Shown here piece after piece: positions 1 through 61,299 of a stretch of 61,299 bases of DNA. The position numbers were made by a program, and so were the translations under genes. This DNA comes from Methanobacteriota archaeon (GTDB lineage Archaea > Thermoplasmatota > Poseidoniia > Poseidoniales > Poseidoniaceae). The notes under the pieces were generated by a model that worked only from the letters and a program-made list of their open reading frames with translations, searched no databases and was not told the origin of the DNA. The DNA lies in contig JABGTJ010000012.1 of assembly GCA_018691345.1 (NCBI GenBank), forward strand, positions 1 to 61,299. Direction: 5' to 3'. Position 1 is the first letter of the stretch, and each line of letters opens with the position of its first letter.

Positions 1-129
1 GGTAATTTCCATACGTGCGTTGTTTTTGAAGATAAATCCGTCTCATGTTGGGGAAGAAATGTCAATGGACAAGTTGGCGATTATACAACTGATGATTCTT
101 CGGAACCAATCTTCCTCGAGTTATATTAA
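1..129 (+). CDS. C-terminal fragment of an RCC1-like repeat protein (5' end lies outside the window)
   Basis: Frame 1 is open from base 1 to TAA at 127-129. The translation GNFHTCVVFEDKSVSCWGRNVNGQVGDYTTDD fits the RCC1 blade pattern HxC....dgsv.CWG.N..GQlGd. Confidence 0.45.
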   Translation, partial: GNFHTCVVFEDKSVSCWGRNVNGQVGDYTTDDSSEPIFLELY

Positions 130-255
130 TTGTATAATTTTAAGATTTGCAAAGGACCCCTCTGATTGAACGGGTAAGCAAACCGTACCCATCGTACGGA
201 TGAATCTACGAGAGTATTTTTAGAAGCAACCAATGTTAGGCAAATTGACACTTTT

Positions 256-555
256 TTGAATACACATCAAATACATGCAGTTGAAGCGCTCAACATGCGC
301 TTGGAATGGCCCATCTATGCATTTACTGCCAGTGTCTTTCTCTCTTTTGCTCTAAGCGTTCAGTTCCTCTCCCTAGGCATCGGTGCAGTCGTAGGCTTGT
401 TTGTACTGCTAACCGCAGCCTACGCCTGGGTTGCTTGGGTGATGATTAAGCAAAAGGCCGTTCTCGAACTTCACGCTTACATGACTTGCCCTACATGCGA
501 TGAGTTGACGCCTTCTCAAGGCAAGCACTGCATGAACTGCGGTGCCGAATTGTAG
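256..555 (+). CDS. Small membrane protein with a C-terminal zinc ribbon
   Basis: 99 aa ORF with two hydrophobic segments and a CPTC...(10)...CMNC pair at the C-terminus. The start is non-ATG in the ORF track, so it is uncertain. Confidence 0.4.
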   Translation: MNTHQIHAVEALNMRLEWPIYAFTASVFLSFALSVQFLSLGIGAVVGLFVLLTAAYAWVAWVMIKQKAVLELHAYMTCPTCDELTPSQGKHCMNCGAEL

Positions 556-733
556 CGATATTTACAACGTCAGCCTTCAGATGACCCACATTTCACTGGT
601 GCGCTTCCAACACCCAATGTACAGACATTTCATGCGAGAATACGTTAGGAATTATGCCACTTGAGTTCCATACTGGTGCAAATCGAGATGCTTATGGACT
701 AGAACGCACCTATTTCAATGAACCATTCAATCC

Positions 734-1633
734 ATGAGCATGCAAGGGGATGCTATGTACGACCGATTACTAGGTCACAAGGCAAACGAGACGCTTCGTC
801 ATCTTTGCGTTCGAATCGCAATTTTTGGTTTTTTAACCCACTTATTGTTATGCTTGCTCTACCAACTGTCCCTCATTGATTTCAGTTCACAAACCGGGGA
901 ATTGTTTGATTCCTACCTCGACGCATTGTATACTCCATTTTCTATTTTTCTGGCTTACGAAGTCTACGAATTGATCCGCACCATTCCAGACTCGTTCACC
1001 AATTCGATTGGTAAGCAATTTGAAATCATAACGTTGCTGGTTGTCAGAGATATTCTAAAGAGGCTGTCTGATATTGACGCTTCAACAAGTTCCACCGTTG
1101 ATGACAGCATCACAATCCTAGCCGTGGAATGCTTGGCCTTTTTGATTCTGTTTGGCACTGCCTTGCTCTTCAACAGCGCCAAGCGTGAAACGAACTCAAT
1201 GGCCAACGATAGTGACGGACTTGAGAGGTTTATTTCTCAAAAGAGGCAGCTTGCAATCTTACTGCTTGTGTTGTATCTTCTAACGGCCATGTATTCCCTT
1301 TCAACGTGGACCTACAATGTATTCGAAGGAGACGGAAGCACGAACCGGACCATTTTCTTCCTTGACTTTTTCACGGTTTTGATCATGGCCGACATTCTAA
1401 TTTTGCTGGTCTCTTATCAATACATCACCGATTTTTCGCATTTAGCCCGCAACACTGGATTTATACTCTCAACGGTCATTTTGCGCGTTGCAATCGCTAG
1501 TCCCGGAATGTCAGGGGCAATTCTGTTTATACTCGCTGGTTGCCTTGGTTCAGCAGTCCTTCATTCAGGACTCTTATCCACCCAAAAAGAGCGGCCCTAC
1601 ATCGAAAAAAATGAGCCATTGCTGCACCCATGA
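734..1633 (+). CDS. Multi-pass integral membrane protein, function unknown
   Basis: 299 aa ORF with about 6 hydrophobic helices. I recognised no family motif. Confidence 0.5.
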   Translation: MSMQGDAMYDRLLGHKANETLRHLCVRIAIFGFLTHLLLCLLYQLSLIDFSSQTGELFDSYLDALYTPFSIFLAYEVYELIRTIPDSFTNSIGKQFEIITLLVVRDILKRLSDIDASTSSTVDDSITILAVECLAFLILFGTALLFNSAKRETNSMANDSDGLERFISQKRQLAILLLVLYLLTAMYSLSTWTYNVFEGDGSTNRTIFFLDFFTVLIMADILILLVSYQYITDFSHLARNTGFILSTVILRVAIASPGMSGAILFILAGCLGSAVLHSGLLSTQKERPYIEKNEPLLHP

Positions 1634-1699
1634 TACGCTGCGTATTCGTACTGATTCAACTTAGAGCACCTTTGAAGAGCCACATGCTTTAGCAGACGC

Positions 1700-2587
1700 A
1701 TGGGCGAGAAATTGACCGTACATTCTCGTTCCCCGTTTGAAATCCATCACATACTTACCGGTTTGGAAAAAACTCCAGAGGCATTAATCGAATCGGAATT
1801 GTTTCTTCCTAAAGGAGAAGGTCCGTTCGGCTGCATTATTGCCCTTCATGGCAGCATGGGTTGGGCATCTCATCACCAAGACCACATCAATGGTTGGCTC
1901 GCTGAAGGACTAGCAGTTTGCAAGGTACATTCGTTCACTTCACGTTCGGTCGATTCTACGGTTGATGATCAACTCACTGTGACGCATGCCATGATGCTTG
2001 TTGACGCCTTCCGCACCCGCTCCTTGCTCGAACAAGATTCCCGAATCGGAAAGATTGGGATCACCGGTTGGAGCCTTGGAGGAACCGTTGCTCTCTATTC
2101 GTCTTGGTCGCCAATCTGTACGATTTTAGGTAAGCCATTTGATGCTCATTTACCCTTCTATCCGGCAGCCCACCTGCGTCCTGTTGTTCAAAAATGGACG
2201 GATTCGCCAATATTGATTCTCCATGGGGAGGCTGATGACTGGACTCCACTTCACTTTGTTGAGGGTTTGATGAAGCAACTGCCCAATGCAAACTTGCATA
2301 CCTATCCTGGTGCACACCACTCCTTCGACAGTAAGATGGAATACGCCTTACTTCCCAAGGCAGTACATCTGAACAAACGTACAGCTCGAATCGATAAGAA
2401 CGGCCACATGTCTGGAAATTTATTTCTTGGTATTCGCTGGCCGCTGAATCAACGCTGGCAACGGCGTTGGGTCATACGGATTTTGCGCAACAGGGGTGCA
2501 CACGTCGAGGGGAACCCTGCAGCGCGTGCTGATTCATTGGAGCGTGCCCGAGATTTCTTTGTCCAGGAACTTTCCCACGTAAAGTGA
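1700..2587 (+). CDS. Alpha/beta hydrolase, dienelactone hydrolase-like
   Basis: Nucleophile elbow GWSLGG, ILILHGEADDWTP (acid residue region) and a GAHHSFD histidine motif, in the order typical of the DLH family. Confidence 0.7.
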   Translation: MGEKLTVHSRSPFEIHHILTGLEKTPEALIESELFLPKGEGPFGCIIALHGSMGWASHHQDHINGWLAEGLAVCKVHSFTSRSVDSTVDDQLTVTHAMMLVDAFRTRSLLEQDSRIGKIGITGWSLGGTVALYSSWSPICTILGKPFDAHLPFYPAAHLRPVVQKWTDSPILILHGEADDWTPLHFVEGLMKQLPNANLHTYPGAHHSFDSKMEYALLPKAVHLNKRTARIDKNGHMSGNLFLGIRWPLNQRWQRRWVIRILRNRGAHVEGNPAARADSLERARDFFVQELSHVK

Positions 2588-2968
2588 GGTTGTTTCGGAA
2601 TCTTCGTTCAGTTTCCGCAGCCGCAGCCAGTGGTTTGGCAGGATGCGTCAGTGGTCTCAGCGACCGGTTTTTCGACGGTCTCTTTCTTTGGACGTCGGCG
2701 GAGAATGGATGGCATTCGAACTTTACGCTGGTTCTGAGAGGTTCGGCGGTTCATGTTTATTGCTCACATCCCTCGGATAATAAGTTTGTCTTTGCTGATA
2801 AAAAAGGCATCACAATGCGTAGTGCTTGTGTTGTGAGTGGAAGTCTCTTTTGGTTACGAATATTCAAATGTACGTAGTGTCAACTCCTATTTCAATCATC
2901 GAAGATAAGCAGTAAAGAAACATACAACAGTCAAAGAGTTTTCAAACGACGGGGAAGCGGGGAGTTCC

Positions 2969-3895
2969 ATGGTTGATCTTCTTGGCTACGGCGAGAAAGA
3001 CTCAACACCTCAAAGTCTGGTAACTCTTTTCCTGATTGCTTCAATCACCGTTTTCCTGTTTTTTCGATGGGATATGAGTGAATTGCTGGTTGCGTCTTTT
3101 CCTTCGTTCCATTCATCAACCTTCCCACTACCCCTCGTTTTTGTATGGCGGCTGTCTTGTATGTTGATTGGCGCAAGTGCTGTTGTCTACATGTACCGAA
3201 TGGAGACGGGGAGGATGATTGTTATCGACCATCAGACGCGCAGTGAACGGTTGACACATCCAGTGAAATCCGAAAAGTTCGTAACATTCAGCAGTTGGAC
3301 GCTCCTCTCGAATTTCGCCTACTTTGGTCTTGCTTCGGCCGCTACATTCCTCGTATTCGTAGAGCGAAATGTGCCGCAGTGGTTGGAGACGTTGCAAGTT
3401 GCAGTGTTTGCAACTGCTCTTGGTGCAGCCTTCCTCACTTCGACCATTGTACGTTTTGTCATCCTACCCGGCGAAGTACGTCAACGCAGGAACCATGATC
3501 ATCAATTTCTCTTCCATAACCAGATTATGCATAATTTTGCTGCAGTCTTTCTTACCATCGAAATCCTACTGGCGCAGCCTCATTTGCAACCAGAATTCGC
3601 TCTGTTTGGATTGTTCCTCGGCTTAATCTATGCAGCTTTTGCATATCCATTTGCCTATTTTTGGAGGGGATACTACGTCTACGGTTTCATTGACCCGAGG
3701 TTGAGGTTTGCTCCATTCTTGCAATCGGGATTAGCAAGCGCGATTTCCATTTTCTATCTTGGATTGTGGCTTGGGAGTGAACTCGTATCGTATAATTTAG
3801 TCATCGGGAGCCTTGTTCTTCTTCTCTGGGTTTCTCGTATCGTCCAATTGAAGTCCGGTCTTGCCACAGAAGATGAACTTTTGACTGAGGTGTAA
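2969..3895 (+). CDS. Multi-pass integral membrane protein, function unknown
   Basis: 308 aa ORF with about 8 hydrophobic segments and no recognisable catalytic motif. Confidence 0.5.
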   Translation: MVDLLGYGEKDSTPQSLVTLFLIASITVFLFFRWDMSELLVASFPSFHSSTFPLPLVFVWRLSCMLIGASAVVYMYRMETGRMIVIDHQTRSERLTHPVKSEKFVTFSSWTLLSNFAYFGLASAATFLVFVERNVPQWLETLQVAVFATALGAAFLTSTIVRFVILPGEVRQRRNHDHQFLFHNQIMHNFAAVFLTIEILLAQPHLQPEFALFGLFLGLIYAAFAYPFAYFWRGYYVYGFIDPRLRFAPFLQSGLASAISIFYLGLWLGSELVSYNLVIGSLVLLLWVSRIVQLKSGLATEDELLTEV

Positions 3896-3907
3896 TCTCT
3901 CTTAGGG

Positions 3908-4123
3908 TTATGCGAAGTAAAAATACACCGGGACGATGGAAAATACTGCAATGTAGATGAGTGCTTTTAGTGGCCGAACCCACCAACGGTTTTCTTCCGT
4001 ATCCATAAACTCCCCAACTGCATCAGCGACGGTTCCAAGCGGCAGCAGTGATTCAACGGGCATAAACTGGTCTTGGTACCGGGTTAAAGGAAACTTGTTC
4101 CGTTTTTCATGAAAGAATTTCAT
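3908..4123 (-). CDS. Small tail-anchored membrane protein (hypothetical)
   Basis: 71 aa ORF downstream of, and co-oriented with, 4211-4843. It has a single C-terminal hydrophobic helix (LIYIAVFSIVPVYFYFA). Confidence 0.3.
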   Translation of the reverse strand: MKFFHEKRNKFPLTRYQDQFMPVESLLPLGTVADAVGEFMDTEENRWWVRPLKALIYIAVFSIVPVYFYFA

Positions 4124-4210
4124 CTTTCATCTCTTGCCTGCTTTCTTCGAATCTATGCCGTGCACTTCATGACACGCTCCCTCGGTGATTCGATTCTTCC
4201 AAAGTATCTC

Positions 4211-4843
4211 TTACTTGTGAGGGAATTCATGCCAAAACTTGTCCCATTTTGAAGGCATCATGACGTAATCATAGTCAAATCCACTGGCTGTGCCGTGCGA
4301 ATCGAAGCAAAAAATACTGTGTGATGCAATCTTTTGGCCCGGAATTTTGCAGAGTGCGAAGTAGGTCCAACACAATGTTCCTGAGTTGTTCCAGATTTGG
4401 TTTGGTTCACCAAATTCCTCTCGAACCTCCTCTTGTGTAGAACCATAATGATCGTATATTTCACGCGGAGTGTAGGTCTTACTCCTTCTTCGGTGCGCTG
4501 TAGAGATGAGATCCGGAATGTAAGGTAGCTTCGGGTTGAGCATATTTGCAATTGATGGTACTTTTTCCCATCCGTTCCCGTGGAAAAGTACCCTCCAGGC
4601 TCCGTTTTCTTTTTGACAACATGCGATGACATCGTGTTCTGAAAACCCACTGGTCGCAATACGAACGGGTTCGTCTGGACGGTGGAATGAAGCACACGTT
4701 ACTTCAAGCCAATAGATACCTTCACTCGAGAGGACATCGTGAAGCATCCATGCCCCATCAACATCTGGAAATAATCCCTTACACATCTTTTCAAAATGAG
4801 GTTTGAACTCAACGATTCCCAGCCTACCGTCGTATTGAGACAC
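4211..4843 (-). CDS. Hypothetical cytoplasmic protein
   Basis: 210 aa ORF with balanced composition. The overlapping alternative-frame ORFs look spurious. No family recognised. Confidence 0.5.
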   Translation of the reverse strand: MSQYDGRLGIVEFKPHFEKMCKGLFPDVDGAWMLHDVLSSEGIYWLEVTCASFHRPDEPVRIATSGFSEHDVIACCQKENGAWRVLFHGNGWEKVPSIANMLNPKLPYIPDLISTAHRRRSKTYTPREIYDHYGSTQEEVREEFGEPNQIWNNSGTLCWTYFALCKIPGQKIASHSIFCFDSHGTASGFDYDYVMMPSKWDKFWHEFPHK

Positions 4844-4952
4844 ATGCTGCGCTGCAGTTGTTGAATTATCAATTCATCGTACTTCAAACGCTTTCCGTTC
4901 AAATAACAATCTCGCAGAAACCTCGTTTGAGGGGGGGGGTTCAGCACTCAAG

Positions 4953-4960
4953 ATAATATA
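4953..4960 (+). promoter_or_regulatory. TATA-like box upstream of the cold-shock gene
   Basis: ATAATATA lies 22-29 nt upstream of the GTG start at 4982. This spacing is consistent with a leaderless or near-leaderless archaeal transcript. Confidence 0.3.
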
Positions 4961-4981
4961 CCACTGGTTGAAGCACGAGTC

Positions 4982-5173
4982 GTGGCACAAGGTACAGTAA
5001 AGTGGTTTAACCAAACAAAAGGATACGGATTCATTGAACGAGAAGGCGGAGACGACCTTTTCGTACACATCTCCGAAGTAGAAGGAGAAATTCAAGACGG
5101 GGACACCGTCAACTTCGAAGTCGGCGAAGGTCCAAAAGGACCGAACGCTGTCAGCGTTAGTAAAGTAGAATGA
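4982..5173 (+). CDS. cspA: Cold-shock domain protein (CspA family)
   Basis: The 63 aa product contains [15 protein letters not shown] (RNP1) and DLFVHISEV (RNP2-like). GTG start. Confidence 0.9.
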
Positions 5174-5550
5174 ACATAACAAGTATTGAGGGCCTCAAGC
5201 CCTCATCTCGGTTTATGTCCGATGAACTCTTGGTTGTTCTTACAACCCTCCCTGGAGAGTGGGAAGAATACCGCGTAGGCTCTTTCGCACAACACCTCTT
5301 AGAGTCCGGTGCAGCTTGCGTCGAATATTCCTCTATTCAATCGATCTACAAATGGGAGGGGGAAATCATCTCTTCTAAAGAGTGGAAACTGGAAATTAAA
5401 TTAGCACCTCTTTCAAAGAATCTCTTGCTGAGAACTTTGAACGAATGCCATCCATACGACGTCCCCCAACTGGTTTGTTTGTCCGCAGAAACTTCAGAAC
5501 TCTATTCATCTTGGGCTTCACACCAATCTGCATCACAAACGAAGAACTGA
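5170..5550 (+). CDS. cutA: Divalent-cation tolerance protein CutA
   Basis: Its ATG overlaps the csp stop (ATGA). The pattern VVLTTLP...[11 protein letters not shown]...EWKLEIK...HPYDVPQLV is typical of CutA1. Confidence 0.8.
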
Positions 5551-5808
5551 GATTCTCTGTTCGGTAGCAAAATATCTACTGGGTTGGAGTGGAAACACAC
5601 CTTGGAGTGGTGTAGTTTTTACATTCAAAAACCGGCCTTTATAGTCTGTGGCTAAAACATGCTATTAACAGACAACTGAGTCACTTTTTAGCAATGGGCA
5701 TACCCTCCTGAAAACGACATCTCGCATCGAGATTTGAGGGAGAACATTATACACTTCCTCGGAAGGCAATTAAATTCCAGCGCGTGAAAGAAACGAGGGG
5801 GATGAGTC

Positions 5809-6855
5809 ATGGTCATAGAACACGGTAATAAATCGAGCCAAAACGACGGATTTGAATTGGATCTTTCACAAGAACATATTGAGCCAATGCTCCAAGAGAA
5901 TTTGGACCGTTTCGTTTTGTTCCCAATACAACAGGCAGAAATTTGGGAAATGTACAAGTTGCATGCCGCATCGTTCTGGACCGCTGAAGAAATTGATTTG
6001 GCTGAGGACGCTAAAGACTGGAAAACTCTAAGCGACAATGAGCGACATTTCCTCAAGCACGTTCTCGCTTTCTTTGCTGCCAGCGATGGTATTGTTAACG
6101 AGAACTTGGTTACCAACTTTGCAGACGAAGTACAATGGGCTGAGGCTCGTTGTTTCTACGGCTTCCAAATTATGATGGAGAATATCCACGCTGAAACGTA
6201 TTCCCTGCTTATTGACACCTACATTACTGATGCCAATGAAAAGGATCACTTGTTTAACGCATTGGAGACCGTTCCATCTGTAAAGAAGAAGGGGAACTGG
6301 GCATTGCGATGGCTTTCTCGTAAGAAAGGCTCCTTTGCACAACGCTTGGTTGCCTTTGCTGCAGTGGAAGGCATTTTCTTTTCAGGTTCGTTCTGTGCTA
6401 TTTTCTGGCTCAAAAAGCGTGGCCTTATGCCTGGCCTCACCTTCTCGAATGAACTTATTTCAAGAGACGAAGGCCTTCATTGCGACTTTGCTTGCCTCCT
6501 TCACAATAAGTTGAACCGTGGTGCTGGTGAAAACATGATTCACCGAATCATTTCAGAAGCAGTCGATATTGAGATTGAATTCGTCACATCAGCTCTTCCA
6601 GTCTCCTTGATTGGAATGAATGCAGAACTTATGCAAGAATACATTCGTTTCGTTGCAGACCGTTTGATGGTATCTCTTGGGGCCAGTAAGTTGTACAACG
6701 CAACCAATCCGTTCCCTTGGATGGAGATGATTTCGATGCAAGGCAAGACCAATTTCTTTGAAAAGAGAGTTGGCGAATATCAGAAAGCCGGTGTCAAAGA
6801 CGGTGGGAACCTCGGAAGCGTCCAACAGCGTTTCTCAGTGGACGAAGATTTTTGA
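5809..6855 (+). CDS. nrdB: Ribonucleotide reductase class Ia small (beta, R2) subunit, eukaryote-like
   Basis: FPIQ..IWEMYK...[27 protein letters not shown], the ENIHAETYS iron ligands, GIFFSGSF and the C-terminal tail SVDEDF. Confidence 0.95.
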
Positions 6856-6914
6856 ACCGTATTCAATGAAAGGGACTTACTGCGAATTCACGAACAACAC
6901 ATGGAGGAAGGAAA

Positions 6915-9308
6915 ATGACAATGCAAGTTGTAAACAGAAAAGGAGAACGAGAAGATGTACGGTTCGATGCCATACATGATAAATTGAAGACATTGACCTA
7001 TGGTCTGGATCCTAACTGGATTGATCCTGGGCACGTTACTAAGTTGACAATTGAAGGATTATACGATGGAGTCACCACACGCGAACTCGATCAACTCGCT
7101 GCTGAGACCGCTGCCTCCCTTGCTTCTCAACATCCTGATTACAGCCGACTCGCTGCTCGCATCTGTGTTGACGACCTCCATCGCTCAACCAAATCGACCT
7201 TCACCGATGTCGTTACCGATCTACGCGAATACATTGACCCTGAATCGGGTAAACACGCACCTCTCATCTCAGAGGAAGTGTTTGCCATCATTATGGAAAA
7301 CGCTGAAGTTCTCAACAATCACATCGATTACAAGCGCGACCACAACTACGATTACTTCGGTTTCAAAACATTGGAACGCTCATACCTTTTGAGATTGAAC
7401 GGAGAAATCGCTGAACGTCCACAACACATGCTCTTGAGAGTTGCAGTTGGTATTCATCATCACAACATCAGCAAAGCTTTAGAGACATACGATTTAATGA
7501 GTCAAGGATACTTTACTCACGCTACTCCAACGCTTTTCAATTCAGGAACACCTACTCCTCAGATGTCTTCCTGTTTCTTGCTCACCATGCAAGACGACTC
7601 CCTCGACGGAATTTATGATACACTCAAACAATGTGCTCTTATCTCAAAGTCCGCAGGTGGAATCGGACTCTCGATTCACCACATTCGCTCCAAGGGTTCG
7701 TACATCAAAGGAACCAACGGACAGAGCAACGGTATTGTTCCTATGCTTCGTGTGTTCAACGATACAGCACGCTATGTAGACCAAGGCGGTGGCAAGCGCA
7801 AAGGTTCAATTGCGATTTACCTCGAACCATGGCACCCGGACATCCTTGCTTTCCTCGATTTGAGAAAGAACCACGGCAAGGAAGAACTCCGAGCTCGTGA
7901 TTTGTTCTATGCACTTTGGACTCCTGACTTGTTCATGGAACGTGTTGAGCAAAATGCTGATTGGTCGTTCTTTTGCCCGAATGAATGCCCGGGTCTTCAA
8001 GATTCATATGGAGCAGAATTCAAAGAGCTCTTTGAATCCTATGAAGCCCAAGGATTGGCTCGTGAAACTCTCCCTGCACGTGTTGTTTGGGATAAGCTGG
8101 TCGAATCACAAATTGAAACTGGAACACCTTACATGTTGTACAAGGATGCAGCAAATGAAAAGTCGAATCAAAAGAACCTCGGAACAATTCGTTCCTCGAA
8201 CCTTTGCACTGAGATTATGGAATACACTGCCAAGGATGAAGTTGCAGTGTGCAACCTTGCATCCATCGCTCTCAACAAGTACGTCGATGTTGACAACCAA
8301 TCGTTTAACCACCAACTTTTGTACGACGTGACATACCACGCTACTGGGAACTTGAACCGGGTAATTGATGTCAACTTCTATCCAGTCGAAGAAGCTCGAA
8401 ACTCCAACATGCGCCACCGACCAATCGGTCTTGGCGTACAGGGTCTTGCAGATACGTTTGCTCTACTCAAGTTGCCTTTCGAAAGCCCTGAAGCACGAAA
8501 GCTGAACAAAGAAATCTTTGAAACGATTTACTTTGCTGCTTGTACCGCTTCCAAAGATGCAGCGATTGCTGAAGGTCCTTACTCGACTTTCGAAGGCTCT
8601 CCTGCAAGCCGAGGCGAACTCCAATTCGACCTTTGGGGAATGAACGATCACAGCGGTCGCTGGGACTGGACTTCTTTGAAGGCAGAAATTGTCGAGAATG
8701 GAATGCGTAACTCTCTATTGGTTGCGCCAATGCCTACAGCCTCAACTTCTCAGATTTTGGGTAACAACGAATGTTTCGAAGCCTTCACTTCGAACCTCTA
8801 TGTCCGAAGAACACTTTCCGGTGAATTCATCGTTCTCAACAAGCACCTGGTTCGTGACCTCATTGAACTCGGTGTTTGGGGAATTGAAATGAAAGATGAA
8901 ATTCTTCGTCACAAGGGTTCGATTCAAAACATCTCTGGAATCCCAGATTCTGTCAAAGAGTTGTACAAAACCACATGGGAAATCAAGCAACGCCATGTCC
9001 TGGACATGTCAGCTGACCGTGGAGCATACGTCGATCAAAGCCAATCGTTGAACATTCACATGGTGGATGCAAACCCGGCAAAGGTCACCTCCATGCACTT
9101 TTACGGCTGGAAGCAAGGCCTGAAGACTGGAATGTACTATCTCCGGACCAAGGCTGCAGCAGATGCAATTCAATTCACTGTTGAAGCCAAGAAATCTGAG
9201 GACCAAACTGTTGGTGGACTCGCTGAGCGTGCTGAAGACATCTCGAGTCTTGAAGCAATTGCGTGTTCACTCGACACTCCTGATGACTGCTTAAGTTGCG
9301 GTTCATGA
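6915..9308 (+). CDS. nrdA: Ribonucleotide reductase class Ia large (alpha, R1) subunit with an N-terminal ATP-cone
   Basis: ATP-cone ([16 protein letters not shown]), [28 protein letters not shown], the SNLCTEI active site and a C-terminal CLSCGS redox shuttle. Confidence 0.95.
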
Positions 9309-9438
9309 TCGATTGGCTGAACTTTATACAGTCTCGAACAAGTTAGAACTTACTCGGGGGTTTCAAGCCCTACGGGTAAGGCCCTGAGTGCGTTGCTTAG
9401 TCTCACGCTTCTTTTCCTTGCTCGTAGGCACCTTACAC

Positions 9439-10869
9439 TCAAGCAGAGTGAATGGCATGACCGAGTGTAGCAAGTACACCTTCATGGGTCATTTCTGTCA
9501 TTGTTGGGTGAGCATGGATTGTACCAGCAATGTCTTCGAGTAACGCTCCCATTTCAAGTGCAAGCGTCCATTCACCGACCAATTCACTGATGTGCGTTCC
9601 AACGCCTTGAATACCGAGGATTCGATGATCATCTTCACGAGCACAGACTCGGATAAACCCGGCTGTCTTCTCAGCCTCTTGAGTGAGAGCACGGCCGTTG
9701 GCTCCGAGTGGGAACTTTCCTGTAATTACTGGATGGCCTGCTGCCTTGGCTTCTTCTGGTGAGAGTCCAACGGATACAATCTCTGGTTCTGTAAAGACGA
9801 TTGCAGGAACTGCGACAGGGTCGTATGCACGCTTGTGCCCCGCAATAATTTCCGCTACCATTTCACCTTGGAACGATGCAACGTGTGCAAGCATTTCGCC
9901 AGAGTTACAGACATCGCCAATTGCATAGACTCCACGCATGTTGGTTTCACATCGGTCGTTGACCTTGACAAAACCACGTTCGTCGAGCGCAACGCCGGTC
10001 GGTGCAAGTGATGCTGAATTCGGTTTACGTCCAACAGTGACGAGAACTTTGTCGACAACGACGTTTTGCATTTTCTTCTCGTCTTTTTCGTTCTTGTCGA
10101 TGAAGTTGAGTTGGCTTCTTCCGTCTTTGGTCGTTTCAACACCTTTGGCAAAAACGCCGAGGTGCGTCTTGATTTTTTGCTTCTTGATTGAAATTTCCAA
10201 TGGACGTCGAAGTTCTTTGTCGAAAATTGGTAGAACGCTGTCCATCGCTTCGACGATGGTCACTTCAGAACCGAGCATGCGGAAGGTGATTCCAAGTTCA
10301 AGACCAATATATCCTCCACCAACGATGGCTACATGTTGTGGTAATTCTTCAAGAGACAGTGCTTCTCGGGATGAGATGACGTTTTCAGAATACGGCATGA
10401 ACGGGAGTTCAATAGGGACTGAGCCATTTGCAAGTATCACGTGTTCAGCCTGAATGATCGTCGCATCTTTCCCTTCACCAACTTTGACGGTTTTGGCGTC
10501 TTGGAATTCAGCCCATCCAATGATGAGTTCTGCTCCGGCGTTCTTCAGAAGGTGTTCAACACCTTTGTTCAAACGTGTGACAATGTCTTCTTTCCAGCCA
10601 ATCAAGTTGGCCATGTTGAGTTCAGCAGGGCCAGGGATTGAGATCCCCATGTGTCCGTCGTTGGATTCATGCTTGGATAGGCTGTGGAATTTGTGTGCTG
10701 CATGAATGAGGGCCTTGGATGGAATACATCCTCGAATGAGGCAGGTGCCTCCGGCTTTCTCACCTTCGACGATGATGGTTGAGAGTCCAAGTTGCCCTGC
10801 ACGAATTGCTGCAACATAGCCTCCAGGGCCGGCTCCGATAACGAGAACTTGACATTTTTTTGTTTGCAT
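9439..10869 (-). CDS. lpdA: Dihydrolipoyl dehydrogenase (E3)
   Basis: VLVIGAGPGGY FAD fold, the redox disulfide GGTCLIRGCIPSK and a C-terminal HAHPT motif. I placed the start at the ATG at 10869 (MQTKKCQVLVIGAG) rather than the upstream ORF-track start, which would overlap E2. Confidence 0.9.
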   Translation of the reverse strand: MQTKKCQVLVIGAGPGGYVAAIRAGQLGLSTIIVEGEKAGGTCLIRGCIPSKALIHAAHKFHSLSKHESNDGHMGISIPGPAELNMANLIGWKEDIVTRLNKGVEHLLKNAGAELIIGWAEFQDAKTVKVGEGKDATIIQAEHVILANGSVPIELPFMPYSENVISSREALSLEELPQHVAIVGGGYIGLELGITFRMLGSEVTIVEAMDSVLPIFDKELRRPLEISIKKQKIKTHLGVFAKGVETTKDGRSQLNFIDKNEKDEKKMQNVVVDKVLVTVGRKPNSASLAPTGVALDERGFVKVNDRCETNMRGVYAIGDVCNSGEMLAHVASFQGEMVAEIIAGHKRAYDPVAVPAIVFTEPEIVSVGLSPEEAKAAGHPVITGKFPLGANGRALTQEAEKTAGFIRVCAREDDHRILGIQGVGTHISELVGEWTLALEMGALLEDIAGTIHAHPTMTEMTHEGVLATLGHAIHSA

Positions 10870-10879
10870 AAAAAGCGCC

Positions 10880-12154
10880 TCACATGAAGATGGTAGCTGG
10901 GTGTTCGAGGTACGACTTGACCAGTTGGACAAGGCTTGCACCGTCATGTCCATCAACAACTCGATGATCCCAGGAGGACGAGAGGTTCATGATTCTACGA
11001 ATGACAATATTTCCGTCCTTGACGACTGCACGGTCTTTTGCGTTGTGAACGCCGAGGATACCTACTTCTGGCTTGTTGATGATTGGTGTTGCTCCTAATC
11101 CACCAAGCCGTCCAAGACTTGTAATGGTGAATGTTGAGCCAGACAAGTCATCCGCAGACGCTTTCCCATCACGGGTTGCGCTGGTGACACGAGTCATTTC
11201 AGTAGCAGATTGCCAGATGTCCATTGCTTCGACGTGCTTGACGACCGGGACAAACAAGCCTCGGTCGGTTTGAGTTGCAATGCCGAGGTTGATGGCTTCA
11301 TGTCGAGTAACTACGTTTGAGTCATCATCGTAAAGTGCGTTGCATTCGGGACGTTCCTCGAGTGCCTTGACAAGAGCCTGCATAATGAACGGCAGATAGG
11401 TGAGCTTTGGCGCACCCTCTGGACGGGTTGCGTTGAGATGTTGTCGTAGTTCTTCGAGAGCGGTGACGTCAACTTCTTCAAAGTATGAAAAGTGAGGGAT
11501 TGTTGTGTACGAAGAAATCATGCCTTCAGCAATCTTTCTTCGCAATCCAATAACTTTGATGTCTTCAGTTCCGTTCTTTTCGATGCGTGCAGAAGCGCCC
11601 ATTGGACGAGCACTGCTTGCGCCGCTTGCGCCGCCTGCGATGTGAGCGTCGAGGTCGGCATGACTGATTCGGCCAGCAGGCCCAGATCCAGCAACGAAGT
11701 TGAGGTCGATGTTGGCTTGGCGTGCTCTTTGGCGTACCGCCGGACTCGCCAATGCTTTGGTTCCCGGTGCTCGTGCAACGACTGCTGCAGGAGCAGGTGC
11801 AGGTGCAGGTGTAGGTGTAGGTGCAGGTTTAGGTTCTGCTTTTGGCTCTGGAGCCGGAGCAGTTTCAGCCTTAGACTCAGGTGCAGCTTCAGCAGACGAA
11901 GCGTTTCCGTCACCATCAACTTCGAATTCGATGCAAACGACGCCGACAGGTAGAATGTCGCCGGCTTCTCCAATCACCATGGTGACTTTACCGTCAACTG
12001 GAGATGGAATTTCCACAGTTGCTTTATCGGTCATCACTGATAGAATCGGGTCGTCTTCTTTGACGCTGTCACCGACAGCGACCATCCATTCTACGACTTC
12101 GCCTTCGACGACGCCTTCTCCGATATCTGGCATTTTAAATGCAAATGTTCCCAT
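10880..12154 (-). CDS. Dihydrolipoamide acyltransferase (E2) of a 2-oxoacid dehydrogenase complex
   Basis: Lipoyl domain with MTDKATVEI, an Ala/Pro-rich linker (PAPEPKAEPKPAPTPTPAPAPAP), a subunit-binding domain and the catalytic SWDHRVVDG motif. Confidence 0.9.
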   Translation of the reverse strand: MGTFAFKMPDIGEGVVEGEVVEWMVAVGDSVKEDDPILSVMTDKATVEIPSPVDGKVTMVIGEAGDILPVGVVCIEFEVDGDGNASSAEAAPESKAETAPAPEPKAEPKPAPTPTPAPAPAPAAVVARAPGTKALASPAVRQRARQANIDLNFVAGSGPAGRISHADLDAHIAGGASGASSARPMGASARIEKNGTEDIKVIGLRRKIAEGMISSYTTIPHFSYFEEVDVTALEELRQHLNATRPEGAPKLTYLPFIMQALVKALEERPECNALYDDDSNVVTRHEAINLGIATQTDRGLFVPVVKHVEAMDIWQSATEMTRVTSATRDGKASADDLSGSTFTITSLGRLGGLGATPIINKPEVGILGVHNAKDRAVVKDGNIVIRRIMNLSSSWDHRVVDGHDGASLVQLVKSYLEHPATIFM

Positions 12155-12156
12155 AT

Positions 12157-13167
12157 TTATTCCTCCTGTGTTTTCTTTATTGCTTCAGCGATACGCGCTG
12201 GACTTGGGATATAATCCCATTCTGTTGTGTGAGGGAAGGGTGTGTCCCATCCGGTCACTCGAGTAATTGGTGCTTCCAAATGATAGAAGCAGCGTTCTTG
12301 AATTGATGCGCTCATCTCAGCACCGAAACCGCTCGTCTTTGGCGCTTCGTGTACGATGACGCATCGACCAGTCTTCTTGATTGAATTCACTACAGTATCC
12401 CGGTCCCATGGGACCAAAGTTTGCAAGTCAATCAATTCGCAATCAATTCCAGAATCCTTGATCGCTTGTTCACTCACATGGACCATCGTGCCCCATGCAA
12501 TCACGGTGCAAGCACTTCCCTCGCGAACGATGCGTGCTTGTTCAAGTGGAACCGTGTAGTGTTCTTCTGGCACATCGCTGTCTGGATGTCCTGCCCATGT
12601 AGGGACATTGTGCGGGTCGCCGTAAAACGGGCCTCGATAGCATCGCTTTGGTTCAAAGAAAATCACTGGGTCGTTGCACTCGATGGCTGCGGTGAGCAAA
12701 CCCTTGGCGTTGTATGGGTTTGAGCAGTAAACGACCTTTAGACCAGGCGTGTGTGTGAATTGTGCTTCAGGCGATTGTGAGTGATGGTGTCCACCTTTGA
12801 TTCCGCCACCGGCAGGTGTACGGAACGTGAGTGGCGCGGTAAACTCTCCACCCGAGCGATGGCGAACTTTTGCAATTTCATTGACAATTTGGTCGTACGC
12901 AGGGAAAATGTAATCGGCAAATTGAATTTCAGCAACGGGTCGCAAACCGTTGAGGCCCATGCCCATTGCAATTGCGGCAATGCCGCCTTCAGCGAGCGGT
13001 GAATCGAAGACTCTGTGTTCTCCGAATTTCTCTTGCAATCCATCTGTGACTCGGAATACACCGCCGAAAAACCCGACGTCTTCACCAAAGATTACGACGT
13101 TTTTGTCTTTCGTGAGTTGAACTTCAAGTGCAGAGTTCAGTGCTTTTATCATGTTCATTTCTACCAT
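12157..13167 (-). CDS. 2-oxoacid dehydrogenase E1 component, beta subunit
   Basis: Shows the typical E1-beta / transketolase C-terminal pattern (FGEDVG..GGVFRVT, SPLAEGGI). Tightly packed between E1alpha and E2. Confidence 0.9.
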   Translation of the reverse strand: MVEMNMIKALNSALEVQLTKDKNVVIFGEDVGFFGGVFRVTDGLQEKFGEHRVFDSPLAEGGIAAIAMGMGLNGLRPVAEIQFADYIFPAYDQIVNEIAKVRHRSGGEFTAPLTFRTPAGGGIKGGHHHSQSPEAQFTHTPGLKVVYCSNPYNAKGLLTAAIECNDPVIFFEPKRCYRGPFYGDPHNVPTWAGHPDSDVPEEHYTVPLEQARIVREGSACTVIAWGTMVHVSEQAIKDSGIDCELIDLQTLVPWDRDTVVNSIKKTGRCVIVHEAPKTSGFGAEMSASIQERCFYHLEAPITRVTGWDTPFPHTTEWDYIPSPARIAEAIKKTQEE

Positions 13168-13176
13168 ATCAGCACC

Positions 13177-14418
13177 TCACTTCCCGAGTTCCTCACGTTG
13201 CTCTTGAACATGCCATGGCACGGTTTCATAGACTTCGGTAAAGATGGTCGAGGCTGGTGGATACGGTCCACTTGCCAAATCCCCAAACTCACAAGCAGCC
13301 TTGTAGGATGTCATGACTTCTTCATCGATTTTCTTTGCCAATTCAACATGGCGTTCTTCGTCCCAGAGTTCTGCTTTGATTAGATGCTCTTTAAGCCGCA
13401 GAATCGGGTCGCCACCAGGCCATTGTTTGAACTCATCTTTAGGGCGGTAAGCGGATGAGTCATCGGAAGAGGAGTGGGCCCCTGCACGATAGGTGTAGAC
13501 TTCGATGTGTGTTGCTCCAAGTCCAGCAGCAGCTCGTAGCCGTGCCCATTTCGTAACGCTGTACAGAGCGAGGAAATCGTTGCCATCAACTCGCATTGAA
13601 GGGATGTCGTAAGCAAGTCCACGCTCTGCGAATGTCCGTCCACCGGTTGCTAAGTTTGCGTGGGTAGAAATTGCCCACTGGTTGTTGACAACATTGAGGA
13701 TTACGGGTGGTTTGAAGGTTGAAGCGAAGTTGAGAGCATAGTGGTAATCTCCTTGGGCGGATGTTCCATCTCCGAGCCAGGAAATGCAGACTTCGTCGTC
13801 GCCTTTGTAGGCGCTTGCCATCGCAACGCCCACGGCTTGAGAGAATTGGGTCCCAACGGGGGAGGAAATGGAAATGAATCGTCCAGGTTTCCACGTATAG
13901 TGGACAGGCATTTGACGGCCTTTAACGTTGTCTTCAGTGTTGCCAATGCAGTGACAAATCATGCTGACCATGTCTCGCCCTCGAACAAACTGGGCGCCTG
14001 GTTGACGGTAAGATGGGAAAATCCAGTCCTGCGTCTCGAGTGCCATTGTTTGTGCAATAGCGATTGCTTCTTCGCCAAAAGAGCGCATGTAGAATGAGAG
14101 TTTACCTGTTCGCTGCATCTTCAACATTCGGTCATCGAAGATTCTCAACCGCATCATGTACTCAAGACCTTGAATCAAGGTTTCTGCATCCAGCATTGGA
14201 TTCCATTCTCCACTTGCAACTCCGTTGTCATCGAGAACTCGTATCAAACCGGATGCGTGGGGTACGGTGTCTTGGGCTGTGCATGAAGCCGGGTCGGGTC
14301 GATTCAAATCACCGGGTTGTTCGGTAAACTTACCACCGAAATCAGCGTCCTCGCCCGGTCGAAACGGCGGTCGCCCGATTGTGTACGGCTTTGTCATGGC
14401 AGTCACTCTCTCGGTCAT
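13177..14418 (-). CDS. 2-oxoacid (branched-chain type) dehydrogenase E1 component, alpha subunit
   Basis: ThDP-binding motif GDGTSAQGDYHYALNFA...NN. The general layout matches 2-oxoisovalerate dehydrogenase alpha. Confidence 0.9.
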   Translation of the reverse strand: MTERVTAMTKPYTIGRPPFRPGEDADFGGKFTEQPGDLNRPDPASCTAQDTVPHASGLIRVLDDNGVASGEWNPMLDAETLIQGLEYMMRLRIFDDRMLKMQRTGKLSFYMRSFGEEAIAIAQTMALETQDWIFPSYRQPGAQFVRGRDMVSMICHCIGNTEDNVKGRQMPVHYTWKPGRFISISSPVGTQFSQAVGVAMASAYKGDDEVCISWLGDGTSAQGDYHYALNFASTFKPPVILNVVNNQWAISTHANLATGGRTFAERGLAYDIPSMRVDGNDFLALYSVTKWARLRAAAGLGATHIEVYTYRAGAHSSSDDSSAYRPKDEFKQWPGGDPILRLKEHLIKAELWDEERHVELAKKIDEEVMTSYKAACEFGDLASGPYPPASTIFTEVYETVPWHVQEQREELGK

Positions 14419-14427
14419 TGTTCCACC

Positions 14428-15486
14428 TCACTCCATCTCTGTCTTAAGTGGTGCCGGTGAATCGCTTTGATGTTGAGCGACGTAGACGTATGCACCCGGC
14501 ATTGTTTCTTGATTGTTTAAGTCGAGGGTTTTACGAAGCAGCAATCCCGCTTTGAACGAGGAACGCACAAGAGGGCCACTTGCAATTCCTGCAAAGCCCA
14601 TTTCAATGGCTTGAAGCGCCCAGATATCGTACATCTCCGGTTCAGGAAATCGGTCCACTGTGAGGTGTTTAGCGGATGGGGCAAGGTACTGGCCGATGGT
14701 GATGAGGTCGACGTTGGCTTCACGCAAGAGATGCAAGGCCTCAGTAATTTCTTCATTGGTTTCTCCAACACCAACCATCAGTGAAGATTTCGTAATGATG
14801 TCCGGTCGAAGTACCTTCGCTTGACGGAGAATTTCTAAGGATTGAGAAAAGGATGCACGGTGATCACGTACCGTTTTGTCGAGACGAGGTACGCATTCAA
14901 CATTATGGGCGAAAACCGACAACGGACTTTCACGAAGAAGGAGTTCGAGTGCGTCGTGGTCGCCTGCTAAATCAGAGCACAACAATTCGAGTGTGATCTC
15001 AGGTCTTCGTTCATGAACTGCATCGATACACGATTTGTAATGTTCCGCTCCACTGTCCGGCAGATCGTCTCTGTTCACTACAGTGATGACGACGTGCCGT
15101 AAATTCATTGAATCCACAGCATCGGCCAATTGTTTCGGCTCATTAACCTCAAGAGGAGGTGGGGTTTTGATGGTTCCAACTGCGCAGAATCTACACCCCC
15201 TAGTGCATTCTTGGCCGGCAATCATGAAGGTCGCATCGCCACTTGCCCAACAGTCGTGAATATTTGGGCAGCGTGCTTCTTGACATACGGTGTGAAGGGC
15301 ATTGTCTTTCACTGCTGCTTTGGTTTTGTTAAAAAGGGCCTGCTGTTCTCCAGATGGCAGGGTAGTTTTGAACCAAGAGGGCAGCCTTTCTCGCTTTGGT
15401 TTTGGACGTAATGCAGGAGGTGTTTTACTCGCCATTGGAAGTTGTTTTCCGGACACCTCTGCTCCCCCTTGTTTTACCCGAGGCAT
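14428..15486 (-). CDS. lipA: Lipoyl synthase
   Basis: Auxiliary cluster motif CQEARCPNIHDCW and the radical-SAM motif CTRGCRFCAV. It is the first gene of the dehydrogenase operon. Confidence 0.9.
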   Translation of the reverse strand: MPRVKQGGAEVSGKQLPMASKTPPALRPKPKRERLPSWFKTTLPSGEQQALFNKTKAAVKDNALHTVCQEARCPNIHDCWASGDATFMIAGQECTRGCRFCAVGTIKTPPPLEVNEPKQLADAVDSMNLRHVVITVVNRDDLPDSGAEHYKSCIDAVHERRPEITLELLCSDLAGDHDALELLLRESPLSVFAHNVECVPRLDKTVRDHRASFSQSLEILRQAKVLRPDIITKSSLMVGVGETNEEITEALHLLREANVDLITIGQYLAPSAKHLTVDRFPEPEMYDIWALQAIEMGFAGIASGPLVRSSFKAGLLLRKTLDLNNQETMPGAYVYVAQHQSDSPAPLKTEME

Positions 15487-15607
15487 TGCCTTTCAAAAAG
15501 GTGTACTTTGGACTGCATTTGTAAACATCTTCATTTTATTTGATTCTAAGTATCGACTGGATGCATGTTTAACAGCATTGATGAGGGTTGGAGTGTTGGT
15601 CGAGTTC

Positions 15608-16354
15608 ATGGGACAACGGGTTGCACTCATAACCGGGAGTGGTAAGCGGATTGGAGCTGCCGTGGCGACTAAACTGTTGTCCGAAGGATGGTTTGTTTTT
15701 CTTCATGTACGCAATTCACTCGCAGAGGCTCAAAACCTTCTCGATGAATATCAGCGTGAAAACGGCATTCAGGCAGCTGCGGAAATCGTCAAAGCAGACC
15801 TGGACAGCGACGACGAATTGAACCAATTGATTGAGCATGTTCTGGCCCATGAATCTGTGAAAAGCAACGGTGGATTACACGGGTTAGTACATAATGCATC
15901 AATCTATAATTCAACCAACTTCGAGGAAGTTTCGCTGGCGGAATTACGCCTAAACAACCGTATCCATGTTGAGGTGCCTTTCCTTCTTACTCAACGGCTC
16001 ATCGAACCGCTCAAGAATGCGAACGGTTGCATCATCGGGATGACAGACACTTCACTTGGGCGCGCTTGGGAAGGGCTCTCTCATTACACCTCAAGCAAAG
16101 CAGCTCTTCGTCAACTCATGATGAACCTCGCCGGTGATTTAGCGCCTGAGGTCCGAGTGAACTGCGTAGCCCCAGGGGCAATCATGGCCGCTGAATGGGA
16201 AGCCGAGCACTTTGCCTCCGTGATTGAGAAGATTCCTCTCGGACGTGCCGGTGAGGTAGAGGACGTTGCCAATGCCGTACATTTCCTACTTGAATCGCCT
16301 TATTTGTCCGGTCAAGTCATCGAAGTTGACGGTGGCTGGTCTGTAGCTCCTTAG
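15608..16354 (+). CDS. Short-chain dehydrogenase/reductase (pteridine-reductase-like)
   Basis: ALITGSGKRIGAAVA cofactor motif, NASI and a YTSSK catalytic Tyr/Lys. The start is set at the ATG at 15608, because the upstream part of the ORF-track ORF overlaps lipA and is not protein-like. Confidence 0.75.
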   Translation: MGQRVALITGSGKRIGAAVATKLLSEGWFVFLHVRNSLAEAQNLLDEYQRENGIQAAAEIVKADLDSDDELNQLIEHVLAHESVKSNGGLHGLVHNASIYNSTNFEEVSLAELRLNNRIHVEVPFLLTQRLIEPLKNANGCIIGMTDTSLGRAWEGLSHYTSSKAALRQLMMNLAGDLAPEVRVNCVAPGAIMAAEWEAEHFASVIEKIPLGRAGEVEDVANAVHFLLESPYLSGQVIEVDGGWSVAP

Positions 16355-16403
16355 CCAAGTGGCGAAGGGTTTTCTTCAAATCCTCTTGATGGTACGGTTG
16401 CCT

Positions 16404-16487
16404 GCAGGGGTGGCTGAGGTGGTCAAAGGCGCCGGGCTTAAGATCCGGTCCCGTATGGGTTCGTGGGTTCGTATCCCACCCCCTGCA
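16404..16487 (+). tRNA. tRNA-Leu (anticodon UAA), type II with a long variable arm, no encoded CCA
   Basis: Hand-folded cloverleaf. Acceptor GCAGGGG/CCCCTGC plus discriminator A. Anticodon stem CCGGG/TCCGG with loop CTTAAGA. Long variable arm. T arm GTGGG-TTCGTAT-CCCAC. Confidence 0.9.
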
Positions 16488-16577
16488 TTTGATTCACTTT
16501 TTCATTCCCCCTCGAAGAGGGGGCTTCTCATGAACAACCAATGCAAAACCGTTTAACACTCGGCGGGACAGGCCAAG

Positions 16578-19535
16578 ATGGTGAACAGGGTGTCCTCTCA
16601 ACATTCAACTTCAGTTAATCGACTTTTGCCAATGCTTCTTGTTGTCCTCATGGTTGGCTCAGTGCTGCCAATGTCGGCACCTTCGGAGTCGATTGTTCTT
16701 GAGGATAAAACGCTGGCTGAAGAGCCTATTGTCTCTGCTTCAAGCGGTGATTGCACATCGTGCCAATCCTATGACCTGTACCTTGACGAGATGACTTCTG
16801 AAAGCGGTGGAGATGGTTCAATAACCACCGAAGAACCGTCCGGTTCGCACCAAGAAGAGAGCGCCCTAGGCGGTCTCACTTTCCAATCGCCGGAAATGAT
16901 TTCAGATTTGCAGGTGTATGGCCGTGGAAGTACAGACCTGGTTACTCTTTCATTGTACATTCAATTCAGAGGTACAACTGGCTCAACTGCTGACATTACC
17001 TATTCACTTGGCGCAGGTGGCAGTGAAATCGATTCATACTCCGAGACGATTGAAGACCCTTGTACCGGTGGAACATTTGGAACCAGTGCTTGCCCATGGA
17101 CCTTGAGCGTCATTGATTTCGAAATTTCATCAAACGGCTTCACCGTCGAGAACGGAAAGCAAATTGAACTTGATATCGATGCCCAAGCGACCTGTGAAGG
17201 CAGTGGTAGTGGCGGTATTGGAGGGGACAATTGTGAAGTCAATGTCGCCTTTGGAGACGTTGAACAGACCAATGGATTCTCTAAACTTGAACTCAAGGCA
17301 AATGCACTTGCTGACTCCTCCGTCAAAGTTCATCGCCCCGGTGCAAGTTTTACCGACCCTGAAGTGACCGAATGGTCCCCGAATCACCGACCAGAATTCC
17401 GGACCATGCAGTTCACCGTCGATGTTCGTGATGCTTTTGGTCGCGACGATATACAAGGTGTCGACTTGATTTTGAGTACACCGAACGGTGCAAATTCCGT
17501 CTTTGACAAGTCCTTTGAGGACAATGATCTGAAGCTCGATAACGAGGGGCTCATCGGGAACTATACCTTCACTTATGATTCAGGTACGACCGCTGGAGAA
17601 TACCCATTGCAACTCGAGATCAGTGACTTGCAAGGCCATACGCTTGTGTTCGAGCACCCAGGAATCACCTTCATTGAATACGATATGTATCTCTCACTCC
17701 CTTCCTCGCAGCCTGATACAGTACTCATTGCACCGGGTCAGACGTCCAGTATCGAGTTCTTGATTGAGCATACTGGCTCAACTTCTTCTTCCATGAACGT
17801 CATTTTTGATTTGGTAGGCTCTCCGTTCCCGAACTCATGGTCGGACCCTGTGTGGGACCAGTCGGGTGGCTATACACTGAACGGTGGCGGTTCGTTTGCC
17901 CGTCCGATTCTTTCGTTTGATGTCGTCGATGGTGACTTGACATCTGCTCCGAGCAGCATTGAAATTGAGGCTCGAGCATTCGCAGATACTGAGAATGCAC
18001 AAGATGACCAAGTTTCGATAAAAACCATTACGCTCTCGCTTGAGGAGTCGGAAGTCCTTGCACCTCCGCGAATTTCAGTCTTTGAAGACTTTGAACACCA
18101 AATTCAGATTGCGGATTCCACTCGCCCTGAGGCCTATGACGAAACACTCTCTCACTACGTTGATGCGGGGGATACCAAAGGCGAGTTCTTCGTTGATGTG
18201 TTCAATGCAGGATTCATCACGGATGCTTTCCGCCTTCGAGTGACTGATTTACCGGATGCTTGGCAATTCAAGTTCTACGACAACGACACCGGCATGGAAC
18301 TCTCTGAAGAAGGAATTTACTCATTGACGCCCGATATTGGCTCCAACCAAATCCTCACCGTTCGGATGGATGTATTTCCTCCAAGCGAGCGTGATGCTCA
18401 GGATATAGGTATGGTTGGATTCTCTGTCTCGAGCACCAGCGATCCTGCACTTACTACAGACGTAGCCTTTACCGTTCACAGAACATTTGGTATTCTTGTA
18501 GAAGTGATTGCAGATTCTGACGGCGGCACCCTCGGGACAGTGGGTCCAGTGGCTCCCGACAGTTCGGTTTACTTCAACATGCGAATTACCGATTCGACTG
18601 AAGGACTCGGCCAAACAACATGGCGAATCATTAATCCAAGCGACCTTGAACGTAATACTGATGAGACCGATGGAGACCCAATGTACGGGACCTGGGACTA
18701 TGATCTTTCCAACGGAACCGAATCAAATATTGTTGTTGTCTATCTCGAACAAGATGAATACGTCGACCTCAAACTCGACATGACGCTTGGTAAGAATGTA
18801 GAGGCTGGTCTTCACACCGTCTTTGTCCGTGTGATTGAAGAAGGAGTCGATTCAGAGGAAGCCCGATATTTTGACCTACCTGTAACCGTTGAAGTCCGAG
18901 AAGAAGTCGTTGCCGGTAGAATCACCATTACCGACTCAAGCAGTGAAATTATTCAATTTGAATCCAATCAGCAAAGAAACTTGAACTACAGGATTTCGAA
19001 CGACAACAACATACCACTTGATGTCGTGATTACACTTGATGAACCAAACGGCTGGGTTGGTGTCATTCGTGCATCATCTGACCAAGCAGGAGGCAGTTTC
19101 CTGTTGCTAACTTTGCCCGCTTACTCCGACAAAGACTTCTCGGTGTCCATGACGCCTCCTGACAACCTCAAAGACGGCGAACAGATCAAGTTCTTACTTA
19201 CAGTCACGCCAATGGATGAAGAAGTCCCATATGATGCAGAATTTACCCAAATTGTACCGTTCACCTACCAAACCAACTGCAACGGTATCGGCTGCCTAAT
19301 GAACGAAGTGATTAACCCAGGGCCACAAACTCTCGCACTGGGGGCAGGTCTTGTCTTGGTTCTGGTCTTCGCAGTGTACCGCCGTGGCCAATCATCGAGA
19401 GTTCAGGCGGAATCCAAATTGAACTGGGTTGATGAACAATTCGAAGCCAACCTTATTCCTGAAGAGTCGGTTCCAGAACCAGTTGTCGAAGAAGACGACG
19501 AACTGGAACTTTTGGATGAACTCGATAATTTGTGA
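16578..19535 (+). CDS. Large secreted, C-terminally anchored cell-surface protein
   Basis: N-terminal signal-like helix (LLPMLLVVLMVGSVLPMSAPS) and a long Ser/Thr/Asp-rich region with Ig-like strand patterns. A single C-terminal TM (LALGAGLVLVLVFAVY) is followed by RRGQ and an acidic tail. Confidence 0.6.
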   Translation: MVNRVSSQHSTSVNRLLPMLLVVLMVGSVLPMSAPSESIVLEDKTLAEEPIVSASSGDCTSCQSYDLYLDEMTSESGGDGSITTEEPSGSHQEESALGGLTFQSPEMISDLQVYGRGSTDLVTLSLYIQFRGTTGSTADITYSLGAGGSEIDSYSETIEDPCTGGTFGTSACPWTLSVIDFEISSNGFTVENGKQIELDIDAQATCEGSGSGGIGGDNCEVNVAFGDVEQTNGFSKLELKANALADSSVKVHRPGASFTDPEVTEWSPNHRPEFRTMQFTVDVRDAFGRDDIQGVDLILSTPNGANSVFDKSFEDNDLKLDNEGLIGNYTFTYDSGTTAGEYPLQLEISDLQGHTLVFEHPGITFIEYDMYLSLPSSQPDTVLIAPGQTSSIEFLIEHTGSTSSSMNVIFDLVGSPFPNSWSDPVWDQSGGYTLNGGGSFARPILSFDVVDGDLTSAPSSIEIEARAFADTENAQDDQVSIKTITLSLEESEVLAPPRISVFEDFEHQIQIADSTRPEAYDETLSHYVDAGDTKGEFFVDVFNAGFITDAFRLRVTDLPDAWQFKFYDNDTGMELSEEGIYSLTPDIGSNQILTVRMDVFPPSERDAQDIGMVGFSVSSTSDPALTTDVAFTVHRTFGILVEVIADSDGGTLGTVGPVAPDSSVYFNMRITDSTEGLGQTTWRIINPSDLERNTDETDGDPMYGTWDYDLSNGTESNIVVVYLEQDEYVDLKLDMTLGKNVEAGLHTVFVRVIEEGVDSEEARYFDLPVTVEVREEVVAGRITITDSSSEIIQFESNQQRNLNYRISNDNNIPLDVVITLDEPNGWVGVIRASSDQAGGSFLLLTLPAYSDKDFSVSMTPPDNLKDGEQIKFLLTVTPMDEEVPYDAEFTQIVPFTYQTNCNGIGCLMNEVINPGPQTLALGAGLVLVLVFAVYRRGQSSRVQAESKLNWVDEQFEANLIPEESVPEPVVEEDDELELLDELDNL

Positions 19536-19688
19536 TGCTTTTTGACCAGACTTCACAGAGGCATTGCCAGCAAAAAGTCTCGAAAAAACCTCGAAGCGGT
19601 TATGCATCCTTTTTTGAGAACTTAAAGGGGCAACTGCGAGGCATCATTTCCTTTTTTACCTCGCAGTAATACCTTCGAAAAAGGAATA

Positions 19689-22600
19689 TTGTATGAACAT
19701 CGCACCATTTCCCTTATGAGGCATCAAACAAGCCGAACATCAGTGAAAGCAATGCGCACGTCAGTTTCCCCCACCGAGCCGCGCTTCCAATGGCAAATTC
19801 TTCAACATCGAAATGCGTTCAAATCAGTGGCTCTAACGGCCATGATGTTGCTCTCAACATTCGCAGCAATTCCTTACATCTCTATGGATGTACTTGCAGC
19901 ATCTGACCAAGATGGTGACGGTCTAACCTACGGTCTTGAGTACTTGATGAATACCGCTCCAAACGATCCAGATTCAGATAACGACGGCCTACCTGACGGT
20001 TGGGAATGGAAGTATGGACTTGACCCACTTTCCAGCAATGGCGTTGATGGTGCAGTTGGTGACCCCGATGGTGACGGAATGTCCAATTTACAAGAATACT
20101 CCTACCTTCAGCCCTCGTCTTGGGACAGTTCATCCACGCCGAGTGTATTGGACCGCGGTGTTTGGTGGAACGGCACAGTTCCAGTCAATGACTGGAACGA
20201 AGAAGATGCTCTCCAGTACAACCGTCCTGGTTGTGGTGACAGTGGCTCAGACGGCCAAGGCAGCATCATTCTTTGCGATGAAGACCCGGTAGGAAACATC
20301 TGCACCAATGGTTTTGACGATGACAAGGATGGACTTGTCGATTCGGCAGACCCGGATAATGACGGCGATGCTGACTGCTCTTCGAACGATGATGATGGCG
20401 ACGGAATCGAAGATGAGGACGTTGCTGGATGGGATACCGATGGCGACGGAATGGATGACGGTTGGGAAGCTGCAAACGGTCTCAACGCAACCTCTCCATC
20501 CAATGCCGACGGGCCAAACGGCGACCCTGATGGTGACGGTTTAATCAATCTCTTGGAATACGTGAATCCCACTTGGACAACGATGTGCGGTTCTTCTCCT
20601 TGTTTCCGAAACGGACCTGATGGTGTCGTGACGGAGACGACTTCTCCGTGTGATCCAGTCGATGGAGTGGGCCCAGGTGGGTGCGCAACCTTCACTGCTG
20701 AAGTCGATGGAATCACCTCGACCAATCCACAACGAGCTGATTCAGATGGTGACGGGTTGAACGACTCATACGAGGCGTTAACCTTGCTCACTGACCCAAC
20801 TTCGTCGGATACGGACCGAGACGGTATCCCCGATGGTGTTGAAATCAACGCCGGTTACGGGAACCCACCTCAAGCAAGCAACCCTCGAAGCAACAATACC
20901 GATGGTGATGCTTTTGATGACGGTGATGAAGATACCAATTTCAACGGCGTTCTTGATGCGGGTGAAACCGATCCGACCAGAATGGAAGATTCTGGGGATG
21001 AAGACAACGATGGAATACAAAATTGGGAAGAGAACCTTTCCTGCACATCATGGGATATTGCTGACACGGATTTCGGTGGAATCAACGATGGCGATGAGCG
21101 AAATGTGTCGCACGGTACCGACCCATGTGATTCATTGGTCAATTTTGAAACAACGGTTGTTACATGGAACGGTGGAAACGGTCAACTCGAAGTTCTCGAC
21201 GGATCTGGATTTAATCCAAGCGGAGGTGTTGGCTGGTTCAATACCTCGGGCTCTTGGATACCATTCTCCTACGCTGCAACAGTGAATAATTTCGTACAAG
21301 GTGTTTCACCTGCACCGGTTGCAGGTGTGACCCAAGTAGCGAACCGTAACGGTTCATTCTGTCACACCTCGGCAACTGCCTCTGGCACAATCGCTACGAC
21401 GCAAACCTACTGCGATGATGACTACGTCGATTCGGACGCTGATGGACTCGCAGACTGGCAGGAATTGCTCGGAACGTTCGGTTGGTTTTCTAATCCAACT
21501 CTTGCTGATACAGATGCAGACGGTGTGAGCGATTTCGATGAAGTGTTTGACAACACTGACCCTAACGAACCGTGTGTTAATCTCTTGGATGAAGACTTCG
21601 ACGGCCTCAATAACTACTTTGAAACCACGACTGGATGTGACCTTTCGTTTATTGGTATTCTGAACGGCTCTTCCGATGTCTGGGTCACCGATGACCTCAA
21701 CTTGGACACCGATGCAGGCGGAGTTAGCGATCGAGATGAATACTTCGATGGTACAAATCCAGAGAACGATCCAACGGACGACCTTCTCCCAGCAGATTTT
21801 GACGGCGATGGCGTCCCAGATGCCGTTGAGAACCAAACCGGCACAGACTGGACCAACCCCGACACCGATGGTGGAGGGATGAGTGATGGAATGGAATGCA
21901 GCCAAGAGTTCTGGGTTTTGGGTTGCGTTGGTTCACCTTTCGACCCGTTCGATCCTTCCGATGACATCACTCCTACTGAAATTGTATTTTGGGCAAACAA
22001 CACTTCAGGTGCTGTCGATACAAGTATTGTTCATCGTTGGAGAATGACCACGTATGATTTCTATACAGGCACGACCTATGCACATCTTGAGTCTGTACAT
22101 CCGTATGAAGCGGTTGTTCTGCCTTCTTCAAATCTCACTCACCTCGCTGACTTGGCTTTCGCTAACGAGACATTGGACTGGTTCATCAAGTATCAAAACC
22201 CGGTTAATGTAGGTAGCCTTCCAGTGCCTGATTCCGTTTCGAATATATCGTTCGTTGTGGATTCAGCTGGGGTATTGCAACGCTCAAATGATTCCCACAA
22301 CATACGAGTCATCACCGGCCCTGTACAAGAGATATACACGCAGCAACCCGAATACTACTTTGATTGGGCAACACTCGCTTCCACGACGGTTCCGGGTGTA
22401 AATTCACCCTATGAGTTGATTTTACCTTCATCGTTCAACGATCCATCAGATGTGAATTCATACCTGTTGAATGTCACGACAGCCGTAATATCTGAATCCG
22501 GCGCAACCAACGCATACGATAGTGCATTAGCCATCCAAGACTTCCTTGCCAACGGGAATGCAACAACTGATTTCAAACGAAATTACAACGGGTCGGACAT

Positions 22601-25600
22601 CCCTACAACAGAAGATTTGAGCGTTGGCTTAGTCCAATCGGTTTTGGAAGGAACGTGTTCTGAATTCAATACAGCATTTGTTACGATGGCTCGTCTCGCA
22701 GGACTGCCAGCCCGTAAGGTCTCAGGATTCTCAGGCGGTACATGGAACGGCGAAGGATACACCGTTTACTCCAATGATTTGACGACTTGGGGCGAAGTTC
22801 GACTGCAACAAAATGCAGCAAACGGCGATACTGATCTTGGCTGGATTGCTTTCGATGCATGTCCTGCCGCTGAGGAAGTAGAAATTGTCAACCAGAGCAT
22901 CTCATCGTTCCAGTACGACCGTGATGCCAGCAGCACCCTCACCGTATCTGGACAACTTCGGTTTACTGAAAATGCAAGTGCTATCCCAATCCTGCCGCTT
23001 GTAGGATACTTAGTCCCCGTAGGACTTGAGAGCCAAGTCCCGGGCGCTGCCTCAATTCCGAGTTTCCAAATAGGTTCAGAAGTCACGCTTTCCAATGGTA
23101 CATTCAACTTCACCGGTTCGCCACCAGAACTGGCAGGCCCCGGTATGTACCGAGTTGTCGTAAAACTTGATCAACAAGGCTATGTTTCTGAATCTGGAAT
23201 TGTTTTCGACGGTTATGTCAATGTTACCGATGACTCTGTCATCAATCATACAGGCCCGAATGCAATAAATGCTCCAATTGCCGGTGCTGGAGCAGTTACT
23301 GTTATCGAAGGGACACTAAAGTTGGAGAGTCCACCCTTCGACGCTGTTCAGAGCATTGGAATACTGGATGATTCCCCACCTGAAGTTTGGCTTTCATTTA
23401 CTTCTTCTGTCAACGGTTTCACAAATTTGAGCAGTTCAATTAATCTCGATGGTTCATGGAGCATCGAGCTTGAACTCGACCCATTGGAAACCAAAACGAA
23501 TGTTTCTGCAACACTCGGCTTCTCCGGATGGCAAGACACGCAAATTGTGGGCCTTACTCCGGTTCAATTCCATTTGCGACCAACGACTACAGCAATTCTG
23601 ATTGATGTACGTGACGCACCGAACCTGACAGCCACTCTTGAAGGCCCGTTGACGAACAAGAGTATTCTTGTCATCAACGATAACCTATGGGTCAATGGCA
23701 GTGCGTTAACAACGGGTGCTTCACCTGTTGCTATGGCAGGAAACCTTTCATTATCCATCCGTCAAAACGGAACTTCCAATGATTGGCTCGAAGTGTTCAA
23801 CAGGACAGTGAATGGGGCGTTCAGTCTTCAGCATCTCCTAACGGCTGCCGATGCACAAGTCTTGGCAGGCGAAATTGGGGTTCAACTTCGATTCTTCCCT
23901 GACGCTATCGAAGCGACAGATGATGCAAACCTCTCTTCAAGCGCTCCGCACCTCCTTCGTGGTTTCCTCGAGTTTGAGGTGCTGGCAAGTTCACAACTGC
24001 GAGGTTCAGAATCCTCAATTCTGGTGACTGTTTTCGACCATCGCGGGCTCTCGAGCGACCTCTTTGTCTCCGGCAACTTTGATTTCGGATTCAATGGCTC
24101 TTGGGTAAATACGACCGTCGACCCGATTTCAGAGACGATGACCATCAGTTGGCTTATTGATTCAACACTTCTCGCTGGAGATTATCCATTCTCGATTTCG
24201 TTCAACGGTTCTGACTTGTATCAGCCATCAACCGGCCTCTCTCAGATTCGCGTGGCTGCTGAAGTTGATTGGAACCTCAGTGTAAGTCAAGATTGGACGC
24301 ATATCGGTAATTCAAGTTACATTTTTGGAGATATTTTTGATGCACAGTACCCGAATGTGAAAGTTCTCGGCGATAACATCACCATGCTGACTTTGACGAT
24401 GTTCAACTTAGAAGGGCAACCGTTTGACCTTTCGCAAGGTTTCTTGAACAACACGACTGGAAGTTTCAACCTGAGTTTCACTGCGCCGATAACCAGTCCT
24501 TCGAATGCATACGATGTGATTCTCGGCATGGATTTCGACACAATGGCTCCGGCTGGTGGCTCCTATTACCGATTTGTCGATTCTGCTTTACCTCCTGCAA
24601 CTCCACTCCTACCTACCACACTTGTTGGTATTGAATCCGAGTTTGTGGTTGAGCCAGTGAGGGATGCTGTCATTGTCGAAATGAACCAATCCGTTGACTT
24701 CATTGCAAAAATCACCGACCTCGCTGATAAATCAAACGTATCAGGCGCAAATACAGAATTCATTTTCGATTGGGGTAACACCAACACATCGATGGGCTTT
24801 GGTGTATCCGATGCAGAAGGTAACTCTACCTTGCAATGGACTGCTACTGGAATTAATCCAGGATACTACGACGTCTTGGTTACCGTATACGATGATCTCA
24901 CCGACGGTCTTGCGGTTGGTAACTCCCGTCGAACAGGCAATTCTTCTATTGTCAATTTGACTGTGCAGGTGCCCAGTGACATTCGACTCGATTCCGTTCC
25001 AACCGTTGCGACCGCAGGTATTGATTTCAACGTCCTCGGACAAGTTCTCGACGCTGATGACCCAACTCGCCCACTAACTTCCCCTGTCGAAATGTCAGCC
25101 TTTTGGTTAAGTAATCCTAACGAACTGTTGGTCTCTTCGTACCAGACGTCTCCGAATGGCACATTCAACATGAGCGTTCCAACCGACACATCCGGTAACG
25201 GTACTCTGCGCGGTGACAGGACTTTGATCATCACGGTCATCGAAGGCTCATCACCGTTCTATCTCACGGCTACAACGCAATCTGGCATACTCATCATGGG
25301 TGTCAGTCAATTCAACAATATTCAGCCGTTGAATCCAATTACAGTGAACAGAGGCTCGACTGTCAACATCACAGCGCGGTTGCTTGAATCTTCCAATCTC
25401 TTCGCTCCGCTTTCAGGATTCGATGTGGACATTCAATTCCACGAAACCTGGCTGACAGGTACTCAAACGGACGGCGAAGGATTTGCGAACTTTAGCCACC
25501 TTGTCCCATTGTCACATCCATTGGGATTGATTGTGGTCACCTTGGTCTTCAACGGTTCAGCAGACTTGCTGTCCACGCAAGTGAACCTCTCAACCGTGAC

Positions 25601-28600
25601 CATACGTTCGACGACTGTAATGATTGTTGATCCAATTGCTGCAAATCCAATTGCTGGAACTTCGTTCAATGTATCAGGCCGTGTACTTAGCGACAATGGC
25701 AGTGGACTTGAACAGCGTGATGGCAGTGTATTACCGTCAAACATTCTCTTCAGCATAAACGGACAACCGGTTGGTTTCACCGTAACCGGTGGTTCGGTGA
25801 CTGCTGGTGGCCTATGGAATGCTTCTCTCTTATTGGGTGAAGCGTTTGAAGCAGGGAACAACTCTCTGGAAGCTTCGTATGTACCTGGCGTAAACTACTA
25901 CATTGGCTCAACAAGTAATACATCATTCGACAGCCGAGGTTTCTCGACGCTTGTGTTTGTCAAACCATCATTGGATGGAATAGGCTCCCCTTCATTGAAC
26001 GACCGAACAGAACGTGGTGAGAGCGTTACTGTTCAGGTTCTCCTCCGTGATAACACGCTTTCACCGATTTCAGCTCAGCAAGTGTTGGTTCGCCTCATTG
26101 GTACTGATGTAAGCACTACATTGACCACTTTCGAGAACGGAACCGCATACGGTTCCCTTGTTGTACCGTCGAATCAGAGTGTTGGATTCAATGATTTAGA
26201 GGTTATTTTCTCGGGAACTCCGGGTACTACGGGAATACTCGGTTCGAATACTTCGACCCAATTCGTTGTTCTCGCTCAGACTGGTATCGTCATCACTTCA
26301 TCTCCCGCAACGCTAGTCGCTGGTGATTCTTTCAGTGTCGAAGGTATTCTGTTGGACGACCTCAACCAAAGTCTTGCCATTGATGGCGTTCCATCACTTG
26401 CTATCATCCACCTGCTGATTGATGGCGTGCCCGTTTCGAGTGTTGAGACGAATGCAAGCAACGGAAACTTCTCGGTCGCATGGACGCTTCCTGAGAACAC
26501 TGCGGCTGGAGCTCATCAGATTGAAGTCCGCTTCCTTGGTGGTCGTGACTGGGTAGACCCAATTGGAGTTGGTGACCCACCGAACCCTGATTATTATCTG
26601 CCCAGCAGTGCGCAAGTCGACTTTAATGTCAGTGTGCCAACAAAGATTCTCCTCTTGACCGCTACCGGTGAAGTTGATCGTGAAGCATTGATGACCATTC
26701 AGGGCCGCTTAGTGGACTTGGTCGACGCCCCTCTTGACAATCTCAGCGTTGAGGTTTGGCTAGGTGGTCAATGGATGACGAACGTTTCGACCGATGAAAC
26801 AGGTTTGTTTACTGCTGTTTACCCTGTTCCTGCTGATGCTCAATTGGGCCCAGTTGATTTAGAAATTCGTTTCACTGGAACTCCATTCTACCTTCCAAGC
26901 AATGCGACAGGCACGTGGAACATATTCAGTCCGATTCTCGTAACTGTCTTGATGGAAAGCCCAGTGGCCGTAGGTCAGAACACCACAATCACTGGGACCG
27001 TCGTCGACAACCAATTGCTAGGTATCGCTGATCTGGATGTTGACATCGAAGTTGAAGGCTTGATTATTACAACTGTTCGGACCGACTCAACCGGCGCATT
27101 CACCTATGATTGGACGGTCCCAGATACGTTTGGGTTCGGTAATAACTCGCTCTTTGCAGTTGTTGATGCTCAAGGCTTCTATCGCTCGAACACGGGCAAT
27201 ACCACGTTCTTCTTGGCACACCGCTCGGATGTAACCCTCATCTTTGATGATGGAAAGGATGTGACTCGCGGAAATCTTTGGACACTGTCTGGACGACTGT
27301 ATGACATTGATACGGTCAACAACGACGGCCTTGCAGGCATGGAACTCAGTCTTCGACTCGATGATGTTGAATTGATGACTTTAACCACTCAAGATGACGG
27401 TAGTTGGTCTGCAGTCGTCCCAGCAACACTTGACCTCCTTCGTGGCGACCACCTCTTCACCGTTTACTTCGAAGGAACACAAGCGCACTTGGGTACCCAG
27501 TCAACCGGAACTGCAACAGTTTGGGCGAATGCTCAAATTACAATCGATGAAACGTCATCGAATATCGTTGTTCGTTCAGATTCGACGTTCGCTCCAATTG
27601 TTCTTACCGGCTCCATCTCGGAGATTGGTGGATTGGGTGAGGTATTCGATAATGTGACTTTGTACTTGGGTAACGGCTCGCAATGTTTGGCTCAGAAAGA
27701 CGGGGCTCGTTGCTTGGACAATCTGCTCATCGACTGGGCAAATGGAAACTTCACGTTAACTGCAACTGCACCATCGTACCTTTCATCAGGTTCTCAATAC
27801 CTTCATTTGGAAACGCCGAGACATGATGATCACTATCTCAATGCTGCAAGTTCAGCCCACCCTGTTTACGTTAAAATTAACGCTGATATCTTGGTGACTT
27901 TGGACGAGATTGTCGAAAACCAGCAAGAAGACGTAGGAGGTTCAATTTTGATTACCGCTGAAGATACAAAGCAAGGAGTGGCTGGAATTACGGTCACTAT
28001 TTACATGTATTCTGAGAACGGCACCCAGCTTTCGAATCCACTGCAACCTTTGACAGATGCAGACGGTGTGGCAGAGTTTGATTTCAAGTCCGACCCTCCA
28101 TACGGGAATGTAGACGAATGGGGCATGGTTACGCTTGAAATTCTTGTCAATGACCCCCGACTTTCTCAACAGACCTTAGATGAGTTTGCTTTGGATGCAG
28201 GACAAGCCTCGATGCTCACATACAAGTTCCAAGAAGAAGAAAAGCAAATACCGTCATGGGCCTATGTTTTGACACTGCTTCTACTTGGGCTGGTCACTGC
28301 TGGCGTGGTCATGTATCGTCGCCGCCAATCCGCTGAGTTACTCCAAGAGGCTGCTGAAGTGTTCGCATACACAGCAGAACTGCTTGCTGCTGGAGATTCA
28401 GTGCGTGAATCGATTTTCACCTGCTATCAAAATCTGTGTTCGATTTTCCAACAAAATGGATTCCTACGACGTGATTTCGAAACGGTTCGTGAGTTTGAGA
28501 TGGCGATTCGCCAAGCAATGCCTCAGATTTCTGATGAGGCACTGCTTGCACTTGACAACATGTTTGAGCAAGCCAGGTACAGCCGTGAAGAAATGGGAGA

Positions 28601-28682
28601 GCAACATCAAGCTGCTGCGACCCAGGCTCTCGGCCGAATGGGTGAGGAAATATCGAATTTGACGAAGATTCCTCCTCGTTGA
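19689..28682 (+). CDS. Giant (about 2990 aa) surface protein: thrombospondin-type-3 Ca-binding repeats, a transglutaminase-like core, many Ig-like repeats, a C-terminal TM and a DUF4129-like cytoplasmic tail
   Basis: Uninterrupted 8994 nt ORF. The first in-frame ATG is at 19716, so the start is uncertain. DxDxDGxxDxxE repeats span about 19900-21950. The TGase-like core is GTCSEFNTAFVTMARLAGLPARKVSGF...WGEV...WIAFDA at about 22640-22870. The TM is LTLLLLGLVTAGVVMY, followed by a tail with ETVREFEMAIR...FEQARYSREE. Confidence 0.8.
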   Translation: MYEHRTISLMRHQTSRTSVKAMRTSVSPTEPRFQWQILQHRNAFKSVALTAMMLLSTFAAIPYISMDVLAASDQDGDGLTYGLEYLMNTAPNDPDSDNDGLPDGWEWKYGLDPLSSNGVDGAVGDPDGDGMSNLQEYSYLQPSSWDSSSTPSVLDRGVWWNGTVPVNDWNEEDALQYNRPGCGDSGSDGQGSIILCDEDPVGNICTNGFDDDKDGLVDSADPDNDGDADCSSNDDDGDGIEDEDVAGWDTDGDGMDDGWEAANGLNATSPSNADGPNGDPDGDGLINLLEYVNPTWTTMCGSSPCFRNGPDGVVTETTSPCDPVDGVGPGGCATFTAEVDGITSTNPQRADSDGDGLNDSYEALTLLTDPTSSDTDRDGIPDGVEINAGYGNPPQASNPRSNNTDGDAFDDGDEDTNFNGVLDAGETDPTRMEDSGDEDNDGIQNWEENLSCTSWDIADTDFGGINDGDERNVSHGTDPCDSLVNFETTVVTWNGGNGQLEVLDGSGFNPSGGVGWFNTSGSWIPFSYAATVNNFVQGVSPAPVAGVTQVANRNGSFCHTSATASGTIATTQTYCDDDYVDSDADGLADWQELLGTFGWFSNPTLADTDADGVSDFDEVFDNTDPNEPCVNLLDEDFDGLNNYFETTTGCDLSFIGILNGSSDVWVTDDLNLDTDAGGVSDRDEYFDGTNPENDPTDDLLPADFDGDGVPDAVENQTGTDWTNPDTDGGGMSDGMECSQEFWVLGCVGSPFDPFDPSDDITPTEIVFWANNTSGAVDTSIVHRWRMTTYDFYTGTTYAHLESVHPYEAVVLPSSNLTHLADLAFANETLDWFIKYQNPVNVGSLPVPDSVSNISFVVDSAGVLQRSNDSHNIRVITGPVQEIYTQQPEYYFDWATLASTTVPGVNSPYELILPSSFNDPSDVNSYLLNVTTAVISESGATNAYDSALAIQDFLANGNATTDFKRNYNGSDIPTTEDLSVGLVQSVLEGTCSEFNTAFVTMARLAGLPARKVSGFSGGTWNGEGYTVYSNDLTTWGEVRLQQNAANGDTDLGWIAFDACPAAEEVEIVNQSISSFQYDRDASSTLTVSGQLRFTENASAIPILPLVGYLVPVGLESQVPGAASIPSFQIGSEVTLSNGTFNFTGSPPELAGPGMYRVVVKLDQQGYVSESGIVFDGYVNVTDDSVINHTGPNAINAPIAGAGAVTVIEGTLKLESPPFDAVQSIGILDDSPPEVWLSFTSSVNGFTNLSSSINLDGSWSIELELDPLETKTNVSATLGFSGWQDTQIVGLTPVQFHLRPTTTAILIDVRDAPNLTATLEGPLTNKSILVINDNLWVNGSALTTGASPVAMAGNLSLSIRQNGTSNDWLEVFNRTVNGAFSLQHLLTAADAQVLAGEIGVQLRFFPDAIEATDDANLSSSAPHLLRGFLEFEVLASSQLRGSESSILVTVFDHRGLSSDLFVSGNFDFGFNGSWVNTTVDPISETMTISWLIDSTLLAGDYPFSISFNGSDLYQPSTGLSQIRVAAEVDWNLSVSQDWTHIGNSSYIFGDIFDAQYPNVKVLGDNITMLTLTMFNLEGQPFDLSQGFLNNTTGSFNLSFTAPITSPSNAYDVILGMDFDTMAPAGGSYYRFVDSALPPATPLLPTTLVGIESEFVVEPVRDAVIVEMNQSVDFIAKITDLADKSNVSGANTEFIFDWGNTNTSMGFGVSDAEGNSTLQWTATGINPGYYDVLVTVYDDLTDGLAVGNSRRTGNSSIVNLTVQVPSDIRLDSVPTVATAGIDFNVLGQVLDADDPTRPLTSPVEMSAFWLSNPNELLVSSYQTSPNGTFNMSVPTDTSGNGTLRGDRTLIITVIEGSSPFYLTATTQSGILIMGVSQFNNIQPLNPITVNRGSTVNITARLLESSNLFAPLSGFDVDIQFHETWLTGTQTDGEGFANFSHLVPLSHPLGLIVVTLVFNGSADLLSTQVNLSTVTIRSTTVMIVDPIAANPIAGTSFNVSGRVLSDNGSGLEQRDGSVLPSNILFSINGQPVGFTVTGGSVTAGGLWNASLLLGEAFEAGNNSLEASYVPGVNYYIGSTSNTSFDSRGFSTLVFVKPSLDGIGSPSLNDRTERGESVTVQVLLRDNTLSPISAQQVLVRLIGTDVSTTLTTFENGTAYGSLVVPSNQSVGFNDLEVIFSGTPGTTGILGSNTSTQFVVLAQTGIVITSSPATLVAGDSFSVEGILLDDLNQSLAIDGVPSLAIIHLLIDGVPVSSVETNASNGNFSVAWTLPENTAAGAHQIEVRFLGGRDWVDPIGVGDPPNPDYYLPSSAQVDFNVSVPTKILLLTATGEVDREALMTIQGRLVDLVDAPLDNLSVEVWLGGQWMTNVSTDETGLFTAVYPVPADAQLGPVDLEIRFTGTPFYLPSNATGTWNIFSPILVTVLMESPVAVGQNTTITGTVVDNQLLGIADLDVDIEVEGLIITTVRTDSTGAFTYDWTVPDTFGFGNNSLFAVVDAQGFYRSNTGNTTFFLAHRSDVTLIFDDGKDVTRGNLWTLSGRLYDIDTVNNDGLAGMELSLRLDDVELMTLTTQDDGSWSAVVPATLDLLRGDHLFTVYFEGTQAHLGTQSTGTATVWANAQITIDETSSNIVVRSDSTFAPIVLTGSISEIGGLGEVFDNVTLYLGNGSQCLAQKDGARCLDNLLIDWANGNFTLTATAPSYLSSGSQYLHLETPRHDDHYLNAASSAHPVYVKINADILVTLDEIVENQQEDVGGSILITAEDTKQGVAGITVTIYMYSENGTQLSNPLQPLTDADGVAEFDFKSDPPYGNVDEWGMVTLEILVNDPRLSQQTLDEFALDAGQASMLTYKFQEEEKQIPSWAYVLTLLLLGLVTAGVVMYRRRQSAELLQEAAEVFAYTAELLAAGDSVRESIFTCYQNLCSIFQQNGFLRRDFETVREFEMAIRQAMPQISDEALLALDNMFEQARYSREEMGEQHQAAATQALGRMGEEISNLTKIPPR

Positions 28683-28880
28683 AGTTCTTTCAAGCCAGTG
28701 AGAGTTTCTTGTCGGAGAGGAGACAATCCACTTCTCGAGTTGCAATTGACGCTCATCGCCGATAATGGTTTGAGATTCTCGATGCGACGATGCTTGGAAA
28801 AATCGGAGGGCGTTGGCGCATCTTTACCGTTGAACAGAATGTGAATTCTCGCTACCAATGGCAACGATTGTTCTCCAAGA

Positions 28881-29381
28881 TTACCAACGAAGATGGAGTC
28901 GGCCATTCATGAAATGGGCCTTGACTTCTCCTGCATCAGCCGGAAGTGGAACGACTCGTAGAAGGTCGTCGTGCTCTGCTTCTTTGACGACGAGTCGAAG
29001 TTTACGGTGTGCTTCATCTTGAAGCGTCGAGACCTCAATATCGCTGCCTTTTGCGCCATGGAGTGGAATCGTTAGACCATCAGGGTTGACCGTCCCATGT
29101 AATTGTTCGACCATCCATGCAAGTTGGCGCTCAGGGGCGACTTCAGCAAGGTGGGACTCAGGAATCATTCCAGCAGCAACCATCACCTGTTGGTGGTTCA
29201 TTTGCACTTCTGAAAGGTGGTCTGCTTGAACTTGGAAATCAGCGTGCAATTGCTCGGGCTGAGCGTCAAGTCCTACAGGGCTTGCATGTGCCTCTTTCAC
29301 ATCTTCAATTTCCGAAGAATTTGTCTCTAAGACTACGGGCTCCCATGTCGACATGTTACCTCGGTTGTGTGCGGCCTCCAT
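28881..29381 (-). CDS. Hypothetical protein, possibly Hsp20/alpha-crystallin-like
   Basis: 166 aa ORF 31 nt downstream of xpd. Its C-terminal third (LHGAKGSDIEVS...LLRVVPLPADAGEVKAHFMNGRLHLRW) resembles the end of an alpha-crystallin domain. This is a weak motif-level match. Confidence 0.35.
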   Translation of the reverse strand: MEAAHNRGNMSTWEPVVLETNSSEIEDVKEAHASPVGLDAQPEQLHADFQVQADHLSEVQMNHQQVMVAAGMIPESHLAEVAPERQLAWMVEQLHGTVNPDGLTIPLHGAKGSDIEVSTLQDEAHRKLRLVVKEAEHDDLLRVVPLPADAGEVKAHFMNGRLHLRW

Positions 29382-29412
29382 GAACCTTCGTCCTCCAAAG
29401 TTTCACTTGATT

Positions 29413-31515
29413 CTACACTTCTTCAATGGTGTGGACCTTTGAGAAGAATCTGCGAGCGAAACTTGATGTTGTTTGAGGGTCGTTGGTTGCGTTCATCCTC
29501 AGGTCACTTGGATAGCAACTGATGTAGGTGCGGTCGGTATGCCTTTGGTCCAACAGAAGAATCAATGCTCGATCTCCAATTGAGCGTATTGGACGGCCCA
29601 TTGCCTGAAGGATTGCATTTATTGCTGGCTGAGTTACGGTGTACCTCCAAGCGTTATTTTTCCCGAACCTGTCTCCAGCGTAAGCCTTCAATGAATCAGA
29701 TAAAACCGAAGGTGGTGCGTTTGGAATGCCGATGCAGGCAACAGCATCCAGAATTCCTCCATTGTAATCAATGCCTTCTGAAAGTCGAGCACCGTAGACG
29801 CCACACAACAACACACGTTGTCCAGCTTCTTTCTCACTCCGAAGGTTTTCTACAAGTGAATCGATGTCGTTCTTGCTCCATTCTCTGCTTTCCATGACCT
29901 TTCGAATACCTTTGAATCGATGTTCAGCCAATATTTCTTCCATCATCCGATACGACGGCGCAAATACTGCGATGTGCCCTGGAGTGCCGTCGATGAGAGC
30001 TTGGAGGTGGTTACGGATTTTCGACCACATTGCGGGTGAACGTTGGGAATATTTTGTAGTCACATCACCTGCGACTAAAACAGGTCTTCGTTCTCCCGCA
30101 AACGGTGATGAGTATGCGGTCTTGGTCGTCTTTTCGGTGGGGAGGTCAAGGATGTCTGCGTACATTTTGGGAGGATACAATGTGCCTGACATGAGAATGG
30201 CACCGTGTACGGATTCAAACACTGGCCCTGAAACTAGCCCAGGGTCGAGCAAATGCGATGTGATTCTTCCTTCTCGGCCTTTCGAACTAAACACTAGGCT
30301 GAGAGCAGTTGTTTTTCCAAACATTTCGATGCACTTCAAGATGTGACCCATCTTGTGCGCATCGGGCTCCATGGTATCCTCGTCGTCACCCGTTTCAAGG
30401 TCGACTTCGACGCGAAGCAGGACATCAGCAAGCCTCGGTAATCGATGTGCTCTATCGACAGCCAAATCCTCTTTGTCGATATTTCCATCCAATGTTTTCT
30501 GACCCGTCAGCCCCTCATACTCGTCGCATGAGCGGTGGATAACCTCGAGAAAACGTTCAACTTCAACACGGTCTTCCTCATTATCCCGCATCAGGTCTGA
30601 ATGCAATTGCCGAAACAGGTCTGCCGTCTTTGTCCGTGCAATCTTCATGATTTCAAAGGCCCAAGTTGCCACATCCAGTTCGAGTGCAACAGGTACCGAG
30701 TTGGTTTGTTGATACGTTGCAGTAAGTGCTCCAACGTATTCTTCAAGTTCCATCGTCGCATTGCGAGCAATTGTCGGAGTGATGCTGCGCTCCATCGTCA
30801 TACGGATTCTGTCGGGCAGATTGTGTGCTTCGTCCACGACCACAATGATATCTTTGAGGGCGACACCCATTGCTTCAAGACTGGATTTACGTACTCCTTC
30901 ATCGAAAATGTGGTTGTAGTCACCGACAAAAACATCCGCAAGTCCTGCAGCCTCGCGTGCAGCCTTCCAAGGGCAAGTTTGAGTTATTTCACCACCCACG
31001 CGGTGAATTTTTGTTAATTCAACAAGTTCGTCAACATGAAGTGGGCTGTCAAGGATGCGCTTGGTTAGGCCAGGTGCACTGGTAATCCACGGCCTGCATG
31101 ATTTGGTCTTTCGTGCGGTACTGCACATCATCGAGAACACGAGGTTGGATTCCTTGGCAAACGGTTGGACGCACATTCCGGATTGGCCGATCATGTCGAC
31201 CAAGGTGATGGGCTCCTTTCCGGTCCGTCGCTGATTGATACGTCGAACTGTGTCGACTACAATTCGATGTTGACTTTGACGTGAGGTTAGGAAAAATACG
31301 TGTTTTTTGGTCGTCGATTTTTGAGTAATTTCCAGAGCAGCAGATAACGCTGCAGCTGTTTTACCAATTCCAGTTGGGGCTGCAGCCAGGTGGTAGCCCC
31401 GGCTTCGAAGTGCTTCTGTTGATTCACGAATCATCTCAACTTGTCCAGGTCGGGGTTTTTCATGTGCAAGATATTCAAACACCTCTGTTTGACCTTGACT
31501 CCCCTCCTCTGTCAT
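29413..31515 (-). CDS. xpd: XPD/Rad3-family 5'-3' DNA helicase with an FeS domain
   Basis: Walker A APTGIGKT, DEAH box VVDEAHNL, four Cys between motifs I and II (GMCVQP...MMCST..KSCRPW...QTCPW) and C-terminal helicase motifs (QAMGRPIR). Confidence 0.9.
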   Translation of the reverse strand: MTEEGSQGQTEVFEYLAHEKPRPGQVEMIRESTEALRSRGYHLAAAPTGIGKTAAALSAALEITQKSTTKKHVFFLTSRQSQHRIVVDTVRRINQRRTGKEPITLVDMIGQSGMCVQPFAKESNLVFSMMCSTARKTKSCRPWITSAPGLTKRILDSPLHVDELVELTKIHRVGGEITQTCPWKAAREAAGLADVFVGDYNHIFDEGVRKSSLEAMGVALKDIIVVVDEAHNLPDRIRMTMERSITPTIARNATMELEEYVGALTATYQQTNSVPVALELDVATWAFEIMKIARTKTADLFRQLHSDLMRDNEEDRVEVERFLEVIHRSCDEYEGLTGQKTLDGNIDKEDLAVDRAHRLPRLADVLLRVEVDLETGDDEDTMEPDAHKMGHILKCIEMFGKTTALSLVFSSKGREGRITSHLLDPGLVSGPVFESVHGAILMSGTLYPPKMYADILDLPTEKTTKTAYSSPFAGERRPVLVAGDVTTKYSQRSPAMWSKIRNHLQALIDGTPGHIAVFAPSYRMMEEILAEHRFKGIRKVMESREWSKNDIDSLVENLRSEKEAGQRVLLCGVYGARLSEGIDYNGGILDAVACIGIPNAPPSVLSDSLKAYAGDRFGKNNAWRYTVTQPAINAILQAMGRPIRSIGDRALILLLDQRHTDRTYISCYPSDLRMNATNDPQTTSSFARRFFSKVHTIEEV

Positions 31516-31763
31516 ATCGGGAGTTCTGCGTCGACACCTCTAAAGGATTGGGGAACAAATGTATGCAGCGGTTGCACTGCAGTGAATCATTGTGCCCAGG
31601 TATGTGGGGGTCCTGGGCACGTGGGAACCAACCAACTTAGCAAGCCGGTGTGGAATCTGAGTCCCCCCGCCCGTCTTCCGAGGGGAGGTGTGTTGGGTTT
31701 TGGTTCAAAGAACCGGGTAGTCCAGAGCGTGCAAGACGGGCACGCAAACGCAAAGCGGCAAAT

Positions 31764-31791
31764 CCGTACGGCTTGGACAAATCCCGTACGG
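31764..31791. promoter_or_regulatory. Pair of identical 8-bp palindromes CCGTACGG, 20 bp centre to centre
   Basis: CCGTACGG occurs at 31764-31771 and 31784-31791. Each sits inside an imperfect direct repeat (CAAATCC(C)GTACGGC). The pair lies in the 353 nt spacer between the RHH gene stop and the xpd start. Confidence 0.3.
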
Positions 31792-31868
31792 CATTGAAGG
31801 TGGCATCACGAGTCTCGCAATCATCGTTTTGCCAATTCATTCCCATCCCCTCCTGCACTCTCACCCAC

Positions 31869-32243
31869 TCACTCGTGGTATTCTTCGCGTCGTGTCGTTG
31901 AGCTCTTTGCTTCCGCAAGGAGTTCATCGAGTTGTTGTGTCATTTCAGAACGAGCCTTGATGGCTTGTTCGATGTAGAGTGAAAGCCCTTCTTGGGCTGC
32001 GGCTTCAGGTGTAGTTCCTTGAAGCTCATACAATTGCCCGAGCAACATTTTGTCGCCAAAGCCCAGTGGAATGCGTATTGAATCCATTCCTGGGAGCAAC
32101 GGTTGCCCGTTGAGGAATTGTTGAATGGCCATGCGGATAACATCGGATCGATTTCGTGCACCGTCGATTCCGATGCGTGCTTCGAGCAAAGCGATTTCTT
32201 CCTCAGTAATTCTGAGTGAGACAAGGTTGCTTGGGTTGGCCAT
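31869..32243 (-). CDS. Ribbon-helix-helix (CopG/Arc/MetJ-type) DNA-binding protein
   Basis: The N-terminus LVSLRITEEEIALLEARIGIDGARNRSDVIRMAIQQFL shows the beta-strand/helix/helix RHH pattern. Confidence 0.65.
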   Translation of the reverse strand: MANPSNLVSLRITEEEIALLEARIGIDGARNRSDVIRMAIQQFLNGQPLLPGMDSIRIPLGFGDKMLLGQLYELQGTTPEAAAQEGLSLYIEQAIKARSEMTQQLDELLAEAKSSTTRREEYHE

Positions 32244-32353
32244 TTTGATTCCTCCGTGTCATTGGGTAGGCATGACAGTATATCAACATATCTTATTTGA
32301 TGACAATCTGACTTACAGGTGATTACACTATTATCAGTCTACTGCGGCGATGC

Positions 32354-32375
32354 CGCCTCACGGAGGCGTTTTTTT
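32354..32375 (+). terminator. Intrinsic-terminator-like hairpin plus T7 run with no upstream plus-strand gene
   Basis: CGCCTC-ACG-GAGGCG at 32354-32368 is followed by TTTTTTT at 32369-32375. It overlaps an alternative hairpin, GCGGC-GAT-GCCGC, at 32344-32356. Confidence 0.3.
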
Positions 32376-32453
32376 GGGCCGTTCAGCCGTATACGTCTAA
32401 ATGTGTATGCGTCCCGGTAGAACATTCTAATATGGGCGACTTCAGCGGTTTGT

Positions 32454-32900
32454 ATGGCACTCGAACCTTCTCGCGGTCTGTATCTTTATTTACGAACATT
32501 GACCGTTGCTATGGACGATTCCATCCTAACCGATGATGAAGCCACAATACTCCATATTCTTGCTGAAGCTCTCGGAATCCTTCCGAGCGACACTGCAGTC
32601 TGTCTCTCGGTTGTTCGTGGTGAGGAAACCAATCCATTTGACGGAACCGAGTTCGATTACTCTGGTCATCATCCTGGTGACGTGACTACATACCAAAGTG
32701 CCTTGGTTGCGGCGCTTGATGATGAGGTCATTACCGAAGATGAATGGGCTATGCTTACTGCTTTGCGAACGATTGTGGGCATCCAAGAAGACCAACACAC
32801 AATGATCGAGGAAGCCATTCACGCTATGGCAGAAGTTGATGCAGAGGGAGTACGTCGACTCGAACGGCTCCAAAGATACATGACGGTTTGTCCTTTTTGA
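32454..32900 (+). CDS. Hypothetical protein with an internal duplication (TerB-like acidic helical repeat)
   Basis: Two copies of DDxxIT(D/E)DEaxxLxxLxxxxGI: DDSILTDDEATILHILAEALGI and DDEVITEDEWAMLTALRTIVGI. Confidence 0.4.
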   Translation: MALEPSRGLYLYLRTLTVAMDDSILTDDEATILHILAEALGILPSDTAVCLSVVRGEETNPFDGTEFDYSGHHPGDVTTYQSALVAALDDEVITEDEWAMLTALRTIVGIQEDQHTMIEEAIHAMAEVDAEGVRRLERLQRYMTVCPF

Positions 32901-32985
32901 GAAACGTTTCTGAACGCCTAAACGACCTGTTGACCAACACTATCGACGGTAATACTTAGAAAGGGTCTAACTTTGGGCCGATTAA

Positions 32986-34362
<1,377 letters not shown>

Positions 34363-34435
34363 TTTCGACACCTGTGCCGAAGCATGAGCATGTTGCAGAG
34401 ACATGTCTATTAACTGCTAATTGCTAAATTCCATC

Positions 34436-34978
34436 ATGCCTCAATTGGTGGTTGGAGATGATGCTCCTTCAATCGTGTTGCCTGCAATCGACGGTTCGAC
34501 ATTCGATCTCTCAGCTTACAAAGGGAAACGTGTGATTTTGACTTTCTTCCGATTTGAATCCTGCCCGTTTTGTAATCTTCGAATCCATCGATTGGTCAAG
34601 CGTTGGGGTGAGTTTCCAGAAGATACAGTGATGGTCGGTATCTTTGATGCAAACATCACTAATCTTTCCAAGAAAATGAAAAAGCACAACGTACCCTTTA
34701 CACTTGTAGCAGATGAAACATACGAGCATTTCCTCAACAGCGGTGTTCGTAAATCACTCTTGCGAGTCATGTTGGCTCCGCTTCGAGCGCCACTGACCTT
34801 CCTCGAAACTTTGGTAAAGGGATATGTTCCAATGACGCTCTCGCCGTCGAAGCTTTCCACTTTGCCGGTTGATATCCTCATTGGTGCAGATGGAAAAGTC
34901 GTTGAGGCTCACTACTGTAAAGATACAGTTGACCACATGCCAATTGACAAGATGGTTTCATTTGCACAGGGCAACTGA
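34436..34978 (+). CDS. Thioredoxin-fold peroxiredoxin-like (AhpC/TSA-family) protein
   Basis: GDDAPSIVLPAIDGSTFDLSAYKGKRVILTFFRFESCPFCNLR shows the redoxin layout with a CxxC-type CPFC. The start is set at the first ATG (34436). Confidence 0.7.
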   Translation: MPQLVVGDDAPSIVLPAIDGSTFDLSAYKGKRVILTFFRFESCPFCNLRIHRLVKRWGEFPEDTVMVGIFDANITNLSKKMKKHNVPFTLVADETYEHFLNSGVRKSLLRVMLAPLRAPLTFLETLVKGYVPMTLSPSKLSTLPVDILIGADGKVVEAHYCKDTVDHMPIDKMVSFAQGN

Positions 34979-35431
34979 TTATTTTCCTTCATCTGGACTC
35001 AATAAGCGTTCACAATTCCATTTTCCATTCGATTTAGAAAGGAATGCACAGGAACCAGGTGACATTTCTTGGAATCTTCCGGTGAGTTGGTAGAGCGCCA
35101 GTTCACATCCTGGGTTATGGGCTACGATGAGCAAAGTTTCTAATGACTGAGTACTCTCTATGTAATCAGATATTGTCTCAGCAGAGGCTAAATACAAATC
35201 ATCTCTCCAATCTGTTGAAACCTCTTGGTATTTTGAGAGCATTTCAACAGTTTCCAATGTACGCTTTGAATTACTGACGACTATTCTGTCCGGCACCCAG
35301 TCGTGTGAATACATCTGGGAGAATATCCTTTGAGCATCATGTCTTCCTTGAAGGCTTAATGGTCTTTCAAAGTCGCTTGGCGCATCGTGATTACTCTTCG
35401 CATGACGCATTAACAGAACACGTCGAACCAT
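34979..35431 (-). CDS. sixA: Phosphohistidine phosphatase SixA-like (histidine phosphatase superfamily)
   Basis: LLMRHAKS catalytic RH motif, PLSLQGRHDA and LLIVAHNPG. Confidence 0.75.
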   Translation of the reverse strand: MVRRVLLMRHAKSNHDAPSDFERPLSLQGRHDAQRIFSQMYSHDWVPDRIVVSNSKRTLETVEMLSKYQEVSTDWRDDLYLASAETISDYIESTQSLETLLIVAHNPGCELALYQLTGRFQEMSPGSCAFLSKSNGKWNCERLLSPDEGK

Positions 35432-35456
35432 AACTCCAACTCAGATCGTTGAATAC

Positions 35457-38400
35457 TTATTCTGTTTGATACAGAATCCATTGTCCGGTTTCATTGTCGT
35501 AGTAATGTAGGCTTCCATCAGCAGACTTCGACCAATTTACACCGTTCTCTTCCCATTCTTGAGATTGGGTTTCAATTGGTGGTAATTGCTTTGTTTGCTC
35601 ATTGCTCACGAACGCTTCAGAGGCAGTATCGTTGTGGTTTTCAGCAGCGAATGGTGAACTATTTTCAGGTGATTCTTGATTGTTCCGGACGACCAGTAAT
35701 GCGCCGAGACCACAGACCACCAACAATGCCAAAATGGCATAAGTAAGACCTATGCCTCCGGATTCAGCTTCACGCTCAGATTTATTTGGGTCGTTTGGAT
35801 AGTAGTCATAGGTGTCAGATATTCCATCACCGTCAGAATCAGTCGTTTCGTTTGGGTCAAGAGGGAAGTCGTCTTCAGCGTCGTTGATGTTGTCCATATC
35901 GGTATCCATCTGTGAAAGAGCGCATCCATCATCAAACACGATTGAACTCTCTGGTGTTAATGGACACGTATCGTCAATGTTGGAAACACCATCGTTGTCA
36001 TCGTCCAGTTGGTATCCTGAACATCCATCCAAGTTGATGCTGTGAGATTCATCGGTATCAGGACACAGGTCCTTGTCGTTCTTGATCGAGTCGTTGTCTT
36101 GGTCAAGTTGAGATTCAGCACAACCAACGGAATTGACTTGTTGTCCAACAGGTGTTGCAGCACACAGGTCAACGGTGTTGTCAATCATGTCGTTATCTGC
36201 ATCGAGTTGATTCTCAGCGCAACCAATAGCGTTGGTAATAAGTCCAATTTCAGTATCTGGACAGGCATCATCGTCGTTGTTAATGGCATCACTGTCATCA
36301 TCTCTTTGTGCGTTTGCACATCCGTTTTCATCAACTTCAGAACCGATAACTGTGCTTTGACAGGTATCCATCATGTCGTTGACACCATCAGCGTCAGTAT
36401 CACGTTGTGCCGCTGAACAACCGACGCCATTGACTGGCATCTCAGGTGTTGTTGAAGGGCATTGATCGAGTTGATCGTTGATGGTGTCACCGTCGGTGTC
36501 ACGTTGCGTATCAGCGCAACCAGCATCATCGACCTCTGAGCCAAGTGGTGTGAGCGGGCAAGCATCAAACATATCCATGACCCCATCGTTATCAGCGTCT
36601 TCTTGAGAGCCTGAACAACCGGTTGCATCCACCGTTTCACCGGGGGGAGTGGATGGGCACGCATCCGCACTGTTGGAAACACCATCGAGGTCATCGTCTT
36701 TCTGTTGTTCTGAGCAACCGTTCAAATCGACAGTTTGTCCTGCTGGTGTGTTCAAACACTGGTCGGGTGAAACGCCGTTGGCGTTGTCTCCGTATCCATC
36801 ACCATCAGCATCGAACCATTGAGTTGGTTCGGATGGGAATTTGTCTGCAGCGTTACCGTTTTGGTTGTCTCCGTATCCATCTCCATCCTCATCGGACCAC
36901 TGGGTTCCGTCCATAGGGAAAGCATCAGGGTCGTTACCTGCTTGGTTGTCTCCATAGCCGTCTGAGTCCATGTCAGACCACTGCGTACTGTCGGTAGGGA
37001 ATGCATCTCCGTTGTTACCCGTTGGATTATCGCCGTATCCATCTCCGTCTTGGTCAGTCCATTGTGTGCCATCTGTAGGGAATTCATCGGGAGAGTTTCC
37101 AGTTGGATTGTCTCCATATCCGTCTCCATCTTGATCAGCCCATTGTGTGTTATCTGTCGGGAATTGATCTCCGTTGGTTCCGTTCGGGTTGTCCCCGTAT
37201 CCGTCTCCGTCTTGGTCTGTCCATTGAGTGCTGTCGGCAGGATACTCATCTGCATTATTACCTGACGCGTTGTCACCATAGCCATCACCATCAGAATCGG
37301 ACCATTGCGTCGAGTCGTATGGGAATGCATCGGAATTGTTGCCGTTTTGGTTGTCACCGTATCCATCGGCATCATAGTCAGACCATTGCGATGAATCGTT
37401 CGGGAATGAATCCGGTGAATTGCCAGATGGATTGTCTCCGTAGCCATCACCGTCCATGTCGGAGTATTGGCTTGAATCGTTCGGGAATGCATCTACATCA
37501 TCGTTGTAACCGTCGTTATCTGAATCCTTTTGTGATAATGCACACCCATCGATATCGACGATTGCACCTGCAGCGGAGTTCGGGCAAATGTCGACTTCAT
37601 TTGCTACCGAATCGTTGTCGTCGTCAAATATAAGGTTGAAACATCCACTGTCTCCAATCAGCTGTACGTTCGTGTTGGAATAAAGAAGAGCCTCCGCACA
37701 GTATGCCCCTGATATGTTCGGCGTTGAGTAGGTGAAGGTTGGCAGACTCATGTTTTGTGCAGTTGCGGTAAAGCTCGTCAATGAGGTTGATGCAATGCTT
37801 GCACCCCCTGCATCGGTAATTCGTATGAGTGACTTGTAGGAATCACCTGGTACCAGATCTGCACCTTTCACATCGACGTTATTTGTCGCTGCAGTGCTGC
37901 TTGAGGAGAAACTGTCAACGACCAACGAGGGGAGTTGAGGGATGAATGCATCATCATGAACGCCAATGTATCCATCTGCTGTAGTTAGGTTGATTGCAGA
38001 GTTGGCTGTATAGAGTATACCGACCAAGATATGTTCATCCATGGTTGTAATACCGCTCCAGTTGATGAGCCAACTTTCTGTTGTCGAAGAACTGGTGAAG
38101 TTGATGTATTCTTGGTAAACAGCGGAGGCATTGAGTGCGAGGTTAATGTCATTCGTTGAATTATAATTATTCTCGAAATCCACATCGTTCAACACGAACC
38201 ACCAGAGTGTGTAATCTGTATTGGCGGACAAGTTGGTTGCAGAATGGGAGCCTGAAGTTGAGGACAAAACGGTTGATTGCAGGATTTCGATTGTTGTACA
38301 TTCCGTGTCCAAAGCGAGAACCCCAGTAGCGTCTGAAAGAGCAACATCAGTGCAGTATTCTGATTCAACCATCATTGGGCTTTGTAGGGTCAAGGTCGTG

Positions 38401-39608
38401 TTGTATGCAGTACCGTTTGCGGTGAAGTTCATGGTTGAAGAAGGACTTGTCGAGGTGCTCCCGTTCAGGAAGTTCTGATAGGCTGAAGAGGTCACTGAAT
38501 AGTTTGTACCTGATGTGAGTCCGTTCATTTCTACCGTTGAAGCAGTAAGTGAAGTCGGGGTCACTTCAATTGATTCAATGGTTTGTCCACCTCCAGGTAA
38601 ATCAGTCGTGAGTTCAATGTCATAGATATTTGAAACGGATCCAGAGCCAAATGAAGAATAATGGTACACCATGAAATAGTTCGTTGAATTTGTTGTTGCG
38701 GTGTATTCTGCTGCTTCATTATCGGATGAAGAAGTCATGTAAGCGAAATTATTGAAAGAAAGGGACATTCCTGCAGCATCCTCTAACATCGCATCAATAT
38801 CTCCATTGGCGTGAGTGAATGTCAAATTGAAGTAATAGGTTACACCGTTTATCATTTGTATTTCGAAATAATCCTCATTTGCGACTGATGCCGAATTTAT
38901 TTCAACACTTAGGTCAGTACAATAGACGGGTAAAATTGAGGCTAGGGTTGCAGTTGCAGGAGTGTCGTTTGGTTCTAAGATGTCTGGTGAAGTTGCTGTG
39001 CCGGTACATGGGCTTGGAATGGCGCTTCCATTGCTCCCTCCAGATGAACCATTACCACCAGTCGACGAGGTGCTGAATGTCCACATTTCTAATCCGTATG
39101 AGTCGTAACCATCGTATCTTAGAATCTGAATGTAAATCATACCGCCGTGGGCAGATGATGTAGCGTTCGTTGACACGATTTCAGGGTTGTTACCGAATGA
39201 ACTGTCTATGGTATTCATCGACGAATCGTACATCCACAATTCAAAATCGTTGAAGTAAGTTGTACCGTTTGGAGATGTGTAGGTGGAGTTATAGTTTATT
39301 TCGACGGTTAGTCCTTCATTTGCATTGATTTGCACTGCAAACCAGTCTTCATCATCACCTACGTCTAACTCTCCGAACAATACACCCGTTGCAGACGGGG
39401 CAGTTCCACTCAGATTGATGACTGCTTGACTGCTAACGACGGAAGTCGAATTGTCTGGGAGATCCATGTTGGAGCCCAAATCATTTTGATTAGGCCCGAT
39501 TGCAGAGGCATTGAAAGTAACCGTACTTATGCTCATTAAGAGCAAAACAAGAGCCATCGTCGCGGCGCCAAATCGAACTGTTTTTCCACTACCGTCGTAA
39601 GGGGACAT
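35457..39608 (-). CDS. Large surface protein: signal peptide, two PPC-like domains, Ser/Thr-rich region, 9 x 27-aa and about 9 x 33-aa thrombospondin-type-3 Ca-binding repeats, a C-terminal TM and a cytoplasmic tail
   Basis: 1383 aa ORF with signal-like TMALVLLLMSISTV. DDEDWFAVQINANEGLTVEI and NEDYFEIQMINGVTYYFNL resemble the pre-peptidase C-terminal domain DxDWY.F motif. It also has DGDGYGDN repeats and CPxTPxGxxVDxxGC...DxDxDGVxD repeats. The TM is YAILALLVVCGLGALLVV. Confidence 0.85.
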   Translation of the reverse strand: MSPYDGSGKTVRFGAATMALVLLLMSISTVTFNASAIGPNQNDLGSNMDLPDNSTSVVSSQAVINLSGTAPSATGVLFGELDVGDDEDWFAVQINANEGLTVEINYNSTYTSPNGTTYFNDFELWMYDSSMNTIDSSFGNNPEIVSTNATSSAHGGMIYIQILRYDGYDSYGLEMWTFSTSSTGGNGSSGGSNGSAIPSPCTGTATSPDILEPNDTPATATLASILPVYCTDLSVEINSASVANEDYFEIQMINGVTYYFNLTFTHANGDIDAMLEDAAGMSLSFNNFAYMTSSSDNEAAEYTATTNSTNYFMVYHYSSFGSGSVSNIYDIELTTDLPGGGQTIESIEVTPTSLTASTVEMNGLTSGTNYSVTSSAYQNFLNGSTSTSPSSTMNFTANGTAYNTTLTLQSPMMVESEYCTDVALSDATGVLALDTECTTIEILQSTVLSSTSGSHSATNLSANTDYTLWWFVLNDVDFENNYNSTNDINLALNASAVYQEYINFTSSSTTESWLINWSGITTMDEHILVGILYTANSAINLTTADGYIGVHDDAFIPQLPSLVVDSFSSSSTAATNNVDVKGADLVPGDSYKSLIRITDAGGASIASTSLTSFTATAQNMSLPTFTYSTPNISGAYCAEALLYSNTNVQLIGDSGCFNLIFDDDNDSVANEVDICPNSAAGAIVDIDGCALSQKDSDNDGYNDDVDAFPNDSSQYSDMDGDGYGDNPSGNSPDSFPNDSSQWSDYDADGYGDNQNGNNSDAFPYDSTQWSDSDGDGYGDNASGNNADEYPADSTQWTDQDGDGYGDNPNGTNGDQFPTDNTQWADQDGDGYGDNPTGNSPDEFPTDGTQWTDQDGDGYGDNPTGNNGDAFPTDSTQWSDMDSDGYGDNQAGNDPDAFPMDGTQWSDEDGDGYGDNQNGNAADKFPSEPTQWFDADGDGYGDNANGVSPDQCLNTPAGQTVDLNGCSEQQKDDDLDGVSNSADACPSTPPGETVDATGCSGSQEDADNDGVMDMFDACPLTPLGSEVDDAGCADTQRDTDGDTINDQLDQCPSTTPEMPVNGVGCSAAQRDTDADGVNDMMDTCQSTVIGSEVDENGCANAQRDDDSDAINNDDDACPDTEIGLITNAIGCAENQLDADNDMIDNTVDLCAATPVGQQVNSVGCAESQLDQDNDSIKNDKDLCPDTDESHSINLDGCSGYQLDDDNDGVSNIDDTCPLTPESSIVFDDGCALSQMDTDMDNINDAEDDFPLDPNETTDSDGDGISDTYDYYPNDPNKSEREAESGGIGLTYAILALLVVCGLGALLVVRNNQESPENSSPFAAENHNDTASEAFVSNEQTKQLPPIETQSQEWEENGVNWSKSADGSLHYYDNETGQWILYQTE
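36765..37493 (-). repeat. Nine in-frame tandem 81-nt (27-aa) repeats inside the adhesin gene
   Basis: The repeat unit is D(A/E/K)FPxDx(T/S)QW(S/T)DxDGDGYGDNxxGNxx, from residues 706 to 948. Boundaries were verified codon by codon at 37493 (GAT of DAFPNDSS) and 36764 (GAC of DQCLNT). Confidence 0.9.
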
Positions 39609-39703
39609 AAAACAAACTATGTTTACTGGTTTATCAGCCTATTGAATGATTTTGTCGGCGCACTCACTTGAGTGGCTCAGTTTACCAAGAAATGTCTTGA
39701 AAC

Positions 39704-39943
39704 TCAAATGGCAGTAGGAGCAACATGTCCTTCTTTCTTATCCTCAGGTTTCCGAACACGTGACCAAACTCCACCCATCAATTCGTCATGGTGGGCATCG
39801 CAGTAATGGAAGCGGCGGTAGGCTTCTCGAAATGAATATGCTTTCTTGCCAGTGGCTACCAAGTAACCTTCTGGTGAGAGTCTTGAAACGATTGTCCCTT
39901 CTAAGCCGCATCCAGGGAAATCACACACTGCAGCGCCGGCCAT
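39704..39943 (-). CDS. Small Cys/His-containing hypothetical protein
   Basis: The ORF lies downstream of the biotin carrier gene. It contains CDFPGCG...HYCDAHH, a possible zinc site. The start is ambiguous (ATG at 39943, or GTG at 40000 in the ORF track). Confidence 0.35.
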   Translation of the reverse strand: MAGAAVCDFPGCGLEGTIVSRLSPEGYLVATGKKAYSFREAYRRFHYCDAHHDELMGGVWSRVRKPEDKKEGHVAPTAI

Positions 39944-40018
39944 AGTAACTACAGGCGCTGACAGGTCTTTAAGGGTCGTATCTCGTCTTAATGAGAACAC
40001 AGTTTTTACAGTTATTCT

Positions 40019-40420
40019 TCACTCTGCTTCGGGTGCAGGTTCAATCACGACAAGAGGAATATTTGCTTCGATAGCTTGGCCTTCTTCACAATGAACGATG
40101 GTGACCGTACCGCTGATTGGTGCTTGAATTTCATTTTGCATTTTCATCGCCTCAAGGATGAGGATCACTTGTCCTTCGGTGACTTGGTCACCTTCATTGA
40201 CTTCAACAGTAACAACCTTGCCTGGGATGTTTGCTGATACTGTACCAGATTTCTTCTTCTTTCCCCCGCTGGTTCTCTTCTTTTTTGCAACAGGTGCTGC
40301 ATCTGGGATTTCGATTTGGAACGTTTTTCCTTCAACCGTTGCCGACCAAATTTTTCCTTCACCTTCAACAACGACTTCAAATTCGACGCCGTCAACAATT
40401 ACTTTTCTCGTTTCTGACAT
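40019..40420 (-). CDS. Biotin carboxyl carrier / biotinyl-domain subunit
   Basis: C-terminal biotinyl domain with the EAMKMQNEI biotinylation motif, a Lys-rich linker (KKKRTSGGKKKKSG) and a small N-terminal domain like the 1.3S / MmdC-type carriers. Confidence 0.85.
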   Translation of the reverse strand: MSETRKVIVDGVEFEVVVEGEGKIWSATVEGKTFQIEIPDAAPVAKKKRTSGGKKKKSGTVSANIPGKVVTVEVNEGDQVTEGQVILILEAMKMQNEIQAPISGTVTIVHCEEGQAIEANIPLVVIEPAPEAE

Positions 40421-40424
40421 CGTT

Positions 40425-40625
40425 TCACTTCCATGGTGAGCGGCTCGCTCTTTGGTGCATGAGTGAGGATTGACCCATGCTCATTCGGCGATGGTCTTGA
40501 GACCAAGCCAGCCCAGGATTACGAGCAACTTGTCCGGGGTCATCGCCTGACTGAGTAAGTATGGACATGACAGCTGCAATGGCTGCCATTCGCAAAGTAT
40601 CATCGTTCGTTTTGGTCATGACCAT
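40425..40625 (-). CDS. Small subunit-like ORF between the carboxyltransferase and the biotin carrier (OadG/MmdD- or epsilon-like?)
   Basis: 66 aa, tightly packed (3-4 nt gaps) between two carboxylase genes. LRMAAIAAVMSIL resembles the AAIAAA motif of small decarboxylase/carboxylase subunits. This is a weak match. Confidence 0.35.
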   Translation of the reverse strand: MVMTKTNDDTLRMAAIAAVMSILTQSGDDPGQVARNPGLAWSQDHRRMSMGQSSLMHQRASRSPWK

Positions 40626-40628
40626 GCC

Positions 40629-42182
40629 TCACAATGGGATGTTGCCGTGCTTGCGAGCAGGTCGAAGTTCCTCTTTATCGATCAACATTTCAAGCGCTCT
40701 GCAAAGTTTGTTTCTCGTTTGATTTGGTTCGATGACATCGTCCAGATATCCAAGCGCAGCTGCGGTGTATGGGTTTGCAAATTTCTCATTGAAATCTTCG
40801 GTCAAGCGTTGGCGCTCTTGTTCTGCATTTCGAGAACTTGAGATACGCTTGCGATGAATAATTTCAACAGCACCATCCGCACCCATTACTGCGAGTTCCC
40901 CAGTTGGCCATGCGACGTTGTAATCGCCTCGAATATGTTTTGAAGACATGACATCGTACGCTCCACCGTAGGCTTTGCGAAGAATGACGGTGAGTTTTGG
41001 TACGGTTGCTTCTGCAAAGGCATAGAGGAGTTTCGCTCCGTGTCGAATAATCCCACCCCATTCTTGGTTGGTGCCAGGTAGGAATCCAGGTACGTCTTCC
41101 AACGTGATGATTGGAATATTAAACGCATCACAGAAACGCACAAAACGCGCCGCTTTGTCGCTTGCATCGATGTCGAGGCATCCTGCCAAAACTTTCGGTT
41201 GGTTCGCAACTACGCCGACCGTGTGTCCACCAAGGTGGCCAAATCCAATAACGATGTTTTGCGCCCAATCGGATTGAACTTCGAGGAAACCGCCGTCATC
41301 AAGAATTTCTGTGATGACATCAACCACATCGTATGCTTTTGTCGCTTGATCGGGCATGATGGAGTCGAGTGCATCGCATGAACGGTCGATGGGGTCGTTG
41401 GTCTTCTTTGTAGGTGGGCGTTCGAGATTGTTCTGCGGTAGGAGGTCGCACAGGTCTCGTGCCATCTGAATTGCTGCTTCATCATCTGCGACTGTAAAGT
41501 GGGATACGCCTGATTTTGTACCGTGCGTTGATGCACCGCCGAGGTCTTCGAAACTCACTTCTTCATTGGTGACCGTTTTGATCACTTCTGGTCCGGTGAT
41601 GAACATGTATGAGGATTCTTCGACCATGATGATGAAATCAGTGATGGCGGGCGAATAGACTGCGCCACCTGCACAAGGACCCATGATGACCGAAATTTGC
41701 GGAACTACGCCGGATGCTCGAACATTTCGAAAGAAAATCTCGGCATAACTTCCCAGCGATGCGACTCCTTCTTGGATTCGGGCGCCACCTGAATCGTTTA
41801 AACCAATCACTGGCCGACCCGTTTTGAGTGCCATGTCGAGAACTTTACAGATTTTGAGCCCGTGCATTTCGCCGAGTGAACCGCCATATGCGGTGAAGTC
41901 TTGAGCGAATGTGAACACTTGACGTCCGTTAATAGAACCGTGGCCCGTGACCACTCCATCGCCAGGAATGATGTCATTGTCCATGCCGAAATCTCTACAG
42001 CGGTGTTCTACCAGTGCGTCAATTTCTTGGAATGTGCCCTCATCAAGAAGAACTTCAATGCGCTCCCGTGCAGTCATTTTCCCCTTTTGGTGCTGCCTAT
42101 CAATTCGTTCTTGGCCTCCGCCAATCTCACTTCGAGATTTGCGATTGCGTAGGTCTTGAAGTCGTTCTTCAGTCGATGCCAT
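40629..42182 (-). CDS. Acyl-CoA carboxyltransferase (propionyl-CoA carboxylase beta / methylmalonyl-CoA decarboxylase alpha family)
   Basis: 517 aa with the full-length carboxyl_transferase pattern ([25 protein letters not shown]-like [31 protein letters not shown]). Confidence 0.92.
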
Positions 42183-42342
42183 AGGCTTCCCCGAGCGGTC
42201 TACGCAAAACCCGCCCTTATGCGTTGCCTATGGATGAATTGAGAATCGAGGGTATTTTCACTCCAACCAAAAGTTCGTTGTCTGGCCCTCTCATGCGTCC
42301 ATACAGGGGTGTGTTGATAGGGAGGCAGTACCTGCAACAACC

Positions 42343-42789
42343 ATGAGCGAACCATGGCGAATCGTAGTAGCCAAGCCCGGTTTAGACGGTCACGACCGAG
42401 GCGCTAAAGTTGTGGCAAGAGCGTTAAGGGACGCAGGAAACGAAGTCATCTACACCGGTCTACGACGCAGTGCCCAACAAATCGTAGACACCGTTCGTGA
42501 CGAAGATGCGCGATTTCTAGGCTTATCCTCTCTCTCCGGCGCCCATCAGCACCTTTTCCCAAAGGTGTGTGATTTACTCAAGCATGAAGGTTTGAATGAT
42601 GTGATTGTCTTCGGAGGCGGAATTATTCCAGTTGACGACAGAGACGCCTTATTCGCCTGTGGGATCCGAGCAATATTCGGTCCAGGCACGCCTACAACCG
42701 AGATTCTCCAGTTCATTGAAGAGGCAGTTCAAGTAGAGAACTCCGGTGTTGGAGAAGGAAGCGACTGGTATTGGACCTCATCGGCATGA
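42343..42789 (+). CDS. Methylmalonyl-CoA mutase, small B12-binding subunit
   Basis: VVAKPGLDGHDRGAKVVARALRDAGNEVIYTG contains the DxHxxG cobalamin-binding motif. The size (148 aa) is typical of the archaeal split MCM small subunit. Confidence 0.9.
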   Translation: MSEPWRIVVAKPGLDGHDRGAKVVARALRDAGNEVIYTGLRRSAQQIVDTVRDEDARFLGLSSLSGAHQHLFPKVCDLLKHEGLNDVIVFGGGIIPVDDRDALFACGIRAIFGPGTPTTEILQFIEEAVQVENSGVGEGSDWYWTSSA

Positions 42790-42798
42790 GGTGTTCAT

Positions 42799-43710
42799 AT
42801 GACTGCGGAATATCTCATCGATGCAAAGTCTGGAGACCGGCGTTCTTTAGCTCGGATTCTCAGCGCAATCGAAAACAGATCGCTTCGATTAGATGAAGCT
42901 CTTGACGTTCTTGGTCCTGTGCCACCTTTGCCAGACGACGACTGGCAAACATTAGCAATCACCGGTGCACCGGGCGTAGGGAAGTCTTGCTTGTTGGATG
43001 GGCTACTCACTTCTTGGGCCAAGCAAGGTTTACGGGTTGCTGTTTTGGCAGTTGACCCTTCTTCTCCTCGCACTGGTGGTGCGCTGTTGGGTGACCGTGT
43101 TCGAATGACCGTCGTTGACGATAAGGAATTGAACCAACAAATCTACTTCCGTTCTGTAGCGACGCGCAAGGCATCAGGCAGCGTGCCGGTTATCGTCGAG
43201 GATATGACGAAAGTCTTGCTTTCACTTGGATGGGAGAAAGTGGTCATTGAAACGGTAGGTGCCGGCCAATCCGAAGTTCGTTGTGCTGCTTTAGCTGACC
43301 GAATTGTCGTGGTTGAAGGACCAGCACGCGGTGATGGTATTCAGGCGGAAAAAGCGGGCTTGCTCGAACTTGCCGATGCAGTCCTTGTCAACAAATCCGA
43401 CCTTCCAGGGGCTGCATTACATGCAGATGAAATTCGAGAATCGTTTGAATTAGGTATTGGCTCCACACCTCCTGTCGCCCTCACTTCAGCCCTTCACGGT
43501 ACTGGAATCGATGAAGCAGCAACTGTTCTTCTCCAACTTCCTTCATCTGGCCGTTCGGTACGGGCGCGATGGAGAGAGAGGTTACTAGCATTTCATGAAC
43601 GGAAAATTTTGGAGTCTCCAAAACTTGACGATTTACTCCATCAATTAGCGAAGGGTTCAATTCATTTGGATGAAGCCATGAGGCTCATAGGTGGGTTTGC
43701 CGATGAGTGA
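42799..43710 (+). CDS. meaB: MeaB/ArgK G-protein chaperone for methylmalonyl-CoA mutase
   Basis: P-loop GAPGVGKS, ETVGAGQSE switch region and NKSD (VNKSDL). Confidence 0.9.
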   Translation: MTAEYLIDAKSGDRRSLARILSAIENRSLRLDEALDVLGPVPPLPDDDWQTLAITGAPGVGKSCLLDGLLTSWAKQGLRVAVLAVDPSSPRTGGALLGDRVRMTVVDDKELNQQIYFRSVATRKASGSVPVIVEDMTKVLLSLGWEKVVIETVGAGQSEVRCAALADRIVVVEGPARGDGIQAEKAGLLELADAVLVNKSDLPGAALHADEIRESFELGIGSTPPVALTSALHGTGIDEAATVLLQLPSSGRSVRARWRERLLAFHERKILESPKLDDLLHQLAKGSIHLDEAMRLIGGFADE

Positions 43711-44326
43711 ACAAGTCGAACTAACAAACCCAGTCGAACTTTCAGTCGGAGGCCTGGGTGGTCATATTTTTCGCAGAACGATTCACCTTGGGATGTCTTT
43801 TCTACCATTCATATATTTCCAATGGGGCGAGTCAGCTGCGGATTTGTTTGGCTTAACGCTGCCTCAGTTTGTCTCCTGCGTGGTTTTTCTATTGTTTGCT
43901 GCTGAAGCAACCCGTCTCAAATTTGGACTTACCATTTACGGTCAAAGGGAATATGAAGCGAGGCAAATTTCAGCGTTGGGATGGGGTGCATTTGGAATTG
44001 GTTTAGTTTTCCTTCTTGCACCAACAGAAGAATACATTTGGCCAATAATTCTCTCTTTATCTCTCGGTGACCCTTTCCTTGGTGAGATGCGCCGTAAAGG
44101 TATGACGACTCGTAACGTCATCCTTTCCTCAACATTTTTTCTTTTCCTTGTGTGGGTTGCTTGTTGGCACTTCGTCCAAACTCCACTTTGGTTGGCCTTT
44201 CTCTTCGCACCCCTATGTGTTGCATCAGAATGGCCTCGTCTAAGGTACATTGACGATAATGCAACCATGGTGTTGATTCCACTCGGTATGGTTCTCTTGT
44301 TGGAGCCCTTCCTTGGGTTGTTGTAA
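43703..44326 (+). CDS. Polyprenol/dolichol (phytol)-kinase-like CTP-dependent membrane protein
   Basis: Multi-pass membrane protein with FRRTIHLG, EATRL, LGDPFLGEMRRKG and YIDDNATMVLIP. These resemble the conserved blocks of the Sec59/VTE5 kinase family. Its ATG overlaps the meaB stop. Confidence 0.5.
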   Translation: MSEQVELTNPVELSVGGLGGHIFRRTIHLGMSFLPFIYFQWGESAADLFGLTLPQFVSCVVFLLFAAEATRLKFGLTIYGQREYEARQISALGWGAFGIGLVFLLAPTEEYIWPIILSLSLGDPFLGEMRRKGMTTRNVILSSTFFLFLVWVACWHFVQTPLWLAFLFAPLCVASEWPRLRYIDDNATMVLIPLGMVLLLEPFLGLL

Positions 44327-44553
44327 GGCTCTGTCCGTACATGATGATTCCATATGTTCAAATGATGGTTCAAACTGGGAAGGTTGAGTGATGAGTATGA
44401 GTGAAGAGACGAAGGGGTCAGAGCCTCCACAAATTACCTATTTTGTCGTGTTTTCTCTCTCCATCATTTTTCTGGCTATTTCGATGGTTCGATACCCGCT
44501 TTGGGGCCTATGATTGGGCAATGATTGAAGAAGTAAGCCTCTGAGGTTCGCTC

Positions 44554-46338
44554 ATGTGTGGCATTGGAGGAATGTTCGGTCAACCGGATACTTCAGTGGT
44601 TCACCGTATGAATTCACTTCTTTCTCATCGAGGACCAGATGGCAGCGATGTATGGAGCGACGATTCAGTCGCTTTAGGGCACACTCGCCTTGCCATTGTC
44701 GACCTGATTGGGAGTGCTCAACCTCTGTTCGGCCCAGCAGGTGAAGTTCTTGTGGTGAACGGCGAGATCTACAATCATCAATCCTTACGTTCACAACATT
44801 CTCAATACCTTTGGACCACTCAAGGCGATTCTGAATCCATTCTTTCGCTCCTTCATTCTGCTAGAAGCAAATCGAACGGCGTTCTCAGCGCTGGCCAGCA
44901 TGCAAATTGGTTGAATCGGTTGAATGGTATGTATGCCATCGCTCTTTGGGATGCAGGAGCAAAGCAACTCATACTTGCTCGAGACCCGATGGGAATCAAA
45001 CCCCTTGTCCGTACTCAAGTCGATGGTTCCCTACTTTTTGCAAGTGAAACCAAAGCATTACGTGCGCATGAATCTTACGTTCCTGCCATAGATGAACTTG
45101 CCTTAGTGGCCCGGATTGCATGGGAATATCCATTGGATGGAACCACGTTGTTCAAGGATGTAGTTCAAGTTCGACCAGGTACAGTCGAAGTCTGGTGTCT
45201 CGATAACGAGGGTCGGCCTTATCTCCAAGATTCAGCTGTGATTGAACGACAATACGTCGAACCTTCAGCATCATGGAATCCAGATACCAATGCTGAATCG
45301 CTCTTGGAAAGTTTTGTTGAGGGTGTTTCTGAACGCTTGATGGCAGATGTTCCAGTTGGAATTGTTCTTTCCGGCGGACTTGATTCATCTCTGGTTGCCG
45401 CCGTAGCCCATGAGGCAGCAGAACGGGCACAACAGCCTGTTCCAGCGTGTTGGACGGTTGCTGAAAGTGAGGACAATCCAGATTGGATTGCGGCAGAAGA
45501 GGTCGCTTCATCTTTTGATTTAGAACACCATCAGCATATTTTGGAACCTGGCTCTTTCGAGACAAAGTTGCCAGATTTGGCTTGGCATGGAGAGGACCTC
45601 GATGTGACCGTCTTGTTTTTCCAACCACTGTTCCAAAAGATGTCGGAACAAGTGAAAGTTGGTCTGTGCGGACAGGGTGCGGATGAGTTGCATGCGGGTT
45701 ATCCTCGCTACCGAGATTTGAAACAGCACAGCGATTTAATCGATGCACGTTTGGCCTCAATGTCACACCCACTCGCACGTCAAATCGAAAACAAAGCCCT
45801 TCCAATTGGGGAGAACTGGTACACTTCAGACCATACTGGGTCAAGCCACACCGGTTCACTTGATGAGTTCCTTCAATTCGAACTTGACCACGGCCAACTC
45901 TCCAATTTCCAGCTTCGCTTAGTGGATCGACATTCAATGGCTCATTCTCTTGAAGTGCGTGTGCCTTTCCTTTCGTCGTCACATCGTAAAGCCAGTCATC
46001 GATTGCCTATGGATTGGCGTCTTCCCGTAAACGGAGATGAAAAAGCGGCTCTGCGTTCTGCAGCAGGCCTCACCTCCTTGCCTCGGAACATTGTGCACCG
46101 CCCGAAACTGCCTGCTGGAAGAGCGACATCCCCGGGATTAATCGATACCTTACTGAATGATTTCAAACCACAAACGGATGCCATCATTGCTCGGTATCCT
46201 CTTTTGGCAGGGGCGTTGAACACTCAACATGAAATAGCACTTGGATTAGGACTGTTTGAAGCAATGCATATACTTGGAGACGGCCATCGTAAACCTACGG
46301 GCTCAACCTATGATTTGCTTAATGAGGTGATTGGATGA
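44554..46338 (+). CDS. asnB: Asparagine synthase (glutamine-hydrolysing) family amidotransferase
   Basis: N-terminal nucleophile MCGI, GHTRLAIVD, NGEIYN and the PP-loop SGGLDSS. Confidence 0.9.
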   Translation: MCGIGGMFGQPDTSVVHRMNSLLSHRGPDGSDVWSDDSVALGHTRLAIVDLIGSAQPLFGPAGEVLVVNGEIYNHQSLRSQHSQYLWTTQGDSESILSLLHSARSKSNGVLSAGQHANWLNRLNGMYAIALWDAGAKQLILARDPMGIKPLVRTQVDGSLLFASETKALRAHESYVPAIDELALVARIAWEYPLDGTTLFKDVVQVRPGTVEVWCLDNEGRPYLQDSAVIERQYVEPSASWNPDTNAESLLESFVEGVSERLMADVPVGIVLSGGLDSSLVAAVAHEAAERAQQPVPACWTVAESEDNPDWIAAEEVASSFDLEHHQHILEPGSFETKLPDLAWHGEDLDVTVLFFQPLFQKMSEQVKVGLCGQGADELHAGYPRYRDLKQHSDLIDARLASMSHPLARQIENKALPIGENWYTSDHTGSSHTGSLDEFLQFELDHGQLSNFQLRLVDRHSMAHSLEVRVPFLSSSHRKASHRLPMDWRLPVNGDEKAALRSAAGLTSLPRNIVHRPKLPAGRATSPGLIDTLLNDFKPQTDAIIARYPLLAGALNTQHEIALGLGLFEAMHILGDGHRKPTGSTYDLLNEVIG

Positions 46339-47555
46339 CATTTGTTCACAACTTAACTGAACTTCTTGAAAGTAAGCGTGAAGTGATTACAAATTGGATG
46401 GAAGAGAAACGTAAAGCTGTGCCTATCCCGATTTACGGTAGCGTCGACATTCGTGATGCTGGATGGAAAATTGGAGTGGTCGATGCAAACCATTTTCCGG
46501 CAGGTTTCAACAACGTCTCGGAAGAAGATAAACCCGCATTGGCACTACTTTTACACAACCACATCGCCAGAGAATACAACGACTGCAAATGGGTTCATCT
46601 CTATCCTGAGTCGCACACGAGAAATAAGGGGTATGTGGAAAACATTGCTGCTCTAAAGGAACTTTTGTTGCTTGGCGGCTTCAAATGCACCGTTGGTTCA
46701 TTGGATTTCGAAAATCTAGGGCATCTTGTTGGTCTTTCCGGACCACTCAAATTGGATCCAGTTGTTTCAGAAACTATTGACGGAGAAGACATATTGCTGA
46801 TTAACGGCTCGAAACCAGATCTGGTTTTGCTAAACAACGATCTCACGGAGGGTCTGATCGAAGGATTTGGCAACCAAGTCGTATCTCCTCCCCCTTCAAT
46901 GGGTTGGCATCGGCGGCGAAAATCTCAGCACTACGAAGTGCTCAAAGTCTATGTTGACGAAATCTCGCAACTTCTCGGAATCGACCCGTGGTACCTGATG
47001 GCGGATTGGTTTGTCTCAAATGATAAATGTCTCGAAAAAGAAGCATGTAGAAAAGATTTAGCCATTGAAGTCGATGTATTCCTTGATTCAATTCGAACCA
47101 AATATCAATCGCTCGGAATCGAACGTAAACCGGTCGCTTTCATCAAGAACGACCGAGGTACATACGGCCTCGGAATTATGGCGGTTCACAGCGGTGCTGA
47201 ACTGCTTGAACTTTCCAATCGTAAGATGAAGAAACTCATGTATTCCAAAGGTGGAGTAAATGTTGATAATTTTTTGATTCAGGAAGGGATTCCTACTTCA
47301 TTGAAGACCGATGATGGTGCGCCGGTGGAACCCGTTGTTTACTTGGTAGATGGGCAGGCAAGTTCCTGGTTCTATAGAATAAATGCGAAGCGGTCCGACA
47401 TCGAAAATTTGAATTCTCCGAGCGCTACGTTCGAATCGTTTGCTCAATCCGGTCGTCGCTACGGTGAGCATGCCCATGGTTGGCATGCTCTGGTTGCAGA
47501 ACTTTCCATGCTGGCTATGGGCCAAGAATTGCTCTCGTACGGTAGCGCTGAGTGA
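46335..47555 (+). CDS. Glutamate--cysteine ligase-like protein (GshA family of the Acidithiobacillus type), tentative
   Basis: The N-terminal block PIPIYGSVDIRDAGWKIGVVDANHFPAGFNNV matches my recollection of the conserved start of the PF08886/TIGR02049 GshA family. The length is about 400 aa. ATGA overlap with asnB. Confidence 0.5.
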   Translation: MTFVHNLTELLESKREVITNWMEEKRKAVPIPIYGSVDIRDAGWKIGVVDANHFPAGFNNVSEEDKPALALLLHNHIAREYNDCKWVHLYPESHTRNKGYVENIAALKELLLLGGFKCTVGSLDFENLGHLVGLSGPLKLDPVVSETIDGEDILLINGSKPDLVLLNNDLTEGLIEGFGNQVVSPPPSMGWHRRRKSQHYEVLKVYVDEISQLLGIDPWYLMADWFVSNDKCLEKEACRKDLAIEVDVFLDSIRTKYQSLGIERKPVAFIKNDRGTYGLGIMAVHSGAELLELSNRKMKKLMYSKGGVNVDNFLIQEGIPTSLKTDDGAPVEPVVYLVDGQASSWFYRINAKRSDIENLNSPSATFESFAQSGRRYGEHAHGWHALVAELSMLAMGQELLSYGSAE

Positions 47556-47592
47556 ACCCGCTCTTGCTAAGAGGAGAACCGCATCGGCAAAC

Positions 47593-48267
47593 ATGAACAG
47601 GGCATGGGTGTACATAGGAACCATTGCCTTAGGGCTTTGGTTTTCGGCGACGTCATGCAATGGTCTTTTGCCTGATGAATTCGCAGAATGGCCAGTGAAT
47701 ATTTGGTGCTGGGGTTTGTTTGCTTGGTACTACCGTTCAGGAAACCGTAAACAGAGAATCGAAATGCTGACCGTGGTTGCTTTTGCTACGCCGATGGAGC
47801 TTTTCTTTAGCGAAGTATGGCTTATTTACGAATACCAAAGAGATATGATGCCGCTCTTTGTTCCAGCTGGACATTACTTTTTGTTCGATCTTGGAAGAAT
47901 GGGTGCTGAAAAACTGAAAGAGAATTTGGCACTTCCAATTCTTATCCCCTTGATTCCCCTTGTCGCCTATGGTGCATGGACCGGAGACGATACTTCTGCA
48001 GTTCTCCTCCTCGCACTGGTTCTGGTGTTCATTCGATGGGGTCCACAACCTCGGTTGTATGCCGCAATGGTTTGGGCTGCTTTAGCGATGGAAATTGTTG
48101 GCACTTCGCTTGGTAATTGGACTTGGGCAAGTGACGTCCCATGGACCGGTCTCACGGCATGGAATCCTCCTCTCTTGGTCGGGTCCTTCTATTGTCTAGG
48201 TGACCTCTTGGTTAACTTAGCCGTCGTCAAGTTTGAAGGGAAGGACCGATTGGAGGTTACTGTATGA
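47593..48267 (+). CDS. Multi-pass membrane protein, function unknown
   Basis: About 6 hydrophobic helices. The start is set at the ATG at 47593, downstream of the preceding stop. Its stop overlaps the ferredoxin start (ATGA). Confidence 0.5.
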   Translation: MNRAWVYIGTIALGLWFSATSCNGLLPDEFAEWPVNIWCWGLFAWYYRSGNRKQRIEMLTVVAFATPMELFFSEVWLIYEYQRDMMPLFVPAGHYFLFDLGRMGAEKLKENLALPILIPLIPLVAYGAWTGDDTSAVLLLALVLVFIRWGPQPRLYAAMVWAALAMEIVGTSLGNWTWASDVPWTGLTAWNPPLLVGSFYCLGDLLVNLAVVKFEGKDRLEVTV

Positions 48268-48596
48268 CCTCCTCCGACGAGTTGCGCAAGCGCCGTGAAC
48301 AAGAGGCGGTTCGTATTCGAACTTCTCTTAATCGTCTTCGAGGCGAACAGCGTGCTTCGATTAAAGGTGGAGAAACCACTGTTGCCTTTGTCGAAGAGCG
48401 TCTTTGTATTGGATGCGACCAATGCACCATCGTCTGCGACGATGATGCGATTGAGATGTACAAAGTTGCAATGGCAAGTCCACTGATCAAAGTCGAATCG
48501 AATCAAAAAGCTAAAATTTTGCGAGACGATTGTACTGGGTGCCGGTTATGTGTGTTGGCATGTCCAACAGATGCGATTACAATGATAGACAGATGA
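48264..48596 (+). CDS. 2x[4Fe-4S] ferredoxin-domain protein with a basic N-terminal extension
   Basis: CIGCDQCTIVCDDDAI and CTGCRLCVLACPTDAI. Confidence 0.8.
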   Translation: MTSSDELRKRREQEAVRIRTSLNRLRGEQRASIKGGETTVAFVEERLCIGCDQCTIVCDDDAIEMYKVAMASPLIKVESNQKAKILRDDCTGCRLCVLACPTDAITMIDR

Positions 48597-48605
48597 GGTG
48601 TTTGA

Positions 48606-48896
48606 ATGTCCAAAAATGATAAACAAGATACAGCGCAACGTTTTGGTGGAGAGTTTGGTCCATACCGCAAGGAAGGGACGCCTGGAGTATCCCTGTCGAC
48701 GTTCAAGACATTGGTTTGGACCTCGAACATCGGCGGAATGTTGCTTGTCGTTATAGCGCTGGAAATGCTCTTCGTACGACAGATGTTTGGTTGGGGCCTT
48801 GCTTCACTGATTTTTGGTGTTTTGATCGCTTTGTTTCCATCAAACTATGAAATTACGGGAATGGACGATGGTCAGTCGCCGCCTTCAGATGACTGA
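48606..48896 (+). CDS. Small two-TM membrane protein
   Basis: 96 aa, 9 nt after the ferredoxin gene, with two hydrophobic helices and an acidic C-terminus. Confidence 0.4.
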   Translation: MSKNDKQDTAQRFGGEFGPYRKEGTPGVSLSTFKTLVWTSNIGGMLLVVIALEMLFVRQMFGWGLASLIFGVLIALFPSNYEITGMDDGQSPPSDD

Positions 48897-49661
48897 TTAG
48901 ACGATCATTTCCCTCTTGCACGTAGGGCATTGGATTTTTCCAGAGTACCCTGCAGGGATTTGAAGCGACGCGCTGCAATTTGAACATTGAACCTTGGTTT
49001 TATCGCTGCTCTCAACAGAATCTAAGCCCATGAGGCGCTCGATATTGGCAGGCCATCCTGGCTTAAGCTGTGACATGAAAATTGGAAGAGCCACAAGAGC
49101 CATGCAGATAAAGGAACACATAATCGAAGTAAGAATCATCTGGTCTCCCCACGCTACTGATACTGGGTTGGGATCATCGCCATGGAAAAGAACGCTCATC
49201 ATTCCGGATACAACCAAAACGGCCAATGTAAAGTAAACACCGTTGCGGTATCCTGAGTAAAGTATTCCTCCACCAATGAGGAAACCGATTCCAAGTAGGA
49301 AGGCTGGAATTGAAAGTAACCATGAGGTTTCACTGCCGCCAATGCCAAGAGAGAACACCATGGCCCAAAACAACCTGAAGAAGGCGTAGAGGATGACAAA
49401 TCCGCCAATGGTCTTGGACATCTCCTCTTTTTGGCTCACTTGGATGTATTGGGGCTGTGCATACCCACCCATCGGTTGGGTTTGATACATTGGCATCGGC
49501 ATAGGCTGTGGTGCTGGAGCAGCACGTGTCTGGAAGGGGTTTGATGCTTCGTCGTTCTCCATCAATCGGATGATGACTTCATCTTTATTTCCCGAAACTC
49601 GGAGCCCTCGCTCTCTGCAAAGCGTTTTCAGTTGAACAACGGTCATTCCGGTGTAGTCCAT
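48897..49661 (-). CDS. Membrane protein with an N-terminal SAP motif and a C-terminal zinc ribbon
   Basis: MTVVQLKTLCRERGLRVSGNKDEVIIRLMEN is a canonical SAP helix-extended loop-helix pattern. It is followed by a Pro/Gln/Met-rich linker, four TM helices and CSNC...(15)...CPTC. Confidence 0.65.
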   Translation of the reverse strand: MDYTGMTVVQLKTLCRERGLRVSGNKDEVIIRLMENDEASNPFQTRAAPAPQPMPMPMYQTQPMGGYAQPQYIQVSQKEEMSKTIGGFVILYAFFRLFWAMVFSLGIGGSETSWLLSIPAFLLGIGFLIGGGILYSGYRNGVYFTLAVLVVSGMMSVLFHGDDPNPVSVAWGDQMILTSIMCSFICMALVALPIFMSQLKPGWPANIERLMGLDSVESSDKTKVQCSNCSASLQIPAGYSGKIQCPTCKREMIV

Positions 49662-49711
49662 GCACGATGTGTGCGCTACTGCGTAAATATATGTTCTTCC
49701 GGTTTAGAGGC

Positions 49712-52540
49712 TCAGGCTTCAACTTCAGTAACTGAAATTACTTCAGTAGCCGCCTTTGCTTTCTTTGCTTCGACTTGACGAGCAAGGAAGGACACAACAT
49801 CGAGAATTTCGATGTCTTCGTATCGCTCGTCGCCTTCAAACTTGAGACATTCAAAGTGAGATACACACTTCGGGCAAGAGGTGAGCATTGTATCTGCTCC
49901 AGTTGCTCGAATTTCTTCCATGCGGGTGACACGCAGTGAACGGGCATTCTCGTTGCATGACATCATACTGGATACGCCACAGCACATTGCGTCTTCACCG
50001 TGGTGTTCCATCTCGACGATTTCAACGCCTTCAACACCAGCAATGAGCTCACGAGGTTCTTCATAGATTCCCATTTGTCGTCCAAGTCGGCATGGGTCGT
50101 GGTAGGTGACCGTTGTTTCTTCCTCGGCCTTGAGATTCATATCAAACCCGTTTTCAATGAGGAACTCAGTCGTGTGCATGACCTTGACGCCTTCAAGTTC
50201 GTAATCTCGAGCGAAGGTACGGAAACATTCAGCACATGAGGAGACCAAAGTATCGATACCAGATTGTTCAATCTTCTTTTGATTGTATGCCTTGAGTTTA
50301 TCAAAGACTTCATCGAGGCCTTGCCACTTTTGATCGTGTCCACAGCATTTGAGGAAGTCACGACCAAGGTAGGATACATCCATTTCCATCTCATCAAAGA
50401 GCGTGAATGCAGATGTCGTAGCGTCTCCAAGGTTCATTTCTCCTTCATTGACGTGAGAGAAAACCATCTCCTGGTCAAGGTAATCCACACAGCCAGGGTA
50501 GTAGCCGATGTTTGATGTCAATGGGTAATCTTGTACGGTGACAAAGTCTTCGTCTGCCGCCTCTTCTGCTTCTGCAGCGAGAACTGCTTGGAGAACAGTG
50601 TGTGCAATTTCTGCCTGTGGTCCACCGACAATGAGTGAACGGCGAATATCGACGTATGAATCGTAGTTGACCAGTTGTGGGCAAGCGTTGGTACATGCGG
50701 TACATGTCAAACACGAATACATCGGAACACCGTCGTCTTCATTGTTCCATGAGTTGTAGATGATGTTGAGCTTGTCTCCACCGTTGAACAAGCGAACTGG
50801 GCACGCATCGTCACAAAGGTCACAGCCGTAGCACTTGTTCATCTCAAACTCATATCCACGGCCCATCGAGCGCAAGACGACGAAGACAATGGCACCAAAT
50901 GTAAGACATGGAATGAACATGGCATAGGTGAGTTTAGCATCAAGTGCTTTTGGATTTGTATGGTAGGTCGGGTTTTCAATAGCTGCAAAGTTTGTCCCAC
51001 CTGCTGCCATATCCGTCGAACTGGAGAGGTTCACAGTTGTTCCTGCAAGTGCTGCCGGCGCACTCTCACCCCAAACAAGGAGCGGTTGGAACGTTGCGAT
51101 ACTGAAGGCAGTCTCTGTTTGAATACTGTTGTTTAGAGCAAGAGCACCGCTTACTGCAACTGTGTACTCGTAGGAATAGGTTCCAACCGGTAGTTCCACG
51201 GTTGCTCCAGCACAGTTGTCAAACGTCGAAACGACCTTGCCTTTGTTGTCGGTTACGGTTAACGTTGTTGCTATCATCGATACTGTGGCGATGTCGTTGA
51301 TTTTCCGCTCTGAGGAACGGTACTCACAGGCGAGATCGGTCGTAAGGGTCTCGATGGATTCATGGTGGCCATCAGGGAACAATGAGGTATCTTCAGTGAC
51401 CGTAAATGTTCCAGCATCGGTCCATCCATCTCCGCCGTTAAACGTGGTACTGCCTGCAGCAGCGTTGATGCCGTTCGAAGCGTCTTGATGGCCGTTCGCA
51501 TCGTTGAAATCAATAATGATGTAACGGGCAGGTTGGTAAATCATCCAATCCAACCAAGCGGTTGTAGGAACCGTTTCGGTTTCGCTCCATCCTCGTTCAT
51601 CCGTGAACTCGTTGGTTGCGTGAACGTGAACATCTGTTGGTTGCGTACGCATTGCTTCGAGTTCGGGGTAGTAGTCGTGGGTGAGACCCTTGATGGTTAG
51701 CAAACCACCTTGGTCCCAAAATCCGTCGTCATAGGTGTCCCATGTTGCGACGGTTCCAGCCGTCGAGACCAGTAGAGTCCCAATGAGAATCTGCTTTGCG
51801 TGACTTGGCTTGAATCCTGCACCCCAGGCTTTTACCATCATTCCACGGGCGAGGAAATAGAAACATATCCATGCTAATACTCCTGTCATCACCCAGGGAA
51901 TCGTGTTGAAGGCTTCAGCCACCCATGGTTCCCGTACACCGCACAAAAGATCGCCGTGGCTGTCAAGTTTACAGTAATCAGAGCGGTTCTTTTCGTACAG
52001 TTCCAAGAAGATGTTAATCGAGAAGACGGAGATGAACCAAATGTGTGCCAAGTAGACTGCACCTGCTGTTGCAAACCACGGGTCCTCCACTGGTCGCTTT
52101 TCACGACCGCCAAGGAAAGGTGGTAGTGCAAGGATACTTACTGGAATTCCGGTGAGAGCAGCGCCCCACCATGCAGCGTTCCATGGGAACACAGGTTGGC
52201 CAACGATTTCGCCAATGAAACCAGTAGGTACGGTAAATTGAGGTAGGTATTCTCCCCAACGTAGGTAACCGTATGAGAACAGAACATACCAATCGGGGAA
52301 AACGAATCCTGCTTGTGCATATGGGTCAGCAGCACCGTGAAGCGGCGGAGGAATGAGCCAAGCGTAAAACAGCAATACTGCTGCCATAAACGACAGGAGA
52401 ATTGTGTCACGCAACACTTCATGCGGCCAAAAACCGTGACCCGTACGAGTACGGTTTCGCTTTCCAGCTACCTCTTGCAATTGTTCTTTCTCCTCCATGT
52501 ATGAAGAAGCAACACGTCCGAAATTTTCGATTAGTCCCAT
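49712..52540 (-). CDS. Fusion protein: cytochrome b C-terminal (subunit IV-like) domain, extracytoplasmic insert, TM helix, and an HdrD/GlcF-like 2x[4Fe-4S] plus 2xCCG module
   Basis: The N-terminal roughly 250 aa carry TM helices and the Qo-site motif FPDWYVLFSYGYLR. A hydrophilic insert of about 290 aa follows, then the TM YAMFIPCLTFGAIVFVVL followed by RSMGRG. After that come CYGCDLCDDACP and CLTCTACTNACP, then the CCG motifs LKCCGHD...SSCAEC and MCCGVSS...SCPKC. It is a single uninterrupted 942 aa ORF. Confidence 0.8.
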   Translation of the reverse strand: MGLIENFGRVASSYMEEKEQLQEVAGKRNRTRTGHGFWPHEVLRDTILLSFMAAVLLFYAWLIPPPLHGAADPYAQAGFVFPDWYVLFSYGYLRWGEYLPQFTVPTGFIGEIVGQPVFPWNAAWWGAALTGIPVSILALPPFLGGREKRPVEDPWFATAGAVYLAHIWFISVFSINIFLELYEKNRSDYCKLDSHGDLLCGVREPWVAEAFNTIPWVMTGVLAWICFYFLARGMMVKAWGAGFKPSHAKQILIGTLLVSTAGTVATWDTYDDGFWDQGGLLTIKGLTHDYYPELEAMRTQPTDVHVHATNEFTDERGWSETETVPTTAWLDWMIYQPARYIIIDFNDANGHQDASNGINAAAGSTTFNGGDGWTDAGTFTVTEDTSLFPDGHHESIETLTTDLACEYRSSERKINDIATVSMIATTLTVTDNKGKVVSTFDNCAGATVELPVGTYSYEYTVAVSGALALNNSIQTETAFSIATFQPLLVWGESAPAALAGTTVNLSSSTDMAAGGTNFAAIENPTYHTNPKALDAKLTYAMFIPCLTFGAIVFVVLRSMGRGYEFEMNKCYGCDLCDDACPVRLFNGGDKLNIIYNSWNNEDDGVPMYSCLTCTACTNACPQLVNYDSYVDIRRSLIVGGPQAEIAHTVLQAVLAAEAEEAADEDFVTVQDYPLTSNIGYYPGCVDYLDQEMVFSHVNEGEMNLGDATTSAFTLFDEMEMDVSYLGRDFLKCCGHDQKWQGLDEVFDKLKAYNQKKIEQSGIDTLVSSCAECFRTFARDYELEGVKVMHTTEFLIENGFDMNLKAEEETTVTYHDPCRLGRQMGIYEEPRELIAGVEGVEIVEMEHHGEDAMCCGVSSMMSCNENARSLRVTRMEEIRATGADTMLTSCPKCVSHFECLKFEGDERYEDIEILDVVSFLARQVEAKKAKAATEVISVTEVEA

Positions 52541-52557
52541 GGTTTATCCTCCGAGTA

Positions 52558-53424
52558 TCAATGTGGTTCTGCAATGCCTTGTACCCAGACAATGAATAAG
52601 TGAATAATGATTAGAGTTGTAACGATCACTGGCAGAATGAACACGTGAATGAAGTACATTCGAGTGACGGTTCGAGCGGTCAAAGAAGAACCACTGAAAA
52701 GCAGGGTTGCAATATACTTTCCAACCAGTGGGCTCGAGTTTGCCAAGTTGATTCCAATAACGGCTGCACCGTAGGCAAGCGTATCCCAAGGTAAGAGGTA
52801 CCCGGAGTAGCCAAACACGATGGTCAAAGCCATGAGTGCAACACCGATCAACCAGTTGAGTTCACGAGGGTTTCGGTATGCGCCGGTGAAGTAGACACGG
52901 CACATGTGCAGGAACACGCTGGCGACCATGAAGTGAGTGCACCAGTGGTGAACTGCACGGATGATGTAGCCGAACGGAAGTTCAGTCATGATGAATTGCA
53001 TGCTTGCGTATGCCGGAGACGGGTCGCCTTCTCCACCAGGGACGTAGTAGATGCCGAGCACGGTTCCAGTGACGACCAAGATGATGAACGAAAGGAACGA
53101 AATTCCTCCCAAGCAGTAAAGTGGGTACCAGTACCAAATAATGCGAAGCTTGTATTTTTCGGCGTGGGAAAGGGGCATCTGTCGGTGCATGTTGTAGTAT
53201 GCACCTTTCGACATGTTCCAGTAATCTTGAAGTCTGAAACGAGTGTCGAGCCAAGAAAAGACCCAAAGGAACAGACGTTCAGCAAAACCCATCTTTCCAG
53301 TTGATTCTACCGCACGTAGAATCTCACGGCGTGGTGTGTCACTGCTTTCTTGACGAAGCGTCAACGCAACAAGCACCACGACAAAGGCGATGAAAAACCA
53401 GAGAACCCAAAACATTGTTGTCAT
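52558..53424 (-). CDS. Cytochrome b, N-terminal (b6-type) di-haem subunit
   Basis: RAVHHWCTHFMVASVFLHMCRVYFTGAYRNPRELNW...FGYSGYLLPWD. The helix B His pair has 13 residues between the two His, and the helix D pair (HVFILPVIVTTLIIIH) has 14, as in b6-type proteins. Confidence 0.9.
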   Translation of the reverse strand: MTTMFWVLWFFIAFVVVLVALTLRQESSDTPRREILRAVESTGKMGFAERLFLWVFSWLDTRFRLQDYWNMSKGAYYNMHRQMPLSHAEKYKLRIIWYWYPLYCLGGISFLSFIILVVTGTVLGIYYVPGGEGDPSPAYASMQFIMTELPFGYIIRAVHHWCTHFMVASVFLHMCRVYFTGAYRNPRELNWLIGVALMALTIVFGYSGYLLPWDTLAYGAAVIGINLANSSPLVGKYIATLLFSGSSLTARTVTRMYFIHVFILPVIVTTLIIIHLFIVWVQGIAEPH

Positions 53425-53435
53425 TCTTTTTCACC

Positions 53436-54281
53436 TCAGTCACAGTATGTGTACCAGTCGAGATAGTCTACGATGCCCTCGATTGCATCGCCATTGAGTA
53501 CAATGGGGATTATGGGGAGTCCGACAGGAGCGGGACCTCCTGCTTTTCGGATGCCTGCATACTTGAATGTAGAACCGTTTGAACGGTTTCGGTTGGTGTT
53601 CATTTCCAACACCGTAGGGTCGAACCTTGATGAGTGGCAAATGCAGAACAGTTTGGTACCGCCGTCATCTCCTCCACCAGGCGTCCATGAATCCTCAGTG
53701 AACGAGTTCGAGACAAGTTGCCAACCAGGGATGCAGCAAAGGTGAGTGCACCGGCCGAAAATCATGACCAAGTTGTCGGAAGGAAGCAGACGCGGGTCAG
53801 CATCGCTCAAGTCTTCAAAGTGACCGATGGTTTTCCCGGTTTCGTCAACACCTTCAGTAAATTGGAATCGAGCCTTACCGTTTGAAAGTGGGGTCGTAGC
53901 GAATTCGCTGTGGGTTACGTAGGTGACCACAACAGGTACACCGTTCCAAATTCCAGCAGCACCGGATGTTCCAGTGTTGGACTTCGCAGCTTCATCAACG
54001 AAATCTTGCCGCATCATCAGTTGTTCGTGTTTGGCACCGTACCACGCTTCGTCTTCACGGCCTTTTGCCCAAAACTTCACGCCGAGTTCACCTTCGTTAC
54101 TGCCGCCAGGGGGCAAGAGAATGGATGCAAATCCGAGGACACCAAGTGAAGCGGCTAGGACGCCAGTGGCGGTGTTGAATCCGTAGCGAAGAAATTGACG
54201 TCGATTAATCGACGAAGATGTCATTGCCGAACCTGTCTCGCCTGCGAAAGGCGCTGGTTTGAGGTCGTATTCACGTGCCAT
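53436..54281 (-). CDS. Rieske [2Fe-2S] protein with a twin-arginine signal
   Basis: Tat motif SINRRQFLRYG. Cluster boxes CTHLCC and CICHSS (CxH...CxxH). Confidence 0.9.
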   Translation of the reverse strand: MAREYDLKPAPFAGETGSAMTSSSINRRQFLRYGFNTATGVLAASLGVLGFASILLPPGGSNEGELGVKFWAKGREDEAWYGAKHEQLMMRQDFVDEAAKSNTGTSGAAGIWNGVPVVVTYVTHSEFATTPLSNGKARFQFTEGVDETGKTIGHFEDLSDADPRLLPSDNLVMIFGRCTHLCCIPGWQLVSNSFTEDSWTPGGGDDGGTKLFCICHSSRFDPTVLEMNTNRNRSNGSTFKYAGIRKAGGPAPVGLPIIPIVLNGDAIEGIVDYLDWYTYCD

Positions 54282-54287
54282 TTGAGA

Positions 54288-54734
54288 TCACCACTTGTAT
54301 TCCTTCCAGTCTTTCTGGTGTTCGGGAACGAACTTGTTCATTCCGTGTTTGACGATGATTGTGTCTGGCAAGACGAACTTGAGGTAGGCCATGCCCAACA
54401 AGCAAAGTGTGACCAGCATCATGGCAACGTGGTACGACAACTGTTGTTGGTCCCATCCTTTGGCCAGGCCGTAAATCATGGAAAAGACCCAGTAACAGGA
54501 CCAGAAGATTCCCCATACGAAGAACATCATAATCAGATTGGATGCGCCAGAGGGTGCAAGAGATGCACTGACGATTGTGCCTGACTCGGCGAGGTTGAAT
54601 ACGCCGTGGTCAATCGCTGACTGCATTTGGTCTTCTGTCAAAGAGGCGTCTTCCAATGCATTCCGTGCATCTTCAACACTGACTTTTCCGCTGGCAACCT
54701 TGCGTAGTAGGGTCGTGATTGTATCGTCCATCAT
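54288..54734 (-). CDS. Small membrane protein of the Rieske/cyt b operon
   Basis: 148 aa with an N-terminal soluble helical segment (LLRKVASGKVSVEDARNAL, SHOCT-like) and 2-3 TM helices. ATGA overlap with the upstream gene. Confidence 0.5.
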   Translation of the reverse strand: MMDDTITTLLRKVASGKVSVEDARNALEDASLTEDQMQSAIDHGVFNLAESGTIVSASLAPSGASNLIMMFFVWGIFWSCYWVFSMIYGLAKGWDQQQLSYHVAMMLVTLCLLGMAYLKFVLPDTIIVKHGMNKFVPEHQKDWKEYKW

Positions 54735-55570
54735 TGGTCACCTCTTCGCATGAGTTTGTATCGCAACCGGAGTTGATTGGTTCGTCCGCTGTAGGATGTC
54801 GAGAAACTGTATCGCAGCATTAATCCAGCGAATATAATCACGAGAATAACTGCGCCAAACCCGAGTAGACCGAGCCAGTGCGCACGAAGTTCGGCGCCCA
54901 TGTGTTCGAGGTCTACGCCGTGGTGTGATGGTTCAGGTGGGCTGACGTTTCCGTCACCGGCGAAAAGAGTACGAGTGCCCAGTGCCGTTGTTGAATCGCT
55001 TCCTTCTTGGAGGGTGAAGAGCAGTTGATTCCACTTGTCTTCCTGTCCGCCAGCGTTGTTGAGTTGGTCTCCGTTCACTGCGTTTCCAGTGATCCAGAAG
55101 TTGACCACGCCAGAGTCTGCGGCCGGTGCCTGCCATGTGATGACCCACAAGCGCTCAGCTTCGTCAGCAGTCGCTTGAGTGTGCGTCAATGTCGTGACAT
55201 CATCGTCCCAGTTTTGAACGCCTTCACCGCCAAGTACGCCGTCGGTCGTGCGAATTGCGAATCCAGCGGTGTAGACGCCGGTTGCAGGTGGGCCGCCGAT
55301 AATTTGGAGCGTCATGGTGTATGTTTCGCCAGCAATCCAGCCGTACGGTACATCGTCGAGGATAATTTGGACGGAGTTATCTGCGGCTTCGTTGTGGCAA
55401 AGGCAACCCTCTTTTGCAACGTCATCGATGGTTTCTCCGGCGTTGTCTTGGGAGCCTCCAACGCCGCTGTGAAGCGATGTCGCAAAGCCTGGGACCAGGA
55501 GTAAAATCGCTAGCATGAGCACTACTCCTGTGCGTGTGGAAAACGAGTTCCTTAGCATAGCCTCACCCAT
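54731..55570 (-). CDS. Secreted, C-terminally membrane-anchored protein, first gene of the Rieske/cyt b operon (candidate extracytoplasmic redox partner)
   Basis: Signal-like N-terminus (GVVLMLAILLLVPGFA), a beta-rich domain of about 200 aa with a GCLCHN motif, and a C-terminal TM (WLGLLGFGAVILVIIFAGLML) followed by a basic tail. Confidence 0.55.
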   Translation of the reverse strand: MGEAMLRNSFSTRTGVVLMLAILLLVPGFATSLHSGVGGSQDNAGETIDDVAKEGCLCHNEAADNSVQIILDDVPYGWIAGETYTMTLQIIGGPPATGVYTAGFAIRTTDGVLGGEGVQNWDDDVTTLTHTQATADEAERLWVITWQAPAADSGVVNFWITGNAVNGDQLNNAGGQEDKWNQLLFTLQEGSDSTTALGTRTLFAGDGNVSPPEPSHHGVDLEHMGAELRAHWLGLLGFGAVILVIIFAGLMLRYSFSTSYSGRTNQLRLRYKLMRRGDQ

Positions 55571-55776
55571 ATGATTGGACCCACCCGCAAGTGCCCCTTA
55601 AACATTCCCAGTAAAAAGCATCAACACATCAACGCAGTAGGTCGAATCTGCGCGGAATCGGGTGTTCTTAAACCGTTCGTTCCTGGCTTCAACACTTCCT
55701 GCGAAATTTCGTTGTTTTGAGCACTTTTCATGCGAGAGTTCATCTATCGACTATGGTTGGGTAAGATGGGAGTCAC

Positions 55777-56070
55777 ATGGCTGCACATTTCGATAATACT
55801 TACGAACTCAGTCCTGAGCAACTTGAACAACTTGACCAAGCCGAAGAAATGATGCTTCGTAATGACCTTGGTGCTGCGGAGCGGCTTTTGCTCTCAATGC
55901 TTGAGGCAGACGGTGAGTGCATACCAGTTCTGTCCAATCTCGGTCATCTTTACGGGCGTCATCTCTCAGAGTTTGAGACTGCCATCGAATACTACGATCG
56001 TGTCCTTTCACTTGAACCAGACAACGCATGGGCAAGAGACGCACGACGACGTTATCTCCGTTACGTCTGA
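55777..56070 (+). CDS. Small TPR-repeat protein
   Basis: The 97 aa product contains LGHLYGRHLSEFETAIEYYDRVLSLEPDNAWA, which fits the TPR consensus. Confidence 0.65.
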   Translation: MAAHFDNTYELSPEQLEQLDQAEEMMLRNDLGAAERLLLSMLEADGECIPVLSNLGHLYGRHLSEFETAIEYYDRVLSLEPDNAWARDARRRYLRYV

Positions 56071-56120
56071 GCACGGCAAACTCGGCCAAAGTTCATTGAG
56101 GTTCGGCTGAATGCTTGTTC

Positions 56121-57038
56121 ATGGAAGCCTCCCAGATCCTCATCGCTGGCGTGGGCGGCTTAGGTTGTTCATGGGCGAAAGGTGCCCATTTGCGCTGCGA
56201 AGGGAACGCCGATCTTTGTTTGGTCGACGCTGATGATGCAAGTTTTACAGACAGCGGTTCTGCCCACCTGCTACGCCTTGGTCACGCACTTGACTCGGTT
56301 GGTTGTGCTGCACTTCCACCGCTTGCTGAGCAAAGGATGCGGGGGTACTCATCTCTCGCTCGAACCGTACTTGAGCCGGTTGAACTTGTTCTTCTGTTGA
56401 CTGGACTTGGTGGCGGAACCGGAACTGGGGCGGCGCATGAATTTGCCCGACAAGCACGCCAATCTGGAGCGATTGTTGTCGCCGTTGCCGCTCTTCCTTT
56501 TGATGTTCAAGAAACCCGTGCAGAAATCGCTCAAGAAGGTCTCCAAAGACTGGAAAATATTGCCCATGTGACGGTTCGACTCTCTTTAGAACGGCTGGCA
56601 CGCCAAGCGCGTGAGCGAGGTAAAGCATGGCAAATGGGCGCCGAATGGGTTGAAGACTTAGTCGAAGGTTTGGTTCGAACTTTAATGCGTATGGGCCTCA
56701 TTAATCTTGACCTCATGGACTTGAGAGCGATTGTGGAAAAGGAAGGTGAAGCGACGCTTTTGGTTGGCACCGGCCGACCAGACGACCCAGAGGGGATTCT
56801 GCATTCTGCTCTCATGGCACCCCTTGCTGAACTGGATGTTGGAGGTGCCCAAGGATGTTTGATACAAGTTGAGGGTGGTATTGGTATGACCATAGGGCAA
56901 GTGGATGAAGTTGCTAATATGTTCACTGAAGCGTTGGATCCGAATGCACAAGTTATCCTCGGGGCTCGAGTCAGCGAAGATTTAGAGGATACAATACGAG
57001 TGGTTACACTGTTGTCAGGTATTCGCGGCGAGTCTTAG
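56121..57038 (+). CDS. Compact, divergent FtsZ/tubulin-superfamily GTPase paralog
   Basis: Tubulin signature GLGGGTGTGA, IAGVGGLGCSWA (T1-like), ALPFDVQETR, the T7 motif NLDLMD, and a C-terminal domain (GAQGCLIQVEGG...VVTLLSGI). It lacks the GLGAG T3 motif and any C-terminal linker or tail. The start is set at the ATG at 56121. Confidence 0.75.
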   Translation: MEASQILIAGVGGLGCSWAKGAHLRCEGNADLCLVDADDASFTDSGSAHLLRLGHALDSVGCAALPPLAEQRMRGYSSLARTVLEPVELVLLLTGLGGGTGTGAAHEFARQARQSGAIVVAVAALPFDVQETRAEIAQEGLQRLENIAHVTVRLSLERLARQARERGKAWQMGAEWVEDLVEGLVRTLMRMGLINLDLMDLRAIVEKEGEATLLVGTGRPDDPEGILHSALMAPLAELDVGGAQGCLIQVEGGIGMTIGQVDEVANMFTEALDPNAQVILGARVSEDLEDTIRVVTLLSGIRGES

Positions 57039-58396
57039 TCGTCCATTTCGATGACTTCAGTCCATTCGACGTCCTCGCCGATGGAATTGCCAACTTCGCC
57101 GCTCCATTGCACATCTTCGTCCTCTTGCCATACATCCTCGTTCTCGTCTGTTCGTGTAGGCGGTTCTTCATTGGACTGTTTGGAGGATTCGATTTTTGCT
57201 GCATGCGCTTCAATACGCCGTTGTACTGTGACGTCAATATCGTGTTTTGACAGCACCTTGACGAGAATACTTCTTTGCATCCACGTAATGGTGATGAACG
57301 CAATGATGTGCCCGATTACCATGACGTAGGTGATGTCGTCCAGCGCCGTTGCCAACATAGCAACACTGCCTGCGTACGCATATCCGAAAGCTAGGCCCCA
57401 AGGTAGGGCGTTTTCAGTCGAGAGAAGTTTGAATTTCGGGCCAATGGATTGCGAGGTAAGGGTCCAAATCGCCATGAATACGGTGAACATCATTAACAGA
57501 ACTTCTTCGACAAAAATCTCGATGGTTTGTTGAGACATCACCAGTTGACGCCATACGGTGAGGAGGTGCCATGTGGCAAAGATGTGTGCAAAAAGTGTCC
57601 ATCGTCGTGTGAACTTCTTCAATGCCTTGTCATGCATGGCCGTGCGCCGAGCGTCTCTTGTCCAAAATGCAGTTAATCCAAATGCTGTTGATGCAATAAC
57701 CAAAAACAAGATGTTGGAAACAATCGCATTGGTCAAGTCCCATTGTTTCTCATAGAGAAACTCAAAACCAATGATTCCTGCCAGAGACAACGTCAATATA
57801 ATGGTAAATTGAATTGCATTCATAATGGCTAAGTTTCCAGTCGTGGCTTGCTTATCCGGTAGATTTTTTGCTGAAAGCGAAGATGCCCATGAACTAAACG
57901 ACCGCCCTTGAGCGACCGCCCATAGCACGAACAATGAGGCGAGACTGATAGGGAATATGGCTGGAAGGTCAGTCGCTGAGTCTTTACTGAACAGAACCAT
58001 GATGAGAAGGCCAATGCCTACAGACGCCGCAAGTGGGAAGGCGCAGATTTTGATGCTGGATTTCAGTCGTTGAACGAGATTGAATTGAGATACCTCCGGT
58101 TCATTGGTAATGGTGATCCAAGAACGGACCCTCTCATTTGTCGAGAATATTGCAGTTAGGGCGTATCCTAAGGCGAGGGAGATGAACCCCAGCGCCGCGA
58201 TGTCTTCTCCACTGTTGGAGTTGGCTATGAAGTAGAGAACAGTGGAAAGAACCACAATCATGAGTAAATGAGGTAACGTCTTCGGTGAAAGCAGAGTTTT
58301 GACGAGTGCGAGCAGTGATGTCTCGTTCGATGCGAGTTCCCTCAAAATGTCTTCTGAAGGGTTGGTGTTATGCACAGCACTTGGCTCCCCCTCCAT
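57035..58396 (-). CDS. Multi-pass membrane protein with an acidic C-terminal tail, function unknown
   Basis: 453 aa with about 10 hydrophobic helices and a C-terminus rich in Asp/Glu/Trp. It is convergent with the FtsZ-like gene and overlaps it by 4 nt. Confidence 0.55.
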   Translation of the reverse strand: MEGEPSAVHNTNPSEDILRELASNETSLLALVKTLLSPKTLPHLLMIVVLSTVLYFIANSNSGEDIAALGFISLALGYALTAIFSTNERVRSWITITNEPEVSQFNLVQRLKSSIKICAFPLAASVGIGLLIMVLFSKDSATDLPAIFPISLASLFVLWAVAQGRSFSSWASSLSAKNLPDKQATTGNLAIMNAIQFTIILTLSLAGIIGFEFLYEKQWDLTNAIVSNILFLVIASTAFGLTAFWTRDARRTAMHDKALKKFTRRWTLFAHIFATWHLLTVWRQLVMSQQTIEIFVEEVLLMMFTVFMAIWTLTSQSIGPKFKLLSTENALPWGLAFGYAYAGSVAMLATALDDITYVMVIGHIIAFITITWMQRSILVKVLSKHDIDVTVQRRIEAHAAKIESSKQSNEEPPTRTDENEDVWQEDEDVQWSGEVGNSIGEDVEWTEVIEMDD

Positions 58397-58480
58397 GGTG
58401 TATCCTCCAGTTTCTCTATTTTCATACTATGCACGTTTTCAACATCAAAGGTATTGAAGGTGGTGCGTCTCCAGTCAATT

Positions 58481-58867
58481 ATGGCTAAGCGCTTGTCCAA
58501 AGCATTGCGCGGCAAACGGCGATGGGTGGGGGTTGTATGCTCGGCTCAGTTTGAGGATCGTTCATCGTTACAAGTTCACATGGAGTCACTTTGGGCTTCG
58601 ATTGGTATCGAGTCAAACATTCGCTTAATGGATTTTTATCCGGCTTCATCGCCCGAAGTTGAACAGATCTCAAAAACACTTGGCGTTTCTCAATCCCAAG
58701 GTTATGCTGTTTTACAAGTCCCTCATCCCTCGTTTAATCGACTGCGGACATGCATCGGAGATGAAGAGTCGTTGGACTTGAACTTGCTTTGCAGTTGCAC
58801 GAGCAGTGGAAAAATCAGGCTGGTGCGTGAACGCATGGGTATGCCGAAGCCATCGAGAAAACGGTGA
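58481..58867 (+). CDS. rnp2: RNase P protein component 2 (Pop5/Rpp14 family), tentative
   Basis: 128 aa. The N-terminal ALRGKRRWVGVV resembles the archaeal Pop5 block LR.K.RYIAF. The C-terminal TSSGKIRLVRERMG resembles VSGTIKRLKRKF. The start is set at the ATG at 58481. Confidence 0.55.
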   Translation: MAKRLSKALRGKRRWVGVVCSAQFEDRSSLQVHMESLWASIGIESNIRLMDFYPASSPEVEQISKTLGVSQSQGYAVLQVPHPSFNRLRTCIGDEESLDLNLLCSCTSSGKIRLVRERMGMPKPSRKR

Positions 58868-58906
58868 CACCACCACATTCATTTGTTTACGCTCCCACGC
58901 TTGGCC

Positions 58907-59407
58907 ATGGCTGGAGGGGGTGCTGCACCTGCAATGAAGATGAGTGATTTGTTCATTCTTCTCGGCGTGACCTTCTTGATTGGTGGATTATTCATCCACG
59001 GTCTAGCATCTTCTGAAACGGTTTCTGAAGAAAGCGAACCGTACTCGAACGGAGCCTCATTGTTGAAGGGTGATTCGTTGGAATTTACAATTGACGCAAC
59101 CAACGAATCCACAGTCGTCATCGAAATAATGTTCGATGACCAAGAGACCGTTTTCACCGAATCGATGGTCCTTGCACCGGGCAACTCGGACTCGGCAAGC
59201 TTTGAGGCCTCAGAAAGCGGATACTACACCTATACTGTTGATTTTACGAAAGGTGAAGGTGAAGTCTTCGTCGATCTTGACCGTCAACTTTTGATTGATT
59301 TCATCGTCTATCCATTCGGAGCGATTTGTCTCGTTTTTGGATTGTACAAGAGAAAGGATGAAAAAATGGGTGAGTCGGTTGATGCAGTCCTCGAAGATAT
59401 CAACTAA
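58907..59407 (+). CDS. Small membrane protein with an extracytoplasmic beta-rich domain (hypothetical)
   Basis: N-terminal TM (LFILLGVTFLIGGLFIHG), a Ser/Glu/Thr-rich middle region and a second TM (FIVYPFGAICLVFGLY). The start is uncertain. Confidence 0.4.
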   Translation: MAGGGAAPAMKMSDLFILLGVTFLIGGLFIHGLASSETVSEESEPYSNGASLLKGDSLEFTIDATNESTVVIEIMFDDQETVFTESMVLAPGNSDSASFEASESGYYTYTVDFTKGEGEVFVDLDRQLLIDFIVYPFGAICLVFGLYKRKDEKMGESVDAVLEDIN

Positions 59408-60891
59408 TTCCGTCGATACTTTGTCCATCGAACGTCCTCGCCATCCTCGATTTGGTGGAAGCGCTGATTTTGGTCGACAAGTTGTATGTTTCCGTCGGGC
59501 TTGACGGAGTGAAACTGCATCATTATATTTCTATAGATTGGCTCTCCAAGGGATGGGGTGCTGGCTCGAAGGCTTGTTTCAAAAGCGGATATGACGTTGT
59601 CATTTCTTAGCGCTTCAATTCCCTCTTTGTCTTCGAGCCAGGAGGCCACCGATGCGTGGATTATCGGCAAGAATACTTCCGTCGATGCACGCTGTGATAG
59701 TTCATCCAATGCGGCCAATGAATACTCCTTTTTATGGTGGTTTTTACTTGAAATATTGCATCCAATGCCGAGTACGATACGGGTGGTTTTACCTTGGCTA
59801 CGGCTCTCGACCAATACGCCTCCAACTTTGCGTGTTTCTTCACCAATTCGAAGTAAAACATCGTTTGGCCACTTAAGGGCAACAAGTTCGGTTGAAATAT
59901 TCATTGCGATAATCGCCTGATGTAGAGCTAAACCAGCTCTCAATTGCAACTGATTTGGATTCGGAATACCTCGAATCTCATCGATGACCCAGGAGCCTGC
60001 AAACGCTTGTTCTTCATGCGACCAAGGGCGTCCACGCCTACCGTGGCCGGATGATTGAATGCCAGCATAGAGTAATGTCCCAACAGCATCGTCAGATTCC
60101 ATCAAGGCAGTGTTGGTTGATGCGATGCTCTCAACGAATGTGATGTTTTTTGCATGATAGGGTCTCCAAATGCCAAGCACTTCCAAGCATTCTCCATCAT
60201 CGAATCTTTTCGAGGCGACTGTTCGAATTGCAAACCCATTGGCCAAACACTCTGTACGGGCGCTTTTGCCCTTTTCGTTGTTTGAAATGAGTAGAAATAC
60301 CAATCCGTTTTCACTGAGGATTTTACTTGACTTGAGGTGCTTGAGGAGGCGCGAAACAAGACCTCTGCGATCCGTGTCTAGAAGTGCGGCCTCTTCCAAA
60401 GGCCCAAGCAGTGGAGATTGGTTATCATGAGCGAGATAGGGGAGGTTCCAAACGATGATGTCATGCTGTTTTCGTCCAGCCCACTGTTCGACAGTACCGT
60501 CTATGTTCGGTCCTGGACCTCCTTCTCGAACGTTGATTGTGACGCCGTTGGATACGGCAGCATGCCGGCTAGCAGCAACTGCGAAGGGATTGATGTCGCA
60601 TGCGGTCACAGTGAATCCAAGTTGCGCTGCAAAAATCGAAATTGCTCCTGAGCCACACCCAATTTCCAGCAAGCGTTTGGCGCCCGGCTTTGGTAGTTTG
60701 GCGATGGTTTGAGCCATGAGGTCCGTGTCTTCGCGAGGAGGGTAAACAGTTGGTGGGATGAGAAGCTCAATTTCTCGGCTCTGTGGTGTCATCCAAACGA
60801 CCTCTTTGGCCGTCCGTTCAAAGCGTCCAATTTCGTGTTCGGCATCCCTTGGGCCGAAGATTTCCTCGTTTCCCATTTGCCTCAATTTCAT
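59404..60891 (-). CDS. birA: Fusion of a HemK/PrmC-like class I SAM methyltransferase and biotin--protein ligase (BirA catalytic domain)
   Basis: N-terminal half: EIGCGSGAISIFAA (motif I) and WNLPY (NPPY-type motif IV). C-terminal half: GHGRRGRPW, LKWPNDVLL and GIGCN. It is a single 495 aa ORF. Confidence 0.8.
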   Translation of the reverse strand: MKLRQMGNEEIFGPRDAEHEIGRFERTAKEVVWMTPQSREIELLIPPTVYPPREDTDLMAQTIAKLPKPGAKRLLEIGCGSGAISIFAAQLGFTVTACDINPFAVAASRHAAVSNGVTINVREGGPGPNIDGTVEQWAGRKQHDIIVWNLPYLAHDNQSPLLGPLEEAALLDTDRRGLVSRLLKHLKSSKILSENGLVFLLISNNEKGKSARTECLANGFAIRTVASKRFDDGECLEVLGIWRPYHAKNITFVESIASTNTALMESDDAVGTLLYAGIQSSGHGRRGRPWSHEEQAFAGSWVIDEIRGIPNPNQLQLRAGLALHQAIIAMNISTELVALKWPNDVLLRIGEETRKVGGVLVESRSQGKTTRIVLGIGCNISSKNHHKKEYSLAALDELSQRASTEVFLPIIHASVASWLEDKEGIEALRNDNVISAFETSLRASTPSLGEPIYRNIMMQFHSVKPDGNIQLVDQNQRFHQIEDGEDVRWTKYRRN

Positions 60892-61079
60892 CCAGAATCA
60901 GACAGCATTTATGTCTATCCGAAGTTGTCAAATCGTGCAACACAGGCAGTAAACTTCATTTTTGATAGGTTTTCTCACGCACTGTTGGTACTGCGATGGG
61001 GCAACATTCGACGAAAGATGGTTTGCGTAACCTATAAGAACAGTTGGTAAGTCGGGCAAAAAGCCCAAGTCGCTATTTT

Positions 61080-61153
61080 GGGCCTGTAGCTCAGTCAGGT
61101 AGAGCGTCGGACTTTTAATCCGATGGTCGCGGGTTCGAACCCCGTCAGGCCCG
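61080..61153 (+). tRNA. tRNA-Lys (anticodon UUU), no encoded CCA
   Basis: Hand-folded 74 nt cloverleaf. Acceptor GGGCCTG/CAGGCCC plus G. D arm GCTC/GAGC. Anticodon stem TCGGA/TCCGA with loop CTTTTAA. T arm GCGGG-TTCGAAC-CCCGT. Confidence 0.92.
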
Positions 61154-61202
61154 CCTGCTGGGTTTACAGGCTCGGGTAGTTGGGCATGAGCGGGGTATGA
61201 GG

Positions 61203-61299
61203 ATGGTAGTAAAAAGCGCAACAAAGAAGCGACTCATGGAGCTTGGAGTTTCCGAAGAGTCCGCACACAAATTAGCAACTGATCGAAACATGACCGACA
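61203..61299 (+). CDS. 5' fragment of an unidentified CDS (runs off the window)
   Basis: An ATG at 61203 opens MVVKSATKKRLMELGVSEESAHKLATDRNMTD. It has a helix-hairpin-helix / SAP-like feel only, and is too short to assign. Confidence 0.3.
   Translation, partial: MVVKSATKKRLMELGVSEESAHKLATDRNMTD

Follow-up and report, generated by a model that had tools for sequence, protein, structure and literature searches.

Which product is made by a cell that couples an asparagine-synthase-like amidotransferase to a glutamate-cysteine ligase? The question is raised by a gene cluster in a 61,299-nt stretch of DNA (the window) from a Poseidoniaceae (MGIIa) MAG that is 78% complete. The Marine Group II (MGII) archaea have not been cultured; they are heterotrophs that occur in great numbers worldwide in the sunlit, oxidising surface ocean, where they rank among the most abundant archaea. 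To our knowledge, archaeal low-molecular-weight thiols are poorly known outside the haloarchaea, and no such thiol has been reported from MGII. In the literature searched, we found no paper linking MGII/Poseidoniales to a PF08886-type ligase or to an asparagine synthase. An earlier note on this DNA had proposed, from gene order, that the two enzymes together synthesize an amidated thiol and that the genes downstream could serve its export or redox turnover.

The cluster had been described as five co-oriented genes with two ATGA overlaps and two short gaps, and the ORF coordinates and the sequence itself agree with this description. All five genes lie on the + strand. The first (44554..46338) encodes an asnB-like glutamine amidotransferase of 594 aa with an N-terminal Ntn glutaminase domain and a PP-loop adenylating domain (PF13537, PF13522, PF00733, TIGR01536). 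Its stop codon overlaps, in the ATGA at 46335-46338, the start of the second gene (46335..47555), which encodes a GshA-type ATP-grasp glutamate-cysteine ligase of 406 aa (PF08886/TIGR02049). After a gap of 37 nt (47556-47592) follows the gene of a polytopic membrane protein (47593..48267; 224 aa from the ATG), for which a longer TTG ORF starting at 47440 would overlap gshA. A second ATGA (48264-48267) joins it to the gene of a 2x[4Fe-4S] dicluster ferredoxin (48264..48596; 110 aa; Fer4_21, Fer4, Fer4_7), and 9 nt (48597-48605) separate the latter from the gene of a small membrane protein of 96 aa (48606..48896). The packing is no chance feature of the window, since dozens of related genomes keep the asnB-like gene and gshA overlapping or tightly spaced. 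Among the Logan contigs from metatranscriptome libraries, one of 235 nt bridges this junction, which is weak support, since DNA carry-over is possible. Such contigs cover parts of both genes, the uncovered parts being uninformative, and the metatranscriptome sets X1 and X2 appear to be duplicate entries of a single data set.

Assignment of the second protein, which contains the block SVDIRDAGWKIGVVDANHFPAGFNNV, to the GshA family was confirmed with the profiles that the earlier note had named. It scored 329 bits against PF08886 (cut-off, 25; positions 5-368 of 402) and 298.8 bits against TIGR02049 (cut-off, 293.9; positions 6-400 of 403), and it matched the PDB entry 3K1T, 'Glutamate--cysteine ligase GshA', with an E value of 1e-54. 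All 25 columns that are invariant over 45 representatives of the family, the window protein included, are kept. Of the 61 columns conserved among 13 bacterial homologues, Poseidoniales GshA keeps 54, and the seven altered ones include L88H, R298M, G344S, and G363S; in the tree, a long branch of 0.91 sets it off from its bacterial counterparts. Distant Thermoplasmatota GshAs with the same amidotransferase partner scored 400 to 456 bits against PF08886 and group near gshB-linked proteobacterial GshAs. Since the bacterial homologues L123 and L133 lie directly upstream of an E. coli-type gshB, PF08886 can be regarded as a true γ-Glu-Cys ligase family in bacteria, and from its sequence the archaeal GshA is predicted to join the γ-carboxyl group of glutamate to cysteine using ATP. 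An independent acquisition of GshA by the two archaeal lineages was considered but is not supported: the free tree separates the two, but the AU test fails to reject a single clade (p = 0.26). With a single origin not rejected, the wide conservation described below may trace to one event.

The first protein exceeded the cut-off of the broad asparagine-synthase model TIGR01536 (337 bits; cut-off, 267) and also matched the Asn_synthase and GATase_7 profiles, but it scored below the AsnB equivalog NF006949 (259 versus a cut-off of 499) and below the AsnO model TIGR03104 (228 versus 570). Cys2, R45, N69, E71, D92, the SGGLDS motif, D377, E378, and K518 are conserved, and the Cys nucleophile, the glutamine-binding residues (R49, N74, E76, and D98 in asparagine synthetase), and the SGGxDS PP-loop are invariant in 58 orthologues. 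At the position of E. coli AsnB Glu348 and human ASNS Glu364, where an asparagine synthetase carries a carboxylate, we found Gln374, encoded at 45673..45675 (+ strand) within the invariant motif GLCGQGADE. This glutamine is invariant in the 58 orthologues and in alignment A2, and a HMMER alignment to 1CT9 concurs. The human ASNS variants E364Q and E364A are inactive, the carboxylate being required for the formation of β-aspartyl-AMP (PMC6748925). In an ungapped alignment anchored on ExRVPFL, the Asp-Arg dyad that holds aspartate in asparagine synthetases (PMC13060819, PMC6748925) is replaced by Gln453 and Leu456, although R455, one position before Leu456, could stand in for the arginine. Because of the exchange at position 348 and the Gln/Leu in place of the dyad, the carboxylate acceptor is probably not free aspartate. 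Non-asparagine paralogues vary at this position, with A, D, L, I, or Q at 348. In the phylogenetic placement against bona fide AsnB, which had been recommended for this protein, the pair-type clade (SH-aLRT, 99) stands apart from 13 paralogues. E. coli AsnB joins this clade and not the paralogues, although its branch is very long. The nearest outside relatives of the clade are found in polysaccharide clusters with glycosyltransferases, Wzy, and a flippase, and searches for closer bacterial relatives returned Poseidoniales again or polysaccharide-cluster paralogues. A complex prediction for the amidotransferase and GshA gave a score of 0.00, which speaks neither for nor against binding.

The asnB-like gene and gshA form a two-gene cassette that is translationally coupled by the ATGA overlap and is inherited as a unit in the Poseidoniales and one other Thermoplasmatota lineage. 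A test of the conservation of the whole five-gene neighbourhood had been suggested; conservation extends far beyond the order for the pair, but the three genes downstream are not part of the unit. The asnB-like gene lies immediately upstream of gshA in all 30 loci of a first set and in 58 of 58 Poseidoniales loci. The same adjacency is present in 8 of the 9 GshA genomes from other Thermoplasmatota, where no other synteny survives; in G324, the two genes are on different contigs. In L124, L126, L128, L131, and L137, the pair is kept at 35 to 40% identity while all other neighbours have changed, and in the distant lineages its stop and start codons overlap or lie within about 10 nt. All 65 GshA genomes in a 301-genome sample of the phylum carry the orthologous amidotransferase (431 to 980 bits, as opposed to at most 305 bits for paralogues). 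Members of the orthologue clade occur only in GshA-bearing lineages; the other Thermoplasmatota genomes, more than 200 in number, yielded none. None of 16 bacterial gshA loci had an asnB-like neighbour, and glycan or envelope genes flanking the pair were seen in no lineage.

The ferredoxin and the small protein, joined by the membrane protein in MGIIa, are a separate module, and their proposed place in a thiol unit finds no support, as they flip in orientation and are missing beside the pair in distant Thermoplasmatota. The membrane protein occurs in MGIIa only, with none in MGIIb or at the distant Thermoplasmatota loci, and it travels with the ferredoxin, not with gshA: in L072 and L076, the membrane protein, ferredoxin, and small protein genes are inverted together, and in L071, L083, L084, and L087, inserted genes separate the membrane protein gene from gshA. 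In all Poseidoniales loci long enough to include it, the small protein gene follows the ferredoxin gene. In MGIIb, the ferredoxin module follows a cytochrome b/HdrD-like operon; the ferredoxin gene has the orientation of the cytochrome b and CCG/HdrD-like genes and converges with asnB-like/gshA. Neither the membrane protein nor the small protein had a Pfam/NCBIfam match; for the former, an atlas search gave a lead, and a lead only, to lycopene-cyclase-domain/DUF817-like clusters.

The coupling of the asnB-like gene to gshA is not obligate. Nine genomes from three genera, which form a monophyletic clade of MGIIb, have no gshA, representing a clean loss from the same syntenic slot, and they retain an intact amidotransferase with all catalytic residues. 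The dN/dS ratio of this amidotransferase is 0.08 to 0.10, no different from that in GshA-bearing MGIIb (0.06 to 0.08), which corresponds to strong purifying selection. No substitute ligase of the PF08886, GCS2, or E. coli type was found in the genomes of the clade (GCS2 was absent from the 25 genomes and PF04262 from the 5 genomes searched). The selection on the amidotransferase in the gshA-less clade implies that its function does not need a GshA product made in the same cell, and it is thus not strictly dependent on that product.

Other genes of thiol metabolism narrow the choice of products. GshB was not found in the genome, where PF02955 matches one protein only, a member of the RimK family (181 bits to RimK) with counterparts in GshA-less genomes too; tblastn with E. 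coli GshB gave no match, and the 96%-complete congener G012 is likewise without GshB. γ-Glutamyl transpeptidase (GGT) was not found. Five Poseidoniales genomes yielded no EgtD (PF10017) and, as the only FGE-sulfatase match, a 251-aa protein in two of the five; a role of γ-Glu-Cys in ergothioneine synthesis was therefore rejected for this lineage. Without GshB, GGT, and EgtD, glutathione and ergothioneine are unlikely products, as is glutathione amide itself, which the earlier note had brought in as a precedent, and γ-Glu-Cys would be an intermediate or else the end product itself. Among five genomes compared, none of the thiol-using enzymes covaried with GshA: Pyr_redox_dim occurs once and glutaredoxin-like proteins occur two to four times per genome, with or without GshA, and are uninformative in this respect.

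From these observations, we consider it plausible, if somewhat doubtful, that the cassette makes γ-Glu-Cys and an amide derivative of it. The amidotransferase would hydrolyze glutamine at its Cys2 Ntn site and channel the ammonia to the PP-loop domain, which would adenylate and then amidate a carboxylate. In GshA-bearing cells, the most likely acceptor would be γ-Glu-Cys, at either the cysteine carboxyl or the glutamate α-carboxyl group, and by the logic of the asnO-ngg pair the product would be an amidated γ-glutamyl thiol. AsnO, TsrC, ScdTA, and PesC are AS-like enzymes that amidate peptide C termini. More tentatively, MGII and the second Thermoplasmatota lineage may use such an undescribed thiol (candidates being γ-glutamyl-cysteinamide and isoglutaminyl-cysteine) as their low-molecular-weight thiol; a GshA-type ligase would make it together with a dedicated AS-like amidotransferase that has Gln in place of Glu in its active site. 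Should the cassette make an amidated γ-glutamyl thiol, this would add a redox cofactor to those known, extend the asparagine-synthetase family by another reaction, and possibly give the first sequence lead to the synthesis of thiol amides such as glutathione amide.

A serious alternative, although less likely than not, is that the asnB-like protein serves the cell as its glutamine-dependent asparagine synthetase, its active site being unusual, and that GshA makes γ-Glu-Cys independently, the two genes sharing an operon for reasons of co-regulation or history. Neither a second full AsnB homologue nor GatB or AsnA was found in the genome, AsnRS is present, and the sole amidotransferase of that kind found is GatE-type. 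The absence of a second asnB had been named beforehand as a sign of a housekeeping role and formally counts against the earlier proposal, which the presence of AsnRS without GatCAB or AsnA also weakens. The glutamine at position 348 favours its view of a non-asparagine role. The TIGR01536 score, the purifying selection in cells without gshA, and the grouping of E. coli AsnB, despite its very long branch, likewise agree with asparagine synthesis. They have to be set against the replaced dyad and the invariance, in 58 of 58 orthologues, of an exchange that abolishes the activity of human ASNS, as well as against the score below the NF006949 cut-off and the restriction of the clade to GshA-bearing lineages. 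Moreover, relatives with AsnRS that have no AsnB homologue exist, such as the single-contig genome G109; taken together with the reported dependence of MGII archaea on external amino acids (PMC6461757), they show that asparagine synthesis is dispensable in the group. Should the protein nevertheless turn out to make asparagine with Gln in place of Glu348, the view of what is essential in this active site would have to be revised.

The persistence of the amidotransferase without gshA, its nearest outside relatives in polysaccharide-synthesis clusters, and the variability of residue 348 in non-asparagine paralogues would also fit the amidation of another carboxylate, in the cell envelope, a glycan, or a cofactor, with the gshA link as an inherited operon without shared chemistry. 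We consider this unlikely, as the pair has no glycan or envelope genes at its flanks in any lineage and its stop/start coupling outlasts divergence to 35 to 40% identity. A GshA homologue that no longer ligates glutamate and cysteine, and that together with the amidotransferase makes a non-thiol amidated dipeptide such as an osmolyte, appears very improbable. The long branch of Poseidoniales GshA, its narrow passing of TIGR02049, its seven altered columns, and the asnO-ngg precedent could be read in this way, but 54 of the 61 conserved columns remain unchanged, as do all 25 family-invariant residues, a GNAT domain or other Ngg feature is missing, and the distant paired GshAs resemble the gshB-linked proteobacterial enzymes in score and position.

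E. coli AsnB (1CT9) and human ASNS (6GQ3) share with the archaeal amidotransferase the two-domain architecture, the Cys nucleophile, the glutamine-binding residues, SGGLDS, and the equivalents of D351, E352, and K449, but the archaeal protein differs by the exchanges Glu348→Gln, Asp384→Gln, Arg387→Leu, and Ser346→Cys and is only about 32% identical in its first 390 residues. The bacterial gshA of the Acidithiobacillus ferrooxidans type (3K1T), which is followed by gshB, belongs to the same PF08886/TIGR02049 ligase family; in Proteobacteria (L123, L133), the neighbour is gshB and the product glutathione, whereas the archaeal locus has the AS-like amidotransferase as neighbour and no GshB. Haloarchaea (Halobacterium, Haloferax) are likewise archaea with a glutamate-cysteine ligase but without glutathione synthetase (PMC7278568), a constellation in which γ-Glu-Cys rather than glutathione is expected. 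The ligases differ, as the Haloferax control genome has a GCS2 match and no PF08886 and the Poseidoniales have PF08886 and no GCS2. We know of no amidotransferase partner in haloarchaea. Glutathione amide of the purple sulfur bacteria (Chromatium/Marichromatium) resembles the proposed product as a C-terminally amidated γ-glutamyl thiol, but it is a tripeptide requiring GshB, which was not found in the archaeal genome; we know of no enzyme to which its amidation has been assigned. A likeness in operon logic is offered by asnO-ngg of Sinorhizobium meliloti and Pseudomonas aeruginosa (PA3459-PA3460), where an AS-like amidotransferase gene lies directly upstream of the gene of an ATP-dependent dipeptide ligase and AsnO amidates the carboxylate at the dipeptide's C terminus to give N-acetylglutaminylglutamine amide (PMC8070244). 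Ngg is a GNAT plus ligase protein, whereas the archaeal partner is PF08886 only and the archaeal amidotransferase is no AsnO equivalog; only the operon logic is common to both, and the archaeal product would be a thiol instead of NAGGN.

The MAG from which the window derives has a size of 1.8 Mb and is 78% complete, and close GshA homologues are named Candidatus Poseidoniaceae or Poseidoniales, names that denote Marine Group II (MGIIa). The five ORFs on the + strand, with ATGA overlaps at 46335-46338 and 48264-48267 and gaps of 37 and 9 nt, were recovered exactly as described in the earlier note. The first gene (44554-46338, +) encodes an AsnB-like amidotransferase of 594 aa that matches Asn_synthase, GATase_7 and TIGR01536. 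Its TIGR01536 score in the profile search was 337 bits versus a cut-off of 267, and it stayed below the cut-offs of the AsnB equivalog model NF006949 (259 versus 499) and of the NAGGN AsnO model TIGR03104 (228 versus 570). The second gene (46335-47555, +) was confirmed as a GshA-family ligase: its 406-aa product reached 329 bits with PF08886 and 298.8 with TIGR02049 (cut-off 293.9), and it matched the solved structure 3K1T, "Glutamate--cysteine ligase GshA," at an E value of 1e-54. The fourth gene (48264-48596, +) encodes a dicluster ferredoxin, and for the membrane proteins encoded by genes 3 (47593-48267) and 5 (48606-48896) profile searches gave no family match.

GshA was found in 58 of the 61 genomes of the family, including 23/23 of high quality. 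The asnB-like gene lay directly 5′ of gshA in 30/30 loci checked, and this arrangement was kept in all 58 Poseidoniales loci of a scan with one genome per species. Conservation within the order is weak evidence when taken alone, because an entire 13-kb block (40019-53424 in the window; loci L107-L121 and L144-L152 in other genomes) is collinear order-wide, with the gene order carboxyltransferase, B12-binding subunit, MeaB, 211-aa membrane protein, asnB-like, (gshA), ferredoxin/small protein, CCG/HdrD-like protein, and cytochrome b. Loci outside the Poseidoniales are stronger evidence. In five loci of other Thermoplasmatota (L124, L126, L128, L131, and L137), gshA has an asnB-like gene immediately upstream, and the stop and start codons still overlap or lie within ~10 nt, with proteins only 35-40% identical to those of the window. 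The remaining window genes are not kept as neighbors there; instead, diphthamide synthase, UbiA/CtaA, or an MBL hydrolase is found.

In a sample of 301 genomes of the phylum, GshA was present in 65, and all 65 contained the orthologous amidotransferase (431-980 bits, versus at most 305 bits for paralogues); in the other Thermoplasmatota families of this sample neither protein was found. The pair was adjacent in 8/9 non-Poseidoniales genomes, the exception being G324, in which the genes lie on two contigs. None of 16 bacterial gshA loci had the amidotransferase gene beside gshA, and in two proteobacterial loci an E. coli-type gshB follows directly downstream. The pair-type amidotransferases form a single clade (SH-aLRT 99), to which none of 13 paralogues belongs, and their closest relatives outside the clade sit in polysaccharide clusters. 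A single origin of archaeal GshA was not rejected (AU p = 0.26), and conservation of the pair may therefore stem from one event followed by long retention. Genes 1 and 2 form a real and deeply conserved cassette, and genes 3 to 5 stand outside it.

Several loci showed variations next to the pair. Some MGIIa genomes have a gene for a 331-aa protein with a saccharopine dehydrogenase C-terminal domain (L174:7922-8917 and L175:7921-8916) as an insertion between gshA and the gene for the membrane protein; it begins at or just past the gshA stop codon and occasionally joins the cassette as a third member. In the long assembly carrying L174, GshA is split into two ORFs of 178 and 233 aa (L174:6710-7922), whereas the near-identical contig L175 has an intact GshA of 403 aa, indicating either a frameshift or an assembly or polishing error. 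In the non-Poseidoniales locus L137, a gene for an MBL-fold hydrolase (Lactamase_B_2; L137:7299-8003) lies directly 3′ of gshA on the same strand. Glyoxalase II enzymes, which hydrolyze thiol esters, share the MBL fold.

The ferredoxin, the small protein and the MGIIa membrane protein form a separable module. The ferredoxin gene is always accompanied by that of the small membrane protein. MGIIb genomes have the two genes convergent with asnB-like/gshA and reading on directly from co-oriented cytochrome b and CCG/HdrD-like genes immediately upstream, which makes the ferredoxin a candidate cytoplasmic electron partner of the HdrD-like module. The usual MGIIa arrangement has them on the strand of gshA and behind the MGIIa-only membrane protein gene; the three genes are inverted as a unit in loci L072 and L076, and inserted genes part them from gshA in several others. 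In another Poseidoniales lineage the two genes come directly after gshA, with the CCG gene located on the opposite side of the block, and in the distant Thermoplasmatota loci neither was detected next to the pair. Nothing in these arrangements supports the earlier proposal that the downstream genes could supply thiol export or redox turnover. The membrane protein (47593-48267, +) has no Pfam match. Among the ESM Atlas clusters closest to it by features (score 0.95) are a Thermoplasmatota cluster with the automatic name "putative lycopene cyclase domain-containing protein" and clusters of the DUF817/DUF2878 "carotenoid biosynthesis protein family"; as a lead only, they would point to carotenoid/retinal chemistry and not to thiol export.

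The metatranscriptome libraries of several studies yielded contigs with matches of ≥99% to parts of both pair genes, and one contig of 235 nt bridges the asnB-like/gshA junction. These are assembled contigs for which DNA carry-over is not excluded, and two of the runs look like one data set; they lend weak support to co-transcription. Such contigs also cover a 41-aa ORF (44388-44513, +) with a GTG start and one predicted transmembrane helix, located in the 227-nt gap between the gene for the 211-aa membrane protein and the asnB-like gene. Contigs of two studies both start at 44403, and one has a depth of 23.8 versus ~3-4 elsewhere. About 40 MGIIa loci encode the protein in the corresponding place, with 33-95% identity, and an overlapping 47-aa frame is far less conserved. 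The ORF is likely an unannotated micro-protein gene.

In GshA, none of the 25 family-invariant residues is altered, and 54 of the 61 columns conserved among bacterial homologues are preserved. Neither GGT nor EgtD was found, nor was GshB; a weak PF02955 match comes from a RimK protein and has counterparts in gshA-less genomes. The expected product is therefore γ-Glu-Cys, as end product or intermediate; glutathione and glutathione amide are not expected, and nor is ergothioneine, which was rejected for this lineage because no EgtD was found in five Poseidoniales genomes. The sole match to the glutathione synthetase ATP-grasp model in the host genome is a 463-aa RimK-family ligase (contig C8 of G000, L171:1355-3987), whose gene adjoins a phage integrase-family gene.

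Nine MGIIb genomes of three genera contain the amidotransferase gene in the same syntenic slot, but gshA is cleanly missing from the place between this gene and that of the small protein. Both asnB-like and gshA are absent from another seven MGIIb genomes. The amidotransferases of the gshA-less genomes form one clade nested in MGIIb, indicating a single loss. They are intact, keep all catalytic residues, and show a dN/dS of 0.08-0.10, based on three unsaturated pairs, no different from that in gshA-bearing MGIIb (0.06-0.08). As neither PF08886 nor GCS2 nor an E. coli-type ligase was found in the gshA-less genomes, the amidotransferase has a selected function independent of γ-Glu-Cys made by the cell. 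This persistence keeps alive the idea that it acts on an acceptor unrelated to the GshA product, which we consider improbable. It also keeps alive the assumption that the enzyme is a housekeeping asparagine synthetase whose active site is unusual. The protein is the sole full AsnB homologue in the host genome; a second canonical asnB, whose lack the earlier note had listed among the findings that would refute its hypothesis, as implying a housekeeping role, was looked for and not found. AsnRS is present in all five Poseidoniales genomes examined, AsnA was not found in them, and their only GatB_N match lies within a 620-720-aa frame, which we take to be GatE and not GatB. The asnB-like gene is thus the only known candidate, if the cells make asparagine at all.

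The active site and the distribution of the gene argue against an asparagine synthetase. The enzyme retains all glutaminase residues, the SGGLDS loop, and D351, E352, and K449 (E. coli numbering), but in 58/58 orthologues Gln takes the place of Glu348, Cys of Ser346, Gln of Asp384, and Leu of Arg387. Human ASNS is inactive as E364Q or E364A, and Glu364 is described as essential to activity and as shared by known asparagine synthetases (PMC6748925). Moreover, some relatives, such as the single-contig genome G109, carry AsnRS without any AsnB homologue, and MGII reportedly lack amino acid biosynthesis genes and rely on external amino acids (PMC6461757), so that the group does not require asparagine synthesis. 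We regard an asparagine synthetase function of the amidotransferase as unlikely.

The reading we tentatively prefer is that GshA would form γ-Glu-Cys and that the asparagine synthetase-like enzyme might amidate γ-Glu-Cys or a related γ-glutamyl compound. Such a pathway would resemble the asnO-ngg system, in which amidation by an asparagine synthetase-like enzyme is coupled to the product of a partner ligase, and the chemistry proposed for gene 1 can be likened to the C-terminal amidation of peptides by asparagine synthetase-like enzymes.

Follow-up and report, generated by a model that had tools for sequence, protein, structure and literature searches.

In the b6f and the Firmicute-type b6c complexes, cytochrome b is split between b6 and subunit IV, which are encoded behind the Rieske gene. 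Both have four haem-ligating histidines, a CxGG cysteine for haem c_n, a P[E/D]WY motif in subunit IV, and helices E, F and G. All of these features are shared by a gene cluster of a Poseidoniaceae (Marine Group II, MGII) archaeon that we analysed within a stretch of 61,299 nucleotides (the window). In contrast to b6f and b6c, the Poseidoniales subunit IV has gained three transmembrane (TM) helices, a probable extracellular domain and a 380 aa, putatively cytoplasmic FeS/CCG module, its Qo motif reads PDWY, the operon is without cytochrome f/c1, and the upstream gene is reeler-like.

A cytoplasmic HdrD-type module (two cubane clusters and two CCG domains) on a membrane di-haem cytochrome b is also the arrangement of HdrDE and DsrMK/HmeCD. 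With these systems, the Poseidoniales protein further shares the completeness of both CCG motifs, and its nearest unfused homologues are HdrD-like, from Methanosarcinales and Methanoperedens. However, the Poseidoniales module is covalently linked and its partner is a Rieske-type b6/subunit IV rather than a NarI-type HdrE/DsrM; the host is described as an aerobic heterotroph (PMC6336850), with no CoM/CoB metabolism reported in the MGII genome literature. In EtfD (Rv0338c family)/EMO, one polypeptide joins TM helices to an FeS/CCG module, as here and in a similar order, and among solved structures the FeS module is closest to mycobacterial EtfD, its top PDB match in both sequence and fold. These proteins are electron wires from the donor ETF via haem b to menaquinone (PMC13083937, PMC8593149, bioRxiv 10.64898/2026.08.18.745454), and their distal cluster varies (PMC13083937; bioRxiv 10.64898/2026.08.18.745454). 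The TM parts are non-homologous: that of EtfD is NarI-like and haem-binding, whereas the Poseidoniales subunit IV is haem-free with the haems on a separate subunit. The Poseidoniales distal site is C-C-G where EtfD has C-T-G (alignment), a degenerate site with a linear 3Fe-4S or variant cluster, and there is no ETF linkage.

Cytochromes b with FeS attachments have been described by Kao and Hunte 2014 (PMC4122944), whose PDWF-FeS clade is fused to 4Fe-4S/MvhD or ferredoxin/flavin domains. This clade, and the anammox Rieske/cytochrome b complexes with NAD(P)-oxidoreductase subunits, share with our locus a bc-type cytochrome b plus cytoplasmic FeS/MvhD/flavin modules, and the idea of a whole cytochrome b, Qo site included, as a reusable module. 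The clade's gene cluster is without a Rieske gene and no CCG has been reported for it, whereas the Poseidoniales have a Rieske protein and the HdrD-type module on subunit IV. Diamond et al. 2022 (PMC9038741) found hdrD-like and rnfB-like genes near complex III in Ca. Angelarchaeales and proposed ferredoxin entry; these genes are of the same family and context as our loci L121, L126 and L134-L139. That the FeS part is fused to subunit IV is not mentioned there, nor are the insert-bearing full form and the wider distribution. A first-pass annotation of this DNA had held that no such complex was described, which stands for the subunit IV fusion, found in neither paper, but not for FeS-fused cytochrome b as such, since the PDWF clade was already known.

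The gene (49712-52540, minus strand) is a 942 aa ATG open reading frame without stops (ORF check of the window), and is best explained as subunit IV (the cytochrome b C-terminal half) of a Rieske/cytochrome b complex. Its domains run from the cytochrome b C-terminal/subunit IV part through two extra TM helices, a beta-sandwich and a TM helix to two CxxCxxCxxxCP and two CCG motifs. The features of the locus are as follows.

44554-48267, plus strand: AsnB-like amidotransferase, archaeal GshA and a 219 aa membrane protein (Pfam PF00733, PF08886)
48264-48896, plus strand: 110 aa 2x[4Fe-4S] ferredoxin ('RnfB-like') and a 96 aa two-TM protein (Pfam Fer4_21, E 2.6e-14)
49766-50500, minus strand: HdrB-like module, two complete CCG domains (Pfam, phmmer, Foldseek)
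50621-50872, minus strand: HdrC-like dicluster domain, C570-C580 and C610-C620 (Pfam Fer4_8/9/10)
50873-50953, minus strand: final TM helix, aa ~530-556, then RSMGRG (top hydropathy peak, 2.15)
50954-51724, minus strand: acidic, variable beta-sandwich insert, aa ~273-529 (~260 aa; alignment, AF2, Foldseek)
51725-51985, minus strand: predicted p-side loop (C190/C200 invariant), then a hairpin of two extra TM helices (AF2, hydropathy)
51986-52540, minus strand: subunit IV/cytochrome b C-terminal domain, aa 1-185 (family profile against PDB, PF00032 in relatives, hydropathy peaks)
52558-53424, minus strand: cytochrome b6, 288 aa, with an extra N-terminal TM helix (PF00033, E 8e-42)
53436-54281, minus strand: divergent Rieske iron-sulfur protein, 281 aa (TIGR01416, E 4e-10)
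54288-54734, minus strand: 148 aa membrane protein, weakly DUF7318-like (co-transcribed, 4 nt overlap with the upstream gene)
54731-55570, minus strand: 279 aa protein with a reeler/Ig-like beta-sandwich (NCBIfam choice-of-anchor V, E 2.5e-21)

At least 23 independent contigs from separate samples carry the exact protein, and it has more than 100 full-length relatives (915-942 aa, 59-92% identity), which excludes an assembly or frameshift artefact. The first-pass annotation had raised that worry, now answered by these sequences and by the fusion in the best 80 GTDB loci. It had also read a single uninterrupted 942 aa frame behind Rieske and b6 genes, made up of a subunit IV-like part, an insert and an HdrD/GlcF-like FeS-CCG part. 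The stop-free frame, the motifs with their HMM and profile matches, and the haem and FeS motifs, short gaps and synteny of the neighbours bear this reading out, with its segment coordinates correct to within about 30 aa.

In Pfam, aa 1-290 have no match, even at E<=10. A profile of 18 family N-termini, searched against the PDB, does match cytochrome b (E 4e-15) and b6f subunit IV (E 3.9e-10, residues 24-141 of 160), and PF00032 is matched above its cutoff by 27 of 36 distant relatives and by the Angelarchaeales orthologue. The Cytochrom_B_C HMM check proposed earlier therefore gave no Pfam match for the fusion itself, and homology came from the family profile and transitive evidence. The domain comprises an n-side N-terminus, helix E, the ef loop with PDWY, helix F, an n-side GGREKRP loop and helix G. 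The Qo motif PDWY (aa 82-85, nt 52286-52297, FPDWYVLFSYGYLR), noted in the first-pass annotation as a PEWY variant, is unchanged in 106/106 fused loci. Across the family there is no conserved haem-ligand His pair in the N-terminal helices of the fusion.

By its homology to subunit IV, the fusion should start on the n side, to which the F-G loop returns, with PDWY exposed on the p side. Beyond the p-side loop, whose Cys columns (C190/C200) are kept in 32/32 aligned sequences, lie the two extra TM helices (aa ~206-242 and 245-265; AF2 pLDDT 72-85), a Poseidoniales-specific hairpin that is missing in short relatives. In the latter, helices E, F, G and one more lead directly into Fer4, and the final TM helix of the long form aligns with this pre-Fer4, fourth helix (helix H position). 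Because the Poseidoniales form adds an even number of helices (two), modelled as a hairpin, the FeS-CCG module is predicted to be cytoplasmic (n side), and the beta-sandwich insert is probably extracellular, a placement in keeping with its variable, acidic sequence and conserved cysteines; the fusion has no signal for export of the FeS domain. The same topology had been proposed from a helix count, now backed by subunit IV homology, the short relatives and the hairpin, and the RSMGRG noted after a TM helix does directly follow one at aa ~537-556. By AF2, the insert is all-beta (pLDDT 73-91), while the monomer model is poor for the subunit IV and Fer4 parts (pLDDT 25-60). The insert has 36 D/E vs 9 K/R, a conserved Cys pair (C405/C443), indels and a mean column identity of 0.53, compared with 0.85-0.95 for its flanks; Pfam gives nothing, even at E<=10, and Foldseek only weak GOLD/jelly-roll-like matches.

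Conservation within the fusion peaks in its FeS and CCG regions (column identity 0.85-0.95). The dicluster domain (Pfam Fer4, aa 566-622) begins 13 residues past the TM helix, a tether that is the same in every family member; each of its CxxCxxCxxxC motifs (aa 570 and aa 610) ends in P, and 8/8 of its cysteines are conserved in 32/32 sequences (column identity 0.95). The CCG domains (Pfam CCG x2, E 3e-22) have the ligand sets C684..C732-C733-G..C769xxC772 and C817..C853-C854-G..C889xxC892, with the CCG motifs at aa 732 (LKCCGHD) and aa 853 (MCCGVSS). All of these cysteines are conserved (32/32), and the two domains should bind non-cubane clusters. Two CxxCxxCxxxCP and two CX(n)CCGX(n)CXXC make up the HdrD signature, so that the HdrD/GlcF layout of two ferredoxin and two CCG motifs noticed earlier is upheld by motif positions and by Pfam CCG and Fer4. 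EtfD (9ojn) is the only PDB phmmer match to the module (E 4e-23) and the best by Foldseek (E 2.8e-11; LutA TM 0.71, HdrB TM 0.54-0.61). NCBIfam gives no equivalog-level Hdr/Tfr match, the best being TfrB, at 111 bits where the cutoff is 385. All 80 Poseidoniales loci have two complete CCG motifs. In other relatives, the distal (first) CCG is degenerate (CVG in L125 and P0152, CTG in P0159) and MGIII has a single CCG; the proximal CCG is retained in all.

Poseidoniales of both MGIIa and MGIIb have conserved the full-length form, and the fusion is intact in the best 80 GTDB loci. Insert-less fusions (543-590 aa) are found in MGIII, soil Thermoplasmata, Geothermarchaeales and others, as are split forms that encode subunit IV with 2x[4Fe-4S] and, after it, an independent CCG protein. 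The survey suggested by the first-pass annotation thus found a fusion common to the order with short and split kin beyond it; the architecture is modular and predates Poseidoniales. Among unfused relatives, the closest (40-49% identity) are HdrD-like and come from Methanoperedens, ANME-2 and Methanosarcinaceae, where their genes stand beside hdrC-hdrB-hdrA. In every locus with enough flank (MGIIa, MGIIb, MGIII, Thermoplasmata, Geothermarchaeales) the order is Rieske-b6-fusion, and the gene after the fusion is always a cytoplasmic electron-transfer or dehydrogenase module: an RnfB-like ferredoxin in MGII, MGIII and Thermoplasmata, an FrhB/FdhB-like protein in L081, HdrA-like plus MvhD in L125, and HdrC-HdrB-HdrA-MvhD in L092.

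In the Rieske-b6-fusion run, the intergenic gaps are 17 and 11 nt. Aligned to PDB b6 (E 8e-44), the b6 protein has haem ligands His159/173/260/275, and its Cys104 in YCLGG (the haem c_n motif) falls on b6 Cys35. A simple pattern scan found no CxGG haem c_n motif in MGIII and Geothermarchaeales b6 genes; the n-side acceptor is thus not uniform across the family, which counts against a wire function of the module. The Rieske protein has a Tat motif (RRQFL) and boxes CTHLCC and CICHSS, both of which align to bc1 ISP chains. Further upstream, the gene for the 148 aa protein is syntenic throughout Poseidoniales, and L125 has a clear DUF7318 protein in the same slot. The 279 aa protein, also syntenic, has a signal/TM segment, a beta-sandwich (AF2 and Foldseek reeler domain, E 6e-5), a C-terminal TM anchor with a conserved tail, and an invariant GCLCHN (alignment); it is a candidate extracytoplasmic subunit or electron acceptor. 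No operon protein contains CxxCH, as would a c-type cytochrome f/c1, and no hdrE (NarI-type cytochrome b) lies in the neighbourhood, where the partner is the cytochrome b6/subunit IV. The RnfB-like ferredoxin, probably the redox partner of the fusion and, like the 96 aa two-TM protein, its conserved neighbour, is encoded 0.1-2.5 kb from it, inverted in MGIIa and on the same strand directly downstream in MGIIb, MGIII and Thermoplasmata. Here it shares an operon with the genes for GshA (gamma-glutamylcysteine ligase), the AsnB-like amidotransferase and the 219 aa membrane protein, a linkage that is kept in MGIIa and many MGIIb loci and is absent in MGIII, Thermoplasmata and Geothermarchaeales. 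The tie of a gamma-glutamylcysteine ligase operon to the cluster in Poseidoniales counts against a wire for electron input.

By analogy with HdrDE, DsrMK and EtfD/EMO, all of which mount this module on a membrane cytochrome b, the FeS module may be an n-side electron wire, most likely for input to the b haems and Qi, a reading to which we give about an even chance. Helices E-G and the PDWY loop would, with cytochrome b6 and the Rieske protein, form the Qo site at which quinol is oxidised. [quoted passage not shown] These four clusters could wire a cytoplasmic partner to the n-side haems (b_H/c_n) and Qi. Low-potential electrons would enter from a cytoplasmic FeS/flavin partner (here the conserved 2x[4Fe-4S] RnfB-like ferredoxin, in other lineages FrhB-like or HdrA/MvhD modules) and reduce quinone at Qi to quinol, which a normal Q cycle would then oxidise at Qo. 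The degenerate distal and retained proximal CCG in relatives, the pattern of EtfD/EMO, argue for a wire over a catalytic site. The intact haem c_n motif and b_H ligands suggest a functional Qi, and the unvarying class of downstream genes points to input. The conserved gene order and the strong conservation of the FeS/CCG regions argue that the fusion is integral to the complex. The organism has only this one reported cytochrome b/Rieske pair (Tully 2019, PMC6336850), so that output, were it obligatory, would presumably divert half of the respiratory electrons. Counting against input, transfer from ferredoxin to quinone without coupling wastes a large free-energy drop. The earlier idea that an n-side FeS module could exchange electrons with the b-haem chain is in general supported, as is the Rieske/b6 operon context that it described.

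The module might alternatively act as an HdrDE-like enzyme, its two non-cubane sites reducing a low-molecular-weight disulfide or oxidising the thiol, probably one derived from gamma-glutamylcysteine, with electrons passing to or from the b haems. For reduction, quinol oxidation at Qo would drive the low-potential electron through the membrane onto the disulfide, as a redox loop; for oxidation, thiols would feed Qi. The completeness of both CCG domains in all Poseidoniales copies, with CX(n)CCGX(n)CXXC as in HdrB/HdrD, is like catalytic Hdr, unlike EtfD, and leaves room for disulfide-directed catalysis. The nearest unfused relatives adjoin hdrC-hdrB-hdrA, as the L092 fusion itself adjoins hdrC-hdrB-hdrA-mvhD, and the GshA/AsnB-like operon, shared with the ferredoxin in MGIIa, has stayed linked despite inversions. 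However, a degenerate distal CCG, as in relatives of the same context, would abolish Hdr-type catalysis, the gshA linkage, confined as it is, could be general synteny within one order, no equivalog-level Hdr/Tfr match was found, and NADPH-dependent reductases normally keep cell thiols reduced. We regard this as unlikely, if the most credible of the alternatives. The thiol/disulfide or organic-acid couple of the first-pass annotation is thus one option, but the partner genes and EtfD/EMO point at least as strongly to protein donors. Such a donor could be ETF, reduced by acyl-CoA and amino-acid dehydrogenases and docking on the CCG domains to pass electrons through the clusters to b haems and quinone. 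M. smegmatis EtfD is the sole PDB sequence match and best fold match, EtfD/EMO are proven ETF-to-menaquinone wires, and MGII are predicted to degrade protein and fatty acids (PMC6336850). This reading is distinctly improbable given that no etf genes occur in the 61 kb window or any examined neighbourhood, where the linked genes are ferredoxin-like, FrhB-like or HdrA/MvhD; moreover, module-bearing soil Thermoplasmata also have FixABCX (PMC9038741), and the Poseidoniales distal CCG is intact, unlike the C-T-G of EtfD.

Electrons could also leave by the module, a Qo electron being driven uphill via b_L, b_H and the FeS wire to ferredoxin or NAD(P)+ at the expense of the Rieske branch. An intact Qo motif and Rieske protein, a PDWY-type motif as signature of low-potential quinone (PMC4122944), and partner modules (HdrA, MvhD, FrhB-like, ferredoxin) that are reversible low-potential carriers would suit such a bifurcation, which has been proposed as a hypothesis for anammox Rieske/cytochrome b complexes (PMC12954380). 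Yet if the only complex III worked this way, its stoichiometry would commit half of the respiratory flux to the acceptor, and the electron would be moving against the membrane potential; b6 keeps its haem c_n/Qi features, and there is no experimental precedent. We consider it poorly probable. Least probable of all is that the subunit IV helices simply tether an autonomous GlpC/LutA/SdhE-type CCG/FeS oxidoreductase that reduces quinone without b-haem exchange. GlpC, LutA and archaeal SdhE indeed need no haem partner to act at the membrane (bioRxiv 10.64898/2026.08.18.745454), and Foldseek gives TM 0.71 to LutA. But the anchor here is a fully conserved Qo-forming subunit IV, its gene always follows Rieske and b6, the cubane domain follows the last helix at 13 residues throughout the family, and no GlcD/GlpA/LutB-type flavoprotein dehydrogenase is adjacent.

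Taken more broadly, there is a slim chance, a little below that of the thiol/disulfide enzyme, that the complex works either by quinol-driven Qo bifurcation, exporting b-haem electrons through the HdrD-type wire, or by the reverse route from ferredoxin to haem c_n to quinone. In the bifurcating version, the Rieske branch would feed the oxidase and the b-haem branch would make reduced ferredoxin or thiols in the cytoplasm. If true, the reverse version would be a hard-wired form of the long-postulated b6f route of cyclic electron flow, and either direction would make this a Rieske/cytochrome b complex with an n side open to cytoplasmic redox carriers. Abundant marine archaea have a complex III membrane subunit with a built-in, probably cytoplasmic iron-sulfur chain, and the complex may, unlike textbook complexes, exchange electrons directly with cytoplasmic carriers.

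The fusion gene was read as a single open reading frame with an ATG start, and it follows the Rieske and cytochrome b6 genes with short gaps.

Genes of the Rieske/cytochrome b core in the window
53436..54281: Rieske protein, ending 11 nt before the cytochrome b6 gene
52558..53424 (-): cytochrome b6, 288 aa rather than ~215 aa
49712..52540 (-): subunit IV-HdrD-type fusion, 942 aa, starting 17 nt downstream of the cytochrome b6 gene

This reading bore out the uninterrupted frame of the first-pass annotation, and all of the motifs it had named were found: the Qo motif (PDWY, aa 82-85), CxxCxxCxxxCP at aa 570 and 610, CCG at aa 732 and 853, and RSMGRG after the strongest hydrophobic peak (aa 537-556). 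An assembly or frameshift artefact is ruled out, because the identical protein is present on at least 23 contigs from different samples, there are more than 100 full-length relatives (915-942 aa, 59-92% identity; named Poseidoniaceae, Thalassarchaeaceae or Poseidoniales MAG proteins), and the fusion is kept in all of the best 80 loci from GTDB representative genomes. The closest of these loci, in a Ca. Poseidoniaceae MAG, is 98% identical.

To identify the N-terminal domain, a family profile was required, since Pfam and single-sequence phmmer were insufficient. At E ≤ 10, Pfam gave no match to aa 1-290 or to the insert. Searching the PDB by phmmer with the N-terminal part gave only four matches (E ~0.3); each was a cytochrome b or a b6f subunit IV, and the alignments fell on helix E and PEWY. 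When aa 1-260 were run by phmmer exhaustively against 1.8 billion representatives, 106 relatives were returned; 27 of 36 distant relatives (30-40% identity) matched Pfam Cytochrom_B_C, and nearly all 36 have PDWY. A profile of 18 trimmed N-termini, run against solved structures in the PDB, matched cytochrome b with E 4e-15 (helices E-F) and cyanobacterial subunit IV with E 3.9e-10 (residues 24-141 of 160). Given these matches of the distant relatives and of the profile, the homology is secure: judged by sequence, the N-terminal domain is a subunit IV.

The partner proteins were compared in the same way with known complexes. Cytochrome b6 matches cyanobacterial b6 with E 8e-44, all four haem histidines align, and Cys104 of its YCLGG aligns with the cysteine of the CxGG haem c_n motif. 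It also carries an extra N-terminal TM helix and a ~70 aa extension ahead of helix A. The divergent Rieske protein has no match in Pfam; it bears a Tat motif (RRQFL), and its cluster boxes, CTHLCC and CICHSS, both align to bc1 iron-sulfur proteins.

Pfam placed two CCG domains (E 3e-22) and a 4Fe-4S dicluster domain in the C-terminal module, in agreement with the HdrD/GlcF-like layout proposed from the sequence. The three-segment assignment of the first-pass annotation stands, for the FeS segments by Pfam and for the cytochrome b segment by the family profile where Pfam itself was blank. The CX(n)CCGX(n)CXXC pattern is complete in each CCG domain (C684/C732/C733/C769/C772 and C817/C853/C854/C889/C892), with each ligand cysteine conserved in 32/32 sequences. 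NCBIfam models gave only partial matches below threshold, led by TfrB (111 bits against a cutoff of 385) and followed by LdhH, GlpC, DsrK and GlcF. The sole PDB sequence match of the module was M. smegmatis EtfD (9ojn, E 4e-23), and Foldseek on the model also ranked EtfD first (2.8e-11), then LutA (TM 0.71) and HdrB chains (TM 0.54-0.61). In the EtfD alignment, C-C-G of the window stands opposite C-T-G; the distal CCG is CVG or CTG in some relatives.

The orientation of the fusion was derived from homology and from shorter relatives. By homology to subunit IV, the N-terminus and the F-G loop (GGREKRP) would lie on the n (cytoplasmic) side and PDWY on the p side. Relatives without the insert (543-590 aa) have helices E, F and G and one more helix, with the first FeS motif 13 residues on; a single extra helix after G would make the FeS module cytoplasmic, as with helix H. 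The additional elements of Poseidoniales sit between helix G and the last helix: a p-side loop in which the cysteines C190 and C200 are invariant, a two-helix hairpin (aa ~206-242 and 245-265, AF2 pLDDT 72-85) and an inserted domain of ~260 aa. As the number of added helices is even, the FeS module would stay inside and the inserted domain outside, which agrees with the helix count of the first-pass annotation. Conservation is lowest in the insert (column identity 0.53 versus 0.85-0.95), which has indels that differ between the Poseidoniales subgroups MGIIa and MGIIb, is strongly acidic (36 D/E versus 9 K/R), contains a conserved Cys pair and was modelled confidently as a β-sandwich, all of which fits an extracellular domain. 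Its structural neighbours are generic only, with weak GOLD/jelly-roll/tail-fibre-like matches in Foldseek. The AlphaFold2 monomer of the full fusion (32-sequence alignment, mean pLDDT 60.6) was unusable for the subunit IV and Fer4 parts.

We surveyed other genomes for the same architecture, querying a second genome scan with the short fusions, followed by ORF and motif parsing and Pfam scans. Beyond the 80 GTDB loci, forms without the insert or split into two genes were found in the related marine group MGIII, soil Thermoplasmata and Geothermarchaeales. The constant family core is a Rieske protein, b6, and a subunit IV with at least the two cubane motifs.

Forms of the fusion and the genes that follow it
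Poseidoniales: full fusion with insert; then a 2x[4Fe-4S] ferredoxin (110 aa) and a 96 aa two-TM protein
Geothermarchaeales locus L081: full fusion without insert; then an FrhB/FdhB-family (F420-type) FeS flavoprotein gene (3683..4798) that overlaps the fusion end and has an N-terminal dicluster domain
Uncultured archaeon, locus L092 (4808..14955): multihaem cytochrome c, Rieske, b6, full fusion without insert, HdrC, HdrB, HdrA (1010 aa), MvhD, multihaem cytochrome c
Loci L082 and L117: full fusion without insert; contigs end within ~1 kb and 26 nt of the gene
Thermoplasmata MAG, locus L125 (4043..13020): DUF7318 protein, cupredoxin-Big_7-cytochrome b6 fusion (879 aa), full fusion without insert (distal CCG is CVG), HdrA-like flavoprotein, MvhD
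MGIII loci L131 and L132: subunit IV with 2x[4Fe-4S] (359-378 aa) and a separate CCG protein with one intact CCG only; then an RnfB-like polyferredoxin
Soil Thermoplasmata loci L121, L126, L134 and L139, probably the Angelarchaeales of Diamond et al.: subunit IV with 2x[4Fe-4S] (436-449 aa) and a separate CCG protein with both motifs; then a Fer4 protein

L092 has a complete HdrABC/MvhD bifurcation module in genetic linkage with the Rieske/cytochrome b complex, and a locus of this type (Rieske-b6-fusion-HdrCBA-MvhD) may represent an intermediate in evolution. Among unfused relatives of the module, the closest (40-49% identity) are HdrD-like genes from Methanoperedens, ANME-2 and Methanosarcinaceae. 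We dropped the assignment of these as the HdrD of HdrDE, as they lie immediately upstream of hdrC-hdrB-hdrA with no adjoining hdrE.

In MGIIb the ferredoxin and 96 aa genes follow the core directly and share its strand; in MGIIa the pair is inverted. The window carries the ferredoxin gene in fourth place within a compact + strand operon, in the order AsnB-like amidotransferase, archaeal GshA (γ-glutamylcysteine ligase), 219 aa membrane protein, ferredoxin, 96 aa protein.

Further genes of the window
19689..28682 (+): giant ORF, 2997 aa, with a transglutaminase core
35457..39608 (-): giant ORF, 1383 aa, with a faint TSP_3 repeat match
44554..47555 (+): AsnB-like glutamine amidotransferase (594 aa), overlapping by 4 nt an archaeal-type GshA (406 aa)
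48897..49661 (-): 254 aa protein, with a SAP domain at the N-terminus, a zinc ribbon at the C-terminus and four predicted TM segments; its gene separates the fusion from the ferredoxin operon and is present in only some MGIIa loci
54731..55570 (-): 279 aa 'choice-of-anchor V' protein, heading the Rieske/cytochrome b operon

The AsnB/GshA pair adjoins the Rieske/cytochrome b cluster in nearly all MGIIa and many MGIIb loci and is absent beside it in the MGIII and Thermoplasmata loci. The gene overlap, and the shared operon with a membrane protein and ferredoxin, suggest that Poseidoniales make a γ-Glu-Cys-derived, possibly amidated, low-molecular-weight thiol. The 279 aa protein has a reeler/Ig-like β-sandwich, an invariant G-C-L-C-H-N near the mature N-terminus, a C-terminal TM helix and an unusually conserved cytoplasmic tail; its gene occupies the place of a plastocyanin-like gene in soil Thermoplasmata. 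Tried as a cupredoxin or cytochrome f analogue, it gave a reeler-like fold, with cytochrome f only at rank 39 (E 0.012), and it has no CxxCH. It could serve as the equivalent of c1/f in the complex, with a metal or cofactor bound at a site so far unrecognised. The two giant ORFs are probably surface proteins. Other products of the window are a 2-oxoacid dehydrogenase complex, a peroxiredoxin and a class I ribonucleotide reductase, consistent with an aerobic organism.

To our knowledge, where a module of this kind sits on a membrane cytochrome b (HdrDE, DsrMK, EtfD/EMO), its clusters always link a cytoplasmic reaction to the haems, and by this analogy we infer that the clusters of the fusion connect such a reaction to the b haems. 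The complex has a functional-looking Qo site (PDWY and Rieske), the b-haem and c_n ligands, a strongly conserved module of four clusters that subunit IV would hold at its n face, and a lineage-variable cytoplasmic electron-transfer module encoded just after the fusion. We favour input, in which electrons would enter via the HdrD-type module into b_H/c_n and Qi, because the genes appended to the fusion encode modules of dehydrogenase or ferredoxin type, relatives show a degenerate distal cluster site, as do the wire-type EtfD/EMO, the Qi-side features are kept, and no complex III other than this one is reported in MGII (PMC6336850), so that an obligatory output would drain half of the respiratory electrons. 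The same suggestion was made for soil Thermoplasmata from gene proximity alone (Diamond et al. 2022, PMC9038741).

The main rival to electron input is a thiol/disulfide role of the fusion. It is supported by the completeness of both Hdr-type CCG motifs in every Poseidoniales copy, by the Hdr genes that neighbour relatives and by the linkage to gshA. Entry of electrons from ETF into the complex is less supported; the closest solved relative of the module is EtfD, and ETF, terminal oxidase and cupredoxin genes were sought in the window and none were found. Also less supported are a bifurcation-driven output, to which the cost of draining a sole complex III applies, and simple anchoring of the module.

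The fusion belongs to the cytochrome b C-terminal/subunit IV family and to the CCG/HdrD-like superfamily. It falls outside HdrDE, as there is no HdrE, and outside EtfD/EMO, as it has no NarI-like haem domain and its distal CCG is intact. EtfD and EMO (Syntrophus) are membrane cytochromes b fused to an FeS/CCG module, in which two cubane clusters and two unusual ones act as a wire that takes electrons from ETF to menaquinone, with a variable distal and a conserved proximal cluster site (PMC13083937; bioRxiv 10.64898/2026.08.18.745454). The first-pass annotation knew of no described Rieske/cytochrome b complex with such a fusion. None was found in the literature searched, including that on MGII/Poseidoniales, where the fusion, its insert-bearing form and its distribution are undescribed; the claim is tempered by three partial precedents: a PDWF-FeS clade of cytochromes b fused to FeS/MvhD or flavin domains, without a Rieske protein (PMC4122944), anammox Rieske/cytochrome b complexes with NAD(P) oxidoreductase subunits (PMC12954380), and hdrD-like and rnfB-like genes noted in passing beside complex III (PMC9038741). 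One MGII genome paper records cytochrome b and a Rieske protein, with canonical complex III lacking, and nothing more (PMC6336850); the other main one leaves cytochromes unmentioned (PMC6461757).

The fusion gene shows a Poseidoniales complex with a b6-type core and a subunit IV to which an HdrD-type module of four clusters, the proposed wire, is attached on the predicted cytoplasmic side. Among planktonic archaea of ocean surface waters, Poseidoniales (Marine Group II) are described as the most abundant. If the wire talks to the b haems, their complex III would also be a dehydrogenase (or reductase) for cytoplasmic carriers, the modelling of respiratory chains and of ferredoxin or thiol balance would change, and an HdrD module of methane-metabolising archaea would be linked to aerobic respiration. 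It would also offer a natural, stable system to test direct n-side electron injection into a Q-cycle enzyme, a matter of continuing debate for cyclic electron flow through b6f. The fusion, conserved in a group that is abundant worldwide, bears on the feeding of a Q-cycle enzyme from the n side by cytoplasmic carriers.
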